Source: a virus
IMG/VR virus record: IMGVR_UViG_3300030390_001781
Coordinates: 5,356 to 69,355 of that record
Reading direction: 5' to 3' (one strand)
Length of the DNA: 64,000 bases
Below, one piece after another: positions 1 to 64,000 of this stretch. The translations under genes and the position numbers were made by a program. Every line of letters begins with the position of its first letter. Positions within the stretch are counted from its first letter, which is position 1. A model generated the notes under the pieces. The model was not told where the DNA came from, did no database searches, and was given only the letters and a program-made list of their open reading frames with translations.

Positions 1-1
1 T

Positions 2-1633
2 TATAGAGTAATAGTTAAAAACAGAGATCCTTTTATCGAGCGTATTGACCCACGAACTGTTATATACGATATTGATAGCGATAAGGAAACTTTACAAGAT
101 TGTAAATACGCTGGTTTAGATAATTGGTACACAGTAAATGAAATTGTAGATAGATTTCAATTAGAAGGTTCTGTAATAGATGAACTAGAAAAATTGGAAA
201 ATATGGAAGCAGACCAAGTTTTAGAATTTAATTCTGCATATGATGCTTATATGACTAGTGATAGTAAGGCATTAAAAATAAGAGTAGTAGAAATAGAATG
301 GAAGTCTTTAAAAACTATTAAGTATAAAGTATCACCTAACAAGTACGACGAAGAAATAGACTATTACAAAATGGTTAAAGACGACTACGTACCAAAAGAT
401 GGTGAAAATGTAGTTAAGAGAGTTATCAATGACGTAAGATACTGCATACAAGTTGGACATAAGATAATATTAAAATTTGGTAGAAGACCAAATATTATAA
501 GGCATGAAGACAATTACGCTAATTGTAAACTAAGCTTCTTTGGTGTTATTAGAAATGCTTTTAATCAATCAACACTTTCTGTAGTTGACAGTTTAAAAAA
601 CATACAACTACTTTACAATATAGTAAATTATCATATAGAATTAGCATTAGCTCGTTCAGGAGGTAAGGCGTTAGTGTATGATGTAGCACAAAAACCTAAA
701 GGAATGAAGCTTAACGATGTTCTTTATCATTTAAAGAATAGTGGTTTAGCTGTAATTAACACTAACGAAGAAGGTATGCAGACTCGTTCGTTCAATCAGT
801 TTCAACAAGTAGATTTAACACTATCACAATCGGTAGGACAGTTAATAAACTTAAAAGTAATGCTTGAGCAAACTGCTGACCAACTAACAGGTATTACTGC
901 AAGTAGAGCAGGTATTACTAAGTCTAGTGATGCTGTAGGTGTTAACGAAAGAAGTGTGATGCAATCAACTTTAATTACTGCACCTTTATTTGATATTCAT
1001 TATGAACTAATTGGAGATACATTAAATGCTGCTGCTAATTTATTTAGATACTGTTGGGCTGATGATGATAGAATGATGAACATATTTGGAGATATGGGTA
1101 TTGAAGTTTTTAAATGGGAAAAAACTTCTGCATTAGACGAGATAGGATTGTTTGTAGAAAACTCTGCTAAAGAATTATCTAAGAAACAGTCTATGTACTC
1201 TATGATGGATAGAATGGCTTCTACGGGTAGTCTTGACCCATTGTCTACTATGAAAGCATTAAATGCTGAAAGTGCCGTTGAAGTTGAAAAGATACTTACA
1301 GAAGGTATTGAGGTAATGCAACAGAAAGAACAAGCTAATCAAGAATCTATGCAACAAATTGAATCTCAGAAAAATGAGATTGAAGCACAGAAAATGCAAG
1401 TTCCTATTGAGGTTGCTAAGATTAATTCAGAAACAGATATTAGAGTTGCTGAAATGAAAATTAATGCAGACCAAGGAAAATTAGACCAAGAGCAAGAATT
1501 TAATTCTGATTCTCAAAGTGTTCAGCAACAAAATGAATTAGATAAAATGATGTTACAAAACTCTAATACTGAAGAAGAACAAATGATGCAACAAGGTATG
1601 CAACAAGGCATGCCAGAAGAAGGTGAGGCATAA
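2..1633 (+). CDS. portal protein (5'-truncated by window edge)
   Basis: Frame open from base 2 (YRVIVKNRDPFIERIDPR...), continuous with the 194..1633 ORF; QTADQLTGITASRAG / AVGVNERSVMQS segment and Gln-rich helical C-terminus typical of podovirus/crAss portals; upstream of scaffold and MCP. Confidence 0.85.
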   Translation, partial: YRVIVKNRDPFIERIDPRTVIYDIDSDKETLQDCKYAGLDNWYTVNEIVDRFQLEGSVIDELEKLENMEADQVLEFNSAYDAYMTSDSKALKIRVVEIEWKSLKTIKYKVSPNKYDEEIDYYKMVKDDYVPKDGENVVKRVINDVRYCIQVGHKIILKFGRRPNIIRHEDNYANCKLSFFGVIRNAFNQSTLSVVDSLKNIQLLYNIVNYHIELALARSGGKALVYDVAQKPKGMKLNDVLYHLKNSGLAVINTNEEGMQTRSFNQFQQVDLTLSQSVGQLINLKVMLEQTADQLTGITASRAGITKSSDAVGVNERSVMQSTLITAPLFDIHYELIGDTLNAAANLFRYCWADDDRMMNIFGDMGIEVFKWEKTSALDEIGLFVENSAKELSKKQSMYSMMDRMASTGSLDPLSTMKALNAESAVEVEKILTEGIEVMQQKEQANQESMQQIESQKNEIEAQKMQVPIEVAKINSETDIRVAEMKINADQGKLDQEQEFNSDSQSVQQQNELDKMMLQNSNTEEEQMMQQGMQQGMPEEGEA

Positions 1634-1662
1634 TAACAATTTTTTTTATAAATTTATAACCA

Positions 1663-2721
1663 ATGAACGAAGAGGAAAAAGTAAACGAAACAGAAGTAGT
1701 GCAAGAATCTACAACTGAACAAGAAACAACTGAGTCAAATGAAGAAGTAGAATACGCATTTAATCCTGATGCTTTTTTTACAGAACAAAATGAAACAGTT
1801 ACAGAAGAAAACAATAATGAACCAACCAACGTACAAAACAACAACGCTACTGAAGAAAGTAACGATAATGATTTTAGTTGGGATAAAGGTTTAGAGTATT
1901 TAAAAGAAGATGGGAAACAAGAAGGGAGCGACTCTAACAGTAGCAATAGTGATAACGATAGCAATGATATTCAAGTTGCTGATAGAAGCATAGAACCTAG
2001 CTTTGAAGACTTTTTCAAAGAAGTAGGTGTAGAGGTAAAAACAAAAGAAGAATTTAAAGAATATTATAAATCTTTACAGGAAGAGAACGAACTTTTGAAA
2101 AAAAGTTATCCAGAAAAGAATGAAAAGATTGATAATTTCCAAAATCTTATTAAATTAGAGGACAAAGAACTTGTTGAGCGAAGTTTAATCGCTGATGGAT
2201 TTGAAGGAGTAGAACTAGAAAATGCAATGGAAAGAATGTTGGATAACGACATGGTTGACATTGAAGCAAAGAAAGTCCGCAACACATTAAATAAGGCTAT
2301 AGCTTCTGAAAGGGAAGTTATTATAGACTCAAAACGAACTGAAACTGCAAAGCAAGAAAAAGATCGTGAAGACTCTATTAAAAGTCTTAATGACTATTTA
2401 AATTCAACAGAAAAAATGTTTGGGTTTAAAATAGCTAGTACTCCTGAAAAGACTAACGAAATTCGTAAGAGTCATCAAGAGTATATTGTTAGCGGGAAAT
2501 TCTTACAAAATATTACTCAATCAGAAAAAAATCTAGCAGATTGTGCTTGGCTTTGGGCTAACAAAGACGTTATCTTAAAAGCAATGCAAACAAAAGGTTT
2601 TAATAGTGGGAGAAAAGATGTGTTAAATCAAATCGGAAACCCTGATGTTAATGCTAATTCTAGAACGTTTGCAGACCCTAAAGGTAATGGTGAGTTTAAT
2701 CCTAACAAGTTTAACATGTAA
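1663..2721 (+). CDS. putative capsid scaffolding / head assembly protein
   Basis: Very acidic disordered N-terminus plus coiled coils, between portal and MCP. Confidence 0.55.
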   Translation: MNEEEKVNETEVVQESTTEQETTESNEEVEYAFNPDAFFTEQNETVTEENNNEPTNVQNNNATEESNDNDFSWDKGLEYLKEDGKQEGSDSNSSNSDNDSNDIQVADRSIEPSFEDFFKEVGVEVKTKEEFKEYYKSLQEENELLKKSYPEKNEKIDNFQNLIKLEDKELVERSLIADGFEGVELENAMERMLDNDMVDIEAKKVRNTLNKAIASEREVIIDSKRTETAKQEKDREDSIKSLNDYLNSTEKMFGFKIASTPEKTNEIRKSHQEYIVSGKFLQNITQSEKNLADCAWLWANKDVILKAMQTKGFNSGRKDVLNQIGNPDVNANSRTFADPKGNGEFNPNKFNM

Positions 2722-2753
2722 AACAAATTTTTATAAATTAAATAAAAAAGCAA

Positions 2754-4124
2754 ATGAAATATCACAAAGGTTCATACGGTAAAGAAACCGTACAGTCAAA
2801 CGCTTTAGTAACTAACTTACTAAAGTACCCAGAAATAGCAAAAACATTAATTAGACAATACCCACAGTATTCTTTAAATTACTTTGTAGATGGTACGTCA
2901 CGTTTTGCTAAAGAAGAAGTTATTGGAGACAACTCATTTAAGTGGGCAGTTTTAGGTCGTACAAACAGACCTTCTACTCTTACAGGTGCTTCTACAGGTA
3001 ACGGTGTAGCAAATGGTACATTTACTTTTGATACAGAAGAAAACTTTATAAATCCAAATGATATTGTAAGATTCCAAGATGGAACTTCTGCAATTATTAT
3101 TGGAGAGCCAACAATTGTTGTTGGAGGTTATAGATTTTCTGCAAAGCTACAAACTAATGATGCAACTAAAACAATAGCTGCAGCAAACTTTACTGCAGGT
3201 AAAACTGTTAACGCTGCTGGTTCTGCATTTACAGAAGGTTCTGAAAGAGGTTACGAAAACTCTGTTTACCCTGATTGGTATGTTAACTATACTAAGATTA
3301 GTAGAAAAGCAAAATCTATTACAGGTTCAGCTTTAACTGATATTACTTGGATAGAAAACAACGGAGAAAAACTTTGGTTCTTTACAGAACAAAAAATCAT
3401 GGAAGAAGATTTCTTGTATGAGAGAGAAGTTTCTGATTGGTATTCTCAATCAACAATGGACGTTAATGGAAACGCTAAAGTTTTTGATAGCAACGGAAAA
3501 CCTATTATCAGTGGTGATGGTATTTTGAAGCAAATTGATTCTGCTAACGTTGATACTTATAGTGGTACTCTTACAGAAGAAAGAATTACTGATTTCTTAG
3601 CTCAGTTATCTCTGAACACAGGAGAAATGAACTCTCATTGGATTGTTTACACTGGTACTGCAGGTAAAGTAGCTTTCCATAAAGCAATGAAAGAATTAGT
3701 ATATCCTTCAGGTAACTTAGTATATGATGCTAAAGTTGGAATGGAAACTGAGATTGGAGTTAACTTTACAACTTACAATGCGTTAGGAAGTAGATTAACA
3801 CTTGCTCATTGTCCTATCTTTGATGATCCAAACTTACATACTGACATTGACCCTCAGTCTGGTTATTTAAAAGAATCATTTAGAATGGTATTCTTAAACT
3901 TTGGACAAACTGATGGTGTTTCAAACATCGAAAGAAAAGTTAAAGGTGCAGGAGGAATTAATCGTTCTATGATTATTAAATATTTGCCTGGAATGGTTGA
4001 CCCATTCAATCAAGCGCAAATGATGGCTGTAAATTCAAGAGATAGTTTCTCTATGGAAATACTTTCAGAATCAGGAATGGTAGTTAGAAACCCATTATCT
4101 TGTGGACAATTAATTTTTGCATAA
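2754..4124 (+). CDS. major capsid protein (crAss-like, HK97 fold)
   Basis: 456 aa; AFTEGSERG, IISGDGILKQI, VYTGTAGKVAF, LAHCPIFDDP motifs resemble crAss-family MCPs; synteny. Confidence 0.85.
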   Translation: MKYHKGSYGKETVQSNALVTNLLKYPEIAKTLIRQYPQYSLNYFVDGTSRFAKEEVIGDNSFKWAVLGRTNRPSTLTGASTGNGVANGTFTFDTEENFINPNDIVRFQDGTSAIIIGEPTIVVGGYRFSAKLQTNDATKTIAAANFTAGKTVNAAGSAFTEGSERGYENSVYPDWYVNYTKISRKAKSITGSALTDITWIENNGEKLWFFTEQKIMEEDFLYEREVSDWYSQSTMDVNGNAKVFDSNGKPIISGDGILKQIDSANVDTYSGTLTEERITDFLAQLSLNTGEMNSHWIVYTGTAGKVAFHKAMKELVYPSGNLVYDAKVGMETEIGVNFTTYNALGSRLTLAHCPIFDDPNLHTDIDPQSGYLKESFRMVFLNFGQTDGVSNIERKVKGAGGINRSMIIKYLPGMVDPFNQAQMMAVNSRDSFSMEILSESGMVVRNPLSCGQLIFA

Positions 4125-4150
4125 CAAGTTAAAAACGAAAGAAAAAGAAA

Positions 4151-4876
4151 ATGGAAAAGTTAGCAAAAGCAGAAGTAAAAAATTTGACAAAAGGTTTACC
4201 TATATCAGGAGTAGTCGAAGTACGTTTAGTTGACCCTAAACGTACGGGTACTATTACCGTAAGAAGTTGTAATCAAGTTGACGATTTTGGTAATCATACT
4301 TGGCGACCATTTGTTGATTCAAATGGAAGTGAGAGAGTAGAAAAGATTACTAGAAAAAGAATATTAAGACTTACTAATGAAAATGATAGACTGTTATACG
4401 GTCAATTAATACATCATCCTCATTATGTTAATAGTCCTACTTCTGTCATAAAGTTGGTTAATTTAGAAGAAGGTGCAGTTGATTTTATTAATAAACGAGA
4501 GTTTAAAAATAAAGCTGAAACTATTATTTCTAAATCATCTGACAAAGAATTGATTTCACTTGTTAGGGTTCTCAAAATTAACATTAAGCCTAATAGTAGT
4601 TTTAATGTTATTAAAAGAGAGATTTATGAATTTATTGATAACTACGATAGCACAAAACGTAAAAGTAATGCAGAGTTATTATTAGAGGAATATAATTCAC
4701 CTGATTACCCTATTAAAGTTCTTTTAAGAAATGCAATAGCACAAAAGACTGTAATTGACTCATTGAATCGAATGATGTTTGGTTCTGTAAACATGGGTAC
4801 TACATTTGAAACTGCTGCAATATTTTTAAAAAACAATAAAGACATTGCAAACGAATTAGAAAAAGCTGTAGAATAA
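4151..4876 (+). CDS. conserved crAss-like protein downstream of MCP
   Basis: 241 aa directly after MCP; C-terminal IFLKNNKDIANELEK pattern; synteny. Confidence 0.55.
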   Translation: MEKLAKAEVKNLTKGLPISGVVEVRLVDPKRTGTITVRSCNQVDDFGNHTWRPFVDSNGSERVEKITRKRILRLTNENDRLLYGQLIHHPHYVNSPTSVIKLVNLEEGAVDFINKREFKNKAETIISKSSDKELISLVRVLKINIKPNSSFNVIKREIYEFIDNYDSTKRKSNAELLLEEYNSPDYPIKVLLRNAIAQKTVIDSLNRMMFGSVNMGTTFETAAIFLKNNKDIANELEKAVE

Positions 4877-5530
4877 ATGACTATTATAGAAATGCACAAA
4901 CTAGCCGATTTGCTTATTGATAAAGCAGATGCTCCTTGGTTTACTTCGGAGGAAAAGGATATGTTTATTAATCTAGCTATCAAACAAATTGTTGATGTAA
5001 ATTATCGAGAGTTTGAAAAAGATGAAGAGGTTCGTGCAAAACTTAATACAATAGTTAGAACTACAAACTTAGGTTCTGTTGCTCAAGTTAATTTAACTGC
5101 AATAACTGATTTTAGATATACACTAGCATTAAAAGGTACTGCTCCTGATAATTGTGGCAAATTAGTTTCTAGAAAAATATCTCCTGTACAATGGGATGAT
5201 GAAGCTGGAAATCAAAATGACCCATTTAATAAGAACAGTGATACAAACCTTGGATATGTACAAGAGAACATTGTTGGTACAGGCGACGTATTAAATATAT
5301 TAAGTGATACGACACCTACTAATGTAATCTTAGTTTTTCTAAAGACACCAGTTGATGTATTTAATGATACTGTCAATCCTGCTAACAATGTAAATTGTGA
5401 GTTGCCTGATAGTGTACATGAAGAAGTTGTTAATTTAGCTGTAAGAAAAATGTTAGTTACTACCGAAAGTCAAATTCAATATCAAACTCAAGCTAATGAG
5501 ATTGCAAGTGAAAATGAAAATAAAAGATAA
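4877..5530 (+). CDS. tail ring / head-tail connector protein
   Basis: EEKDMFINLA and CELPDSVHEEVVNLAV motifs typical of crAss ring proteins. Confidence 0.7.
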   Translation: MTIIEMHKLADLLIDKADAPWFTSEEKDMFINLAIKQIVDVNYREFEKDEEVRAKLNTIVRTTNLGSVAQVNLTAITDFRYTLALKGTAPDNCGKLVSRKISPVQWDDEAGNQNDPFNKNSDTNLGYVQENIVGTGDVLNILSDTTPTNVILVFLKTPVDVFNDTVNPANNVNCELPDSVHEEVVNLAVRKMLVTTESQIQYQTQANEIASENENKR

Positions 5531-5571
5531 AAAAACAATTTAAAAAAAAACAATAATTAAAATTTATTACA

Positions 5572-6306
5572 ATGGCAAGAGAAACATTCGCAATCGTAAC
5601 AGGAGCATTACCAACTAAAATAGTTGGTACTGATATTTTTCAACTTTCACCTGGTTATTCTATTAGTGGTGAATCATTAAGAAATGTAACTGCAATTAAT
5701 ATAATAGCAGCAACGGGAACTGCAGGTTCAGATTCAATTATTTTTTCAGGAACTTATGAAGTTGGAGATCAAGTTAAAGTAACAATTTCTTCAAACTTAA
5801 CAGCAAGTCAAAAATACAGAAAGACTTATACTGTTGATGTAAGTAAGTCTATTAAAAAATCTACAAACACACTTACTAACAGAGCAATAGCTGACGCTTT
5901 TGAAGCAAAGTTTGAAAGTGAAGTTAATGCTGGACTTATTGATTATCCAATAGCATCTGCTGTAGCATCTACAGTTGGAGCAACAGGTAAATTACTTATT
6001 ACTCAAAAAGGAGCTGACAAGAAAGGTCTTGAAACATTTGTTTACGCAAGTTCTGCTGCTGGTGTAGTTGCTTCAACTATTTCACAGACAGTTTACTCAG
6101 AAGGTCAGCCTGCTGATTTAAAAGAAGCGGGAATTGCTGCAGACGAAATTACTGCAGCTACATATACAACAACACTTGTAACTCTTAATATTGATGTTGC
6201 ACAACCTTTTATTGATTCAAAAGGAACTGTTGTAAAAGATTTAAAAATCTTTTCTAGTACTGCTGGATATACTGCTGCTTTGCAAGTATTAATTAATGCT
6301 TTATAA
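5572..6306 (+). CDS. putative auxiliary capsid (decoration) protein
   Basis: Ala/Thr/Gly-rich beta protein followed by a strong terminator; synteny. Confidence 0.5.
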   Translation: MARETFAIVTGALPTKIVGTDIFQLSPGYSISGESLRNVTAINIIAATGTAGSDSIIFSGTYEVGDQVKVTISSNLTASQKYRKTYTVDVSKSIKKSTNTLTNRAIADAFEAKFESEVNAGLIDYPIASAVASTVGATGKLLITQKGADKKGLETFVYASSAAGVVASTISQTVYSEGQPADLKEAGIAADEITAATYTTTLVTLNIDVAQPFIDSKGTVVKDLKIFSSTAGYTAALQVLINAL

Positions 6307-6340
6307 GAGTAGCTTTTAAACAATAATTTAATATTAATTT

Positions 6341-6376
6341 AAAAAAAGCTCGCAAGTTTATTGCGAGCTTTTTTTT
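6341..6376 (+). terminator. intrinsic terminator (bidirectional form)
   Basis: A7-GCTCGCAA-GTTTA-TTGCGAGC-T8 perfect stem with poly-T. Confidence 0.85.
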
Positions 6377-6378
6377 AT

Positions 6379-6386
6379 TAAATTTG
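6379..6386 (+). promoter_or_regulatory. candidate Bacteroidota sigma70 -7 box (TAAATTTG)
   Basis: Exact TAnnTTTG right after the terminator and 5 nt before ATG at 6392. Confidence 0.35.
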
Positions 6387-6391
6387 AAAGC

Positions 6392-7090
6392 ATGGCAACA
6401 TTAAATGAATTAGCATATAATATTAGAAATATAGCTAGGAGTGGTCAAGGTAATTCTGATGATGACCGTTTAACTATTGCACAAATAAAATTTTGGATAG
6501 GTTATTACAGAGCAGAAGGTGTTTTACAGACTACTAATTACGGAAAAGATATACACCCACAAATGGTACAAGACTTAGGTATTGTTCCATTAGTAGAAGT
6601 TGATGCAACTGATTCAGATTGCCCTACAGTACAATGGGGTTGTACAATAAAAAAAGTAGTTGTTCCAAAATTTGTAGACTTTCCTAAAGATAGAGCGATA
6701 GTATTTGTTGGAAAAATTGATAAAAGAGAACCATTTATTTTAGGTAATGCTGATACTGATTATTTTAAATCAGCTACTCAGTTTGGAAAAATGATGTCAA
6801 GAGTAACTGCTATTGGAAACAATATGTATTTTCAATTAAATAACAAAGATTTAGATTTAGAGTATGTTAACATTAGGGGTGTATTTGAAGACCCTACAAA
6901 AGTAGACCAATACGCTACAAGTGGTTGTAAGCCAGTTTGTTTTGATGATGCTACAAGTGAATACCCTATGCCTTTAAATCTTTACGTTTATGTTTTAACA
7001 AACATATTACAAAAAGAATTGCAATTTAATGAAGCTGCTGTAAATGACGAATTAAACAATGCAAGAAAAGACAATCAAAAGATGGGATAG
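6392..7090 (+). CDS. tail ring protein
   Basis: MATLNELAYNI start; LEYVNIRGVFEDP and EYPMP motifs of crAss ring proteins. Confidence 0.7.
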   Translation: MATLNELAYNIRNIARSGQGNSDDDRLTIAQIKFWIGYYRAEGVLQTTNYGKDIHPQMVQDLGIVPLVEVDATDSDCPTVQWGCTIKKVVVPKFVDFPKDRAIVFVGKIDKREPFILGNADTDYFKSATQFGKMMSRVTAIGNNMYFQLNNKDLDLEYVNIRGVFEDPTKVDQYATSGCKPVCFDDATSEYPMPLNLYVYVLTNILQKELQFNEAAVNDELNNARKDNQKMG

Positions 7091-7502
7091 TAAAGGTCGT
7101 ATAACTTTAATAGGTGTGTACGAAGAAGCTAAAAAAGAGATAGAAAGAGAACTTGCTAAAAGACCATATTTAAATAAACGTACAATAACGTTTAGAGAAT
7201 TTAGAAGTGTAGTGAAACCTTATTTAAGTTTCATAATAAACTATACAATGATGGGTTTTGAATATAAGTTGCCTAATAAATTTGGAAGTTTAAGAATTAT
7301 TAAAAAGAAAAACAACAAAAGGCAAAGGTATTACAAAGCTGATAGTGTTGATGATTTTTATACAAAAGGATATTGGCACGAATTGTATTGGTTTAGACCT
7401 GATAAATGGAAAGATATTAACGTGAAGTTAAGTCCTACTCAAACCAAAAAAATGATGAAACAAATCAATAGAGGTTATGAGTATGCTGACTTTACAGAAT
7501 AA
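7059..7502 (+). CDS. IHF/HU-like DNA-binding protein
   Basis: Basic; helix then GFEYKLPNKFGSLRIIKKK strand pattern; position before tail tubular gene as in crAss-like phages. Confidence 0.6.
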   Translation: MQEKTIKRWDSKGRITLIGVYEEAKKEIERELAKRPYLNKRTITFREFRSVVKPYLSFIINYTMMGFEYKLPNKFGSLRIIKKKNNKRQRYYKADSVDDFYTKGYWHELYWFRPDKWKDINVKLSPTQTKKMMKQINRGYEYADFTE

Positions 7503-7510
7503 ATAAAGAT

Positions 7511-8230
7511 ATGAATAGCGACAAAGTTTCTATAAGAAGAATTATTGGTGATGTAGCTGGTAACTTAGGTTTAAAAAATGTTAATCAGTACATAGATGAC
7601 TTTGCAAGGTGGTCTGTTGAAGCTGAAAACTTAATTGGAACAGATAACTCATATACACACAAAGAGTGCTTGTTGAAGGTTAAAAATATGAAGGCTACTT
7701 TGCCTGATGATTTAATTACTCTTAGTGGTTTAAAATATAACAATACTGAAATAGAGTTTAGTGATAAAAACTTTGCTATGTTTAATAAGAGTGCTTCTAA
7801 CGGAGGTTCAGTACACTTAGCTAACATATCAGCAGCAAAGTTAAATAACGCCAACACAAGACAAGAGAGTGCTGGTAGTACTTACAATCTTGTATTTACT
7901 TTAAAGAATAGATACATATACGTTAACAGTAAAGACATTACTGAATTTGGAATTAGTTACGAAGGTGTATCTATAGACGATGAAGGATTTCCTTTAATAG
8001 CTAAGAGTCATGAGTTAGCTGTATCTCATTATTTAATGTGGAAGTGTAAGTCTGTAGACTATTATAATGGTAAGATACCTAATCATATTTATAAAGAACT
8101 TGAATCAAGATGGTATTACTTATGCGCGCAAGCAAGAGGTAATGATGAAATGCCTAATCCTGCAAAGCTAGAGTATCTTGCAAATATGTTTAATCAGTTA
8201 CTTCCTTTACCAAATAAAAAATACTTTTAA
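7511..8230 (+). CDS. tail tubular / ring protein (P22 gp4-like)
   Basis: KATLPDD, IDDEGFPLI, WYYLCAQA motifs; precedes stabilisation protein. Confidence 0.7.
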   Translation: MNSDKVSIRRIIGDVAGNLGLKNVNQYIDDFARWSVEAENLIGTDNSYTHKECLLKVKNMKATLPDDLITLSGLKYNNTEIEFSDKNFAMFNKSASNGGSVHLANISAAKLNNANTRQESAGSTYNLVFTLKNRYIYVNSKDITEFGISYEGVSIDDEGFPLIAKSHELAVSHYLMWKCKSVDYYNGKIPNHIYKELESRWYYLCAQARGNDEMPNPAKLEYLANMFNQLLPLPNKKYF

Positions 8231-11200
8231 TGACACAGATTAGTAAAAATATTTTTAGCAAAGGTTTAAATCGAGATTACGACCCAACTAATGTTAGTGC
8301 TACTTCAATGGTAGATAACATTAATGGTAAGTTAATGTTTAACAAACGTGGTACACTTGATTGGGTAGAGGATAACGGTAACAAGTTGTCATTTACTTTA
8401 AACGGTAATAGTGGTGCTGATTTAAACAGATATGTACCAATAGGTTATGCTGGTAATGGTAATATAAAAATTATTTTTTCAGTTAGACAGAATTTATCTT
8501 TTTCTGAAATAGGAATTTTAGGAACTGATTTAGAAGGTAACGGAACTTATGCTACATTGTTTAACGATGCTAATGATCCAAACAATCAAAAATTAAATTT
8601 TAAAACTACAAACCAAATATGTGCTAGATTTCTTTATGAAAATAATGAAACAATAAGAGTGTATTGGGTTGATGGTGTAGAAACAGACAGTAATCCTCCT
8701 AGAGTATTTACTATAAAATATAATATTGCATTAGAAAAAAATGATGTAACAGCATATAGCATTGTAACAAACTCTGTACACAGTATTAATAGTCAGTCTG
8801 AATTTAATATAGGTATAATAAAATATAACAAAAGATTATCAGGAAGTATTTTAACAGGTGTATATCAATACACCTATAGACTTTTAACAGATGACGGTTA
8901 TGCTACTGGATGGGTTACTCCTACAAATAAAGTATTTGTAACTAGTGATAATTATAACACTACAAACTCAAATCTTTATGAGATGGAAGGTAGTGGTATT
9001 GATTCAGGCAAAGGAAATAGAATAGAAATAAAAGGTGTAGACGATAGATACAATAGAATACAAGTAGCTTATTTGTATTCAAAAACAAAAGCTATTGTCG
9101 ATGAATCTAATATATTTTCTGACACAGCAATTATTTCTGGTACAACAACTATGTCTTTTGACCATGTTGCTAATGTTGGAGAACCACTTATAACTGATAC
9201 TATAGCTCAAAGATTTCAAGGAATAGTAGCTGCTAAAACATTAGAAGTAAAAGATAGTGTTTTATATTATGGTAATATAATTGAAAATTTATTAAAAATA
9301 ACTTCTGCAGAATTAGAAACAATTTTATCAGGATTAGCAATAACTCCTAAGTTTAGAGATATGCGTTCTGATACTATAGGTCTTACTAGAAATACTACTC
9401 CTTTAGTTAATGCAGAGGGTGTAGCCCAAGGAACTATAAATAAACAAATGTATAATGGACAGCAAGAGCCATATAATGTTACAAATGATTATATAAACTA
9501 TAAAGGAACACAAACAGAGCATTTATTTACAGGTTATTTTAGAGGGGAAACATATAGGTTTGCAATAGTATTTTATGACAAATTAGGTTATCCGTATTTT
9601 GCTTTTCATTTAGCAGATTTTACTTTTCCTGACCAATACGATACTACTTATAAATGGAACAGATTAAAATTAGATGGAACTACTACAGGCGTAACAACAG
9701 CTAATTTAACTATTGCTGCTTCAACTACTAACGATTATCACCACACACCTTTAGTTGGAGAACCAGTATTACTTAATGACCCTTTGCACAATGATACTTA
9801 TTCTCATTTAAGAATAATGGGTATTGATGTAAGTGGTATAGATATAACTACTATAAAAGATAAAATAAGTGGTTTTAGTATTGTTAGAACTGATAGAGAT
9901 GCTACAATTATTAATCAAGGTTTAATAATGCCTACTTTAGTAGATGCAACAACTAATACAATAACAAGACCACATTTAACAAGTTTTCATAGATGGGATA
10001 ATACAAATCCTACACAGGCTAATCTTTCTAGAACTTTATTTAATCTGCATGAATATAATGGTTCTGTAAATAACAAATACAAAAGTAGACCAAATCAATC
10101 TGTTTTTTACTGTCCTGATTATGATTTTGATGAAACTACAATACCTACAGTACAAACTAGCGATACATTAAAAATAGTAGGTTCATGTTATAAAGCTCCA
10201 AATGAAACTTATGTTCAAGATTCAGGTGGTTCGTATAATGGCGCTCACATGACTTACATTGCTCAATTGCAAAGTTCTCCAAGAGAAAGTCCATGTGTTA
10301 TTAGTAAATGGTATAGATCATATAATCCATATCACGAAAGTCCTGCTGACTATTTTCCTCAATATGGTAGAAATGTAAATGGTATAGAATATCAAGTAAG
10401 ATTAGGTTTTCGTTCAACAGTAACAGCTTATGAAGGAAATTTAGATTTTCATAATGCTATACAATATAAAACAGGCTCTGCTCCAACTACTGAAGGTTTA
10501 ATTGCTCAATTAACTAGTTATTGGGGTTACGGAAAGAAAAACACCTTGTTGTACAAGCATGGAAATTTTACTGGAAATCAATCTGTAAGTCCATTTTTTA
10601 ATTACTCAGGAGGTACTAGTTCTTTAAATAGAAATACAGGTGGTGGTTCTTTAATAGCTAATTACGTAAAACAAAATACAACTGTTTATGGTGGATTGAC
10701 TATTAGTTCAATGCAACAAACAATTTTTTATTCTACAGGTCATTTTCAGCCAATAGGTAATTCAGATTTTCCTGAAGCAACAAATGATTTGTACAATAAC
10801 ATTGAAGTTTACGGTGGAGATTGTTATTTAGATTATTTTGGTTTTTTAAGAATATATGGTAGGTATGAAACTAATAATAGTGGTGATGATGTTTCTTATG
10901 GAGTAGTATTTCCATACGAAAGTACTATTAACCACACAATGCGTCAAGCTTCGTCATCGACAGAGCCTATGTACCCAAATGTTGGTCATAGAGGTTATAA
11001 TAGTTTTAACTCACAAGCAGCAAATGTTTTTGGAGGTTCTATTTTTGCTTCAGGTTTGTTTTATGATATTGTATCAGGAAATGCTTTATTTGAAGAGTTT
11101 AACTATAACGATGTGTTAACTTTTTCAGAGTTAACTAAATTTTTTAACACTCAACCATTTGCTTTTCAAAATGTAAATGAATATCCTATAAGATGGCGAC

Positions 11201-12573
11201 ATACATTAAATAAATATTATGGAGACCCTATAGACTCATGGAGGCAATTTGAAATTAATTCTTTTGAAGATTTAATGGGTGTTTATGGCGTAATAACAAG
11301 TTCGTCATTTTTATTTAATCAAATATATTCTTTTCAAGAAACAGGCTTTGGTAGACTAAGAGCATTTGATAGAGCAGCATTAGAAAGCGAAACAACACAA
11401 TCTTTAACAACAGGTGTAGGTCCAGCATTAGATGGAATAGATTATATATCTACTTCTGTAGGTAATCAGCATCAATGGTCATTGGTAAATACAGGAAAAG
11501 CTTTTTATTGGATAGACGTATTTAATGGAAAAGCTATGCGTTTTGCTCAAGATGGTTTAGCATACCTTTCTGATTTAAGAGGAATGCACTCATATTTTGA
11601 AAAAGAATCAAGTTTTTTTATAAACAAAGATAACCCTGCTTTAAATAATGGAATACTTGGAGCTTGGAACTCAAAAGATAGAGATGTTTATTGGACTTTT
11701 AACAGAGATGAATACATTACTTATAATGTTAATTTTTATATTATTAACGATGTTATTGATGCGTCAAGTTATTATGGAAACAATGAAACTGTTTTTGTTA
11801 ATTGGACTGGCTTAACTACTGTAGGTAATGGTTTGTTTTTACCTGTTGGTAATTCTACAAGTGGTAATAATTCCAATGTAATACAATATGTTAGTTTGTC
11901 AGGAACTTCTAACAACATGTTTGTTAACCAAAATAAAAACGGTGTAATTACAGGCTTAGTACAAATGCAAGCAAGTCAAAATTATATCTTTTTTAGAGAA
12001 TCAGAAAATGATGATTGGCAGTTTACTTCTTTTGGTACTGATAAGAGCAAAATAACGCCATTTAGAGCAACTGTAGTTTATTCTGAATACATAACTCAGT
12101 TTACACAATTTCATAGCTTTAAACCAAACTTTTACATTTGTCATAATAAGTTTATTTTAAGTGAACAAGCTAGTATAGTTTCTAAAGAGTTTTATGTTCA
12201 TGGACAAAATTTACTACACGCTAATTATTACGGTAAAGACAATAAAACAAGTTTAACAGTTACAGTAAGTGATAAAGGTGAGTTTGCAAAGTTGTTTGAT
12301 AATATAAGAGTTGCAATAAACAAACAAGGTGTTTCTAAAATGGATAAGTTTATTTTTTCTACAGAACAACAGAAAAGATTTTATAACGTACAATCAGACA
12401 CAAGAGTTAGATTTTTAGAAGATAACTTTAGACTCCCTATTAGAACCATGAAGCAACAAGACCGTATGAGAGGTAGGTGGTTGTCTATGATTTTTGAATT
12501 TGATAATAATACAAACTATCCAATTAAAATTGATAACTTAATAAATCATTATAGACTTTCTAACAGAAGATAA
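8230..12573 (+). CDS. tail stabilisation / muzzle protein (P22 gp10-like)
   Basis: 1447 aa beta-rich; FSKGLNRDYDP start, GVYQYTYRL, FRGETYRFAIVFYD, RMRGRW motifs of crAss Tstab. Confidence 0.8.
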   Translation: MTQISKNIFSKGLNRDYDPTNVSATSMVDNINGKLMFNKRGTLDWVEDNGNKLSFTLNGNSGADLNRYVPIGYAGNGNIKIIFSVRQNLSFSEIGILGTDLEGNGTYATLFNDANDPNNQKLNFKTTNQICARFLYENNETIRVYWVDGVETDSNPPRVFTIKYNIALEKNDVTAYSIVTNSVHSINSQSEFNIGIIKYNKRLSGSILTGVYQYTYRLLTDDGYATGWVTPTNKVFVTSDNYNTTNSNLYEMEGSGIDSGKGNRIEIKGVDDRYNRIQVAYLYSKTKAIVDESNIFSDTAIISGTTTMSFDHVANVGEPLITDTIAQRFQGIVAAKTLEVKDSVLYYGNIIENLLKITSAELETILSGLAITPKFRDMRSDTIGLTRNTTPLVNAEGVAQGTINKQMYNGQQEPYNVTNDYINYKGTQTEHLFTGYFRGETYRFAIVFYDKLGYPYFAFHLADFTFPDQYDTTYKWNRLKLDGTTTGVTTANLTIAASTTNDYHHTPLVGEPVLLNDPLHNDTYSHLRIMGIDVSGIDITTIKDKISGFSIVRTDRDATIINQGLIMPTLVDATTNTITRPHLTSFHRWDNTNPTQANLSRTLFNLHEYNGSVNNKYKSRPNQSVFYCPDYDFDETTIPTVQTSDTLKIVGSCYKAPNETYVQDSGGSYNGAHMTYIAQLQSSPRESPCVISKWYRSYNPYHESPADYFPQYGRNVNGIEYQVRLGFRSTVTAYEGNLDFHNAIQYKTGSAPTTEGLIAQLTSYWGYGKKNTLLYKHGNFTGNQSVSPFFNYSGGTSSLNRNTGGGSLIANYVKQNTTVYGGLTISSMQQTIFYSTGHFQPIGNSDFPEATNDLYNNIEVYGGDCYLDYFGFLRIYGRYETNNSGDDVSYGVVFPYESTINHTMRQASSSTEPMYPNVGHRGYNSFNSQAANVFGGSIFASGLFYDIVSGNALFEEFNYNDVLTFSELTKFFNTQPFAFQNVNEYPIRWRHTLNKYYGDPIDSWRQFEINSFEDLMGVYGVITSSSFLFNQIYSFQETGFGRLRAFDRAALESETTQSLTTGVGPALDGIDYISTSVGNQHQWSLVNTGKAFYWIDVFNGKAMRFAQDGLAYLSDLRGMHSYFEKESSFFINKDNPALNNGILGAWNSKDRDVYWTFNRDEYITYNVNFYIINDVIDASSYYGNNETVFVNWTGLTTVGNGLFLPVGNSTSGNNSNVIQYVSLSGTSNNMFVNQNKNGVITGLVQMQASQNYIFFRESENDDWQFTSFGTDKSKITPFRATVVYSEYITQFTQFHSFKPNFYICHNKFILSEQASIVSKEFYVHGQNLLHANYYGKDNKTSLTVTVSDKGEFAKLFDNIRVAINKQGVSKMDKFIFSTEQQKRFYNVQSDTRVRFLEDNFRLPIRTMKQQDRMRGRWLSMIFEFDNNTNYPIKIDNLINHYRLSNRR

Positions 12574-12575
12574 TT

Positions 12576-13433
12576 ATGGCAATATTTGAAGACAATAGAG
12601 AATTATCTACCCAAAAAAAGCATGTTGGAATGGATAAGGTAAAAGGATTTAAAAAAACTCTTTTATCTGTAATGGGTTACAAAGATACAGGAGAAAGAAA
12701 TGCTTGGGGAAGAACAGGAATAGCTGGAACTCTTGGTATGGCTACAGCAGGTGGCAGTAGGCTTTTAGCTAAAGGTCTTGCAAAAGGAAGTGATGCCCAT
12801 CAAGTTATGAAAGAAACAGATGATGAATATTTAAGTGCAGGATTAGCTAAAGGTAAATTCTTATACGAAAGTGGTAAAGCTGTTGCATCATTAATAGTAC
12901 CTGGTGCTGAAGGTGCTGAAAGTTTAATGAAAGGTGGCAAAACATCAACTACTCCTGACTTAGCTACAACTCCTATTAATAAAACAAGTAATATAGCAGA
13001 TAGTACTGCTGGTCAAAATCTTGCTAACATGATTACTCAACAAAGTAATCAAGATACTCAAGATGTTGTAAGTTCTAATGTTGATAGTATAATAGGAAAA
13101 AAATCTGATTCAGAACTACTTAAATCTATGGGTGATAACTATATGCTTGATGATAGTGGGGAAAAAATATATAAAGACGGATTTGGAGGTATCGTAGAAG
13201 ATATGACTCAAGAAGAGTATGATGCTAAAACGTTAGCTGATAAACAAGCTAAACGTAAAAAACAACAAGAACAAACTTCAAACCTTTTAGATAAAATACC
13301 TGTAATTGGTGGTGTTGCTAGTAGTGGTTTGGAATTAGTTGCTGCTCAAAAAAATTACACACAAGAAGCTGAAAAAGAAGCAATGAAGTTTAAAAGAAAA
13401 ACTGCGTCAGAAACAGCATTTAATTTATTATAG
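12576..13433 (+). CDS. putative cargo/ejection protein
   Basis: Gly/Ala-rich amphipathic segments; follows muzzle gene. Confidence 0.45.
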   Translation: MAIFEDNRELSTQKKHVGMDKVKGFKKTLLSVMGYKDTGERNAWGRTGIAGTLGMATAGGSRLLAKGLAKGSDAHQVMKETDDEYLSAGLAKGKFLYESGKAVASLIVPGAEGAESLMKGGKTSTTPDLATTPINKTSNIADSTAGQNLANMITQQSNQDTQDVVSSNVDSIIGKKSDSELLKSMGDNYMLDDSGEKIYKDGFGGIVEDMTQEEYDAKTLADKQAKRKKQQEQTSNLLDKIPVIGGVASSGLELVAAQKNYTQEAEKEAMKFKRKTASETAFNLL

Positions 13434-13435
13434 AC

Positions 13436-16270
13436 ATGGGAAAAATAGAAGAACAAAAAGAAATAGAAGGAGTAGATTATGAATTAGTTGTAATAGATGA
13501 TGAAGGTAATACAGAAAAACAATATCTAATAGACGGTATTCCAGTTGCAGGTGTTACTGCTGAACAATACCGTTTAAGAAAATATGAAAATATAGATATA
13601 GAAGGTATAGACTATATTATAAAAACAGATGAATCAGGAGATTCTTATAGAGAGTCAACAGTAATTACACCTGGTGGTGTTACAGCAGTAACAGAAATGG
13701 CTGATGGAGATCCTGATATGGTTGAATATTATATAAACAAAAAAATAGAAAATAGAGAAAAGTTTAAATACAAGCCAAAAGTAATAGATGAATATAAGGA
13801 TATTTTAAATAGTAATAATCTTCCAAAAGAAGGAATAGACTATAGGGTAGATAGTACTTATGCAGAAAATGAATTATTTACAAAAAGAATACCATTAGTA
13901 AATGGATTTGAAATTGATTCTCTTGAAGCAGAAGACGCTAGAATAGAAGAACAAAAAAAATATAGAGAAGCTTATATAGAAAAAAGAAAAAAACAATCAC
14001 AAGGTGTTAATAATGGACTTTTTGGAAAAGAAGGAAAAGATTGGGAATGGAGAGATATAGGTGGAAAAATTGTAAGAAAAGCAATTGGAACTGCTGATAA
14101 TGAAAAAGATTGGTCAGAGCGTGCTTTTGAAAATACAAGAGGGAAAAATGGTGTAGAAGGTATTGATTATGTAAACCATGTTGACTTGATGGGTATTTAT
14201 TATAAAGATAGTTATTATAAAGATACATTTAGATCGGAGTTTGATAAAAAAATAAATGATTCAAAAGAAAAATTTATTGTAAAAAACGAAGAAGACAAAA
14301 TAAAAGCTAAAAAAATTGCTGATGAAAAAGCAAAAAAGCAAGCTATAATAGACAAAGAAAATGCTAAAAAGAAAGCTGTAGCAGACAAAGAAAAAGCTGA
14401 AAAGAAAGCTGTAGCAGATAAAATAAAAGCTGAAAAAGAAGCTGCAATAAATAAAGCAAAAGCTGATGCTATACAATTAGAAAATGAAAAACTTGATGCT
14501 GCAAGAGAACAATTTAAAGATGAAGAAATAACAGCAGAAAAAAGTGCAATAGTTTATAATACTGACGGTACAATAAAAAATTATGAAACAACTATTACTA
14601 CTGACTCAGGAAGAACTCAAGTTATTACTAGCGACAAACCAGGTAAATTAAAAACTGCTTTTGGAGATACTTTTTTAACAATAGAAGACAGTCCTGATAG
14701 TTATAAAATTGACAAAGGAAATTTAGAAACAAAAAAATTACTAGATAAAGATATAGCAAAAAATAAATTTGAAGAATTAATTAATTTATCAAAAACTAAT
14801 AACGGTTTAAGTACTGATGAAATAAAATTAGCTGAAAAAGTTTATGATGTAAGAAAATTTCAACTTAAACAAGACAAACTTTTAGCCGAAAAAACTTATG
14901 AAAAATCAGACAAAGATAGTGATGAAGAAAAAATTGAAAATATTGAATCAGATGAAAATAGTTTAAAAAATATATTTGATTATGAAATCTTATTAAGAGA
15001 AGCTAGAAAAAGATTTGATGCACAAGGGGTAACTGCAAATAAATTATATAAACAAGCTAAAGAAGATTTAGAGTCTGGTGAAATTACATCTGAAGAATTT
15101 GAAAAAAGAGAAAACGCATATAACCAATGGGATAAGATACACGATAAACAAGGTGGAGCAATTAGTAGTCGTGAATCAGCTAGAGATAATGCTGCTAAAT
15201 ATGACGCAAACCCAAGTACAATAAAAAAAATGGGTTCTGAAACAATGCGATTATATATGAAAGCATTTGGTTCTGATGATGAATTTTTAAATGATTATTT
15301 AACTAATCAATCTGTTTCAGCAGATGAAAATGAAATTGTTGCTGAAAACGAAACTATTGAAGAAATAAAACCTCTAAAATCATTAGATAAAAAGAATACA
15401 AGAAAAAGTTCTTCAAATAGTATAGGTGTAAATAAAACAAGTAATCAAGTAGTTGATGAAAATGAAATAGTTAATGATTTCACAAATCAAAGTACATATA
15501 CTGATAATTCATATTATGATGAACAAATAGCTGAAATAGATGAACAGTTAAACAGTATGAATACTGCCGAAGAGTTTACTCCTGATTTATCAAGTCTTGA
15601 AAATAAAGATAAATATGGTAATTTAATATCTATGGCTGCTGATTTAGGAACTGGTTACATGGGCTTAAAAGGAGCTATGGAAGAAGTTCCTGAGTATCAA
15701 AAAGGAGAAATGTTTAATGCTTATACAGATGAAGCGTATAGGCAAAGAAACATGGGATTGTCTTCTGAAGAAATGGGATTGCGTAAACAATTAGCAGAGC
15801 GTGGTTTTGGATATGATGTTAAAAATATTAGAAGATTATCAGGAGGTTCTGCTGGTGTTGCTTTAGGAAATTTAGGTAGAGCGTCAGGAACTCTACAAAA
15901 TAGATATGCACAAATGGCAGCAGAAGATTCAGCTACTAGAAGATTAAATCAACAAAGATTTGATAGGGCGGCTTTATCAGATGAAAATTTTAACAGAAGG
16001 AAGTTTGAGGATAGTTTTAAAACAACTATGTTAAATAAAGAAATGGGTGCTCAACTTGTTCGTGATAAAATAAAAAACATGAATGAGCGTGCTGATTACG
16101 AAAAACAATTTGGTGAAGGAAGTATGTATAATGAACTTTCAAAAGAAATGTTAAAAGGTAAGCAGTATAATAATCAAGCTTTAAAAATGTCACAAGAATA
16201 TCAAAAAGAAAAACAAGAAAGTTTCTTAAAAGATAGAAGAAAAAGGCTTGAAGATAACAAAACTAAATAG
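13436..16270 (+). CDS. putative cargo/ejection protein with EGxDY repeats and a Lys/Ala-rich helical repeat
   Basis: 944 aa; coiled coils; C-terminal RLSGGSAGVALGNL segment; synteny. Confidence 0.5.
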   Translation: MGKIEEQKEIEGVDYELVVIDDEGNTEKQYLIDGIPVAGVTAEQYRLRKYENIDIEGIDYIIKTDESGDSYRESTVITPGGVTAVTEMADGDPDMVEYYINKKIENREKFKYKPKVIDEYKDILNSNNLPKEGIDYRVDSTYAENELFTKRIPLVNGFEIDSLEAEDARIEEQKKYREAYIEKRKKQSQGVNNGLFGKEGKDWEWRDIGGKIVRKAIGTADNEKDWSERAFENTRGKNGVEGIDYVNHVDLMGIYYKDSYYKDTFRSEFDKKINDSKEKFIVKNEEDKIKAKKIADEKAKKQAIIDKENAKKKAVADKEKAEKKAVADKIKAEKEAAINKAKADAIQLENEKLDAAREQFKDEEITAEKSAIVYNTDGTIKNYETTITTDSGRTQVITSDKPGKLKTAFGDTFLTIEDSPDSYKIDKGNLETKKLLDKDIAKNKFEELINLSKTNNGLSTDEIKLAEKVYDVRKFQLKQDKLLAEKTYEKSDKDSDEEKIENIESDENSLKNIFDYEILLREARKRFDAQGVTANKLYKQAKEDLESGEITSEEFEKRENAYNQWDKIHDKQGGAISSRESARDNAAKYDANPSTIKKMGSETMRLYMKAFGSDDEFLNDYLTNQSVSADENEIVAENETIEEIKPLKSLDKKNTRKSSSNSIGVNKTSNQVVDENEIVNDFTNQSTYTDNSYYDEQIAEIDEQLNSMNTAEEFTPDLSSLENKDKYGNLISMAADLGTGYMGLKGAMEEVPEYQKGEMFNAYTDEAYRQRNMGLSSEEMGLRKQLAERGFGYDVKNIRRLSGGSAGVALGNLGRASGTLQNRYAQMAAEDSATRRLNQQRFDRAALSDENFNRRKFEDSFKTTMLNKEMGAQLVRDKIKNMNERADYEKQFGEGSMYNELSKEMLKGKQYNNQALKMSQEYQKEKQESFLKDRRKRLEDNKTK
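14368..14445 (+). repeat. ~33-bp coding tandem repeat (KKAVADKEKAE-like)
   Basis: aaagaaagctgtagcagacaaagaaaaagctga followed by aaagaaagctgtagcagataaaataaaagctga. Confidence 0.6.
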
Positions 16271-16272
16271 AT

Positions 16273-16428
16273 ATGGCTACTAAAAAAGGATTGTATGCAA
16301 ACATACATGCAAAGAGAAAAAGAATAAAAAACGGTTCTGGAGAAAGTATGCGTAAACCAGGAAGTAAAGGTGCGCCGTCTGCAGCTAATTTTAAAAGAGC
16401 AAAAAAAACAGTTAAAAAAAGAAAGTAA
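16273..16428 (+). CDS. small very basic protein (51 aa; not in ORF track)
   Basis: Hand translation MATKKGLYANIHAKRKRIKNGSGESMRKPGSKGAPSAANFKRAKKTVKKRK*; fills the gap exactly. Confidence 0.75.
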   Translation: MATKKGLYANIHAKRKRIKNGSGESMRKPGSKGAPSAANFKRAKKTVKKRK

Positions 16429-16430
16429 TT

Positions 16431-16628
16431 ATGAAAGGCGTTAAACATTACAAAAGAGATGGAACTGAACACAAAGGTAGTACGCACAAAATGTCTAATG
16501 GCACTTTACATTCAAATAAATCTCACACTAAAACAAGTGTTAAATTATTTCATTTTAAAGAACTAAGCAAGACAGCTAAAAAGAAAGCTGAAAATTCAGT
16601 TAAGAAAAAAAAAGCTACTAGTAAATAA
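16431..16628 (+). CDS. small basic His-rich protein
   Basis: 65 aa, MKGVKHYKRDGTEHKGSTHKM...; tightly packed after the previous gene. Confidence 0.7.
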   Translation: MKGVKHYKRDGTEHKGSTHKMSNGTLHSNKSHTKTSVKLFHFKELSKTAKKKAENSVKKKKATSK

Positions 16629-16640
16629 AATAAAAAAACA

Positions 16641-18221
16641 ATGGGAGATTTCGGATTATACGCTGCATTATCAGGAACAGATAATTGGGCTCAAAAACGT
16701 CAAGACAAGGCTTCTAACTTAATGATGTTAGGACAAATGGAGCAACGTTCTCAACAAGAAGTTGCTGCACAAATGCAAGCTGAACAAGGTATTCAAGAGC
16801 AGTTAGATAAAATAAATGAATTTGATGTATTACCTGAAGATAAAAAAGATATTGAAGAAGCAGAGCAAAGGTCAAGACTAGGTATAATTAAAGGTATAAC
16901 TAAGTTTAATGGCGACCTTAGAAAATATATGGCTTCAGGTGGTTTAACTGATTTAGGAGAGTATAGAAGAGGTATTCTAAATTCTAGTGAAATGAAAAAC
17001 GCTGTACATAATAAAGGTCAATATGCACAGTATCTTGATGCTAAACAAAAAGATATGTTTGTTGGCTCTTCTGAAATTGAAGTTCCTGTTTTTGATTCTA
17101 AAGGAAATCCAAAAATGAAAGATGGTGAAATAGTTAGAGAAAGAAAAAGATTAACTATGGATCAACAATTAGCATTGAAAAAAAGAGGTATGCTTGATAG
17201 AATTAATGTTGGAATGATTGAAAAGAAAGGAAACGTTAATCCACAATTTTTTAAATCTAATTTTAAAGATGCTAGAAAGCCTTGGTCAAAAGATAATATA
17301 GTTACTGAAATGGACGTAAGAGAAGCTTTAAAATTACAAGGAATAAGTGATGAACAAGCAGATAAAATGTCTAGTGAGTATGGTAGAGGTTTGACTAATG
17401 AAAATGCTCTTAAATGGAAAGCAATGAACTACCTTGATTTAGAACTTACAAAGTCTAAAATAGCAGCACAAAAAGCAGCAGCAGCTAAATCACGAGCAGG
17501 TACTCGTTCAGCTAAAACTAGAATAACTAATACTATTCCTACTCAATATGCAAGACTAGAAGAAAGACCTAGCCGTATGTTGCCCAAGCATGGAAGAATG
17601 GGGAAAACAAATGCAAGAGGTGCTTCTTTATCTATAACTGCTGATGAAAATAAATTTTTTCAAGAAGCTATTAAAAGATTAAATCCACAAGCATTTGACG
17701 CACACTTTGAAGGAATGAGACCTGAAGACCAACAAGACGGACATGGTACATTTGATTTGCGTAATTCTAGAATAAATTTAAGAGAAAAAGTTTCTGTTTA
17801 TAATCCAATTACAAAACAGAATGAAGCAATGATACAAGCTGAAGTTTTTTATGATCTAAAAAATGCTACTGAATATATGAACTCTGTACAAAACAATTGG
17901 AAAGAACATACATATCAAATTAAAGATGTTTGGAATAAACAAGATGAAGAGTTTGAAACACGAACAATAGAAGGTTTTATTGGAAAAGTTTATATACCTA
18001 TAGATAACCTTGTAAAAGATAAAGGTATGATGACTGAATTGTCTAAAGATTTAAATAGAGGAACTAACATTGACAACTACCAACAAGGGGCAACAAATCA
18101 AAGTGTGAATGTAAACAATCAACAAAATATAAATGAGATGATTCAGTTTTTACAAACTGAAAAAGGAATTAGCTATGAAAAAGCTCAACAAATAGTGTAT
18201 CAAAGATTAAGTAATAATTAA
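16641..18221 (+). CDS. putative cargo/ejection protein
   Basis: 526 aa with N-terminal coiled coil, immediately before RNAP gene. Confidence 0.5.
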   Translation: MGDFGLYAALSGTDNWAQKRQDKASNLMMLGQMEQRSQQEVAAQMQAEQGIQEQLDKINEFDVLPEDKKDIEEAEQRSRLGIIKGITKFNGDLRKYMASGGLTDLGEYRRGILNSSEMKNAVHNKGQYAQYLDAKQKDMFVGSSEIEVPVFDSKGNPKMKDGEIVRERKRLTMDQQLALKKRGMLDRINVGMIEKKGNVNPQFFKSNFKDARKPWSKDNIVTEMDVREALKLQGISDEQADKMSSEYGRGLTNENALKWKAMNYLDLELTKSKIAAQKAAAAKSRAGTRSAKTRITNTIPTQYARLEERPSRMLPKHGRMGKTNARGASLSITADENKFFQEAIKRLNPQAFDAHFEGMRPEDQQDGHGTFDLRNSRINLREKVSVYNPITKQNEAMIQAEVFYDLKNATEYMNSVQNNWKEHTYQIKDVWNKQDEEFETRTIEGFIGKVYIPIDNLVKDKGMMTELSKDLNRGTNIDNYQQGATNQSVNVNNQQNINEMIQFLQTEKGISYEKAQQIVYQRLSNN

Positions 18222-18234
18222 TAAAATACTATAG

Positions 18235-18242
18235 TATATTTG
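18235..18242 (+). promoter_or_regulatory. candidate Bacteroidota sigma70 -7 box (TATATTTG)
   Basis: Exact TAnnTTTG 20 nt upstream of the RNAP ATG in a 41-nt intergenic gap. Confidence 0.45.
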
Positions 18243-18262
18243 TTATATATAAAAAACATCAA

Positions 18263-21200
18263 ATGGGAGAAACTAATAACTCTAATAACGCAACTTCTGA
18301 AAATCAAAGAGAAATAAATAATGAAGAGTATGCAGATGCGTTTAAATCGTTAGACGAAAATTTCAATATCCCTGATATAGCTCAATCTTTTTCAGACACA
18401 CAAGAACAAATAGACCCATTTAATGCTGGAATTGCTTTTCAAGAAGAATCACCAACTTTTACAGAGTTTGACCAAGGAGTTTTAGGAGATTTTATTAGTG
18501 GAGTATATAATACTTTAATTGTTGGTTCAGTAGAAGGTATGATTAATTTAGCTCCTACTATATCTAATGCAATTACAGAAACAGAAGTTGCAAACAATTG
18601 GATAGATAGTGTTAGTAAGTTTGCATATGAATTTGAACTTGGTTACTCTGATGATTTTTATAAGCCAATAGAGAAATTTGATGACATTAATGCTACTCAT
18701 TTTACTGCAGGATTAGGAAATGGAATTGGATTTGTTATAGGTATTGGAAAGTTTGCTAAAGCAGGTCAGTTACTTTCAAAATCAGGAAGATTAATAAGAA
18801 AAGGTGAGAAGTTACTTGAAGGAACAAGTAAAGCTTTTAAATCTGGTGCTAAAGCAAGAAATAGTATTGATGATATTGTAAAAGCAATATTTAAAAAAGG
18901 TAAAACATCAAAATTAAAAAAAGTACCAAAATTTAAAGAAGGCTTAAAAGGAAAGAAACGAGTTGACATGTTAAACAAGTTAAAAAAACTTGAACAAACA
19001 GGAGAAAGCTCATTAAAAAATTCAGCTCGTTTTGGTAGTTTTATGGGTGGAACTACTATGATGTATGGTATGGTTCAAGAAGAGGCTTTAGCAGCAGGCT
19101 TAGACCGTACTGATGCAGCAAGATTTGCTTTGACTGTAGCTGGTGTAGTTTCTTTAACAGAAGGTGCGGCTCTTGAAGCTGTTGGAGCAATACCTGCTTT
19201 AGCTGCTAAAAGACAAATAGTAAAAGCAGCAGCACAAAAAAGTTTTAAAGGGATGGCTGGAAAGCCTCCAAGCAAAATATTAGAAGCTTTTTTACCTAAA
19301 TATTCAAACGCTTTAAAAGCTGCAGATATAGCTAAGGGTGTAATGGTAGAATCTTTTCAAGAATTTACACAAACATATATTGAAGAAGGTGCTAAACAAT
19401 TTTACGATGTAGTTTTTGCAGATAAAGATGCTAAAGTAGGTAAAGGTAAATTTGGTCAAGAAGTATTTGATTTAGATGCTGATTCTTTTGGTGATTTCTT
19501 TTTAGACGGTGAAGATGCTACAAGAACTTTTACTAATAGTGTATTTGCAGGAATACTTGGTGGTATTATTGGTGGTGGAATGGCTGGTTTGCAACTTAAT
19601 GCAATTGGAGGTGAAAGAAATATTGGTAACGAAAGTGCTTTTAATTTAATTGCAGATGATGTTATAAATAAAAAAACAAAAAATAGAGATAAAATAAATC
19701 AAGCTTTAACTAAGGCTTACAACGACGATAATATTTCTAAGCAAGATATTGATGCAACAAACGAAATCTTAGACGAGATGGAAGCTTTTGTTCAAAAAAA
19801 CAATCTTGTAAAACAAGTTGAAGATCCTATTGCTCAATATCAAATGTTTAATCTTTTTAAAGCTGGTAAAGTTGTAGAGAGTAAAACAAAAACTAAAGAA
19901 CAATTAGAAAAAGAACTACAAGGTGAACTTGATAAAACTATAGAAGAAAGACTTATAGACCAAGAAAATAAAAATAGTTTATTTGATTTAATTTCAAGTG
20001 CTATTAATATAAATTACGAAGAAATATACAGAACAGAAAAAGCTGAAACTAAAGACCCAGATGAATTTAATGATAAGGTTTTAGCTTATCAGTATTTAGC
20101 TGAACAAGTTGATGGTAATGTTTTTACAACAGAAGAAGAAGTATTAGCTGAACTTGATAAAATATATAGTAGTGAATTTAAAAAACAATATCAAACTATA
20201 GAAAAAACTGTTAAGGAACAATTAGAAAAACAAGAAGAAAGAGGTGATTTCTTAAATGAAGTTGAAGAAGAAGAGTTTAACGAATTTAAAGATAATGGTA
20301 ACATATCTAAAAAAAGAATAAACTACTTAGCTCAAAAGTTAAAGAACAAAAAAGACTTTAATGAGTATGAGCAAAAAATGTATGATGCTAAAAAATCTGA
20401 AGTTGAACAAGCTCGTGATTTCTTTATAAAAGAAGAAAAGGAAGCTAAAGCTGAACAAGAAAAAGCTAAGGAAGAAAATAAGTTTAAACCTAATGAGGGA
20501 GAAAGAAAAAAAGAAGAAAAAGGAGAAAAAGAGGAAAATAAAGAAAAACCTTTTAATGAAGAAGAATATAAAAAGTATTTAGAAACATTAACTGAAGAGC
20601 AATTAAAGGAAGAGTTTGATAATGTAGTTACTAAATCTGATAGTAATGTAAAAGAAAAATTAGATTCTATAAATAAAGAAGATACAAGAAGAATAAAAAA
20701 CAAAAAGCCTACAGGTAAAACTAAGGAAGAGATAAAAGCTGAGAAAGAAGAAGCTAAAAAGAAAGCTAAAGAAAAGACAATAAAAGACAAAATAAATGAT
20801 ATCCTTAATATAGGGAAATCTAAAAAAAGTGGTAAAAACTATTCTAAAAAATCAGCTAAAGATGTAGGTCAAGACCTTTTTTCTGCAGTATTAGGAGCAA
20901 TGAAATCAGCACCTAATTATAATTCAGAAGAAGCTAAAACACTTTTTAAAGAATACGCTAAAACTGTACACCCTGATAAAAACAATCAAACTTCAGAAAG
21001 AGAAGCTTTAGCTACTGCAATTCTTTCGGCAATGACAGAAGCTAGGGATAAGGGGCGTGTAGATGTGTTAAAAAAATTAAAAGAACTTTTTGATACAGAA
21101 ATAGCTAAACTTCCTAAAGCAGAAAAAGAAACTAAAAAGAAAGAAGAGCAAAAGAAGAAAGAAAGAGAAGCTAAAGAGCAAGAAGAAGAACAAGAAAACA

Positions 21201-24200
21201 AGGAAAAAGAAGAAAGAGAAGAAGATAAATTAATTGAGGCTATAAAAAAAGAATCCAATTTTATATCCAAAAGTTATGAAAAGATAAAGATAATAGAAAA
21301 GGACTATGAGAATTCTTTTTTCTTTAAAAGATATAATAAGGAAGATGTAAAGTCTTTAGAAGAAGAAATAAAAGAAGCAAATGAAAGGATTGCATATTAT
21401 AAAGAAGAACAAAAAAAGAGAGCAGGAACTTCTACTACAACTGATACAACTACTGAACAAAAAACAGGAGAAGACGTAGAGGAAGAAACTACACCTACTA
21501 AGAAAAAGAAAATTGATTTAAGTAAATTGACCTCTGTAGATAAAGACCAATTAACACCTCCTGATGATCCTACCAATACTAATCCTAGCAATAATCCTAA
21601 TGGCAATACTCAAACTGATGAGGAAATAGAAAAAGAAACATTAGCAACACAAAAAGCAAACAAAAATGAAAAAACCGCAGATAAAGTTATCCCTAAAATT
21701 AATAACTTACCTAGTGGTGATATAAATTTAGAACAAAGAAAAAATATAACTTCTGAGATTAATGATTCACAAAAAATAATTGATAACAATGAACTTTTTG
21801 AAAACATAAAAGAACATTTTAAAAAAATGTTTCCTAAAATACCTGTTCAATTAGTTGATAAATTATTTAATAAATACGGAGTAGAAATATTAGGTCAAGT
21901 ATCTAAAGACGGAATTACTATTTCAGAAGAAGCTTATCAGAATACCTTAGTACACGAATTTGCACACGTTTATATAGATTTAATAGCAGATAAAGAAATT
22001 GTTAAAAATGCTTTAGAATGGATTAAAACTACAAAGTTTTTTCAATTAGCTAAACAGGCATATCCTAGTTATACAACGGAAAAACAAGCTATGGAAGCTT
22101 TAGTTCAAGCTATGTCTGAAAACTCTATACCTAAGCTTGAAGGTATGTTTTCTAATAGTCAATTAACTAAATGGGGTTCAATTGCTAAAAAGCTTTGGAG
22201 AACAATTAAGAGAATGTTTACTGGTGTTAATAAAAGAAACTATATTGATTTTTTATCAGATAGTTTAATTTATAATAGTAAGCCTATAATGGTTGAAACA
22301 AACTATTTAGAAAACAATGCTCTTGAACAAAGAAAAGCTATAGGGGTTGATGTTGCAAACTTTAATAATAATTTTTTATCTAGAAAAACTAAACAGTTTG
22401 TAATTAATTCTTTATTAAATGAAGATAAAAACATTACAGCCGTTAAGGTGTTATCTAATTTACGTATTGCTTTAATAAGCATAATGAATGATAACGAACA
22501 AACTTTTCCAACAGTAGCTTTAAACGCTAAGTACAATGAGCTAATAGATAGTGATAATAAAGTTATTGGTTACGATGTTAAATATAACGAGCTTTCTGAT
22601 AGTAAAAAAATAAGTGTATTATTAGAACAAACAGTTTATGAGTCAGGAGTTTCTTATTTAGAACATATGGCTTATGTTACAGAGCAGTTAGTTAAATTAC
22701 CTACAGAGGTAAAAGAAGATTTTATAGACGAACAGATAAATAGAGATCAAAATAAAGAAGAAGATACTGGAAAAGTAGAAAAAGAAAATATTAAAGGAGA
22801 TAAAAAGATGACTAGTAGTATCGCTTCTTTAATAGGTACACTAGTTGATTCTGATGGTAAAAAAATACATGAAGATTTAGTTTTTTCATATATAGCAAAA
22901 GTTGCACAAAATAGTGTTACAAATCAAGAAGTTGTTACAAAAATTAAAAATGATTCTAAGAAAGGTAATAATATTGCAAATGCTTTGCTTTCTACTTTAA
23001 TGGCTGCAAAACAATACGATAACAGTCAGAAAACAAATGTTTATCAAACTTTATTAATTGAAGTATTATCACAACAATCTGTAGTTTATAAATCTATTAA
23101 TATAAAAACAGAAAGTACAGGAGATAATAAAGTTGAAGTTTACAAAACAAGTGCTTCAAGAATAAAAGCAAACAGAACAAGAGAGTTTAAAAAAAGAATA
23201 CTTGACCCAAGATTTATATCACAGATTATTACTCGTGTTGGGAAAGGTGGAATGAATATCCAAGAAATAATAAATGAACGAATTAAAACAGGCAAAGGAT
23301 ATTTCTTACATAATCAATTAGGTACTTTTGATGTTCAGCAAGTAGATGCTATTGGAGAGTTATTATTTGGTTTAAACGAAGGAGAATTTGATGCTGTTCA
23401 TTATGTAAATTGGTTAATTAAATCAAAACAAAACGAAACAAGAAATAAAACAACTGGTGATTTAATTATTAGGGCTAGAGAATTAAATACAATTAATAAT
23501 ATTTCAGACCCAAAAGCTAAAAAACAAGCTGCTTCTAATTTCTTTATGGTTGAAATTTTAAACACATTTGGTGAGCAACAACAAAAGAAAAAAAATAAAG
23601 CAAACAAATCTAAAAACACTAGTGATGTTATTATGTCTGGTGGTGCTGTTAGTTCTTTAATGTCATTTGCAGCATTCCAATACGATGGTGATATACATAA
23701 TGCAAATATGTTTATTAACTCTTCAGGTAACTCTATAAGCACAACTAGATTAGGTTCATATTTAAATAGAGCCTTTACTAATATTGCAAAAAAGACAGAA
23801 GAAGCAAAAAAGAAAAACAATAAACAAATTACTGTAGAAGGTTTAGATGGTAGAAATAAAAAAGTGTTTTTGTTTAGAAACAATCCTGTCTTTGCAAAAT
23901 TAATGAATGACGGAATTGTAAATCAATTTATAGACGATGCTGTAAACTACGTAGGGGAAAAAGCAACTGAGCATGGGCAACAAAATGAAATTGATTTACT
24001 AATAACTCAATTAGCTTATTTTGCTACAAATCAAAATCGTGATTCCTACGACCAAAAGTTAATGATTAATGACCGTTCACATTCAAACTGGTTAAGTGTA
24101 AATAGATTAGATGCTAATCAAGCAAATACAGTTTTACTTCAACAAAGAAATGTTGACCAATCATTATTAAATGAAAACTATAAACTTCTTGATAAAGCAG

Positions 24201-27200
24201 GAAAGAAAAAATACTTAGAAGAGTTTAATAAAATTTCTTTAAACTATGCTTATGATGAAAAAGGAAAAGTTAAAGTTATAGCTTTTAAAACTGATTTTAT
24301 TAATAAAAAATTTCCTAGTGATTTTACTAAAAATCAAGTAGAAGGTTTTAACAAAAAAATAAAATCTATAGAGCAAGAGAAAAAAACAATAATTGACACT
24401 TTAAATAAAACAAAATTAACCAAAGCTTTTTCTAAAGACCATGTAGGAAATAAAAAACTTTATACAACTTTAGATAAATTAATAACTGCTTTTACTATTA
24501 ACGATAGAATAAATAGGTTAGCTATTAATGACATTGTTTCAGAACCAATAGCATATAGATTAGTAAAAGGAAAGTATAATAAAAAGAAAGGTAAAACAGT
24601 TTACACAGTAGATTCTTCTAACGTTATTAAGCGTAATAGTGGTTTTGATTCATTAGGAACTAAAGTTAATTTAAGTCATCAAAACACAAATAAAACTGTT
24701 AAGACTATTGTGTTTGAAATGAAAGATGACCAAGGAGAAGATATTTCCAATTCATTTTTATTTAGAGGAAGTCAAATGACTAAAGAAATACAAAAACAAC
24801 TAGGAGAAAGAAAGCTAAATAAAATTGGAGATAACTCTAAAGATGGTGAATACATGATAACTGAAGATGGTAGAAACATTTATCATAAAAACTCTTCTAT
24901 AAACTCTATGGAAAATGAAGAGGGTGAAAACAATCTTATTGCAATGGCAAAAGGTAGTATGGGTGAAAACTACAAAGAAAGTAGATTTTACAAAATGTAT
25001 GAAATGCTTCAAATGTTAGAAGAAGAGTATGGAGATGAATATCACATTCAAGTTATTGATGTAGAGTCAACTAAAGGTTCTAAGTTATACGATACACCTT
25101 CATCTATTGATAATTTATATAAAAACATAAAAGATAAAAATTGGAAAGCAATAGATAAATCTAGTTACATCTATGACAGTGAAAACTTTTACATACCATT
25201 TGATGAAAATAAAAAACTTTCAAAGAAAGAGTTAGCATTTCAAGAAGCAAGATTTGCTACACAGCTTGTAAAAATATTAACAAACTTTACTAATTCTGAT
25301 ATTGCTAAAGAAAACAGTCAAGAGTTAGAACAATTAATGGTTGAATTGCTAGAAGAGCAAATTGGATTAAATGAAAATTCTAATAATTACAAAGACTCTG
25401 TGTTAGGAAATGTTTTATTTCAAACAAATTCTATACTAATAGGTTTAAAAGATTCTATTGACCAATTGCAAGACCCTGATACAATTCAGATGCTTGACGA
25501 AATGATTGCATACAATAAATCAGAAGGTAAAAAACTAGATAAGGCAAGAAAAACAATTAAAAGACTTTCAGAAATTGAAGAAGGTTTAAGTAAGGAACAG
25601 CAAGAAGCTTTAACAAAAGCTGAAGATATTGTTAATAATAAAAAAACAATTAACAAAATTGATCACCCTGCTATGTTGCAACAGCTTAAACAAGTTATTA
25701 TCTCTAAGATAAAATCTAAAGGTGTTGATTTAAGACTTCCAGGTGCTTATTTAAAAATGGTTCCTGATATTGATGGCAGATTAAAAAGTGAAAGTTTAGG
25801 TGATAATGAAAATGAAATATTACTTCCTTGGAGTATGTTTGGAAAAACAAAAGAACAAGCTGAGAAGTTCTTAAAAGAACAAAATGAAAAAGGAGGTGTC
25901 TTTGTTCCTGGTGTTAGAGTTCCTGCGTCAGATGCAATCTCTACGCTTAATGCAAGAGTTGTAGGGTTTATAGATGATGCAAATATGGCTGTTCTTCCAC
26001 ATGGTTTTACAGTAAAATCTGATGCTGACCACGATGGAGATAAAGTGTTTATTTACAGAATGGATTTACAAACTAAAGAAGGTAAGACTGTTATAAAAGA
26101 AAATTCTAAAAAGAATAAGATTTATAATTTGATGAATGAATTAATGCAGACTGATGATTATAAAAAAAGAATTAAAGATGGTAGTATTAATCTTGATGTT
26201 TTTGAAAAGCAAGTAAAAGACATTAATGATGAATTAAAAGATTCAGGTCGAAAAGGTTTAAGAGAAGATTTTAATTTCGGAAGTGCTACTGAAATGAATG
26301 AAACAGATGCTCGTTTATCTTTTGGTGAAAAAGCTGTTGGTATTTTAGCTGTTGCTGGTAAGCTTAATGCTGCTTTGTATCAAGCAGGAGTTGTCTTTAA
26401 AGGTAATCCAAAGGTTACTATAATGGGTCAAGAAATAGATTTAGAAGAGATAGATGCTCCTAAGACTGCAAATGATATTGCAATGCTTTTACAAGCTGCT
26501 TTAGATATATCTAAGAAACCTGTTTTATTAACTGCAGGTATTAATGCAAGTAATATTAATGTTGTTGTAGCAATGCTTATAAGTGGTATTAAATTAAAAA
26601 ATGTTATTAAGTTTATTAACCAAGACAATATTATAGATTTTTATACAACTGATAACACGTCAGATAATTCTTACAACAAAAAGAAAAATAAAGACCAATT
26701 AAAAATTAATTTAAAAGACCGAATAATAAACGAAAAAAATACAGCTATACAAAAAGAGTTAGAAACTTTAATGTATTTTACAGAGTTAGGTAATGAGCTA
26801 AATACAGTAACTTCTATTGCTCAGTTAGATGGTAAAATACCTAATGACGGTTATTTATTAAGAGATGTTAAATCTGCTTTTAATTTAATTAAGAATAAAA
26901 ACAGTAAAACTAAATTAAGATATAATGAGTTAGCTAATAAACCTTTAAATCAACATTATGAAAAATTAGTAGATTTTGCTTTAGATACTTTATCTCATCA
27001 TTTTATTACAGAAAACGAAAGTTATTATAAAGAAATTGAACAAGTAAAGAAAAGTAGAGAAGCTTATGGCGTTAAAGAGTTTGATATGAAAACTGAAAAA
27101 CGTAGAATAGATGATATGTTTGCTTTAATGGTATCTCAAAAATTAGATATTGAAGAAGAAATATCTGCTTTAGAATATGGTGATTCTGATTCTCTACTAA

Positions 27201-28345
27201 TAAGGTTAGCCTCTATGGTTGCTTTTTCTCAAAAAGCTAAATTTCAAAATGTTAGTAATACAGAAAACGTATTACAAAAAAAATACATTAAAGCTCAAAA
27301 AGAATTAGTTCCTCAAGATAATACTTCTCAAAATAATGAACAGTATGAATTAGAAATGGCGTTCCGTAGTCTATCTATGAAAATAGAAGGTTTTAATGAA
27401 ACTTTTGGTAACATGATTTCTAATGAAGTTAAACAAGCAACATGGAATGAAAAAGGACAAACAACAGAAGGTATAACTAAAAAACAATATGTTAAGCAAT
27501 ATATTAAATCATTACAAGACCAAAACTTAGTAATACCTGTAACAGAAAATATGTTACCAAAATTAATAGACGTTGCTATTAAGTATGACGAATATTTAGA
27601 TAGTAATATGTCTGAAATGAATCGTTCTAAAGAAAGTGCTAAAAATAAGTTTTTACAATTACTGCAATTAACAACAGAAACAAATCCTTTAACAGACGTA
27701 GAAGAAAGGATATTAACTGGTAAAAATGATATACGTTATTTAACTACTACAGAAAAAAGATTGGCTAAAGAAGATTTTTTAAAACTTCCTTTAGAAACAC
27801 AAAAAGACTTTAAGGCTTATCAAATGTTAAAGTTTGGTTTAAGTAATAAACTAGGAAGTTTAATCAGTATTATGCCTAGTGATTTTACGGTTGAGTATTT
27901 AAAATATATTTCAAATATTAAATCAGACGGTGTTAAAGAAAATAAAATTTATGAATTAAATGATTTAGAAATTGCTGAAAATTATAATGATTTATATTAC
28001 CCATTAAAAAAGTATAAGAGTGCAAATAAATTAGTTGATAATGAAGGTCAGATATTAAAAGACATTAAAGATGTTAAAGAAAATAATGTTGTTTTCTTAA
28101 AAACTGAGTTAACTAAAAATAATGTAAAAACGTATCAAACAGTAAAAGGTAAACCTGGTGTTAGATTTGAAATTGAAGGAGATTCGAACATTTATGAATT
28201 TCAACAATATAATAAAGATGAAAGCATTGTATCAATAATAGACAAAGATTCAATGGCGAAAAAAACAAATGAATATACTACTTTTAGAACAGAGTCTTTA
28301 TCAGAAGCTAGTGATGTTGCTGATAATTTAGACGAAGCTTGTTAA
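18263..28345 (+). CDS. giant virion RNA polymerase polyprotein (two-barrel RNAP, zincin domain, hydrophobic N-terminal region)
   Basis: RVP...MAVLP...SDADHDGDKVF (DxDGD at 26027-26041); HEFAH at 21953-21967; Gly-rich hydrophobic helices in the first ~450 aa; position matches crAss-like vRNAP. Confidence 0.85.
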   Translation: MGETNNSNNATSENQREINNEEYADAFKSLDENFNIPDIAQSFSDTQEQIDPFNAGIAFQEESPTFTEFDQGVLGDFISGVYNTLIVGSVEGMINLAPTISNAITETEVANNWIDSVSKFAYEFELGYSDDFYKPIEKFDDINATHFTAGLGNGIGFVIGIGKFAKAGQLLSKSGRLIRKGEKLLEGTSKAFKSGAKARNSIDDIVKAIFKKGKTSKLKKVPKFKEGLKGKKRVDMLNKLKKLEQTGESSLKNSARFGSFMGGTTMMYGMVQEEALAAGLDRTDAARFALTVAGVVSLTEGAALEAVGAIPALAAKRQIVKAAAQKSFKGMAGKPPSKILEAFLPKYSNALKAADIAKGVMVESFQEFTQTYIEEGAKQFYDVVFADKDAKVGKGKFGQEVFDLDADSFGDFFLDGEDATRTFTNSVFAGILGGIIGGGMAGLQLNAIGGERNIGNESAFNLIADDVINKKTKNRDKINQALTKAYNDDNISKQDIDATNEILDEMEAFVQKNNLVKQVEDPIAQYQMFNLFKAGKVVESKTKTKEQLEKELQGELDKTIEERLIDQENKNSLFDLISSAININYEEIYRTEKAETKDPDEFNDKVLAYQYLAEQVDGNVFTTEEEVLAELDKIYSSEFKKQYQTIEKTVKEQLEKQEERGDFLNEVEEEEFNEFKDNGNISKKRINYLAQKLKNKKDFNEYEQKMYDAKKSEVEQARDFFIKEEKEAKAEQEKAKEENKFKPNEGERKKEEKGEKEENKEKPFNEEEYKKYLETLTEEQLKEEFDNVVTKSDSNVKEKLDSINKEDTRRIKNKKPTGKTKEEIKAEKEEAKKKAKEKTIKDKINDILNIGKSKKSGKNYSKKSAKDVGQDLFSAVLGAMKSAPNYNSEEAKTLFKEYAKTVHPDKNNQTSEREALATAILSAMTEARDKGRVDVLKKLKELFDTEIAKLPKAEKETKKKEEQKKKEREAKEQEEEQENKEKEEREEDKLIEAIKKESNFISKSYEKIKIIEKDYENSFFFKRYNKEDVKSLEEEIKEANERIAYYKEEQKKRAGTSTTTDTTTEQKTGEDVEEETTPTKKKKIDLSKLTSVDKDQLTPPDDPTNTNPSNNPNGNTQTDEEIEKETLATQKANKNEKTADKVIPKINNLPSGDINLEQRKNITSEINDSQKIIDNNELFENIKEHFKKMFPKIPVQLVDKLFNKYGVEILGQVSKDGITISEEAYQNTLVHEFAHVYIDLIADKEIVKNALEWIKTTKFFQLAKQAYPSYTTEKQAMEALVQAMSENSIPKLEGMFSNSQLTKWGSIAKKLWRTIKRMFTGVNKRNYIDFLSDSLIYNSKPIMVETNYLENNALEQRKAIGVDVANFNNNFLSRKTKQFVINSLLNEDKNITAVKVLSNLRIALISIMNDNEQTFPTVALNAKYNELIDSDNKVIGYDVKYNELSDSKKISVLLEQTVYESGVSYLEHMAYVTEQLVKLPTEVKEDFIDEQINRDQNKEEDTGKVEKENIKGDKKMTSSIASLIGTLVDSDGKKIHEDLVFSYIAKVAQNSVTNQEVVTKIKNDSKKGNNIANALLSTLMAAKQYDNSQKTNVYQTLLIEVLSQQSVVYKSINIKTESTGDNKVEVYKTSASRIKANRTREFKKRILDPRFISQIITRVGKGGMNIQEIINERIKTGKGYFLHNQLGTFDVQQVDAIGELLFGLNEGEFDAVHYVNWLIKSKQNETRNKTTGDLIIRARELNTINNISDPKAKKQAASNFFMVEILNTFGEQQQKKKNKANKSKNTSDVIMSGGAVSSLMSFAAFQYDGDIHNANMFINSSGNSISTTRLGSYLNRAFTNIAKKTEEAKKKNNKQITVEGLDGRNKKVFLFRNNPVFAKLMNDGIVNQFIDDAVNYVGEKATEHGQQNEIDLLITQLAYFATNQNRDSYDQKLMINDRSHSNWLSVNRLDANQANTVLLQQRNVDQSLLNENYKLLDKAGKKKYLEEFNKISLNYAYDEKGKVKVIAFKTDFINKKFPSDFTKNQVEGFNKKIKSIEQEKKTIIDTLNKTKLTKAFSKDHVGNKKLYTTLDKLITAFTINDRINRLAINDIVSEPIAYRLVKGKYNKKKGKTVYTVDSSNVIKRNSGFDSLGTKVNLSHQNTNKTVKTIVFEMKDDQGEDISNSFLFRGSQMTKEIQKQLGERKLNKIGDNSKDGEYMITEDGRNIYHKNSSINSMENEEGENNLIAMAKGSMGENYKESRFYKMYEMLQMLEEEYGDEYHIQVIDVESTKGSKLYDTPSSIDNLYKNIKDKNWKAIDKSSYIYDSENFYIPFDENKKLSKKELAFQEARFATQLVKILTNFTNSDIAKENSQELEQLMVELLEEQIGLNENSNNYKDSVLGNVLFQTNSILIGLKDSIDQLQDPDTIQMLDEMIAYNKSEGKKLDKARKTIKRLSEIEEGLSKEQQEALTKAEDIVNNKKTINKIDHPAMLQQLKQVIISKIKSKGVDLRLPGAYLKMVPDIDGRLKSESLGDNENEILLPWSMFGKTKEQAEKFLKEQNEKGGVFVPGVRVPASDAISTLNARVVGFIDDANMAVLPHGFTVKSDADHDGDKVFIYRMDLQTKEGKTVIKENSKKNKIYNLMNELMQTDDYKKRIKDGSINLDVFEKQVKDINDELKDSGRKGLREDFNFGSATEMNETDARLSFGEKAVGILAVAGKLNAALYQAGVVFKGNPKVTIMGQEIDLEEIDAPKTANDIAMLLQAALDISKKPVLLTAGINASNINVVVAMLISGIKLKNVIKFINQDNIIDFYTTDNTSDNSYNKKKNKDQLKINLKDRIINEKNTAIQKELETLMYFTELGNELNTVTSIAQLDGKIPNDGYLLRDVKSAFNLIKNKNSKTKLRYNELANKPLNQHYEKLVDFALDTLSHHFITENESYYKEIEQVKKSREAYGVKEFDMKTEKRRIDDMFALMVSQKLDIEEEISALEYGDSDSLLIRLASMVAFSQKAKFQNVSNTENVLQKKYIKAQKELVPQDNTSQNNEQYELEMAFRSLSMKIEGFNETFGNMISNEVKQATWNEKGQTTEGITKKQYVKQYIKSLQDQNLVIPVTENMLPKLIDVAIKYDEYLDSNMSEMNRSKESAKNKFLQLLQLTTETNPLTDVEERILTGKNDIRYLTTTEKRLAKEDFLKLPLETQKDFKAYQMLKFGLSNKLGSLISIMPSDFTVEYLKYISNIKSDGVKENKIYELNDLEIAENYNDLYYPLKKYKSANKLVDNEGQILKDIKDVKENNVVFLKTELTKNNVKTYQTVKGKPGVRFEIEGDSNIYEFQQYNKDESIVSIIDKDSMAKKTNEYTTFRTESLSEASDVADNLDEAC

Positions 28346-28371
28346 AGGTTAGAATTTAGTAAATTAGCAAT

Positions 28372-31300
28372 ATGAATTGTCCTATACCTACTAACCCACA
28401 ATGGAAAGCCTTAGTTAAAAAGAACGGAAGGAAAAAAGCTATGCAAATATATGTAGCTAATAACTATCAAGTTCCTGATGTAAAGAGCATACCTAAAACT
28501 ATGTTTGATGTTATTAAAGGATTTGCAGTTTCTCAAAGTTCTACTCTTCAAAGATTAAAAGACGACCCTGAATTAACTAGTAAGGTAATTAATGATTTAA
28601 AAAAAGCAATGCCTAATGTTATAATTAACAAGGAAGGTATTATAAAAGAAGATCGAACATTTGTACCATTAAAAGCTGGTGAGATGGGAGAGAGTATTAG
28701 AAACTCTTTACACTCTATGGTTGCTTGGGCTAATGACGCTTATTTAGAAACTCCACCACATGAGTATGCACACATATACATAGATATGTATCGTAATGCT
28801 CCAATGGTAAAAGAAGCTATTGAAAAATATGGAGAAGAAAAATTAGTTGAAAAAATTGGTAGATACTATACAGAACAATATACTGCACCTGGTTTTAAAA
28901 AGTGGGTACAGAAGTTTTGGAATATGTTAAGAGCAATGTTTGGACAACCTAACATTAGATACGAGTTATTTAAGTCTTTTAAAGACAATAAGCAACTCTC
29001 TACTGACACAACAAGAGGAACTGATATAGTTAGGTATCAAAAAATTAAAACTCCTTATAAAAGAAATGATACTGCTTATGTTGAAAATGAACAATTAAAA
29101 GCTCAAGTAGATTTTGATTCTCAACAGGCATATAATTATAAAAATGATACAAAGGGAATACAAAAGAAAGTAGCTTTAAAAAAGCTAGTTTTTGATTTAA
29201 TGAATAGTGATTATTATTCAAATAATAAAAATTATAATAAAATTACTTTAGACTCTTTAGTTCCTGGCGAACTAGCTTTTACTTTTGCCAACTTAGATAA
29301 ATCAGCAATAAAAGAATCTTTAATAGGTTTAAGAGAATTTTACAATAAGAAAATAGAAGACTTAAAAGAAGTTGATAAAGACCAAAGTAGTAAGTATAAA
29401 GAAGTAAACTTTTTTGACACAAATGATTTAAATAATATAAAGAATAGTTATTCTGTTGCAAATACTACTAATAGTGATGCAATACTTGCTTGGTCAATGT
29501 TTACATTATTAAAATTAGACAATCAAGGTGATAGGAATTTGTTACAACAATTTCAATGGGAAAAGTTTGGTATAAAAGAAGGAAGTAAAAAAGCTACAAA
29601 TGTTATAACAGAAGGAACTAAGTTAGCTAGAAATATTTACGATATACAAAAAAGAATAGAAAGAGTAAAGTGGCAAAAAAAGAATTTAGTATTACCTAAT
29701 GGTAAGTCAATAAGTATTGAAGCTGCTTCAAAAATATCTGAAAACGAAATTGAAAGTGCTTCAAAACAAAGAGAAGATTTTTGGTATAATAAAGGATTTA
29801 TTGGTCAAAACCCAGCATTAAAAAAGTTTTTTAAAGTTATAGTACAATTGTTAAATACTTATTTAAGTAACGCAAGACTGCAATCTAAATTTTTAAGTGG
29901 TCAATCAGACAGTGCTATTCAACAAATGCTTTATGAAGAGTTTGAGCATGCAAATCACGCTAAGTTAAAAATTAAACAAGCTGCATTATTATCTTTTAAC
30001 CAAGTGATAAAAAATAGTAAAAATTTAGATGGTAGTTTTTTTAAAAATCAAACTCAAGATATAAATCAATTATCTACAGTAGAAGTTGACCTTGGAGGAA
30101 AGAAGGTTAAATTAACAGAAGCTGAACTACTTAATCTTTATTTAATGATAAGGATGGATAGTTCTAAAGATGATTCAAGAAGTACAAAGGATCAGATTTT
30201 AGAAGACGGTATAGTTTTACAAAATGTTATTGAAGGTAGAGATTTAGCTACTAGAAAGTTTTTGCCAACATTAACTGATTTAAATAATATAAAATCTAAA
30301 ATAGAGTCTAATGAAAGAATGAAAAAAAATGTTGCGTTAATTGATACAACTATGAGTTTTCTATATGAAAAACTTAATAAAGCTCATGTAGATGAATTAG
30401 GTGTAGAGTTAAAAAACGTAAAAAATTATTTTCCAGTTTCTTACGGTTTGAAATCTGAAACCGATGTAAGAAACCGAAAGTCTATGGTAGATTTTATTGG
30501 TGCAAGATATGATAAGAAGACAGATAGGCAGCCTGTAAGAATAAGAGATACTTATCAAGTCGTAGAAAATTATACAGAAAGCGCAAGTCATTATTCAGCG
30601 TATGTTTTACCTATTACAAATGCAAGAAAATTAATTAAAAGTTTAAAACGTAAATATGAAAAAAACGTTTCAAGAAAAGATTATAAAACAATAAATGATT
30701 TAATAACTGCTTTAGAAGGTAACGTAAATAATCTAGAAGATAATTCAATACTTTATAGTTCTCAAGGTGCTAAAAAATCAGCAAAATTTTTTAATAAAAT
30801 AATGTCTAATTTTAGTACTTCTGTATTAGCATTAAACGTACCTACTATGTTTAAGCAACCTATTTCATATCAAGCAGCAGCAGAAGTTATTGATGTTAAA
30901 TTTTTGCAAATGGCTGGATGGGGAAAAGGAATGATTGCAGGTATAGGATATCAAGAAGTGTTTAATCAAATACATAAAAAAAAAATAGGAGACAATAACT
31001 CTATGTTTCCAATAGAGTTTAGAATGGACGATAGTAATCCATTATATGCAATAATGAAAAAATACTCTCCAATATTTGCAGAAAGATTTGAAGGAGCTAT
31101 AAGTAAAGAAACAGGAGAAGCTTTAATGGATAGCAGAATAGGAGATGACCTTATTAATATACCTTTTACAAAAGGTTTAAGAAAAGTTTTAGTAAATTCA
31201 TTTGGCTTTAAAGAAGGTGGTAATTTAGCAATATCTAAAAATGCTGCTATGAGTGGTATTAAAGCTTTTGATATTGCTACAGTTAGTTCTATATGGCAAG

Positions 31301-31971
31301 CAGTACAATTTGAAGCAGAAGAAGTGTTAGGTTTAACTAAAGCTGATGGTGATGCTTTTTATGAACACGTAGCAAGAAGAGCAGAAGAAATAGTAAAAAA
31401 AACACAACCTACTTTTGATACAAACAATAGGTCAGGTTTATCTAATGACAAAACATCTTTAGCTAGGTTTATAACTATGTTTGGTTCAGCTCGTAGTAAA
31501 TTAGCAATGTTAATGATTGAAGGTGCTGTAGATTTAATGAACAATCCTACTACAGAAAATAAACATAAATTTGTAAAACGTTCTGTAAATATAATGGTAT
31601 TGTCTGCTGCTGCTGTAGTTGTTGTTGACATTTTAAAAACATTAACATTGGGTACTGGCTTTGATGACCCTGAAGAAGATATACCTGAGTTTGCTGCATA
31701 CAAAATGATAAGTACAGTTTTAGGTAACTTTTATGGAATAAGTCAAATTGCTGATGTTGTTATTTCAAATATAGATGACGAGCCTTGGAGAAGACAAATA
31801 CAAGACCCTTTCTCAGCTTTAGCACAAGATGCTTCTGCTGTAATTTGGAATACATTTAATGGTGATTTTGACAAAGCTGCTTTAAAAGCTTTAGAAACAA
31901 CAATGAAAGCTACAGGAGCTCCTTTATCTCCTTACTTAATAATTAAGAATATTGTAAAAAGAACAAATTAA
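28372..31971 (+). CDS. large virion cargo protein with N-terminal zincin-like domain
   Basis: MNCP start, TPPHEYAHIYID (28759-28773), NYFP motif, hydrophobic helical C-terminus. Confidence 0.65.
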   Translation: MNCPIPTNPQWKALVKKNGRKKAMQIYVANNYQVPDVKSIPKTMFDVIKGFAVSQSSTLQRLKDDPELTSKVINDLKKAMPNVIINKEGIIKEDRTFVPLKAGEMGESIRNSLHSMVAWANDAYLETPPHEYAHIYIDMYRNAPMVKEAIEKYGEEKLVEKIGRYYTEQYTAPGFKKWVQKFWNMLRAMFGQPNIRYELFKSFKDNKQLSTDTTRGTDIVRYQKIKTPYKRNDTAYVENEQLKAQVDFDSQQAYNYKNDTKGIQKKVALKKLVFDLMNSDYYSNNKNYNKITLDSLVPGELAFTFANLDKSAIKESLIGLREFYNKKIEDLKEVDKDQSSKYKEVNFFDTNDLNNIKNSYSVANTTNSDAILAWSMFTLLKLDNQGDRNLLQQFQWEKFGIKEGSKKATNVITEGTKLARNIYDIQKRIERVKWQKKNLVLPNGKSISIEAASKISENEIESASKQREDFWYNKGFIGQNPALKKFFKVIVQLLNTYLSNARLQSKFLSGQSDSAIQQMLYEEFEHANHAKLKIKQAALLSFNQVIKNSKNLDGSFFKNQTQDINQLSTVEVDLGGKKVKLTEAELLNLYLMIRMDSSKDDSRSTKDQILEDGIVLQNVIEGRDLATRKFLPTLTDLNNIKSKIESNERMKKNVALIDTTMSFLYEKLNKAHVDELGVELKNVKNYFPVSYGLKSETDVRNRKSMVDFIGARYDKKTDRQPVRIRDTYQVVENYTESASHYSAYVLPITNARKLIKSLKRKYEKNVSRKDYKTINDLITALEGNVNNLEDNSILYSSQGAKKSAKFFNKIMSNFSTSVLALNVPTMFKQPISYQAAAEVIDVKFLQMAGWGKGMIAGIGYQEVFNQIHKKKIGDNNSMFPIEFRMDDSNPLYAIMKKYSPIFAERFEGAISKETGEALMDSRIGDDLINIPFTKGLRKVLVNSFGFKEGGNLAISKNAAMSGIKAFDIATVSSIWQAVQFEAEEVLGLTKADGDAFYEHVARRAEEIVKKTQPTFDTNNRSGLSNDKTSLARFITMFGSARSKLAMLMIEGAVDLMNNPTTENKHKFVKRSVNIMVLSAAAVVVVDILKTLTLGTGFDDPEEDIPEFAAYKMISTVLGNFYGISQIADVVISNIDDEPWRRQIQDPFSALAQDASAVIWNTFNGDFDKAALKALETTMKATGAPLSPYLIIKNIVKRTN

Positions 31972-31981
31972 ATAAATAGAG

Positions 31982-32890
31982 ATGAAACTAGATTTTACTA
32001 TAAGCAATGTAACTTGTTGTAGCAAGTATAAATTTTGCGATACAACTTGTGAAACAGAACCATGTGAAACTACAGCTTGTACTGATGGTTACGGTATAGG
32101 TACTAATATTACTAAATATCAAATAGGTAAAACAAGATTTAATGTAAAGTTTCCTGATGGAACTACGTATAGTGATGTAGATTTAAGTTTTGTACCAGCT
32201 ACTAAAGCATATGGTGAGTTCGCTCTTGCAAGTGGTAATCAAGGTACTGTTGTTGTAGATATAAACGGTGTAATTGTTTCTAATGTTATTTTTACAACTG
32301 ACATAGAAACGACTGTAGATTTACTAGTTAATACTGCTAACGGTAAAGCTCAAGACACAGGTTGGTACATGGAAAAAATAGGTACTAACAGAATTAAAGT
32401 TATATCTATGATTCCAGGAACTACTTATAACGGACTTGACCTTAACGTAGGTTTAAGTGGAAACTTAACTGTAGTAATGTATGACGTTTTAACTGCTTAT
32501 GGAGTAGGAACTTCAAACTGTTTTGAATTTGGTATAGCTGATTTATATACAACCAACACACCACCTGTTAATAATAGTGGTCCTGATTTTCAAGATGGTG
32601 TATATGAATTTACGTATATTATATATGATTCTAACAACCTAGAAATAGGAAGAGTAACAAAATGTATTCTTTTTGATTGTAATGTTAAGAGATGCGTTAA
32701 AGAGTCTATAATAAAACTAGCAGACGATTGTTGTAGTGATTGTAGTGAAGAGTTGACAGAAAAAGTTTTGTTAATTAAATCTAAAATTGAACAAGCAAAA
32801 GCACAAATTGAAAAAGGTTTAGGTGATTGTGCTAATAAAACTATTAAATCTGCTAATAAAATATGTACTAATATTTGTTTAGATTGTTAA
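31982..32890 (+). CDS. Cys-rich tail hub / fibre-attachment protein
   Basis: Cys clusters at both ends, FQDGVYEFTY motif; synteny. Confidence 0.5.
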   Translation: MKLDFTISNVTCCSKYKFCDTTCETEPCETTACTDGYGIGTNITKYQIGKTRFNVKFPDGTTYSDVDLSFVPATKAYGEFALASGNQGTVVVDINGVIVSNVIFTTDIETTVDLLVNTANGKAQDTGWYMEKIGTNRIKVISMIPGTTYNGLDLNVGLSGNLTVVMYDVLTAYGVGTSNCFEFGIADLYTTNTPPVNNSGPDFQDGVYEFTYIIYDSNNLEIGRVTKCILFDCNVKRCVKESIIKLADDCCSDCSEELTEKVLLIKSKIEQAKAQIEKGLGDCANKTIKSANKICTNICLDC

Positions 32891-32891
32891 T

Positions 32892-34361
32892 ATGGGAATT
32901 TACGTAATTACAATACCTTCTGCTGCTAATCTTCCTGCTAGATTAACAGAAACATCACGTTTAAAATTAGCTGTTGATAATACTTATTCAGTAGGTAATG
33001 AATATAGAAATCAAGAGTTATTTCTTTCTGATAGTACTACTACTGACCTTACAGTTCTTAATGGTACTATAATTTATAGTATTAAAAACTCTTTATATTA
33101 TTGGATAGGTTGGTCATTTGGTGGTTTAAATAGATTGTTTACTCTTGAAAAAGAAAGTGATTCTTGGAATTTTGTTAAAACTGTATCTAATCATCCAAGA
33201 ATGACAGGAAACCCTAATGCTTTTATTTACGCAAGTAAAGCTGATAAATATTATGCAATGGGTAGTGCAATTGGTGAGTATGATAATAATTTTGTACCAA
33301 CTCAAAAAGGTTATAATTTTGCTTTAGCAGATAGTTCATACGCTTATGATTCAAAAAGAAATTACATTATTTGTAATTCAGTTAGACCTGATGGTGGTGG
33401 AAATAGATGGTTAACTCAGTTACTTTTAGATTCTCCTACAACTGATGAAGGTCCTCTTTTAAATCAGTTTGCTAGAAATCATTTAGCTTTAATGACTAAC
33501 AATAGAATTAAGTTTTTAACTTATAGTTCATTTGATGATAATTATTATTTTACAGATGTATTTTCTATTGTAAGAATTAGTGCTGAAACTGGTGGTGGTC
33601 AAGCTGTAGTTCAAAAAGGAACTAATATGCTTGGTTTAATGATTGAAGAAGGTAGTTCTTTTGGTTATTATGCTTATCAAGATGTTAATGATGTAAAGAT
33701 TTCAAAATTTCATTTAACAAATTACTCTGATGTATATCCTATAGTAAACTTAGGAAACATTAGTAATTTTGTTTTTCTATATGTAGGTAAAGTAGTTTTA
33801 ATAAATTATAAGAAAACTGATTTAGATGTTCATTGGTCAACTATAGCTTACAATACAGATTTAACTTTAGATTTAACTTACGAAAAAAATCTTTATCATG
33901 TTAAAACTGGAACAACTTCATATCATTCAAGAGTTGCTCACAACATGTATCAATCATTAACCTCTCCTACTAAGTATTATATAAATAGTAATCCTTCACA
34001 AGTTGTAAGACCTTTAAGTAATGATGAAGTTAACATACATATTCCTGTACAAATAGGTGGCTTAGGTAATCCATTTCGTACAACTTCTCATATGCAGAAT
34101 ATAAATCCTGTTACTCCATATCCTACTGTAACTACACCTGCTGCTTTAGTAGATTGTTGTTTAGATGAACTTAAATGTGATATAAACACTAAGTTAGCGA
34201 GTAAGAGTTGTGAAGTAACTAACAGAGCAATAGTAGGTAAGCACTATGGTGGAATGGCTGACGATTCAGAATTATTAGAAGCATTACTTTGGATAACAAC
34301 TTTTGACTGTTTAACTTGTGATGAAATAGAAAAACTTAGATGTATAACTTCAAAAATATAA
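32892..34361 (+). CDS. tail hub/fibre-associated protein with beta-propeller-like middle and Cys-rich C-terminus
   Basis: C-terminal DCCLDELKC...DCLTCDEIEKLRC; aromatic beta-rich middle. Confidence 0.45.
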   Translation: MGIYVITIPSAANLPARLTETSRLKLAVDNTYSVGNEYRNQELFLSDSTTTDLTVLNGTIIYSIKNSLYYWIGWSFGGLNRLFTLEKESDSWNFVKTVSNHPRMTGNPNAFIYASKADKYYAMGSAIGEYDNNFVPTQKGYNFALADSSYAYDSKRNYIICNSVRPDGGGNRWLTQLLLDSPTTDEGPLLNQFARNHLALMTNNRIKFLTYSSFDDNYYFTDVFSIVRISAETGGGQAVVQKGTNMLGLMIEEGSSFGYYAYQDVNDVKISKFHLTNYSDVYPIVNLGNISNFVFLYVGKVVLINYKKTDLDVHWSTIAYNTDLTLDLTYEKNLYHVKTGTTSYHSRVAHNMYQSLTSPTKYYINSNPSQVVRPLSNDEVNIHIPVQIGGLGNPFRTTSHMQNINPVTPYPTVTTPAALVDCCLDELKCDINTKLASKSCEVTNRAIVGKHYGGMADDSELLEALLWITTFDCLTCDEIEKLRCITSKI

Positions 34362-34365
34362 AACA

Positions 34366-35082
34366 ATGAGTGACTGCGGATGCGGATGCAATGGGGCTGG
34401 AAATTGCACAGATAATTTAAACAGCAATACAAAAAATGCACAACTAACAGGAAACATTAATTATGATGGTTCTGCTATATCTTGTACAAGCGATACTAGT
34501 ATTAATGTAGCAAACGGAGAAGGTTTAAATTCTGTTTTACAAAAAGTACTTACTGCTTTGTGTCCAATAACTCAAGGAAATCAAAGTTATTTAGCTCACA
34601 CTAGTGTAGACAACAACCTTACTGCTGCTATTAACACTCCTCAAACATTAAATTCTTTTGAGTTTGACGGTGTAAATAATATTAAGGACAATGAAATGAT
34701 TAAAATTAAATACTCAGGAAGTCTTAGTACTGTAGCTTCTACGGGTGGTTTAACTATAAACTTTACTATTTTTGGAAAAGATTCTTCAGGTGCTACTACA
34801 ACTCCTGTAAATTTTATTAGTGCAAATGTTCCTGCAGGTCAAACAATAACAGATCAATTTGTTTATTCTGTAGAAATAATTAAAATTTCTAATACTATTT
34901 TACATTTTTCTGTAAATGGTAAAACAAGATTAGCTTCTATACCTATTAATATTAGCAATAATAATATTGGAATGGCTAACTTATCTGTATATGATTTAGT
35001 TATTAATGCTACTGCATCAAGAAATAATATTGGTGATGTTTTTAATCTAGATTATGTAAGCATGGAACACCTTAGACCTTAA
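34366..35082 (+). CDS. tail fibre/spike protein
   Basis: MSDCGCGCNGAGNC start, NGEGLNSVLQKVLTALC anchor-like motif, beta-sandwich C-terminus. Confidence 0.5.
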   Translation: MSDCGCGCNGAGNCTDNLNSNTKNAQLTGNINYDGSAISCTSDTSINVANGEGLNSVLQKVLTALCPITQGNQSYLAHTSVDNNLTAAINTPQTLNSFEFDGVNNIKDNEMIKIKYSGSLSTVASTGGLTINFTIFGKDSSGATTTPVNFISANVPAGQTITDQFVYSVEIIKISNTILHFSVNGKTRLASIPINISNNNIGMANLSVYDLVINATASRNNIGDVFNLDYVSMEHLRP

Positions 35083-35132
35083 TTATTTTTTAGTATTTTA
35101 GCTATATAACAATTTTATAAAAGAAAAAGAAA

Positions 35133-35591
35133 ATGGAAGCAATTGCAGAAGCACAGTTAGTGCAAGAAGAACAAAAGGTAACAAATGAAATCGTTTTAAT
35201 TTTAGGTAAAGCAATTATTGATTTATTAGAATCAACTCCTACAGTAAATGGGAAAATGCTTTATGCTTTAGGTAAGAATGAATCTAAGTTTGAGTCTATA
35301 GCTAAACAGTATAGACAGTATCAATTTGAATTGTTAGAAAAGTACGTTGAAAAAAATGAAGATAATTCTTTTAAAATTTTAACAGAAGAAGAAGCTAACG
35401 GAAATCCTAATAGGTTTGTTTTTAAAGGAGAAGATGAAGAGCAAAAGTATGAAAGTAAAATGACTGAATACTTAAAAGCTCCAATTGAAATTGAATTACA
35501 CAAAGTTGATAAAGCTTTATTTGAAATTTTAAATATCAATCCACAAAAAAATAGAAGCTTTACTATAATGGTAGATTTTTTATCAAAATAA
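35133..35591 (+). CDS. DUF1617-like helical phage protein
   Basis: YALGKNESKFESIAKQYRQYQFELLEKYVEKNED pattern common near tail fibre genes. Confidence 0.4.
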   Translation: MEAIAEAQLVQEEQKVTNEIVLILGKAIIDLLESTPTVNGKMLYALGKNESKFESIAKQYRQYQFELLEKYVEKNEDNSFKILTEEEANGNPNRFVFKGEDEEQKYESKMTEYLKAPIEIELHKVDKALFEILNINPQKNRSFTIMVDFLSK

Positions 35592-35594
35592 AAA

Positions 35595-36413
35595 ATGGAA
35601 GAGTTACTAAATAGAACTGATTACTTGCTTGAGTTAAAACCTCCAAAGAAAATTTTGGAAGTTGGAACTAAAAAAGATGGCTGGGCTAAAAAAGTTCAAG
35701 AGTGGTTAAATCTACATAGGTTTCATACTACTAAATTTAGTACTCGTGTTGACATAGATGATTGGTACGGAAACGCTACAGCATCAGCTGTAAAAGAGTT
35801 TCAGTCAATTAAAGGTATAGAGCAAACAGGTCAAGTAGATATGACTACTTGGCTTCGTTTGGTCGCCCCTATGAGAAGGGCTTTTAGAGAAGTAAAAGGT
35901 GAAGTTGATGTAAAGCTTAGATTAGTTGAATACATGCAACAGTTTTGTGAAGAACACCCTACAGAGATACACGCTAATAGTGGTCCTTGGGTAAGAGCCT
36001 TTATGAAGGGTAATGAAGGTGATTGGGCTGCTTGGTGTAATGGAGTTGTATCTACGGCATTAGATCATTCATGCGCTTCTTTAGGTATAGATATGCAAGA
36101 CATTATGAAGTGGTCATGGTCTTGTGAAGAAACTAAACAGTATGCTATAAAAGATAGTACTACTGCAACATATTACTCTCCTGAACAGTTAAAGAAAGGA
36201 GAAGCATCTCCAGAATTAGGAGATTTATTTTTGGTTATTAGAAAATCTGATAACCGAGCAAGGCACATTGGTGTTATAGAAAAAGTAGAAGAAAGTATTG
36301 CATCTTGTATAGAGGGTAATACAAATGACGAAGGTAGCCGAGAAGGTTATGAACTTTGTAAAAGAAAACGAAATTTATCCAATGGCAATTACGGTATAAT
36401 TAAATTAAAATAA
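35595..36413 (+). CDS. endolysin: peptidoglycan-binding domain + CHAP amidase
   Basis: IDDWYGNATASAVKEFQ...TGQVDMTTW (PG_binding_1); AWC...HIGVI...IEGNT (CHAP Cys/His). Confidence 0.85.
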   Translation: MEELLNRTDYLLELKPPKKILEVGTKKDGWAKKVQEWLNLHRFHTTKFSTRVDIDDWYGNATASAVKEFQSIKGIEQTGQVDMTTWLRLVAPMRRAFREVKGEVDVKLRLVEYMQQFCEEHPTEIHANSGPWVRAFMKGNEGDWAAWCNGVVSTALDHSCASLGIDMQDIMKWSWSCEETKQYAIKDSTTATYYSPEQLKKGEASPELGDLFLVIRKSDNRARHIGVIEKVEESIASCIEGNTNDEGSREGYELCKRKRNLSNGNYGIIKLK

Positions 36414-36422
36414 ATTGCTATT

Positions 36423-36782
36423 ATGGGAAATCTAGACCCTAGAAATACTACAGAGTTTTTACTACAAGAAAACAATCGACTAGTTACAAATCTTATTAGT
36501 GTATCAGGTGGAGGTTCAGCAAGTACTTCTGCTACAAGTAGTGTATCTTCTAGCGCAACTTCTGTACAACTTTTAGCAGCTAATACAAGTAGAGTAGAAG
36601 GTGTTATTACAAACGAAAGTACAGCTATTCTTTATGTTAAGTTAGGAACTGGTGCAACTACTACAGATTATAGTATTAGTGTAAGTCCTAGTGAAACATT
36701 AATTATTGATAAATACAACGGTGTTATACATGGTGTGTGGTCTGCTGTAAATGGTAATGCAAGAATAACAGAAACTTCATAA
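36423..36782 (+). CDS. small virion beta-sandwich protein
   Basis: VQLLAANTSR...LYVKLG...IHGVW pattern seen before tail fibre genes. Confidence 0.5.
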   Translation: MGNLDPRNTTEFLLQENNRLVTNLISVSGGGSASTSATSSVSSSATSVQLLAANTSRVEGVITNESTAILYVKLGTGATTTDYSISVSPSETLIIDKYNGVIHGVWSAVNGNARITETS

Positions 36783-36791
36783 AAACTAGCT

Positions 36792-39629
36792 ATGTACAAA
36801 TTAGGAGATTATATTTCAAAATCACAAAAAGGTGTAGCTGATGGTATTGCTACGCTTGATAATACAGGTAATGTTCCTGCTTCTCAATTAACTAATGCTT
36901 CAGCAGCAGATTCAATTTACACAGCAAACGGGACAACGGGAGCGAGAACGGTTACAAGTACGGGAGATTTAACTTTTGCAACGGGTACGAATGATTTTAT
37001 TATTGATAATAATTCTCTTTTTAAAATACACGAAACGGGTTACATTCAAAATATTTCAGTTGATGGTATTAATTTACTTAATTTAAGTAACACAGCAGGA
37101 ACAAGAGAACTTTCATTAGCAGGTAATACTTTTACAGTTAAAGCAGTTGAAACTAATTTTTGGAATCAAAACACAACTACTCGTTTAAGAATTGAACACC
37201 TTCGACCTAAAGTTGAATGGATTTTAAATGGTAGCATTGTTCATACTATAAGTGGTCAATACCGAACTAAATTTTATGTTGACGGATATACAAATGCGAG
37301 TCAATTTTTTATAATTGGTGCTAACGATTTAGTAGGAAGTGAAGATATTTCTTTGCAAGGTGAAACTATTATAAAAGGACAAGGAACTTCAACGGGTTCA
37401 ACTTTGGCACTTTATGACAATGATTCAACGCCTAATAAAACTTGGGAATGGCTCGATAATGGAAATGTAAACATTGGTCAAAATAGTATTGTTGATTTAG
37501 ACAATAAAAAAATAACTTTTGATGCAGGTACTTTAGCAAGTGGAACGAGTAATGATTTAGGATTAATTATTGATGGTTCAAATATTACTAGAACGGGTTC
37601 TACTTCATCACCATTGTTAAGAGTAGATGGAGATTTAGGTACAGTTTTTACCGTTAATAGTGGGGGGTATTTTAACACTGTTTCGGATTATACCGATTTT
37701 ATTGCTCTAATGAAAAACAGAGCAGGCACAAGAGGTTTTTTACTAAAGGGTACTTTATGCGATTTAGCGTCGACAAATTTCAGACACGTTGGGGCTTTAA
37801 ACAATACGGCAAACAGAATTGACCAATATGTATCAAGTAACTTCCAACAGTGGGCAATGGTTGATAATAACGTCACTAATCATTGGATAAGAAACGGCGA
37901 TTCATTTGCACAAGCATCTTTTTTTATAGAAGGAATAACGGGAAGGGGTTTCAATGTTGGGGGAGGTTTACCAATAGGAACGGAAGATATTAGCTTACAA
38001 GGTGAAACGCTTATATCTAAAAAATTAGAACTATCTACTACAACAGATGGTTTTCTAATGCCTAGGCTAACAACTGCTCAAAAAAATGCAATAAGTTCTC
38101 CCGATACCAACTTAATGTTATTTGATACGGACTTAAATAGTTTACAAAGGTATAATGGTTCAGCTTGGGTTGATGTTTCTAGTGGAGGCGATTCAATTTA
38201 TACGGCAGACGGAACATTGTCAGGAAATCGAGTACTTGATATAAACAACAAAACCCTTGAATTTAAAAACGGTTCAACAGAGTTATACGCTACTAATGAC
38301 CACGGTTCACACGTTTTTGACGGTGACGGAGGGGTGAACAATTTTTTGTTTTTTAGAAAAGGAGGAACGGATATATTTAGGTTAGGAGCAGGAAGTCAAG
38401 GAGTGGTAAATACAAATTTATTTGCTTTTCGTAATGGTGCGGTAAGCACTAATGATAGAATGGAAATAAACTTGGCTGAAGATAATCACTTCGGTTGGTT
38501 CAATAGTTCAGACACGGAAGGACATAGAATAAGATACGGAAGTTTTAACCACGTAGGTTTTTTTCTTGATGGGGCTTTTGGGTGGAAAGGTTTTACAGTT
38601 GGGGGTGTAAATAGGGTAGCAAGTGAGGATATTTCTTTGCAAGGCTCAACATTAATCAAAGGTCAAGGTACTTCTACGGGTACAACTTTAGCACTTTATA
38701 ACAACGATTCAACACCAAGTAAGACTTGGGAATGGTTGGATAATGGAAATGTAAACATTGAGCAAGATAGTACAGTTGATTTAGACGGAAACAAATTAAC
38801 TTTTGATTGTGGCGACAATGTGGACGGGGGGTTATTAATTGATGCTTCGGCATATACGGGAGCAGACGACCCCGTTTTAAAAATAAACGGAGTTAGCAAT
38901 AGTTTTACAATAACCGAAAAAGGCTATATGTCTAACACTTCTATTCAAGGAAGTAACTGTTTTTTATTTAATAACTCATCGGGAACGGCAGGAATACAAA
39001 TTGGGGCAAACGGGCATTTATACGCAAGTAGTAACTTTCTTTTTCAAGCAGGGGCAACGGCTACAAATAGAATTAAATTGTATCAAGGGCGAACCATTCA
39101 AATGGAAGAAGGTTCGGGGAGTACATTAGTTCATTGGTTAAGGGTTGGAGATTCAAGGGCAGCACATTTTTTTAGAAATGGAGTAGTTGACAATGGTTTT
39201 ATTGTTGGGGCAAGTGCAAAAATTGGAACGGAAGATATTAGTTTACAAGGTGCAACATTAATAAATGATACTTTGGATATGAATAACAACCGTATATTAA
39301 ATGCAGTTGTTAATCCATCAGTCCAAGAAACAACAAGTTCGGCAACCTTTACAATAAATTCAGACCAACAAAGTGATGGTGTTTTAACAGCTATGGCAGC
39401 AGCTACAACAATAGCAGCTCCAACTGGTACACCTGTACAAAGTCAAAGTTTAATATTTAGATTTAAAGACAATGGAACGGCTAGAGCAATTACTTGGAAC
39501 GCTATTTTTAGAGCGATTGGAATTACTTTACCAACTACAACAACAGCAAGTAAATTACTTTACGTAGGCTGTAAATACAATTATACAGATACTAAATGGG
39601 ATGTTGTAAGCGTACAAGAAGAAGCATAA
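36792..39629 (+). CDS. tail fibre / receptor-binding protein with internal duplication
   Basis: KGVADGIATLDNTGNVPASQL anchor; GFLMPRLTTAQKNAI motif; four EDISLQG repeats; C-terminal TKWDVVSVQEEA domain. Confidence 0.75.
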   Translation: MYKLGDYISKSQKGVADGIATLDNTGNVPASQLTNASAADSIYTANGTTGARTVTSTGDLTFATGTNDFIIDNNSLFKIHETGYIQNISVDGINLLNLSNTAGTRELSLAGNTFTVKAVETNFWNQNTTTRLRIEHLRPKVEWILNGSIVHTISGQYRTKFYVDGYTNASQFFIIGANDLVGSEDISLQGETIIKGQGTSTGSTLALYDNDSTPNKTWEWLDNGNVNIGQNSIVDLDNKKITFDAGTLASGTSNDLGLIIDGSNITRTGSTSSPLLRVDGDLGTVFTVNSGGYFNTVSDYTDFIALMKNRAGTRGFLLKGTLCDLASTNFRHVGALNNTANRIDQYVSSNFQQWAMVDNNVTNHWIRNGDSFAQASFFIEGITGRGFNVGGGLPIGTEDISLQGETLISKKLELSTTTDGFLMPRLTTAQKNAISSPDTNLMLFDTDLNSLQRYNGSAWVDVSSGGDSIYTADGTLSGNRVLDINNKTLEFKNGSTELYATNDHGSHVFDGDGGVNNFLFFRKGGTDIFRLGAGSQGVVNTNLFAFRNGAVSTNDRMEINLAEDNHFGWFNSSDTEGHRIRYGSFNHVGFFLDGAFGWKGFTVGGVNRVASEDISLQGSTLIKGQGTSTGTTLALYNNDSTPSKTWEWLDNGNVNIEQDSTVDLDGNKLTFDCGDNVDGGLLIDASAYTGADDPVLKINGVSNSFTITEKGYMSNTSIQGSNCFLFNNSSGTAGIQIGANGHLYASSNFLFQAGATATNRIKLYQGRTIQMEEGSGSTLVHWLRVGDSRAAHFFRNGVVDNGFIVGASAKIGTEDISLQGATLINDTLDMNNNRILNAVVNPSVQETTSSATFTINSDQQSDGVLTAMAAATTIAAPTGTPVQSQSLIFRFKDNGTARAITWNAIFRAIGITLPTTTTASKLLYVGCKYNYTDTKWDVVSVQEEA

Positions 39630-39659
39630 ATAAATAAATAAATAAGTAAATAAAAAGCT

Positions 39660-40016
39660 ATGATTAAGAATAAAATACATTATCAGATTACAGGAGATTT
39701 AGTTGCTGATTACGGAGTAACAGTAAGCAATCCAATTATTAAAATAGCAGTATCAGACAGAGGAGTGATTTCTGATGGATTGTTAAAATGTGAATACAAT
39801 ATTTACATTTCTAATGAATCTTATTCAAGTGGTAAATACTTTTTTAAGGCTGAGAAGGAAGGAGAAAGATTAATTAATTTTAACTTTCCAATTGCTGATG
39901 TACCAAATTGGGGTATTCAAAGCTATAAAGAAGATCAGAGAAAGATTATTGCTGATACTTTTGGATTTGATGTTGCAAGTGTTGTATTGGTTGAAGAGCC
40001 AGAAGAAACAGAATAA
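39660..40016 (+). CDS. hypothetical (possible fibre chaperone)
   Basis: 118 aa directly after the fibre gene. Confidence 0.5.
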   Translation: MIKNKIHYQITGDLVADYGVTVSNPIIKIAVSDRGVISDGLLKCEYNIYISNESYSSGKYFFKAEKEGERLINFNFPIADVPNWGIQSYKEDQRKIIADTFGFDVASVVLVEEPEETE

Positions 40017-40018
40017 TT

Positions 40019-40300
40019 ATGATAACAATAATTAGTAAAATAGAACTAGAAGGTTCTGATTATCTAAAATATACAGATATCGGTCATACTCAAGACGTTA
40101 ATATTATTAATCAAATTAACGAAGATTATGATGCTTCATTAGGTTTGTTTTTAGGAGAAAACAGAACAAAGCTTGAACTTGGAATTGTAAGTGTAAGTGC
40201 TTTTTTTGCTAACACTCCTTTTGTAACTGAAGCTAGAACTCAAGTAGAAGATACAGAAAGTTTAGGTTTAATTGAAGTAACTGATATAAATCAATTATAA
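40019..40300 (+). CDS. hypothetical protein
   Basis: 93 aa acidic ORF, translationally coupled. Confidence 0.55.
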   Translation: MITIISKIELEGSDYLKYTDIGHTQDVNIINQINEDYDASLGLFLGENRTKLELGIVSVSAFFANTPFVTEARTQVEDTESLGLIEVTDINQL

Positions 40301-40965
40301 TGGCTGTACCAACTAAAGGAAATACAACAAACTCTAGTTCTACTCCTGGTGCTAATTTTAAAAACTACACTCATAATCAAAATTCAGGTAGTAATGGTTT
40401 AGTTGTAGTTCAACTATCTATGACTAATAGTAGAACTTTTACAACAGCTACTTATGGTGGTCAATCTATGACTTTGTTATATCAAATTAACAGAAGTGGA
40501 TTAGGTCAAAGAATGGCTTTTTTTTACTTAGAAAACCCTCCAACTGGAAGTAACACTTTAAGAGTTAATTTTAATAATTCAGTTTGGAATGGTGTAAGTG
40601 TACATATTAGAAGCTTTACAGATAGTGGTGGTATTGGTGCATCTGTTAGAACAGGAGGAAGTTCAACTCCTCACACTCAAAGTTTAACTGTTGAACAAGA
40701 TTCTTTAATAATGATAACTTCTTGTTGTGTAAATGTTATTTTAACTCAGCAGATACCAACAGGAACAAATCAAAGTTTTACTACACACAATGTTAATAGA
40801 CAAGTAGCAACAGGAGCTATATCTTCTAATGCAGGTCATAGTGCAGGAGCTATATCGTTAAGAGCAACATCAGGAAGTGGTAATTTAACTTTAGATAGAA
40901 CAGAAATAAAAGGACTAGGAGGAGGTGGTGGCACAAATAATGGCAACTTCTTTTTAGTTATGTAA
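40300..40965 (+). CDS. beta-sandwich virion / fibre-tip protein
   Basis: Thr/Ser/Gly-rich; TYGGQSMT, FYLENPPTGSN; ends GNFFLVM. Confidence 0.5.
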   Translation: MAVPTKGNTTNSSSTPGANFKNYTHNQNSGSNGLVVVQLSMTNSRTFTTATYGGQSMTLLYQINRSGLGQRMAFFYLENPPTGSNTLRVNFNNSVWNGVSVHIRSFTDSGGIGASVRTGGSSTPHTQSLTVEQDSLIMITSCCVNVILTQQIPTGTNQSFTTHNVNRQVATGAISSNAGHSAGAISLRATSGSGNLTLDRTEIKGLGGGGGTNNGNFFLVM

Positions 40966-41057
40966 AAACAATATAATATTATTAACGTAGAAATAATAAA
41001 TAGATTTCACTTTGTAGTAATAGTATAAAAAACTTATTTTTAGTAAAACCAAGTGAA

Positions 41058-41414
41058 ATGAATTTATTTCTGCTCAATGCAAAAGCTAATGTTTCGGTTA
41101 CAGATGTTGATTTACCGATTATGGTTGTCGCTCAATTGGTTATTTTTGTAGGATCGCTTGTTGGTTTTTGGTTTAATATAAAAAACAAAACAGCTATGAA
41201 TACAAGGTTAAATAAAGAATTAAAAGAAAAACTAACTGAGCATATGGCTGAATCAGTTAAAAAAATAGACTCTTATAGACATGATTGTAACGAAGCTTAT
41301 ACAAAGCTAGAAACTAAAATGTGTGTAATGGAAAAGCAAGTAAATAACATAACTGTAGGAATAGCTAATATTGAAGGCTACATGAAAGCAATGTGTGACA
41401 AAAATAAAAAATAA
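41058..41414 (+). CDS. putative holin/membrane protein (1 TM + coiled coil)
   Basis: IMVVAQLVIFVGSLVGFWF TM followed by coiled coil. Confidence 0.5.
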   Translation: MNLFLLNAKANVSVTDVDLPIMVVAQLVIFVGSLVGFWFNIKNKTAMNTRLNKELKEKLTEHMAESVKKIDSYRHDCNEAYTKLETKMCVMEKQVNNITVGIANIEGYMKAMCDKNKK

Positions 41415-41418
41415 TATT

Positions 41419-41481
41419 ATGGCAAAGAAAAAAGTAAAAAAACCAAAAAAACCTAAAACAAAAACAAAAACAGGTTATTAA
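41419..41481 (+). CDS. tiny Lys-rich peptide (20 aa; not in ORF track)
   Basis: MAKKKVKKPKKPKTKTKTGY*, AT-rich leader TATTATG. Confidence 0.4.
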   Translation: MAKKKVKKPKKPKTKTKTGY

Positions 41482-41510
41482 ATAAATTGTTAATTTTTAA
41501 ATTTTAAATC

Positions 41511-41621
41511 ATGGGTTACGGAGGAAGTAAAAAACCAGTAAAAGGATTAGTAGTATTAACTAAGCCAAAAAGTTACGGAGGAACTAAGAACAATACATAT
41601 ATTAGACCTCAACCAAAATAA
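41511..41621 (+). CDS. small basic peptide (36 aa; not in ORF track)
   Basis: MGYGGSKKPVKGLVVLTKPKSYGGTKNNTYIRPQPK* with internal YGG repeat. Confidence 0.5.
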   Translation: MGYGGSKKPVKGLVVLTKPKSYGGTKNNTYIRPQPK

Positions 41622-41628
41622 TCAAACA

Positions 41629-41835
41629 ATGAAAAAATTGTTAGGATTAGCCAAAATGTTTTTCTTTAAAGAAGGAGCAGTAGAAAAAACTGTTGATGGT
41701 ATTGAAAAGATTGGCAAATTAAGGCTTGATAGAAAGAAAGTTACTTTGTGTATCGTTATTGTACTAGCTATATTAACAATATTCGGTGTTATCAGCGAAG
41801 AAACTTTTATAGAATTATTTAAAGACGTTAATTAA
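41629..41835 (+). CDS. putative holin-like membrane protein
   Basis: VTLCIVIVLAILTIFGVI TM segment. Confidence 0.5.
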   Translation: MKKLLGLAKMFFFKEGAVEKTVDGIEKIGKLRLDRKKVTLCIVIVLAILTIFGVISEETFIELFKDVN

Positions 41836-41850
41836 TTTTAACGTCTTTAA
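41819..41850. terminator. 13-bp inverted repeat, possible terminator
   Basis: TTAAAGACGTTAA-ttaatt-TTAACGTCTTTAA spanning the stop codon of 41629..41835. Confidence 0.45.
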
Positions 41851-41867
41851 TTAGATAGAAAAAGAAA

Positions 41868-42089
41868 ATGACTGAAATAATTGAGGTAAAAGTAGTAAAT
41901 AAGAAAGGCGACTCACAAGATTACGTTATCAATAAAGATAAAGTAACTTACTTTAGAGGCTATGTCGAAACTAGCTTTGAGGTAAAGAGTCAACCTAAAC
42001 TTAAAACTGCTGTATATCTAATGGGAAGTACTAAAGCTTTGATATTAGATATAAGTTATGACGAATTTAAAAGGAAATTTCAGTTATAA
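41868..42089 (+). CDS. hypothetical small beta protein (last + strand gene)
   Basis: 73 aa ORF convergent with DnaJ gene. Confidence 0.55.
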   Translation: MTEIIEVKVVNKKGDSQDYVINKDKVTYFRGYVETSFEVKSQPKLKTAVYLMGSTKALILDISYDEFKRKFQL

Positions 42090-42123
42090 AAACCATTCCT
42101 CAAGCATAAAAGCTTAAAAAATT

Positions 42124-42723
42124 TTATTCTTCTAGCATTATTTTTGAATTAGGATTGTCTTGATACGAATAATAAAATTCGTGGTTCTTGTATATTTCAT
42201 TTATTAACTCGTCGAACATTTCTATTTCTACTGACAATTCATTTTCATTGTTTTGCAACTCTTCTATTTTAAATATAAAATTTTCATAAAAAAACTGTGG
42301 ATTGCAATTTTCTTTTTTGTGAATTTTCTTATAGAAGTTTCTAAGCATTTCTACTTTATTAGCAATTTCTTTTTTCTTGTCTTTAAGCTTCATCATCATT
42401 TTGTTTAACTCTCCGATAACATCGCTTAATGTTTGAAATTGTGATTCAGTAATAACATTTACTATCAGTCCTTCAAAAACAGATTTAAAATATTCTATTT
42501 TTATCTTTTCAGTAATCTCTGTAGTACTTCCAGTAATATCATAAGTTTGTCTACGCTTAGAATTAGACAACACATTATAAGCTTCTTTAATAGCCTTAAA
42601 TTCTTTTTCTTTACCTTTTATTAAGTCAGGGTGATTGAGTTTAACTAGCCGTTTATAGGCTAGTTTAATCTCTTTATCAGTAGCTTTTTTATCTACTTCT
42701 AATAATTCATATAAGTCTTTCAT
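42124..42723 (-). CDS. DnaJ (J-domain) protein
   Basis: DLYELLEV...EIKLAYKRLVKLNHPD...FKAIKEAYNVLSN..RRQTYD canonical J-domain plus coiled coil. Confidence 0.9.
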   Translation of the reverse strand: MKDLYELLEVDKKATDKEIKLAYKRLVKLNHPDLIKGKEKEFKAIKEAYNVLSNSKRRQTYDITGSTTEITEKIKIEYFKSVFEGLIVNVITESQFQTLSDVIGELNKMMMKLKDKKKEIANKVEMLRNFYKKIHKKENCNPQFFYENFIFKIEELQNNENELSVEIEMFDELINEIYKNHEFYYSYQDNPNSKIMLEE

Positions 42724-43100
42724 TATTTTGAATCTTTAATATTACCAATTATAACTGCTCTTTCGTTTAATGGAAACAACATACGTTCTCCATGACCTTC
42801 GTACATTTTAAGTCTAAACATTCCCATTATCTTATTAAAACAAACTACCCATTTTTTAGGAGTTTCGTCTTCATAATTTATTTCAATAATATCATTTTCA
42901 AAAATCTCATTAGACATAGAGTCTTTTAAAAATGTATTTTGACATATACTTCTTTGCTTAATGTTATAAGCATTACCTGAATTATCAATAACTTCTGTTA
43001 GTTTTAATCCTTCTTTTCCTTCCCAAGAATACTTAGGAGCGCCTATAACCCATTCTCTAGGAATATCATCTCTACGCGCTTTAACTAAAATATTTTTCAT
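42723..43100 (-). CDS. YopX family protein
   Basis: ICQNTFLKD...EIFENDII...VIIGNI; start taken at MKNILVKARR, downstream of the terminator. Confidence 0.75.
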   Translation of the reverse strand: MKNILVKARRDDIPREWVIGAPKYSWEGKEGLKLTEVIDNSGNAYNIKQRSICQNTFLKDSMSNEIFENDIIEINYEDETPKKWVVCFNKIMGMFRLKMYEGHGERMLFPLNERAVIIGNIKDSK

Positions 43101-43110
43101 AATTAATTTT

Positions 43111-43146
43111 AAAAAAAGTAGCAACAGCATTACGCTATTGCTACTT
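43111..43146 (-). terminator. intrinsic terminator
   Basis: Minus strand AAGTAGCAATAGCG-TAAT-GCTGTTGCTAC-T7. Confidence 0.75.
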
Positions 43147-43150
43147 ATGG

Positions 43151-43429
43151 TTACTTAATATCAGCTACACTTGCTCTAGTTCTAAATACGTTAGAATTAA
43201 ATTCTTTCATAAACTTACGACTGTAGTATGGCTTATAATCATTATTAATCTTAAAATCTTCACCACGTGTTTCTATGGTTGTGTACCATCTTATTTGATT
43301 AAAGATAGCTTCTGCTGAATACTTTTGATAACCAGCATTCATTACTTGTTTAGTAAAATAACAAAACAATCTAAAAACTTCAGGATTGTTAGCGTGATAC
43401 TCTTCAAATTCCTCTCTAGTTTTTGCCAT
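43151..43429 (-). CDS. conserved phage protein (HTH-like)
   Basis: FEEYHANNPEVF...YSAEAIFNQIRW...FKINNDYKPYYSR pattern. Confidence 0.6.
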   Translation of the reverse strand: MAKTREEFEEYHANNPEVFRLFCYFTKQVMNAGYQKYSAEAIFNQIRWYTTIETRGEDFKINNDYKPYYSRKFMKEFNSNVFRTRASVADIK

Positions 43430-43430
43430 T

Positions 43431-44288
43431 TTAATACAATGTTTGACTAATGAATTTTCTACTTACATCTAAATCAGGATTAGACAAATGATAAGTCAAG
43501 TCTTTTAAACCTTGAGTGTATTTTTCTCTACCTCTGTCTAAAAATGAACTGTCTGCTTTAAATACACCTACATTATAAGGGTACATAGTTTCTACTACAA
43601 CAAAGTAATAGTCTTTAACATCAACAATATCACAATATAATGCAGCAGCTTGATCATAGTCATACATTCTACAACTTTTAGCAAATTCCATTGCATTAGA
43701 ACTTGTAGTCTTTAAATCAACGACAAAGTTATCAAACTTTATACCATCAACTTTACACTTAACTTTAGTTCCGTTAAAATCATTAGTATAAATGTTTTCT
43801 ACTAAATCACAAGCTTTAATTAAATTTGTTGCTTCATCTATTTTAGAAAATGATGCAAACATTTTATCTAAGTTGTTCATTTCATCTCTCGATAAAATAG
43901 TCATTCCTTCAGCAGATGGCTTAATTTCTTCTTCATACCATTGCTTATACTTTTTAGTCATTCTAGGTTTTTTACCACCTATCTCTTCGCACATTTCTTC
44001 ATCGTCAAATACAAAATATCTAATACCAAATTCTTCTGGTTCTAAAACCATACAATGAAACGCACTACCAATATCAAAAGCCTTTGATGACTTTTTAAGT
44101 TCTCCATTTAGGTAACACATATAATTTCTTATACCACCTTTTTGGAATTGTTTTAGCATTGAATTGGATATATAGTCCTTTTCATCAAAATACCAACTGT
44201 CGTCCTTATCAATTCTTCTTTTTTGATTTGGGTCGGTTTTTTTCAAATGCTCTAAATAATCTTTTGCTTGTTCGCTACTTGTTATCAT
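43431..44288 (-). CDS. RecE/exonuclease VIII-like PD-(D/E)XK nuclease (DUF3799)
   Basis: ISNSMLK, FDIGSAFHCMVLEPEEF, KCKVD, VDLKTT, YDYDQAALY. Confidence 0.85.
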   Translation of the reverse strand: MITSSEQAKDYLEHLKKTDPNQKRRIDKDDSWYFDEKDYISNSMLKQFQKGGIRNYMCYLNGELKKSSKAFDIGSAFHCMVLEPEEFGIRYFVFDDEEMCEEIGGKKPRMTKKYKQWYEEEIKPSAEGMTILSRDEMNNLDKMFASFSKIDEATNLIKACDLVENIYTNDFNGTKVKCKVDGIKFDNFVVDLKTTSSNAMEFAKSCRMYDYDQAAALYCDIVDVKDYYFVVVETMYPYNVGVFKADSSFLDRGREKYTQGLKDLTYHLSNPDLDVSRKFISQTLY

Positions 44289-44766
44289 TTACCTTTACTT
44301 TTTCAATTAAACTTTTTACTTCTTCTATTAACTGTTCTGTTTGTTGCTCTAACTTTATTGCTTCAAACTTTAATGCGTTTTTACTCATATACTCCAACGG
44401 AATTTCTTCTTTTGGATTTATTCGTGGTTTTTTCTTTTTTGGAAATAAATTATTAATAGCATCAATATCTATAATTTCCCAATCAATTTGTTTTTGTTTA
44501 ACAAATTCAATTAATAAATCAGCGTCTAATAAGACATCTCTAATTTCAGAAAGACTAATTGGTATTGTATCAACACTTTCTTTGTCTTTATAAAATTCTA
44601 CAATTTCATCAACAAAAGCTTTAGGAATTTCTTCTTTAGCTTTTAGTTTATCCACTAACTTGTTTAGTGAATATTTGCTGTACTTAAATTTTGTTACTGC
44701 TGTACTAACATACTCATTTGATTGATTGTGTAAAATCACATAACCTCTGTCGAAGCTATCAATCAT
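44275..44766 (-). CDS. hypothetical protein
   Basis: ORF track 44275..44844; start taken at MIDSF, coupled to the upstream stop. Confidence 0.55.
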   Translation of the reverse strand: MIDSFDRGYVILHNQSNEYVSTAVTKFKYSKYSLNKLVDKLKAKEEIPKAFVDEIVEFYKDKESVDTIPISLSEIRDVLLDADLLIEFVKQKQIDWEIIDIDAINNLFPKKKKPRINPKEEIPLEYMSKNALKFEAIKLEQQTEQLIEEVKSLIEKVKVNDNK

Positions 44767-45385
44767 TATGTGTTTTTGCTTGTACCTCATTAACAAACTG
44801 TTCCAGGTTTCTAACTTTAAATTTGATTTTTCTGAGTTTTGCACTTTTATCGGTTATTAAAAATCGAGTTGGCACAAAGTACTTTTTAAATAAGCTTGGT
44901 AATTTAACGAGATTAACAAATACTGCTTCTCGTTGAAAAAGCCAATTCATTTTTACTTTAGTGTACCTAGTCATGTTATTTTGGTCAAAATCAGGTTTAA
45001 CTTCAAAGACAGTAATTACATCAATGCCTCTAATTGTTCCTATAAACATAGTTTGTGATTGACCTTTCATCAACTTATCCTTAGTGTTTAATGTTTCTAC
45101 AAAAACACCTAAAGCTTTTTGTGTCCAATGGACTACAAAATCAGGAGTATAAACCAATCCTTTTTGAATTGTTTCCTCTCCTTTGGTTGTTTTTAATTTT
45201 GTTTTTAATTGCTCTTGTTTTACAAATGACTTTGTAACTGCATCAGACAACTCGTAAGTGTACGGTTCGTATAAAACATTACTTACATAGCCAGCATTGT
45301 AAAGGTCTACTAAAAACCAATAAAAAAACCTTTCTTCTTTCGACTGAAAATCATTAGTATTAACTCTTGGAAATAAATCGTTCAT
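44759..45385 (-). CDS. PD-(D/E)XK endonuclease (DUF1064 / resolvase-like)
   Basis: FQSKEE, YEP, YTPDF, FEVK catalytic pattern. Confidence 0.7.
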   Translation of the reverse strand: MNDLFPRVNTNDFQSKEERFFYWFLVDLYNAGYVSNVLYEPYTYELSDAVTKSFVKQEQLKTKLKTTKGEETIQKGLVYTPDFVVHWTQKALGVFVETLNTKDKLMKGQSQTMFIGTIRGIDVITVFEVKPDFDQNNMTRYTKVKMNWLFQREAVFVNLVKLPSLFKKYFVPTRFLITDKSAKLRKIKFKVRNLEQFVNEVQAKTHND

Positions 45386-45393
45386 AATAAAAA

Positions 45394-45424
45394 TCAAAGA
45401 GCAAAGGGAAAACCAATGCTCTTT
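45394..45424 (-). promoter_or_regulatory. motif stem-loop upstream of PD-(D/E)XK nuclease
   Basis: + tcAAAGAGCAaagggaaaaccaaTGCTCTTT. Confidence 0.6.
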
Positions 45425-45430
45425 ATAAAT

Positions 45431-45814
45431 TTAATGGTTTGCAATAACTTTTTTCATAACCTCACTAAATCTTTCTTCATATTCTTCAGTACCGTACATA
45501 TTGTTTATGTCATCAAATAACTTCTTTAAAAAGAATAAATTATATAACATATCTTCTCCATGTATAGGTTCTAAGTTTATAGTTAAAACTGTAAAACAAT
45601 CATCGTTATAAATACAATCCCAACTAGAAACTATATAATTAATAGATTTAAATAACACAATAAATTCTTCATGTATTACGTCTTCAAATTCTTCTTTTAA
45701 TACTTCAAAAGAAACTTTAAATTTTATTTCTTTGCTATTAATACCAAAGTTATTAGGTAGTTTAATTTTCTTAAACTCCTCTATTAGCTTTCCACGCTTC
45801 GTAAATGTTAACAT
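45431..45814 (-). CDS. hypothetical protein
   Basis: 127 aa ORF in the - strand operon. Confidence 0.5.
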   Translation of the reverse strand: MLTFTKRGKLIEEFKKIKLPNNFGINSKEIKFKVSFEVLKEEFEDVIHEEFIVLFKSINYIVSSWDCIYNDDCFTVLTINLEPIHGEDMLYNLFFLKKLFDDINNMYGTEEYEERFSEVMKKVIANH

Positions 45815-45935
45815 TATCTTCTATTTTATTAAATATTTCTTCTATCCTGTCTTCAAAAGGATAAAACTTTTCTAAATCAAATTTTAATTCAACATTATCA
45901 GCAATCTCTTCTATTTTTTCTTCTATGCTTAACAT
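45771..45935 (-). CDS. small acidic protein (54 aa; not in ORF track)
   Basis: MLSIEEKIEEIADNVELKFDLEKFYPFEDRIEEIFNKIEDNVNIYEAWKANRGV*; overlaps the stop of the NinB-like gene. Confidence 0.45.
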   Translation of the reverse strand: MLSIEEKIEEIADNVELKFDLEKFYPFEDRIEEIFNKIEDNVNIYEAWKANRGV

Positions 45936-46369
45936 ATTTGATTAATAAAATTATCTTGGTTTGGGTCTGGTATTATAATATCTTTTTCTGCAAAAGCATT
46001 TTGTAATCTTTTGTAAAACTCGTTAAACTCCTCTACAGTCATGTCAGAAGTTCTTTTTTGCTTTACTTCTAAAACATTATGTCCAAACAACATTTTAGAT
46101 TCTAACTTAATACCATCAGTTATATTCAAAGCTAATGCGTGAGCAGTATCTTTTGCTAACACTTCACCACTTTGTTGCTCTATGCCTTTTATAATCGTTG
46201 GAATAGCAACTCCCCAATACCATCTATTCTGTCTATCACTACGTTTTCTTACAAGTTTTTGTATTCTAACAGAAACATTTTTACCTTCTAAACTTTGTAC
46301 TTGTAATTCTAATATTTCTCTGTTAAAGAAAATTATTTGTCCTTGTTCTACTTTTGCTATATACTCCAT
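45929..46369 (-). CDS. NinB/Orf-like recombination protein
   Basis: RSDRQNRWYWGV and TSDMTVEEFNEFY..LQ...I.IPDP motifs. Confidence 0.7.
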   Translation of the reverse strand: MEYIAKVEQGQIIFFNREILELQVQSLEGKNVSVRIQKLVRKRSDRQNRWYWGVAIPTIIKGIEQQSGEVLAKDTAHALALNITDGIKLESKMLFGHNVLEVKQKRTSDMTVEEFNEFYKRLQNAFAEKDIIIPDPNQDNFINQIC

Positions 46370-46370
46370 A

Positions 46371-46404
46371 AAAAAGAAAAGGAAGCTTTTACACTTCCTT
46401 TTTT
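46371..46404 (-). terminator. intrinsic terminator after SSB gene
   Basis: AAAAGGAAG-loop-CTTCCTTTT flanked by A/T tracts. Confidence 0.55.
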
Positions 46405-46408
46405 GTAT

Positions 46409-47065
46409 TTACATTATTGAATCAAAAGGATCACTACTTTCTTTAGTTAAGAAATCCTCTTCTTTTTCTACTCCTCCATGTAATTTATCCCAATAAGACT
46501 TAGCATCGTCATATGCTTTTCTTCTTTTAGGATTTAATGGAATGATTTTTTGAATGTCATTCATACTTTTGTTAATTGTATTGTTAGGGTGTTCTACAAT
46601 GCTAACTTTAGTAAAGTTCTTTAATAAAGGTTCTTTACTATCTCTATCAACTATAAAAGCTTCTTCTAATACTATAACAATTTTAACTTGTTTACTTAGT
46701 AAATCAGCACATAGCTTTTGTCTATTTGCTTTATAACTAGGATAATCAGTTGCTTCACAACTTTCGCATAATCTTTTAAAGATTGAACCTTTAACTTCAT
46801 TTGCTTTTTCATTAAAACTAGGGTGTGGCAAAACTGCTTTATACCTAATAATATCACCAGCATTTTCAGCTGATTTAGCTTTGTTTTGACTTGCTGTTGT
46901 AAGCAATCTAAAAACAATATCAAACATTTCTGCATCAGGTGTTTTACCAAATGCTCCTTGTTTATAATCTACACTTTCTATTACTGCTAAAGCAATGTCA
47001 GGGTGTTGTGCGTAACTTGGAGTTGACTTCAACTCTGATTTTTGAACTAAATCGAATGCATCCAT
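46409..47065 (-). CDS. putative single-stranded DNA-binding protein (DUF669-like)
   Basis: Directly after Sak4; OB-fold-like strand pattern and acidic C-terminus (EEDFLTKESSDPF). Confidence 0.55.
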   Translation of the reverse strand: MDAFDLVQKSELKSTPSYAQHPDIALAVIESVDYKQGAFGKTPDAEMFDIVFRLLTTASQNKAKSAENAGDIIRYKAVLPHPSFNEKANEVKGSIFKRLCESCEATDYPSYKANRQKLCADLLSKQVKIVIVLEEAFIVDRDSKEPLLKNFTKVSIVEHPNNTINKSMNDIQKIIPLNPKRRKAYDDAKSYWDKLHGGVEKEEDFLTKESSDPFDSIM

Positions 47066-47087
47066 TTTTACTACTTTTTAAATTTTA

Positions 47088-47774
47088 CTATAAATAATTA
47101 TCAATACTAGGTAACTCTTCATTTGTCTCAAAATACTTTTCACAACGTTCTTGAAATAAGTTTAAATCGTTTGGAATGTACTCAGGTGCTAAACCTAAAG
47201 GTGTCTTAGCTGAAACTGTACTGTATTTAGAATTTTTGTTTGTTAAAAATACATACTTAAACTCTGAATCTTGTTCTTCAACAGTTGAGTACAATACATT
47301 TACAAACTCTTTTTCAATAGACTTTTTCCATCTATTACCTTGTACTACAGCATATCTTTCAGATATACCTTCAGCACTTTCAATAACTTGGTCAATAGAA
47401 ATCATAGCAACATACTTATCTAAAGAAGATTTTGACTTCTTAAATACTTCAGATAAAGTTTGATTGTATAAATTCCATTTGTCAAAACCACCTCCCGTTA
47501 CACGTTCAGCGTGTTCATCAATCATTTCTATCAAAGACGTTAATGACTCAACTACTATATGAGTTATTTTATCGCTTTTTAAAGCCTTTTCAAAAGCTTT
47601 GTCAAACTGTGGATAGTTATGTATCGCAAAGTTCATTTTAAAATCTTTACCTTCTCTAAACGGCAACGTTTTTCTCTCTGTATTAAAGATAATTGTTGTG
47701 TCTTTGGGTAAATTTCTGATACTAGAAGATTTTCCTGTACCAGATGGTCCTAGAATTAGCGTGTTTGGCTTCAT
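47088..47774 (-). CDS. Sak4-like AAA ATPase (AAA_24) ssDNA-annealing protein
   Basis: ILGPSGTGKSSS Walker A, IVVES Walker B, SAKTPLG, IPNDL. Confidence 0.85.
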   Translation of the reverse strand: MKPNTLILGPSGTGKSSSIRNLPKDTTIIFNTERKTLPFREGKDFKMNFAIHNYPQFDKAFEKALKSDKITHIVVESLTSLIEMIDEHAERVTGGGFDKWNLYNQTLSEVFKKSKSSLDKYVAMISIDQVIESAEGISERYAVVQGNRWKKSIEKEFVNVLYSTVEEQDSEFKYVFLTNKNSKYSTVSAKTPLGLAPEYIPNDLNLFQERCEKYFETNEELPSIDNYL

Positions 47775-47775
47775 G

Positions 47776-48006
47776 TTAATTTAAAAATAAAAGTTGATAA
47801 TCGTCGTTTTCTTGTGCGAATTTTAATTGTTCTTTTGTTTCTACTTTTTGTAAAAAACCTGTTTCTAAATGATACCATAAAGCAGGTTTTAAAAGTTTTT
47901 CCTTGTCGTTTAATGTTTTTATTCCCAACTCTATCAGCTGCCTACAAACTTTTTCAAAGTCATTACTGTTCTCAATAACGCTTTTTTTAATTATAAGTCT
48001 AAACAT
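47776..48006 (-). CDS. hypothetical protein
   Basis: ORF track 47776..48018; start taken at MFRLII, downstream of a TAnnTTTG box. Confidence 0.5.
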   Translation of the reverse strand: MFRLIIKKSVIENSNDFEKVCRQLIELGIKTLNDKEKLLKPALWYHLETGFLQKVETKEQLKFAQENDDYQLLFLN

Positions 48007-48019
48007 ATCTCCTACCATA

Positions 48020-48027
48020 CAAATGTA
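48020..48027 (-). promoter_or_regulatory. candidate Bacteroidota sigma70 -7 box (TACATTTG)
   Basis: Exact TAnnTTTG on - strand upstream of the Sak4/SSB/nuclease operon. Confidence 0.4.
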
Positions 48028-48054
48028 ATTAATTTACAATAAAATTCATAACTT

Positions 48055-48234
48055 TTAGTTCTCTTTTTTTTTCAAAAACATGAAATAACCTTTGAAATTT
48101 ATTTCACGTTTTTGTTTTAATAATTTTCTTACAGAGTTCCAAAAAGCTTTGATTATTATCGTTACTATAACTGCTTTAAGTTTAGTGTTTTTGCACACTA
48201 ATTGCTGAATTTGCCAATATTTGGATTTTTGCAT
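48055..48234 (-). CDS. short HU/IHF-like protein (59 aa; not in ORF track)
   Basis: MQKSKYWQIQQLVCKNTKLKAVIVTIIIKAFWNSVRKLLKQKREINFKGYFMFLKKKEN*: two helices then INFKGYFMF strand, like HU/IHF. Confidence 0.5.
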   Translation of the reverse strand: MQKSKYWQIQQLVCKNTKLKAVIVTIIIKAFWNSVRKLLKQKREINFKGYFMFLKKKEN

Positions 48235-49582
48235 TTTCTTTAAAATCGCTTATGAATTTAACATACTTACTAACGTAGTTTGCATAAACAGTTCCAACGC
48301 CAGTACTTCTACCCTTTGCAATAATAATCTCAACATCAGTTTCTAACTCAGGTATTCCTCTTTCTTGCATTTCATAATAAGCAGGTCTATATGGAAATAT
48401 AACCATGTCTGCGTCTTGTTCTATTGCACCCGACTCACGTAAATCTGAAAGCATAGGTCTTTTGTTTGGTCTAGCATTAACTTGTCGATTTAACTGACTT
48501 AACGCTATAACTACAATCTTTAACTCTGCTGCAACTTCTTTCAACGACCTAGATATAGAAGCAATTTCTTGCTCTCTGTTACCAGATTTAGACTTAAATG
48601 ATATTAACTGCAAGTAATCTATAATAACTAGCTTAGAACCATGTCTAATGACTTGTTTTCTAATCTGATTAATAATTTTACCTAGTTTTCTTGAAGTATC
48701 ATCTATAAAATAATTTCTAGATTTAAACGTATTTACGGTTTTTTGTACTTGACCTTTATCAATACTATCTAAAGATTTATCTCTAAACTTATACATTTCA
48801 ATACAACTATATGAACTAATTAATCTCTTAGTTAATTCTAAATCTGTCATTTCTAAACTAAAGAAAAGAGGATTAACGTTGTCAAACATGATGTTGTTTT
48901 TAAATATCTCTAATGCAAATGCTGTTTTACCCATTGAAGGTGCGCCAGCTATAATTATTAGATTATTTAAATCAAACTGATAAATAAATGAATCTAAACA
49001 AGGTATGCCACTTCTGACTCCTAGTGAAACTTCACTTTCTAAATCATTAATAAAATTAATCATAGATTTCTCTACGTTAAAATCTTCAACTTCTGCTAAT
49101 TCTTGAATATCTAATAGACTTTTATGTATAGATTGTATAATTTCTATACCGTCTTGACTATCATTACACATTTCGCTAATATTTCTCGATAATGAGAATA
49201 ATTCTCGTCTTTGTGTATAACCATTCAATATTTTAACATGATCTTTTATGTTTTTATCAGTATCAGCTTTATCACATATCATTTCTAAATAACTAATGAG
49301 ATTGATTTCGCTTTTTACATTTGATAAAATGACATATTTTTTTCTAATTAGCATATCTGTAACAGTAGTAATATCTATTTTAGATACTTTACTTAAATCA
49401 GATATAGCAGCATAGATTAATCTTGTTTCAGTAGTTGAAAAGTCTTTCACAGAAACACTATCAGATAATAAATAGTAAGTATCTCCGTAATTAATAAAAG
49501 TGCCTAAAACAGCTTCTTCTATCTCTACATTCGTTTGCCCAATAAAATTCGGTAAGTTGTCAAAACTTAACTGTTCTCCCAT
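48182..49582 (-). CDS. dnaB: replicative DNA helicase DnaB
   Basis: IEEAVLG, IIAGAPSMGKT, FSLEM, IIDYLQLI, ALSQLNR, LSDLRESGAIEQDAD. Confidence 0.95.
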   Translation of the reverse strand: MGEQLSFDNLPNFIGQTNVEIEEAVLGTFINYGDTYYLLSDSVSVKDFSTTETRLIYAAISDLSKVSKIDITTVTDMLIRKKYVILSNVKSEINLISYLEMICDKADTDKNIKDHVKILNGYTQRRELFSLSRNISEMCNDSQDGIEIIQSIHKSLLDIQELAEVEDFNVEKSMINFINDLESEVSLGVRSGIPCLDSFIYQFDLNNLIIIAGAPSMGKTAFALEIFKNNIMFDNVNPLFFSLEMTDLELTKRLISSYSCIEMYKFRDKSLDSIDKGQVQKTVNTFKSRNYFIDDTSRKLGKIINQIRKQVIRHGSKLVIIDYLQLISFKSKSGNREQEIASISRSLKEVAAELKIVVIALSQLNRQVNARPNKRPMLSDLRESGAIEQDADMVIFPYRPAYYEMQERGIPELETDVEIIIAKGRSTGVGTVYANYVSKYVKFISDFKENAKIQILANSAISVQKH

Positions 49583-49603
49583 AATAAATAATGAATTAAA
49601 TAA

Positions 49604-49624
49604 CCAAGCCACAAAGGGAAAACC
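49604..49624 (-). promoter_or_regulatory. motif copy upstream of dnaB
   Basis: + ccaagccacaaagggaaaacc. Confidence 0.65.
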
Positions 49625-49627
49625 AAA

Positions 49628-49792
49628 CTAATGTTCGGTTTCCTTTATGTCTTTACAATTACTTTCAACTGATTTTGAATTTTTCTCACAGTTTTTAATT
49701 TTTACAATTGATACAACTGATATTCCTATAGTTGTTATTGCTATTGTAAAAAGTAGTAGAAATAAATTTCTTCTAAATTTAATCAATTCCAT
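49628..49792 (-). CDS. small membrane protein (54 aa; not in ORF track)
   Basis: MELIKFRRNLFLLLFTIAITTIGISVVSIVKIKNCEK...; overlaps the ThiF stop. Confidence 0.45.
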   Translation of the reverse strand: MELIKFRRNLFLLLFTIAITTIGISVVSIVKIKNCEKNSKSVESNCKDIKETEH

Positions 49793-50529
49793 TGAATACT
49801 TTTTGAAGATAATGTTTCTAATGAAACATAAATACCTTTGTAAATCATTTGTTCTTTTGTTAATAGCTCGTCTAAAAGATTAAGTCCATGACTAGCAAGT
49901 AAAGGATTCATAAACAACTTTTGTTTTGATATAGCTTCTGCTATAGAGCAACTAGGTTCATTTAAATCTTCTTTAGTTTTTAAATAATCTTTAGGAAAAC
50001 CATAACTAGCTGTTTCTGTTTTAACATTTTTTCCAGGAACGTAACTAACATATACTTGTCCGTAATCATAACTGTTACCAAAATCAACAATATAAACACC
50101 TTCTCCGTAATTTATATCTTGTCCTTTTATTTTATGAGAAACATAGTTGTAAACTTGTTTTCTTACTTTCATGTTATCAGGACACAATATAATTACTTGT
50201 GTTTCTTTGATTTTTTTAACATCATATTCATCTTCATAAGCATTCCAATCAAAGCCATAATTTCTGTTAATATTACTAACAATAGTTTTAGCTTTACTTT
50301 CTCCTATTTCATCGTCGTTATATAGTTGTCTTACTGTGTTAGACTCACTTATAACGTCAGGGTCATAAACATTTACATTTATGCCTTGACTATTCATTAC
50401 AACTTCATTATGTACTAAATTTAGTTTTGCTAAACCTTGTAAAACATAAGAACCTGTACCTCCAACGCCTATTAAGTCTATCTTAATAGGCGATAAAGGA
50501 TTAGAGAGAAACCTTTTTGTTAAGTGCAT
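49783..50529 (-). CDS. PRTRC system ThiF family protein (E1-like)
   Basis: IGVGGTGS, YDPDVISESNTVRQ, DFGN, PSCSIAEAISKQKLFMN. Confidence 0.9.
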   Translation of the reverse strand: MHLTKRFLSNPLSPIKIDLIGVGGTGSYVLQGLAKLNLVHNEVVMNSQGINVNVYDPDVISESNTVRQLYNDDEIGESKAKTIVSNINRNYGFDWNAYEDEYDVKKIKETQVIILCPDNMKVRKQVYNYVSHKIKGQDINYGEGVYIVDFGNSYDYGQVYVSYVPGKNVKTETASYGFPKDYLKTKEDLNEPSCSIAEAISKQKLFMNPLLASHGLNLLDELLTKEQMIYKGIYVSLETLSSKSIQWN

Positions 50530-51205
50530 TTAATACGTTTTTAATTTTTTTACCACTATCAATATGATTTTGACTTTGTTCTTTTTCAGTCATTTCATAA
50601 AATAAGTTTGTATCAAATTGTAAACCTGACTGCAAATGATTGTTGAAATTAGAGTTCCAAAATAAATCATGAAGATTAGTTTTAAGCATTCTTAAACTTT
50701 TAAAAACATAATCTCTTCCTTTTAAAGAATTTCCCCAACATATTTTACCATCGTCATAAACATTAGGAGTAGCTAATCTATAAAGTTTAGTTTCTAAATG
50801 TCTAAATTTCTTATAAGCATAAACATAAACTTCATTACCGTCATATACCCAAAAAGTACTAGGACAATAATAAATTTCATTTTTAGTACCCATAGAAATT
50901 ATTCTTTTACTAGGTTTGTCTGTCCACGCTATTAAAGTGTTTTCAGGAGAATTATCTAGCCAAAAAAATGTATTAGGCTTACAGTCTACATTAATTGCAA
51001 TGTTTGTACCTTTTTCAACAACTAAATCTTTTAAGAAATTAATTGTTTTTATGCTAGCAGGCTTACCTACTAGCATTTTACCATTTTTATCTATATCTCT
51101 TACTTCTACATAATCATTACCTTCATTATTATTATAAAAAATCATTGTTTTTTTAGGTAATAAATTTTGTATTGGTTTAAATACAGCGTTTTCTAAATCT
51201 GCCAT
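50501..51205 (-). CDS. PRTRC system protein B (prokaryotic E2 family D)
   Basis: YVEVRDIDKNGKM, TKLYRLATPNVYDDGKICWGN, FWNSNFNNH. Confidence 0.85.
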   Translation of the reverse strand: MADLENAVFKPIQNLLPKKTMIFYNNNEGNDYVEVRDIDKNGKMLVGKPASIKTINFLKDLVVEKGTNIAINVDCKPNTFFWLDNSPENTLIAWTDKPSKRIISMGTKNEIYYCPSTFWVYDGNEVYVYAYKKFRHLETKLYRLATPNVYDDGKICWGNSLKGRDYVFKSLRMLKTNLHDLFWNSNFNNHLQSGLQFDTNLFYEMTEKEQSQNHIDSGKKIKNVLNALNKKVSL

Positions 51206-52203
51206 AAGTAATCTATTAATTTTTTAATGTATTGAACTGTTTTAAATTGTTTTGTAGTATTTACAATTCCATCTAAAGAGTACTCTTTTTTATAAATTAG
51301 TCTTTCAAATTCATAGTTATTCCAGTAGTCGTTTAAATGATGCTCATACTCTTTAAAAATCTCATCATCTTTAGGTAAAAGACACATATAATTTTGAAAA
51401 GGAATAATTTCTTCGTTTTCAATATCTTCTATTTTTGTAACTAAATCAGAGAATTTAAAATCATTACAACTATAACTGTTGTAATGATTAATCATTTTTA
51501 ACATGATTTTTGCTTGAGGACAATGATTAGGATTTTCCATTATGTAATCGTAATGCCAATCATTATTCCCTTTAACAAATTCATTTATACACTGCTGTAA
51601 TTTTTTATCATATTCTGCAATGTAATCAGATTCATTTATTTCTAAATCTAAATCTTCATTTTCATCACTAAGACAGTATTCTAAAGTCATACGAAAAGTA
51701 ACATTAGTATTAATAGTTGGATAGTCATACTTAATAACTAAACTTCCAATTACATACCTTATTATCTTTTTAAGATTTTCGTCTTCTACATTATCAATAC
51801 AATCAAAAGTAAAACAATTGCCAACCTCTGGTTCCTCATGATATAAAATAATTGATTTACCGTCAAAAGTTATATTGTCATAATTGAAATATTCTTTTTC
51901 TGATTTTAATAAATCATTTAAATTAGAGTTTAAAAAGTTGATTAACTGTTCTTGGTTAAAATTTGAAATACATTTTAAGTCTATATCAGTATATTTGTGT
52001 AACACACTTAATAAAGACAATAGAAGATTCTCAATTTTATCAATTCTAAATTTGTCTAATACAGAAATTACAGGGTAAAACGTGAGGTTCCTTTCGGAAC
52101 CTTTATACGTTTTTCTTCTTTTGACTCGTTTAGGATTCTTGAGCACATTTTTGTATGTAACGCATTGTCCAACATAACGCATCTTTTCTTTTCTTTTTTG
52201 CAT
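51193..52203 (-). CDS. PRTRC system protein F-like
   Basis: Between protein C and protein B; basic N-terminus and acidic helical body as in Bacteroidota PRTRC loci. Confidence 0.5.
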   Translation of the reverse strand: MQKRKEKMRYVGQCVTYKNVLKNPKRVKRRKTYKGSERNLTFYPVISVLDKFRIDKIENLLLSLLSVLHKYTDIDLKCISNFNQEQLINFLNSNLNDLLKSEKEYFNYDNITFDGKSIILYHEEPEVGNCFTFDCIDNVEDENLKKIIRYVIGSLVIKYDYPTINTNVTFRMTLEYCLSDENEDLDLEINESDYIAEYDKKLQQCINEFVKGNNDWHYDYIMENPNHCPQAKIMLKMINHYNSYSCNDFKFSDLVTKIEDIENEEIIPFQNYMCLLPKDDEIFKEYEHHLNDYWNNYEFERLIYKKEYSLDGIVNTTKQFKTVQYIKKLIDYLWQI

Positions 52204-52271
52204 ATCTCTAATACTTTTTCAACTACCCTTTTAGGTAATGATTCGTAAACCTTGTTAATTAAACTTTTCAT
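52068..52271 (-). CDS. small basic protein overlapping the protein F start
   Basis: ATGA overlap with protein C stop; 136-nt overlap with the next ORF. Confidence 0.4.
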   Translation of the reverse strand: MKSLINKVYESLPKRVVEKVLEICKKEKKRCVMLDNALHTKMCSRILNESKEEKRIKVPKGTSRFTL

Positions 52272-52474
52272 CCTTTTGTTCCTATTTTAGTTTCAAACGT
52301 ATATTCAATTTTGTTGTTCACTACGTTAGGTTCAGATAAATGAGAGTTTACTAACTCTGGATAAGAGTTTGCATAAAAATCCAAAACTTGTTTTAAAGTA
52401 AAGTTTTGATTAGGATCTGAAAGCATAAGTTCTTTGAACTTAAATACTCTTTCTAGTCTTTCTGTTTTAGCCAT
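52268..52474 (-). CDS. PRTRC system protein C (prokaryotic ubiquitin-like)
   Basis: LERVFKF...LSDP...VLDFYANSYPEL...YTFETKIGTKG. Confidence 0.92.
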   Translation of the reverse strand: MAKTERLERVFKFKELMLSDPNQNFTLKQVLDFYANSYPELVNSHLSEPNVVNNKIEYTFETKIGTKG

Positions 52475-53075
52475 TAAAATTAATTTTTTTGTATCTATCT
52501 TCCATCATTGATTCAATTTGCTCAGGAGTTAATTGTTTAGATTCAATAACTTTAGGCTCTGCTGGTGCTGTGTAAGCTTGTTCTTGAAATAAACCAACAC
52601 TTTTGTTGTTGTCATCAAGTTTTTGCTTACAAGACTTAGCTAAGGAGCTTTCTGAGTCAATCTTTAAAGCTTCATCAATTAACTTTTGTGCTTCTTTAAA
52701 AGATTTTTCTTCAATTAGTTTATCAATACCTTCTAATTTCTTTTTCACTTTTTCGTTAAGAGTTTTTTGTTTTTTCTTCTTCTCTTCTGCCATTTTTGAC
52801 TCTGCTTTCATCTTTTCTGCCGAATTGATAAAATCATTCATGTTGGTTGTTACTTGTGAAATTTTAGGTAATTGATTTTCTAAAGATTTACTTAACTCTT
52901 CTAATACACTTTGAACATCTGTACCTGTAACAATAAACGGTACAATTAACTTCGCACTTTCGTCTGAAGTTTTTGGCTTTGGCAATACTGAAACAGTAAA
53001 TTCATCGCCAATTTTCTTGAATGCTACAACAACATCAATGTTGTCTAGCTTTTCTAAAATTTGTGTAAATATCAT
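52467..53075 (-). CDS. PRTRC system protein E
   Basis: MIFTQI...TVSVLPK...DESAKLIVPFIVTG; TPR-like helices; SVGLF clamp-binding-like motif. Confidence 0.85.
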   Translation of the reverse strand: MIFTQILEKLDNIDVVVAFKKIGDEFTVSVLPKPKTSDESAKLIVPFIVTGTDVQSVLEELSKSLENQLPKISQVTTNMNDFINSAEKMKAESKMAEEKKKKQKTLNEKVKKKLEGIDKLIEEKSFKEAQKLIDEALKIDSESSLAKSCKQKLDDNNKSVGLFQEQAYTAPAEPKVIESKQLTPEQIESMMEDRYKKINFNG

Positions 53076-53090
53076 AGTTTTAAATTTTAA

Positions 53091-53133
53091 TTATCAAGCC
53101 ACAATGGGATATACCCACTGTAGCTTTTGATAA
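53091..53133 (-). promoter_or_regulatory. motif stem-loop upstream of the PRTRC operon
   Basis: + ttatcaagccacaatggg-atata-cccactgtagcttttgataa. Confidence 0.75.
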
Positions 53134-54030
53134 TTAAGCGTAAACTAATTTAGAAATTTCACTAAATGCTTTGTTGTCTAATTTTTGACCTGAACCAATC
53201 ATTTTACTTTCCATTAAATCTTTATTTCCAGGTAAATCTCTATTAGTATAAGAGGTTACTCCTGAAAATAATCCCCATAAAGTTTGACCTTTTTGAGAAG
53301 ATTCTTCAGCAATACGAAGAGTTAAATTCTTTGCTTTGTTTATAGAATTTGTAGAATACTTTTCTCTCGCTTCTTCGCTAGTCATTTCTACATCAACACC
53401 TACTAAGCTTTTGATTAAGCGCTTAATATCGTTAGGTTTAGATTCTATATCATTCATTCTTGTAAAGGTTTCGTAAAGGCTTAATTCTGACTCTTTAAAG
53501 TCATCAATACCAAACATAATAGTGTCTATTTTTTCACGCATAGTTTTAGTATGTCTTACTTTATGAGCTAAATCTCTATAAGCTTTATGAAAAATATTAC
53601 TACAGCTAATAGTTTTGTTAGTCATTCCTAATCCTACTCCTGAACTACCATCATGACTATTTGTTATAGTTATGTATTTATCAATTTGATCGTTGTTAAG
53701 ACCAATATTCTTGATAGAGCCGCTATCAATTTGCATAAATACTTTACGACCATCTTGTAAAGCACCTCCTTTTACAATATCTCCACCTAATTTTGTGGCA
53801 ATTTCGTGAGTTAATTCTGCTAAATCCCAATTCTGAAATATTTCATAACTGTCTTTACAAGTCATAAACTCTTTGTCAATATCTGACCTACGAATAGATA
53901 AATAATTTGATTCAATCCCTTCTCTAGTGAAAAGATTTTCTTTTTTGACTTCCCAAAAAAGATTGTGTTGTTCTAACAAGTCCATTACCATTTGTCCTTT
54001 GTTTTCAACTTCGTTAATTTGATTTTCCAT
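53134..54030 (-). CDS. DUF932 family protein (phage/plasmid-like, TIGR03299)
   Basis: YEIFQN, GALQDGRKVF, TNSHDGS, CSN, RHT, TLWGLFSGVTSY. Confidence 0.88.
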   Translation of the reverse strand: MENQINEVENKGQMVMDLLEQHNLFWEVKKENLFTREGIESNYLSIRRSDIDKEFMTCKDSYEIFQNWDLAELTHEIATKLGGDIVKGGALQDGRKVFMQIDSGSIKNIGLNNDQIDKYITITNSHDGSSGVGLGMTNKTISCSNIFHKAYRDLAHKVRHTKTMREKIDTIMFGIDDFKESELSLYETFTRMNDIESKPNDIKRLIKSLVGVDVEMTSEEAREKYSTNSINKAKNLTLRIAEESSQKGQTLWGLFSGVTSYTNRDLPGNKDLMESKMIGSGQKLDNKAFSEISKLVYA

Positions 54031-54050
54031 AATAAATTAAATTTTAAATA

Positions 54051-54082
54051 ACCAAAACACAAGGGGAAACAAGTGTTTTGGT
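54051..54082 (-). promoter_or_regulatory. motif stem-loop upstream of DUF932
   Basis: + ACCAAAACACaaggggaaacaaGTGTTTTGGT. Confidence 0.7.
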
Positions 54083-54090
54083 AAAAAAAA

Positions 54091-54270
54091 CTAAATGATT
54101 TTTAAAATTAAATCCCTAATTAAAGATGAAACATGAATATTATTATCATTACAATAATCTTTAAGTTTTTTTGATTCAGACTTAGTTAAATAAGTAAGTG
54201 TTCTTTTACTTTTTTGTTCTTCTTCATCTATTTTTTGAAAACCTTTTAAACCTTTTTTAGTAAATCCCAT
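54091..54270 (-). CDS. ribbon-helix-helix-like DNA-binding protein (59 aa; not in ORF track)
   Basis: ...KRTLTYLTKSESKKLKDYCNDNNIHVSSLIRDLILKII* fits strand-helix-helix RHH pattern. Confidence 0.6.
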   Translation of the reverse strand: MGFTKKGLKGFQKIDEEEQKSKRTLTYLTKSESKKLKDYCNDNNIHVSSLIRDLILKII

Positions 54271-54271
54271 T

Positions 54272-54523
54272 TTAAATTATTTTTTTAGTTTTTTTATCAA
54301 ATCTAATTTCTTTTAGTATTTCATTATCAACACTAAATTTAAAAATGATTTCGTTATCAACTTCTCTTCTAGTTGTACATATTTGTGCAATTTCATGAGA
54401 GTTTTTTGCACTTGTACCTACCATAATAGTTTGTGTACTCGTGTCTTTTGCTCCAAAAGATTTATCTGACTTGTAAATACAAGCTTCTACTTTTGTCCAT
54501 ATTGGGTAACTTCTACTTGCCAT
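54272..54523 (-). CDS. hypothetical phage protein
   Basis: 83 aa, SRSYPIW..VEACIYKS. Confidence 0.55.
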   Translation of the reverse strand: MASRSYPIWTKVEACIYKSDKSFGAKDTSTQTIMVGTSAKNSHEIAQICTTRREVDNEIIFKFSVDNEILKEIRFDKKTKKII

Positions 54524-54525
54524 AA

Positions 54526-55386
54526 TTAAAATATATATCTGATTTTATTCCATTTAATAATGCTATCATGAAGTTTTATAAACGATTGAATATAATCACG
54601 TTTTAAATTGTGTTCATATCTAATGTTTGTACCTCCATAGCTAGAAACTTTGCTTTCTTGGTTTTCTGGTGTCCATAACAAACTTTCTCCTTTTTTGTCG
54701 TTTGTAACATTTTTATAATGTTTTTTTTCGTTGTGAGTTAAAAAGATTACTTCGCATTTTACTTGGTCTTTGTAATCAATATAATCATTACAAAGTTGAA
54801 ATAAATACTTATAGTCTTTTAACCAATCAGGATAAACAACAACAGGACTAAAGTTTAAATGAACATCATATCCTGCATCAATAAAAGCGTTTACAGCTTT
54901 TATTCTATCAATAATTTTAGGTGTGCCTGGCTCAAGATAATCTGAAATCTTTTGAGGCATTAAGCTAAATCTAATTCTTACTTTACCATTTGGGTTATAA
55001 TTAATAAACTCAATAGGTATAATTTTAGTGGCTAGAGTAGCCATAGCTATAGGATGATTTTTAAAGAAATCAAAAATCTTTTCCCAATCGTGATACTTTC
55101 TATGCAAAGCAAAATCTTCATTACAAGCTATATCGTATGTCATATAGCTTTCATGAGTTTGATTAGGTTTGCTAGCATTAGCTACAAAGTAAGAATGATT
55201 GTTAATTTCACTTAAAATCTGATTAACGTTTTTAGAAACAGTTAAACCTTTTTCTAAATGTCGTTTCATATAACAATAAGTACAGTCTAATAAACAACCA
55301 TAACCAAAAGAAGGAGTAATATAATCACTACTCCTTCCTGATTCTCTTATTGTCATAGTCTTTCGGTCTACATATCCAACTATCAT
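54526..55386 (-). CDS. spore photoproduct lyase-like radical SAM protein
   Basis: YGCLLDCTYCYM (CxxxCxxC), ATK, RIRFSLMP, RIKAVN..IDAGYDVHLNFSPV. Confidence 0.82.
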   Translation of the reverse strand: MIVGYVDRKTMTIRESGRSSDYITPSFGYGCLLDCTYCYMKRHLEKGLTVSKNVNQILSEINNHSYFVANASKPNQTHESYMTYDIACNEDFALHRKYHDWEKIFDFFKNHPIAMATLATKIIPIEFINYNPNGKVRIRFSLMPQKISDYLEPGTPKIIDRIKAVNAFIDAGYDVHLNFSPVVVYPDWLKDYKYLFQLCNDYIDYKDQVKCEVIFLTHNEKKHYKNVTNDKKGESLLWTPENQESKVSSYGGTNIRYEHNLKRDYIQSFIKLHDSIIKWNKIRYIF

Positions 55387-55580
55387 TTTTTAGATAAAAC
55401 ATATTCATTATAACCTACTTGAAAAAATATTTTATCATATTTCCTAATAGCTGTTCCATATTGATTACGGTATTTATAATAAAACCTTGGAACACCACCA
55501 ATTATCCATTCTTCACTATCTTGTGACGGAGAAATAGAATTTAAATATTCTTCGTATTCTTTTTTTGTTGTCTTTTTCAT
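55383..55580 (-). CDS. hypothetical protein
   Basis: 65 aa coupled ORF; YGTAIRKYDKIFFQVGYNEY. Confidence 0.55.
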   Translation of the reverse strand: MKKTTKKEYEEYLNSISPSQDSEEWIIGGVPRFYYKYRNQYGTAIRKYDKIFFQVGYNEYVLSKK

Positions 55581-55981
55581 ATCCCTTCCATTAATAAATG
55601 TTTTTTGTAATCTCTGTGTTCTTGTTCTTCGATTAAATTATTAATTGCATCACGACAAATATGAATACCTTTATTTTGAAAGTATTCAAGATATTTCAGT
55701 ACTCTATCTTCAAGTACCTCTATAGCTTGCTCATATCTTTTCTGAGAGCGTCTTTTACAAGGCAATAAAGTATCTCCAAAGCCTGTAAATGCAGTAAATG
55801 ATTCTATTTTAAAATCACCTTTGTCTTCAATTTCAACAGGAACTACGTTAACTCTATAACCTGTTTCTCTACGTTCATTTGTAGCCCAATTAATACTTTC
55901 GCTAGGTTTTAAGTAACTAATACTAAATTTAATTTTTACAGACGGCTTGTCTGTATCAACATACATTTTGTAATTTTCCAT
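55577..55981 (-). CDS. hypothetical protein
   Basis: 134 aa; preceded by a motif copy. Confidence 0.6.
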   Translation of the reverse strand: MENYKMYVDTDKPSVKIKFSISYLKPSESINWATNERRETGYRVNVVPVEIEDKGDFKIESFTAFTGFGDTLLPCKRRSQKRYEQAIEVLEDRVLKYLEYFQNKGIHICRDAINNLIEEQEHRDYKKHLLMEGI

Positions 55982-56004
55982 AATTTATTTTTTAAAGTTA
56001 AACA

Positions 56005-56036
56005 TCAAGGCACAACGGGTAATCCCATTGTGCCTT
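56005..56036 (-). promoter_or_regulatory. motif stem-loop
   Basis: + tcaaggcacaacggg-taat-cccattgtgcctt. Confidence 0.75.
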
Positions 56037-56110
56037 AACTGAACTTTAAAAAACTACTAATGCTTAACTAGTAATGCCTTAAATTCTCCATTAGCTTGGA
56101 GAGTTTTATT

Positions 56111-56278
56111 TTAATCTTTTAAAACTTTAAATTCTGTAGATATGTGATCTGAAGAATCTAAAATAATATCTTCATCATGATATCTTTGACTTAAGATAAC
56201 ATTAGCTTCGGCTTCACTATTAGCTTCTACTTCAATAACTTTAGATAAAGTTTCAATTATTTCTACACTAAATTTCAT
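56111..56278 (-). CDS. DpnD/PcfM-like small protein (55 aa; not in ORF track)
   Basis: MKFSVEIIETLSKVIEVEANSEAEANVILSQRYHDEDIILDSSDHISTEFKVLKD*. Confidence 0.65.
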   Translation of the reverse strand: MKFSVEIIETLSKVIEVEANSEAEANVILSQRYHDEDIILDSSDHISTEFKVLKD

Positions 56279-56609
56279 CTAACAAATTTGTTTGATAAAA
56301 TTTATTAACTAACGCTTTTACTTTTTGAGATTGCATCTTTTTAAGATAAGCACCTCTAAGTATAGTTACAAGTAATTTTTCAAGATTTTGTTTTCTGTCA
56401 TCACCTGTATGAAAAGATATCCATTTGTTTCCAGTATCAAATTCTTCATAGTTACTAATACATTCTTGAATAATTATATGTTCTTGAACTTCATAAGTAT
56501 TTATACCAAGAGCCATATCTAATTCACGAATAAATTCATCTACAATATCATCGATTTGCTTTTTACATCGATCTAAAATTGCTTTTTCTAAATCTTTTAC
56601 GTTATTCAT
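56268..56609 (-). CDS. hypothetical protein
   Basis: 113 aa ORF. Confidence 0.55.
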   Translation of the reverse strand: MNNVKDLEKAILDRCKKQIDDIVDEFIRELDMALGINTYEVQEHIIIQECISNYEEFDTGNKWISFHTGDDRKQNLEKLLVTILRGAYLKKMQSQKVKALVNKFYQTNLLDEI

Positions 56610-56614
56610 AATTA

Positions 56615-56821
56615 TTAATTTATACAGATTTCATCAGCTTCATCTAAATCATAAGCTGAACTTCTTGAATCACCAATCTTAGTTATCATAGTTGGACTAC
56701 TAATAGTGTAATGCCAATTATTACCTTCAGGATCGCTAGCGTAGACTACAGGTAGTTCTTTAGCTTCTGGATTAGCTTTTAAAAAGTCATTTAAGCCTTC
56801 TACGTATTCTTCTAAATTCAT
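56615..56821 (-). CDS. hypothetical protein
   Basis: 68 aa; LPVVYASDPEGN motif. Confidence 0.6.
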   Translation of the reverse strand: MNLEEYVEGLNDFLKANPEAKELPVVYASDPEGNNWHYTISSPTMITKIGDSRSSAYDLDEADEICIN

Positions 56822-57081
56822 AGCTTACCATTTTTAAGTTCTACAGAATCACATTCCTTATCAGCAAATTTCTTTAGTTTCCATAATAATCCATGATTAA
56901 TTATACTTTCAAAATAATTTGCTCCCATAAAAGGTGTTTTTCCTTTAGCTTCTAAAGCTTTAACATCTTCCTTGTGTTTTTCATTAGCAATTTTTAATCC
57001 TTCTATAAGAATAAAAACTTCTAATCCATTAAGTAAGTCATTTTGTTCTAAAACAACTTCTTCATTTTTTTCTTTTACCAT
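56818..57081 (-). CDS. hypothetical protein
   Basis: Start reassigned to MVKEK, 17 nt below a motif copy. Confidence 0.55.
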   Translation of the reverse strand: MVKEKNEEVVLEQNDLLNGLEVFILIEGLKIANEKHKEDVKALEAKGKTPFMGANYFESIINHGLLWKLKKFADKECDSVELKNGKL

Positions 57082-57148
57082 AATAAATAGTTTTAAATTC
57101 AAAACACAAAGGGAAAAAGGCAGTCTTTAGCATAAGAGGTGATAAAAT

Positions 57149-57182
57149 GTAGGGCAATAGACATATCTGCCTATCACCCTAC
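57149..57182 (-). terminator. RNA hairpin / intrinsic terminator
   Basis: Minus strand GTAGGGTGATAGGCA-GATA-TGTCTATTGCCCTAC: 15-bp stem fully paired only with G.U on this strand, followed by ATTTTAT. Confidence 0.65.
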
Positions 57183-57203
57183 TACTATTTACTATGGTTA
57201 AAA

Positions 57204-57491
57204 TTATTTATACTTTTCTAAATAAAAATTATATGACTTATCTCCATAAATCATATAATAATATTCATAATTGTAATGTTTCTTGAATTGACTGTGAGTT
57301 AGTTTTCCAGAAAAATATTTATATTCATTCACAAAAAACATAGAGAAAAACATACATAAAGTTGATACAATAAAAAATATAAAACTTATTGTATATTCTT
57401 CTATTAATAATGCTTTCCAACTACTTATGTGCAAAACAATAAATAATATAAATGCTGATATTGCTGTATATATTGAAAATTGCTTTTTCAT
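57204..57491 (-). CDS. small 2-TM membrane protein
   Basis: Two hydrophobic segments, Tyr-rich tail. Confidence 0.55.
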   Translation of the reverse strand: MKKQFSIYTAISAFILFIVLHISSWKALLIEEYTISFIFFIVSTLCMFFSMFFVNEYKYFSGKLTHSQFKKHYNYEYYYMIYGDKSYNFYLEKYK

Positions 57492-57808
57492 AATCTGTTT
57501 ATTGAAGGAATGTAAATATCCATGTTAACTACTTGTTTGCCGAATTTACTACAAGTACACATTAATTTATCTCCTTTGATAAATATTTTGTGTTTTAAAG
57601 GTATTCCTGTTGCTTTATGTGTCAAAGGCTTTCCTGTCTTTGAACTTATCATATAGAAACCGTTTACCTTTCCCTTGTCGTTAAATATCAAAGATAGGTT
57701 GTGTTTAAAGTACTCCGTTAGAAGTCTATTGAATAGAACACCTGCTCTTTTTCTATCAAAAGATACCTTAATATCTTTTAGTTCTCTTAAATCTTTTAAT
57801 GTTTCCAT
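57488..57808 (-). CDS. hypothetical basic protein
   Basis: Start taken at METLK (TTTACTATG leader). Confidence 0.55.
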   Translation of the reverse strand: METLKDLRELKDIKVSFDRKRAGVLFNRLLTEYFKHNLSLIFNDKGKVNGFYMISSKTGKPLTHKATGIPLKHKIFIKGDKLMCTCSKFGKQVVNMDIYIPSINRL

Positions 57809-57857
57809 AGTAAATAGAATTAAATGTTTAAATAAAGAATTAACCAAAATTTTGTAA

Positions 57858-58139
57858 TCAAGAGATATTATCATCGTGTTTTTCTTTTACAATTCTAATA
57901 AACTCTTTCATTTCATCAGTATCGTCAATGTTTTCAGCATGTTTGAAAATAAGATTCAACAAATCTCTTCTAAAATTGTGTACACCTATTTGTTTAGTGT
58001 AAAAATCTCTTAAAAATTCTGCATTGACTATACTATCAGCCCTAAGATTATTAATCTCTGAGTTGATTTCTTCATCTTGAGTTTCTAACCTTGTTAGAAG
58101 GTCTTTAAGCTCAAAATAATGCTTTATAAATAACTTCAT
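57858..58139 (-). CDS. hypothetical coiled-coil protein
   Basis: Start taken at MKLFIK, 16 nt below a motif copy. Confidence 0.55.
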   Translation of the reverse strand: MKLFIKHYFELKDLLTRLETQDEEINSEINNLRADSIVNAEFLRDFYTKQIGVHNFRRDLLNLIFKHAENIDDTDEMKEFIRIVKEKHDDNIS

Positions 58140-58154
58140 AGTAAATAGTTTAAA

Positions 58155-58192
58155 ATCAAAGCACAAAGGGTAATAATCCTTTGCACTTTGAT
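58155..58192 (-). promoter_or_regulatory. motif stem-loop
   Basis: + atcaaagcacaaagggtaataatcctttgcactttgat. Confidence 0.75.
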
Positions 58193-58211
58193 ACAATCCA
58201 CAATTAAACAA

Positions 58212-59489
58212 TTAAATGTTGTAGCTATTTACCTTCTTTGCGTAATTAATAAGCAAGTTTATTGCCTCTAATTGAAATTCAGGTGTACAATCTCTGACAT
58301 CATATTCTAAATGAATATATTCTTCAATGATTGTATTTACTACATCATGTAAACCTCTTTCAAGTCCTTTTTCTGACAATACTATTTGATTATCCTTGTG
58401 ATTAGCATAACCTAATATTCTTGAATTAGAAAAATTACCTACAGCAATATCAAATTTGTTAGGCAATTTACATTCAGCTAAGAAATTTTCAGCCTCATGT
58501 ATAGTATTCATTTGAAGTTGACTAGGTTTAGATACAACTCTGTACTGAATACCTCTATCTTTATCAAATCTTAAATCTGCTAACTTTTCATTACTAGTTA
58601 ACTTAGAACTAAGAAAAGAATAAAGACTTTCTGGAAGAAAAGTATATCCTGTTACTTCGTTTACACTTAACAAAGATATTAAACCTGTTGGTTGTACATT
58701 AATCTCGTTACAAACTTCTATAAACTCTTTTGAAGGGTTAACTCCATAAGGTCTTTCAAATTCGTACTCTAAACTGCTAGAGATAAGATTAGTAAGAATA
58801 TTTTTAATAATATTTTTGTCTTTACACGTTAATATTATTTTCCATATTTCTCTAGTTACTTCCCAATTATAAACACAAACTCTTGACTCGTTTATACTAA
58901 CCTTTGGTATGTCATAGTTATATACAGATTCTTTGTTGGTTTCGTAACATTTGATTCCTTTTCTGTAAATAACAGTACTACCTTGTTTTTCATAAATCTT
59001 ACCATGTTCGTTTTCATAAATAACATGGTCTTCATCAGCAAAATACAAACTAAAGTCTTTAGTAACCATGTCTATAAGTTCATCAGTCAAACTAATATAA
59101 ATATGAGTTTTACCTTTAACTCCTTTGATTTTAGTAGTGCAATTTAACTCTGCATTACCTTCGTCTAAAGCATTAGAATAAAACTCTCTAATAGCTTGCC
59201 ATAGCTTCCATTCTTTACCCATTTTAGTAGTTATAGAAGTAGCTTCATTGTTAATGTGAATTACATTAAAGACTTGATCACTAAATGTTTCTTCTTTAGT
59301 CGATACAGATATTTCTTTCTCGCCTGAAAAAATTCTTACTGTGTGATTGTTTCTTAATAAATACGCTAAAGCATACTTATTGCCCGTTCCGAACTGTCCG
59401 ATAGTTTCATCGCCAGTCTTAGTAGATGCACCTACAAGAGTAAAAGCCTTGTAGTTAATCTCGTTGTCATTAGAAATTCTTAAATACAT
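58212..59489 (-). CDS. GHKL (HSP90/MORC-like) ATPase domain protein
   Basis: GASTK...IGQFGTGNKYA (G2 box) and AIREFYSNALDE (N box); C-terminal TIIEEYIH. Confidence 0.7.
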   Translation of the reverse strand: MYLRISNDNEINYKAFTLVGASTKTGDETIGQFGTGNKYALAYLLRNNHTVRIFSGEKEISVSTKEETFSDQVFNVIHINNEATSITTKMGKEWKLWQAIREFYSNALDEGNAELNCTTKIKGVKGKTHIYISLTDELIDMVTKDFSLYFADEDHVIYENEHGKIYEKQGSTVIYRKGIKCYETNKESVYNYDIPKVSINESRVCVYNWEVTREIWKIILTCKDKNIIKNILTNLISSSLEYEFERPYGVNPSKEFIEVCNEINVQPTGLISLLSVNEVTGYTFLPESLYSFLSSKLTSNEKLADLRFDKDRGIQYRVVSKPSQLQMNTIHEAENFLAECKLPNKFDIAVGNFSNSRILGYANHKDNQIVLSEKGLERGLHDVVNTIIEEYIHLEYDVRDCTPEFQLEAINLLINYAKKVNSYNI

Positions 59490-59635
59490 AATAAATAAAT
59501 TTAAAGTTCAAAACACAAAGGGAAACAAAAAGGCTAAATGTTAATTTTAGACTAAAAAATGCAGTCCATAACACCGTAGGTTATAATGCAAGTTAGTGGG
59601 TTATTTGACAAAAAAAAAGTAATAATTTTAAGTAA

Positions 59636-59675
59636 ATTCAAAGTACAAAGGGTGTTAACTCTTTGTACTTTGAAT
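59636..59675 (-). promoter_or_regulatory. motif stem-loop
   Basis: + attcaaagtacaaagggt-gtta-actctttgtactttgaat. Confidence 0.75.
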
Positions 59676-59676
59676 A

Positions 59677-59898
59677 TTAATAATCTAAGTTTTGATACCA
59701 TTGATATTCAATGTCTTCTTGTTCTTGACGCATTTGTTCTTCAAAGAAAGCATTTTCTATGTTACCTAATTTTTTCTTTTTAGGTTTACTTGAAGGTATT
59801 TGTGCATATTTTGCTAAATACTTAATTAAACGTATTAGTTGTTTTCTAGAACAACCGTCTAAGTTGAATTTCTGTTCATCAATTTGTAAAATCTCCAT
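59677..59898 (-). CDS. hypothetical early protein
   Basis: 73 aa, flanked by motif copies on both sides. Confidence 0.65.
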   Translation of the reverse strand: MEILQIDEQKFNLDGCSRKQLIRLIKYLAKYAQIPSSKPKKKKLGNIENAFFEEQMRQEQEDIEYQWYQNLDY

Positions 59899-59912
59899 AA
59901 TAATATAGTTTT

Positions 59913-59946
59913 AAAGTTCATAGCACATTGGGTGTGCTATAAACTT
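59913..59946 (-). promoter_or_regulatory. motif stem-loop
   Basis: + aaagttcatagcaca-ttggg-tgtgctataaactt. Confidence 0.8.
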
Positions 59947-59950
59947 AATA

Positions 59951-60241
59951 TTATTTTAACTCTTTTTTAGTTAGTTCCCATGAGTTAAATAATACAAATA
60001 ATGGTATAGTTCTTTTTAAGATTAATATTTCATCATCTGTTGGTTTGTTAGATTCATCTATATTGCCGTCATTACCTAATGGAGAATAATAGAATTTAAT
60101 TACCCTTTTGTTGATAATTGCAATACCGAAAAAGTGAGGTATTTTATAGATTTTATCATGAAGATGTTTATCAAGAATAAACATTTCACAACCGTCTGCT
60201 TTGATTTCTAACTTTTGCGTTTTGTAAATTTCAATTTGCAT
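59951..60241 (-). CDS. hypothetical early protein
   Basis: 96 aa, flanked by motif copies. Confidence 0.65.
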   Translation of the reverse strand: MQIEIYKTQKLEIKADGCEMFILDKHLHDKIYKIPHFFGIAIINKRVIKFYYSPLGNDGNIDESNKPTDDEILILKRTIPLFVLFNSWELTKKELK

Positions 60242-60254
60242 AATATTTTAGTTT

Positions 60255-60294
60255 AAAGTTCAAAGCACAACGGGTGTTGTGCCTTGAATACTTT
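60255..60294 (-). promoter_or_regulatory. motif stem-loop
   Basis: + aaagttcaaagcacaac-gggt-gttgtgccttgaatacttt. Confidence 0.8.
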
Positions 60295-60296
60295 TA

Positions 60297-61040
60297 TTAC
60301 ATTGCTGATTTGATAATCGCAGAGCCAATTTTACCTTGACTTCTAGGTGCTAGTTTTACCATAACTGTTGGGTGTTCTTGGTAAACTTCTGTAAGTGCTG
60401 TTCTGAATCTAGAAACTAAGTCTTCTATTTTAAGACGGTTTTCTAAAGTCCATACTTTCACTTCTACGCATTCATTAGCAAGATAATCTTTGCCTTTGAC
60501 TTCAAATACTAAACCTTCTTGGTCTGTATAGTCTTCTAACTTCATGTATTTGTTTAGAATTAAATCAAATGGAGAAGTCCATCTTGAACTATACTTTTCA
60601 GCAATTACTTTAAGAGTTTTAATGTAATCTCTTACAGTACTATAAGAAGCGTATGCTACTTGATTACCTCTAAGTAAAATAGAGATATTATCAGGTAATC
60701 TTACGAAGCTATCATCGCCTACAGTATCGCAAATCTTGTATAAGACTTGTTTATTATCATTGATTTGAGAATAAGAATGATACTGTATTTTTACAAGTGC
60801 GTCTGCGTCTTTTGGTACAAACCAATTTACGGCAGTTCTACTTGGCTCAGAAGCCAGTTCTTTGAAGTCATCTGCATAATCATTAAACATAGCGTTGATT
60901 ATATCTTCGGCTACATTTATATGCGTTGACGTTGTAGGAACTGTAGCATTAGCTTCTACATTTGTTTTTACGCTGTTGTTTTCAGCGTTTGCTTCAGCAA
61001 CTCCTTGAGTTACTTTTGCATTTTCAGTAATATTTGTCAT
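60297..61040 (-). CDS. hypothetical early protein
   Basis: Start taken at MTNITEN; flanked by motif copies. Confidence 0.65.
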   Translation of the reverse strand: MTNITENAKVTQGVAEANAENNSVKTNVEANATVPTTSTHINVAEDIINAMFNDYADDFKELASEPSRTAVNWFVPKDADALVKIQYHSYSQINDNKQVLYKICDTVGDDSFVRLPDNISILLRGNQVAYASYSTVRDYIKTLKVIAEKYSSRWTSPFDLILNKYMKLEDYTDQEGLVFEVKGKDYLANECVEVKVWTLENRLKIEDLVSRFRTALTEVYQEHPTVMVKLAPRSQGKIGSAIIKSAM

Positions 61041-61041
61041 A

Positions 61042-61070
61042 TCAAGGCACAAAGGGTGAATGTGCCTTGA
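61042..61070 (-). promoter_or_regulatory. motif stem-loop abutting a start codon
   Basis: + TCAAGGCACAaagggtgaaTGTGCCTTGA. Confidence 0.75.
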
Positions 61071-61116
61071 AAAGAAAACGAAATATCTGTACCAAATAAC
61101 AAAGGGAAATAAAGTC

Positions 61117-61200
61117 TTAGCAAAGATTAACATACATACTAAATGCTAATAAGATGGCTGTTAGTACAATGATTAATGCAAATCTGTAAATGTTATACAT
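61117..61200 (-). CDS. tiny single-TM peptide (27 aa)
   Basis: MYNIYRFALIIVLTAILLAFSMYVNLC*; ATG 20 nt below a motif copy. Confidence 0.5.
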   Translation of the reverse strand: MYNIYRFALIIVLTAILLAFSMYVNLC

Positions 61201-61215
61201 AACTATAAAGTTTAT

Positions 61216-61251
61216 AAAGTTCAAGACACATTGGGTGTGTCTTGATACTTT
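61216..61251 (-). promoter_or_regulatory. motif stem-loop
   Basis: + aaagtTCAAGACACA-ttggg-TGTGTCTTGAtacttt. Confidence 0.85.
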
Positions 61252-61472
61252 TAGCATACTTGTATTTTTACTTGTTGATACGTTAGTGTATTGCAATCTA
61301 TCCAATCGTGATAGTCATTTTTACTGTTGTCTATTACAGTTACGTTGTTTTTTGTATCAACAATTAATGTTAAATCGAAGTAGATTTCTGTTACGTCTTC
61401 TGCATAACTTGCTACTTTTGGTTTAACTTCTGTTTTAGGGTTTCTAAGTACTGCTTTGTTTACAAATGTCAT
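61251..61472 (-). CDS. hypothetical early protein
   Basis: 73 aa, flanked by motif copies. Confidence 0.65.
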   Translation of the reverse strand: MTFVNKAVLRNPKTEVKPKVASYAEDVTEIYFDLTLIVDTKNNVTVIDNSKNDYHDWIDCNTLTYQQVKIQVC

Positions 61473-61485
61473 AATAAATATATTT

Positions 61486-61529
61486 AAAGTTCAAGACGCA
61501 TTGGGAAACCCTAACACGCCTTATACTTT
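61486..61529 (-). promoter_or_regulatory. motif stem-loop
   Basis: + aaagttcaagacgcattggg-aaa-ccctaacacgccttatacttt. Confidence 0.7.
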
Positions 61530-61695
61530 ATGATTTAAGTGTAAACCATATAAATGCACCTGTTGACACACAAAGTGCTGTTACACAAGCTAAGAATTGA
61601 TAATGATTTAGATTGAAACGAGATATTGTCATTAATGTGTAAATACTAATTAATGCAAGTATAAGCGTTACAATTTTTTTGATAAAAATCAGCAT
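61528..61695 (-). CDS. small 2-TM membrane protein
   Basis: MLIFIKKIVTLILALISIYTLM...; flanked by motif copies. Confidence 0.6.
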   Translation of the reverse strand: MLIFIKKIVTLILALISIYTLMTISRFNLNHYQFLACVTALCVSTGAFIWFTLKS

Positions 61696-61710
61696 AATAT
61701 ATAATTTTAT

Positions 61711-61759
61711 AAAGTTCAAGACACAACGGGAAAAATAACAACTCGTTATGTCTTTAACT
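61711..61759 (-). promoter_or_regulatory. motif stem-loop
   Basis: + aaagttcaagacacaacggg-aaaaataacaa-ctcgttatgtctttaact. Confidence 0.75.
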
Positions 61760-61761
61760 AT

Positions 61762-61938
61762 TTATTTAGATGAAGTTAATTGAGTGAACGCCAGTTCACG
61801 ATCGCATTGTTCTGCAAATTGAGCAATTACTAAATCATCAATTTCTTTTTGTAGTTGTGGTTTACATGAAGTACAACCAAAGTTTGGCAAGTCTTTATCT
61901 TCATTTGGAAGATAGTTTGCTGTTTTACAATCACACAT
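61762..61938 (-). CDS. small Cys-rich early protein (58 aa; not in ORF track)
   Basis: MCDCKTANYLPNEDKDLPNFGCTSCKPQLQKEIDDLVIAQFAEQCDRELAFTQLTSSK*; ATG 18 nt below a motif copy. Confidence 0.65.
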   Translation of the reverse strand: MCDCKTANYLPNEDKDLPNFGCTSCKPQLQKEIDDLVIAQFAEQCDRELAFTQLTSSK

Positions 61939-61951
61939 AATTAATAGTTTA

Positions 61952-61982
61952 AAAGTTCAAGCCACATTGGGCTTGATACTTT
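61952..61982 (-). promoter_or_regulatory. motif stem-loop
   Basis: + aaagtTCAAGCC-acattg-GGCTTGAtacttt. Confidence 0.85.
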
Positions 61983-61984
61983 AA

Positions 61985-62263
61985 TTAGAAAGGCATATCA
62001 TCAGGAATTGGTTGACTATTTTCTGTTGATAGTTCTTGATAATACTCTTCATCAAATTGAAATGATTGTGCTGAATAAATTTCTTTGTCGATATTATTAT
62101 CGGCACAATACTTATCATATCGCTGAAGTAACGCTTTGTGTTCGCATATCATTTGTAAACATTCTGCGATACATTCTTCTTCAGCACATATTTTATTTTC
62201 AATATGAAAATCTTTTTCCATTTGCTCAATTGTTGTTTGAGCATACATTGTTAATTTTAGCAT
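61985..62263 (-). CDS. acidic early protein ending PDDMPF
   Basis: 92 aa, flanked by motif copies. Confidence 0.65.
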   Translation of the reverse strand: MLKLTMYAQTTIEQMEKDFHIENKICAEEECIAECLQMICEHKALLQRYDKYCADNNIDKEIYSAQSFQFDEEYYQELSTENSQPIPDDMPF

Positions 62264-62277
62264 GACTATAAGTTTAT

Positions 62278-62307
62278 AAGTTCAAGCCACATTGGGCTTG
62301 ATACTTT
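62278..62307 (-). promoter_or_regulatory. motif stem-loop (identical 30-mer to the 61953 copy)
   Basis: + aagttcaagccacattgggcttgatacttt. Confidence 0.85.
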
Positions 62308-62504
62308 TAGAATGGTAAATCTTCATCATCAATTTCGATTTCATCAATCGTAAGATTGTCATAATGATAGTCGTGATTAGATTCACAACAAACGAAAGTT
62401 TGTTCTTCCTCGAACATTTCAGGTGGTCCATATTGCACAAGACCGTCTGAGTCTAAATATTCAACGAAACCTAAATTCATAGCAATTCTTTCTCTGTTAG
62501 TCAT
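62307..62504 (-). CDS. acidic early protein ending DEDLPF
   Basis: 65 aa, flanked by motif copies. Confidence 0.65.
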   Translation of the reverse strand: MTNRERIAMNLGFVEYLDSDGLVQYGPPEMFEEEQTFVCCESNHDYHYDNLTIDEIEIDDEDLPF

Positions 62505-62518
62505 AATATAAAGTTTAT

Positions 62519-62556
62519 AAGTTCAATACACATTGGGAAATGTGTATTGATACTTT
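62519..62556 (-). promoter_or_regulatory. motif stem-loop
   Basis: + aagtTCAATACACATT-ggga-AATGTGTATTGAtacttt. Confidence 0.85.
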
Positions 62557-62557
62557 G

Positions 62558-62800
62558 TTAGAATGGATTGTTATAATCGTAAACCATTCTACACTTGCAT
62601 TTATGCGAGAAATGATACATTTCATTTTGTGCTATGCGTAAATTTTCTTGAAGATTTACACTTGTTTCTATACAAGTGTTATCATCATTATGAAACGCAT
62701 AACGTAATGTTGCTACTTCTGCAATAGACATAGCAAGTTCTGTTATTGATTCTTTAGTTAACCAATTAGCATTTTTCGCATTGAAATCTTTGTTAGTCAT
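62558..62800 (-). CDS. early protein ending YNNPF
   Basis: Start taken at MTNKDF, 19 nt below a motif copy. Confidence 0.6.
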   Translation of the reverse strand: MTNKDFNAKNANWLTKESITELAMSIAEVATLRYAFHNDDNTCIETSVNLQENLRIAQNEMYHFSHKCKCRMVYDYNNPF

Positions 62801-62814
62801 AATATATAAGTTAT

Positions 62815-62848
62815 AAAGTTCAATGCACATTGGGTGCATTGATACTTT
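62815..62848 (-). promoter_or_regulatory. motif stem-loop
   Basis: + aaagtTCAATGCAC-attgg-GTGCATTGAtacttt. Confidence 0.85.
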
Positions 62849-62849
62849 A

Positions 62850-63149
62850 TTACAACATACCTAATTGAATGTAATGATGAAGACAATTGAAATCTTTGAT
62901 ACCTTCATAACTATCATAGTTAAGGTCAATAACAAGTTTTACAAATCTGTCTAAATCATTACAATCGTAGCCACAAATTTCAGCTACGTCTACAAGTATG
63001 AAGATATTATCAAGATGTTCTTGATAATTGTCAAATGATAACGATACAACTTTGCTAGATATTAGCAATGGTTTTATACGTAAGTTCATATCTAAGCTTT
63101 TAGACTGAACTGCCTCAACAAATTCCTCGTAAGGATAATTACCTTTCAT
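62850..63149 (-). CDS. hypothetical early protein
   Basis: 99 aa, flanked by motif copies. Confidence 0.65.
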   Translation of the reverse strand: MKGNYPYEEFVEAVQSKSLDMNLRIKPLLISSKVVSLSFDNYQEHLDNIFILVDVAEICGYDCNDLDRFVKLVIDLNYDSYEGIKDFNCLHHYIQLGML

Positions 63150-63161
63150 AATAAATGATTT

Positions 63162-63200
63162 AAAGTTCAGAGCACATTGGGAAATGTACTCTGAAACTTT
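63162..63200 (-). promoter_or_regulatory. motif stem-loop
   Basis: + aaagttcagagcacatt-ggga-aatgtactctgaaacttt. Confidence 0.85.
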
Positions 63201-63448
63201 TAGAATGGTAAGTCATCAAATTCATCGGCTACTAAAGTAGTTTCTAATCTATGTTTACCATGATTAGGTTTAATGTTTGATAACTTAAAGTTAAATTTGT
63301 TAGGTTCATGAGAATACTCTAGAAGCAACATACTTAACGATTGGTTTAACCAATCTATCTTACCTGTACAATCATCACATTCCATACATGGATATGTAAC
63401 ATTATCATCAGGACAATACTGTCCATGTTTACAATCAATAAAACACAT
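63200..63448 (-). CDS. Cys-rich early protein ending FDDLPF
   Basis: Start taken at MCFIDCKHGQYC...CMECDDC. Confidence 0.6.
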   Translation of the reverse strand: MCFIDCKHGQYCPDDNVTYPCMECDDCTGKIDWLNQSLSMLLLEYSHEPNKFNFKLSNIKPNHGKHRLETTLVADEFDDLPF

Positions 63449-63470
63449 AATATATAAGTTTAAGTTAATA

Positions 63471-63500
63471 TTCAATGCACATAGGGAAATGTACATTGAA
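63471..63500 (-). promoter_or_regulatory. motif stem-loop
   Basis: + ttcaatgcacat-agggaa-atgtacattgaa. Confidence 0.8.
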
Positions 63501-63506
63501 CTTTGT

Positions 63507-63674
63507 TTAGTCAAGGTCATTGTCTATAAGCCATCTTTTAAATGATACTTGACAATTAACAGGACAATAAGAACAATATTCAAGATATTGCTTTATTAAT
63601 TCTTCTTGATAAGATTTACCGTCTTCATTTAAAGACGATAAATGTTTTTCACAATAAATACTTGCGTTACTCAT
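63507..63674 (-). CDS. small Cys-containing early protein (55 aa; not in ORF track)
   Basis: MSNASIYCEKHLSSLNEDGKSYQEELIKQYLEYCSYCPVNCQVSFKRWLIDNDLD*; ATG 24 nt below a motif copy. Confidence 0.6.
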   Translation of the reverse strand: MSNASIYCEKHLSSLNEDGKSYQEELIKQYLEYCSYCPVNCQVSFKRWLIDNDLD

Positions 63675-63697
63675 ATCTATAAAGTTTAAAGTTAATA

Positions 63698-63728
63698 TTC
63701 AAAGCACATTGGGTTACCAATTACTTGA
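63698..63728 (-). promoter_or_regulatory. motif copy with imperfect stem-loop
   Basis: + ttcaaagcacattgg-gtta-ccaattacttga. Confidence 0.7.
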
Positions 63729-64000
63729 CATTGTCAAATAAAATGACTAACTTCTTCGCTCTACTACGTTACTAAACGTTTTTTTGTCTTACACAAACGA
63801 TACAACCAAACATTGGAAATGTATATCGTACAAACGTAGGAAGATACATAGCTCGCTAGGAAGACATTGTGAAACGCTATCGAACATAGAGAATTGCTGA
63901 ATGTCAATCAAACCACATTGGGAAACAATAACAACAGAGAACTTAAGGGGGGGTATAAAGAAAAATTATTTTTTTAATTTTTATTTTATTAACAGACCTC

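Follow-up and report, generated by a model that had tools for sequence, protein, structure and literature searches.

Tiny proteins of at least six otherwise unrelated families, encoded on 23 related marine contigs or retrieved from protein libraries, carry one and the same short C-terminal tail, whose consensus D-D-L-P-F is identical to the tip of Flavobacteriales SSBs. Their putative early cassette genes form a hypervariable block adjoining the genome end in a crAss-like phage clade. The whole 69,355-bp genome of one of these phages was analysed, and the window, a stretch of 64,000 nt, corresponds to its positions 5,356 to 69,355. In bacteria, genome-maintenance enzymes are recruited centrally through the SSB tip. 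A shared SSB-tip end on unrelated tiny proteins would point to phage use of the tail to dock onto or block host enzymes, and we give about an even chance to the reading that, by means of this portable motif, variable early proteins take up the pockets with which genome-maintenance enzymes of the host dock onto SSB.

As originally noted, four of five consecutive ORFs in the window end in Pro-Phe (PF), namely the genes at 61985, 62307, 62558 and 63200, and the fifth (62850-63149) does not. The cassette genes of this array are as follows.

63507..63674, minus strand: cassette gene that opens the array, 55 aa, C-terminus ..DNDLD, no PF tail
63200..63448, minus strand: family D gene, 82 aa, net charge -7, tail ..DEFDDLPF
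62850..63149, minus strand: untailed cassette gene between tail-bearing genes, 99 aa, C-terminus ..QLGML
62558..62800, minus strand: family E/B gene, 80 aa, predicted helical hairpin, tail ..VYDYNNPF, a weak, non-acidic variant
62307..62504, minus strand: family A gene, 65 aa, net charge -16, probably largely disordered, tail ..IEIDDEDLPF
61985..62263, minus strand: orphan gene, 92 aa, net charge -13, predicted to be helical towards the N-terminus, tail ..SQPIPDDMPF (ATG CCT TTC TAA)

The most likely true starts are 63448 for the ORF 63200-63520 and the ATG at 62800 for the ORF 62558-62839. In the family D gene, the tail codons lie at 63203-63217 (context ..ADEFDDLPF) and the stop at 63200-63202; its protein is laid out as an N-terminal Cys-rich knuckle (..YCPDDNVTYPCMEC..), a variable acidic middle, HGKH and the tail. 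The family A tail ..IDDEDLPF was also found in L007, L008/9 and L028, and relatives of the family E/B gene have tails of the form ..YDD[LI]PF or ..YN[RN]PF.

No other PF ends were found in the genome among 141 six-frame ORFs of >=40 aa. In a greedy non-overlapping gene set of the whole 69,355-bp genome they make up 4 of 83 genes, for which the binomial probability is 2.9e-6 (fPro x fPhe = 0.0011). Enrichment of the C-terminal end in related phages, proposed as a check, was likewise observed among their cassette genes, where 5 of 28 ORF clusters have PF-ending members; one of these five contains two unrelated families, and the probability of 6 of 29 is ~1e-12. The proposed battery of tailed genes is dispensable, as their number varies from 0 to 4 across related genomes. 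The tail is absent from two of six family C members, the 70.7-kb relative L012 has zero PF genes within the 21 kb examined, and in the more distant relative L272 one of nine genes has a PF end. Small proteins of this kind are absent from FpV4, a crAss-like phage of Flavobacterium, in which a single 362-aa ORF ends in ..EDLPF.

The 34 distinct tails yield the consensus D(-5) D(-4) L(-3) P(-2) F(-1). P-F stands at the extreme C-terminus in 34/34, position -3 carries L in 29 tails and one of L, I and M in 31, position -4 is D in 22 and acidic in 25 (74%), and position -5 is D in 27 and acidic in 29 (85%). A hydrophobic residue at -3 together with acidic residues at -4/-5 is the general pattern, from which the E subfamily departs with N or R at -3. 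Its tails (..YNNPF, ..YNRPF and ..LRNRPF) have neither acidic residues nor the -3 hydrophobe, so that some PF tails are poor SSB tips. One relative ends in LPY instead of LPF. In the window, the description of the ends as acidic-Pro-Phe tails is accurate for DDMPF, EDLPF and DDLPF, the three of four that were counted as SSB-type acidic tips when an end in [LI]-P-F was sought, and inaccurate for the non-acidic NNPF, which fits an SSB tip poorly.

The match to SSB was found in the expected bacterial group. All seven SSB-like Flavobacteriales ORFs tested end in ..DDLPF and are PF00436, and Table 1 of PMC3991886 lists DLPF ends for the Flavobacteriia SSBs of F. psychrophilum and P. torquis. A primer-derived 24-mer of the Psychroflexus torquis ssb gave zero matches in genome contigs, and a degenerate pattern was used instead. 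Elsewhere, in a bacterial and a viral sample, most proteins with the DDLPF-type tail have ssDNA-binding folds: 72 complete ORFs of bacterial origin with a DDLPF end comprised 45 PF00436 and 17 DUF3127 proteins (split by Pfam; a local phmmer split was discarded because of overlapping sets), and 72 complete viral ORFs ending in DDDLPF comprised 22 SSB, 16 gp32, 6 DUF3127 and 4 DUF669 proteins. The SSB tip is described in PMC7145534 as nine residues long with at least 17 partners. Full-text searches of the literature gave no paper in which phage proteins other than SSBs mimic the SSB tip.

The interpretation of the tails as SSB-tail mimics gained ground through their conservation as protein sequence and their agreement with the SSB tip, and lost ground with the poor fit of NNPF and with the comparison to the phage's own SSB-like protein, said not to end in PF. 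That protein could not be traced: a six-frame PF00436 search of the genome was empty, with control genomes matched, and Pfam run on 30 ORFs gave no SSB-type family.

The bodies that carry the tails are indeed unrelated. The five window proteins have no mutual BLASTP match at E<=1e-3, and in 15/15 family pairs with the last six residues trimmed the hhalign probability was <=1.6%. Families were delimited by start refinement and tail-trimmed hhalign; BLAST clustering alone merges families A and D with the non-PF 99-aa family through read-through of the translated repeat and through a chimeric protein. The chimeric proteins P0002/L018 and P0019 have a family A N-terminus and a family D C-terminus, which means that tails can spread by recombination and that the families are not fully independent acquisitions. 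No Pfam or PHROG family was found for the window proteins at E<=0.01. A search of 5.8 billion proteins with the 61985-62263 protein, and a homologue search with the 62558-62800 protein, each returned only the query itself; as the search relies on shared 5-residue words, such self-only results are no proof of orphan status.

In families D and E/B, the tail is conserved at the protein level, on which the prediction had depended. Two library searches gave 21 distinct family D proteins, of which 19 have LPF at the end, the exceptions being one 48-aa fragment and one protein ending in ..EDDFAF. An alignment of 23 family D sequences has the terminal F as its sole invariant column, with L and P at least 90% conserved, and in the family E/B alignment P79 and F80 are invariant in 9/9. 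Library homologues that are <50% identical retain the tail.

It had also been considered that the shared end might be a DNA-level extension of the adjacent repeat. The corresponding intergenic elements are located as follows.

61939..61984, minus strand: intergenic element copy, in the sense form reading stop, (T)AAAGTATCAAG, hairpin and TTTAAA, with an ATG farther on
62264-62306, 62505-62557, 62801-62849, 63150-63199 and 63449-63506: more copies of the intergenic element

Genome-wide there are 20 copies in a single orientation, of which 16 fold to <=-7 kcal/mol. The hairpin upstream of the cassettes has one conserved and one co-varying arm; the 3' arm contains a conserved CCC-NN-TGTG-NN-TTGAAC, and the ATG follows 31-39 nt past CCC. 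According to the DNA-level explanation, CCATTCTAA would be kept as a part of the repeat, of an RNA structure or of a termination context, and the PF end would be a by-product. Most versions do read CCA TTC TAA, including three of the four window genes, and the 61985 gene ends in CCT TTC TAA, as had been stated. Of 27 unique PF proteins, 25 use TTC for the terminal Phe, compared with 17 of 77 internal Phe codons of the same genes (~22%) and 105 of 1025 genome-wide, and the AAGTATCA box is commoner at PF junctions (11/15) than at non-PF junctions (17/66). However, the synonymous variation proposed as a check was found in 23 distinct DNA versions: Pro is encoded by CCA, CCG or CCT, Phe by TTC or TTT, Leu by TTA or CTT and Asp by GAT or GAC, position -3 may be TTA, CTT, ATA or ATG, the stops are TAA, TAG and TGA, and the acidic residues at -4/-5 are kept through GAT/GAC/GAA changes. 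The tail is also retained with unrelated downstream DNA (TGA ttaatagta..), in the diverged homologues and, in L272, beside a different hairpin element. Conversely, the 17 non-PF junctions with the box come from seven clusters with other last codons, and the untailed 62850..63149 gene has the same downstream box (TTG TAA taaagtatcaatg), so that the box does not dictate CCATTC. As the tail survives synonymous changes, all three stops and different downstream DNA, the DNA-repeat alternative was rejected as the origin of the shared end, and a purely nucleotide-level explanation is considered very improbable. The TTC bias may reflect common descent through recombination, or a nucleotide- or translation-level constraint besides the protein one.

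Structure models place the tails on probably disordered ends, low pLDDT being a mere proxy for disorder. The family D model is a small knuckle plus helix, with pLDDT 53-59 over residues 50-82; the family E model has helices at 16-37 and 44-67 and pLDDT<50 at residues 75-80. Atlas models have a mean pLDDT of 0.48 for family A and of 0.60 for the 61985-62263 protein, which is predicted to be helical over residues 1-58. ESM Atlas look-ups gave generic helical matches only, with zero usable feature matches.

These features also bear on the possibility that the tailed proteins are miniature ssDNA-binding analogues of SSB that would recruit host enzymes to phage ssDNA. In favour of it, the viral DDDLPF tails lie mostly on ssDNA-binding folds of several unrelated kinds, the phage has no detected SSB, and the family D N-terminus resembles a Zn knuckle. 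The phage tails and the bacterial SSB tip share the same last five residues, a free C-terminus, a preceding acidic run and a probably disordered flank. Unlike SSB, the phage proteins lack a detected OB fold as well as a tetramer core, and they are acidic throughout (65-92 aa, net charge -2 to -16, pI 4.05-5.83 in the window), and a Pfam scan of the four at E<=0.1 gave no SSB or OB family. Binding to ssDNA is not expected, so that the tail would be presented off DNA. The predicted shapes, namely helical hairpin, knuckle plus helix or disordered chain, and the presence of up to four different such proteins per genome further argue against SSB analogues, which makes this possibility hardly credible. 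Established and presumed ssDNA binders among phage and bacterial SSB analogues (gp32-like, DUF3127, DUF669 and Phage_SSB) do resemble the present case in having a portable tail on unrelated bodies, and DUF3127 proteins of Flavobacteriales genomes carry an SSB-type tail. However, a genome usually has just one such analogue, encoded within the replication module, whereas the tailed proteins are tiny acidic ORFans, up to four per genome, in a hypervariable putative early block.

In the reading that we prefer, occupation of SSB-docking pockets, many cassette genes from the body-unrelated families would have acquired [DE]-[DE]-L-P-F-COOH on an acidic, probably disordered end that copies the tip of a host-type SSB. 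The tail would then seat each small protein in the pocket that receives the SSB tip on host enzymes of replication, recombination or repair. Acidic, unstructured members such as family A might act as competitive decoys that uncouple these enzymes from SSB-coated ssDNA, whereas in members with a folded body (families D, E/B and C) the tail might be an address tag delivering an inhibitory or modifying body. Early expression of the cassette genes, which this reading presupposes, is suggested by their position and by the cassette architecture.

The same three last residues might alternatively be a degron, by which early proteins are passed to a host protease (e.g. ClpXP) and are gone after the early phase. 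LPF stands at the C-terminus in 29 of the 34 distinct tails, and in the S. mutans report (PMC5143411) fusion of LPF, the last three SsbA residues, is enough to turn GFP into an in vivo substrate of ClpXP, with LDF, DPF and LPY tried as altered motifs; the LPF degron is described there for SsbA and SsbB. As presented in that report, recognition depends on the strain, does not occur in E. coli or other streptococci, could not be reconstituted from purified ClpXP and needs an unidentified factor, but does not need the acidic residues (PMC5143411). In the phage tails, the acidic -4/-5 positions are conserved although a degron would not require them, and IPF, MPF, RPF and NPF variants are retained. 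LPF recognition is known only from some S. mutans strains, with no known Bacteroidota precedent, and a degron is regarded as quite unlikely.

Another partner could lie in the phage itself: the acidic-aromatic tail might bind a basic patch of a phage hub (virion RNA polymerase, helicase-primase or recombinase are candidates) or, on the host side, the ssDNA groove of the SSB OB fold. Precedents exist for both. T7 gp2.5 and gp4 contact the T7 DNA polymerase through acidic C-terminal tails with a final Phe, T4 gp43, gp33 and gp55 have a common C-terminal clamp-binding peptide, and the E. coli SSB tip is able to fold back onto its own OB fold. Among the products of the phage are a DnaB-like helicase, a PDDEXK exonuclease and a Sak4-like AAA_24 protein, and no SSB of its own was detected. 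The T7 and T4 tails share with the present ones the logic that unrelated proteins compete for one pocket via a C-terminal peptide; however, they address phage hubs with other sequences, whereas here the peptide copies the tip of a host protein, agreeing at every residue, L(-3) and P(-2) among them, with the SSB tip of the host class. Moreover, L012 keeps the conserved early and replication genes yet has no PF genes in its examined stretch. Docking onto a phage hub or onto the SSB groove is therefore unlikely.

Judged by sequence, the phage is a marine crAss-like phage. Its MCP matches phrog_11589 (4e-46) and its portal phrog_6547 (7e-53), both crAss-type. In tblastn, the MCP is 25-29% identical to cr115_1, FpV4 and an Azobacteroides phage, and every one of the 81 records found was crAss-like, Flavobacterium or uncultured; the host probably belongs to Flavobacteriales/Flavobacteriia. 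Blastn of window positions 60000-64000 against cultured phages gave zero matches. An N4-like affiliation had been guessed from a giant ORF of 3360 aa (18263-28345), in which the search for a DxDxD-type motif of a giant virion RNA polymerase found ..SDADHDGDKVF.. at residue 2587. This ORF had zero matches in a PHROG search and its residues 1001-2100 zero matches in tblastn, and the N4-like affiliation was dropped after tblastn of the ORF and the crAss-type MCP and portal matches. A 425-aa phrog_8203 protein gave only distant Pseudomonas/Bordetella siphophage matches in tblastn and was uninformative on host or context.

The cassette hairpin elements, with their conserved and co-varying arms, share their architecture with the promoters of the phage N4 virion RNA polymerase, for which PMC4496689 describes host SSB as a needed activator. 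By analogy, the tails might form one half of an SSB-centred takeover circuit together with hairpin-promoter transcription, a speculative extension to which we assign a low probability. Early proteins with the SSB tip would strip host enzymes off SSB, so that SSB-guided repair nucleases, helicases or SSB-sensing defences would be disarmed and the host SSB pool would be freed for hairpin-promoter transcription, Sak4-type recombination and replication. The hypervariable bodies would then be an arms-race repertoire, each directed against its own SSB partner or defence system.

Ugi, phi29 p56 and N4 gp8, the last directed against the clamp loader, are small acidic proteins that inhibit host DNA enzymes early in infection. 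They resemble the tailed proteins in being tiny, acidic, early (as presumed here) and directed against host DNA metabolism, but act via a folded surface specific to one target, and we know of no use of an SSB-tip motif among inhibitors of this type. If the docking reading is true, free copies of the SSB tip could at once inactivate or divert a dozen or more host enzymes by compact and general means, and they would be a bacterial-virus example of short-linear-motif mimicry. A non-OB protein with the host SSB tip would then flag host-takeover or anti-defence genes among phage ORFans, and the L/I variant of the tip would be an extra clue for host prediction. The early genes of crAss-like phages are almost wholly uncharacterised, and the tail would give them a first testable function. 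The tailed proteins would also provide natural peptides and proteins to probe SSB-partner pockets, which are under pursuit as antibacterial targets (PMC5872125, PMC8341153).

Among 24 sequencing runs listed, no RNA run with the stretch was found. The stretch was recovered in contigs of all four public DNA runs examined (from three studies) with 0-1 differing letters, except for two short unlike pieces, and the PF tails were identical throughout these contigs.

The window covers bases 5356-69355 of a virus record of 69,355 bp and has a G+C content of 29.7%. Its right end carries a row of tiny genes on the minus strand, four of which encode proteins with a C-terminal Pro-Phe (PF), and one gene without this ending lies between them.

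61985-62263, minus strand, orphan gene, 92 aa, ends ..PIPDDMPF (terminal Phe codon 61988-61990)
62307-62504, minus strand, family A gene, 65 aa, ends ..IDDEDLPF (terminal Phe codon 62310-62312)
62558-62800, minus strand, family E/B gene, 80 aa, ends ..DYNNPF (terminal Phe codon 62561-62563)
62850-63149, minus strand, gene without PF, ends ..QLGML
63200-63448, minus strand, family D gene, 82 aa, ends ..DEFDDLPF (terminal Phe codon 63203-63205)

Longer open reading frames of the family E/B gene (up to 62839) and the family D gene (up to 63520) are read-through of the upstream repeat. The four endings of the original prediction (DDMPF, EDLPF, NNPF and DDLPF) were re-derived from the window ORFs, and they are the only PF endings among 141 six-frame ORFs of at least 40 aa and in a greedy set of 83 genes (P = 2.9e-6 for 4/83, with fPro x fPhe = 0.0011). 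The proteins were also correctly described as otherwise unrelated, as BLASTP among the five window proteins gave no mutual match at E<=1e-3, and profile-profile comparison of the family bodies with the last six residues removed gave probabilities of <=1.6% in all 15 pairs. The stretch was reproduced in contigs from four of four public DNA runs (three studies) and is therefore not an assembly accident.

A conserved element lies 3' of every small gene and 5' of every presumably early cassette gene (for example 61939-61984, 62264-62306 and 63150-63199, minus strand). On the sense strand, the order is stop codon, (T)AAAGTATCAAG, hairpin, TTTAAA and then the next ATG; the 3' arm of the hairpin is the conserved CCC-NN-TGTG-NN-TTGAAC, and the ATG follows 31-39 nt past CCC. 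The core CCC-NN-TGTG-NN-TTGAAC-TTTAAA was found in window 56000-64000 on the minus strand and in the related loci L007-L036. There are 20 copies in the genome, in one orientation throughout, of which 16 fold to -7 kcal/mol or better; in 16 of the 20 the core forms the 3' arm and the 5' arm co-varies. Two copies lie within an overlap of 153 bp between the record ends (one mismatch; window side 63848-64000), which may represent either direct terminal repeats or the joint of a circular assembly and which holds one element-core copy without hairpin.

The same array was present in 30 related loci (23 distinct contig names, including contigs recovered repeatedly by different scans or collections), and all relatives came from marine metagenomes. 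Across these loci the PF ending is found on several gene families.

C-terminal tails of the cassette proteins
Family A: ..IDDEDLPF
Family D (Cys-rich): ..[FVM][DM]DDLPF, ..TADALPF, ..TEDDLPF
Family E/B: ..VYDD[LI]PF or ..YN[RN]PF
Family C: ..TPD[KV]LPF
Window orphan: ..PDDMPF
49-aa protein: ..DDDELPF
LPY variant, one protein: ..EEGLPY

Enrichment of the tail in related phages had been suggested as a check, and PF-ending members occurred in 5 of 28 clusters of ORFs ending just upstream of the element, one of the five being two unrelated families. All PF genes fall within a hypervariable region bounded by the genome end and a conserved gene of 228-248 aa, and their number per genome ranges from 0 to 4 (window 4, L028 4, L031 3, L024 3, L009 1, L015 1), with no PF gene in the 21 kb covered of L012. 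Among 432 six-frame ORFs of at least 30 aa in FpV4, a Flavobacterium crAss-like phage, no such small PF proteins were found. The battery characterises this marine clade rather than crAss-like phages in general. The sole SSB-type ending of FpV4 (..VEDLPF) belongs to a 362-aa replication-module ORF, gp49, annotated as hypothetical protein beside exonuclease VIII (L038:12787-13875, record 62787-63875), which may be the SSB analogue of that phage.

It had been considered that the shared ending is a DNA-level extension of the adjacent repeat, but five lines of evidence from sequence comparison favour conservation of the tail at the protein level. Synonymous change, named beforehand as informative, was present: the tail codons occur in 23 different DNA versions (Pro CCA/CCG/CCT, Phe TTC/TTT, Leu TTA/CTT, Asp GAT/GAC), followed by all three stop codons; the rare Pro codon CCG (13/539 Pro codons) occurs in three tail versions. 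The AAGTATCA box is also located 3' of 17 non-PF junctions in 7 clusters, where the last codons are TGC, GAG, TTG, TGG, GTT, TCA, AAA and others, and at four PF junctions the downstream DNA is quite different. In L272, which is less closely related (44% identity in family D), the hairpin element at these positions differs and lacks the CCC core, and ..YDYLPF is kept before it. Homologues retained the tail: library searches with family D gave 21 distinct proteins with identity down to below 50%, of which 19 end in LPF, the exceptions being one 48-aa fragment and one ..EDDFAF; the search profile included the tail (5 of 85 positions), which introduces some bias. In the family D alignment (23 rows) the terminal Phe is the sole invariant column and exceeds the cysteines in conservation, and in family E/B both P and F are invariant in 9/9 with variation at positions -3 and -4. 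In family C the tail is found in 4/6 and other endings in 2/6, and the tail therefore behaves as a module that is gained or lost. Tails also travel by recombination, as the chimeric proteins P0002 (L018:167-442) and P0019 join a family A N-terminus to the C-terminal half and tail of family D. A family A gene in L020 (sense 7-282) has a one-base difference that places a stop before ..LPF, with ccattctaa out of frame; either the tail was lost naturally or the base was misread in sequencing.

TTC encodes the terminal Phe in 25 of 27 unique PF proteins (the four window genes and L007-L036), compared with 17/77 internal Phe codons in PF genes and 105/1025 Phe codons genome-wide. This hints at some constraint on the last codon beyond the protein level; possible reasons are accurate decoding of a critical residue, the context of termination, or recombinational shared descent. 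That the PF ending as such has a nucleotide- or termination-level cause is nevertheless very improbable given the five lines of evidence.

The consensus over 34 distinct tails is D-D-L-P-F (D at -5 in 27, D at -4 in 22, L at -3 in 29, P and F in all 34), which is the tip of Flavobacteriales SSBs. SSBs of Flavobacterium psychrophilum and Psychroflexus torquis end in DLPF, and the gammaproteobacterial SSBs of the same table in DIPF (PMC3991886, Table 1). A scan of bacterial genomes for DDLPF-stop gave 80 loci, about half of them Bacteroidota by record title, and the 72 complete ORFs included 45 PF00436 SSBs and 17 DUF3127 proteins; tested singly, 7/7 Flavobacteriales candidates were SSBs and 3/3 other candidates DUF3127. 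Complete viral-contig ORFs ending in DDDLPF (n=72) comprised 22 SSB, 16 gp32-like, 6 DUF3127 and 4 DUF669 proteins. Judged by these families, the tail specifically marks ssDNA-binding proteins, and its portability from one fold to another is already known. In Streptococcus mutans, only three LPF-ending proteins are reported in the genome, two of them SSBs (PMC5143411). A role of the LPF tail as a degron appears distinctly unlikely. DUF3127 is a second small family ending in ..DDLPF in Flavobacteriales and other Bacteroidota (L152-L231), and single further proteins with the DDLPF end were a 510-aa DnaB helicase (Avrilella, L182), a DUF927/primase-type 770-aa protein and an OLD-like TOPRIM protein.

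The bodies have no Pfam or PHROG family match at E<=0.01 in the four window proteins, and all are acidic (net charge family D -7, family E -2, family A -16, orphan -13). For family D, a small knuckle formed by a beta-hairpin (residues 10-19) was predicted at low confidence, together with a single helix (pLDDT 53-59 for residues 50-82), for family E a helical hairpin with a low-confidence tail, and Atlas models reached mean pLDDT of 0.60 (orphan) and 0.48 (family A). The proteins do not look like DNA binders, and that they are true mini-SSBs is hardly to be expected. The SSB-like protein that had been ascribed to the phage itself was not recovered, as a PF00436 six-frame search of the genome and Pfam scans of 30 ORFs found no SSB-type protein. 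It is unlikely that the tail docks on a phage hub or the OB fold of SSB.

From the sequences, mimicry of the SSB tip with docking on host enzymes is the favoured function of the tails, with about an even chance of being right. The tail would dock into the pockets where host enzymes read the SSB tip, which has at least 17 partners in Escherichia coli (PMC7145534); unstructured acidic members might act as decoys, and in members with a folded body the tail might be an address tag. An arms-race repertoire fits the diverse, hypervariable and dispensable bodies better than a single housekeeping role. The motif and its portability are known, and its proposed use here would be new: full-text literature searches gave no description of SSB-tip mimicry by non-SSB phage proteins, and the nearest published item selects phage RecT partners by means of host SSB tips (PMC13490951).

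The capsid and portal proteins have matches among crAss-type PHROGs, and tblastn with the capsid protein gave 81 matches of 25-29% identity in crAss-like phages; FpV4 is among them, as are gut crAss phages and a phage of Azobacteroides. The host is likely a marine Bacteroidota, most simply one of the Flavobacteriia. For the 3360-aa ORF at 18263-28345 (plus strand), an N4-type virion polymerase was considered but gained no PHROG or tblastn support (no PHROG match; no tblastn match of residues 1001-2100 in cultured phages). At residue 2587 it carries ..SDADHDGDKVF.., of the same kind as the aspartate motif reported in the crAss-like virion-packaged polymerase that transcribes early genes (bioRxiv 10.1101/2020.03.07.982082), and its probable identity is a highly diverged virion RNA polymerase of the crAss type. 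The intergenic element may serve the virion RNA polymerase as promoter and/or terminator; the phi14:2 study reported no motif shared by the upstream regions of early transcripts. The virion polymerase of phage N4 reads hairpin promoters with conserved and co-varying stem bases and requires host SSB as activator (PMC4496689). As in N4, a hairpin element with conserved and co-varying arms precedes every putative early gene here, in a phage in which no SSB was found and whose putative early proteins bear the SSB tip. An SSB-centred takeover, in which the tails would clear host partners off SSB, is a long shot; if true, SSB-guided enzymes or defences would be disarmed and SSB reserved for phage transcription, recombination (Sak4-like AAA_24 protein) and replication.

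The replication module contains a PRTRC-like cassette (49783-54030, minus strand), adjoined by a radical SAM gene, and two further genes were annotated in the window.

49783-50529, minus strand, ThiF
50501-51205, minus strand, prokaryotic E2 family D
52467-53075, minus strand, PRTRC system protein E
53134-54030, minus strand, DUF932
54526-55386, spore-photoproduct-lyase-like radical SAM protein, adjoining the cassette
42124-42723, DnaJ-domain protein
42723-43130, YopX protein
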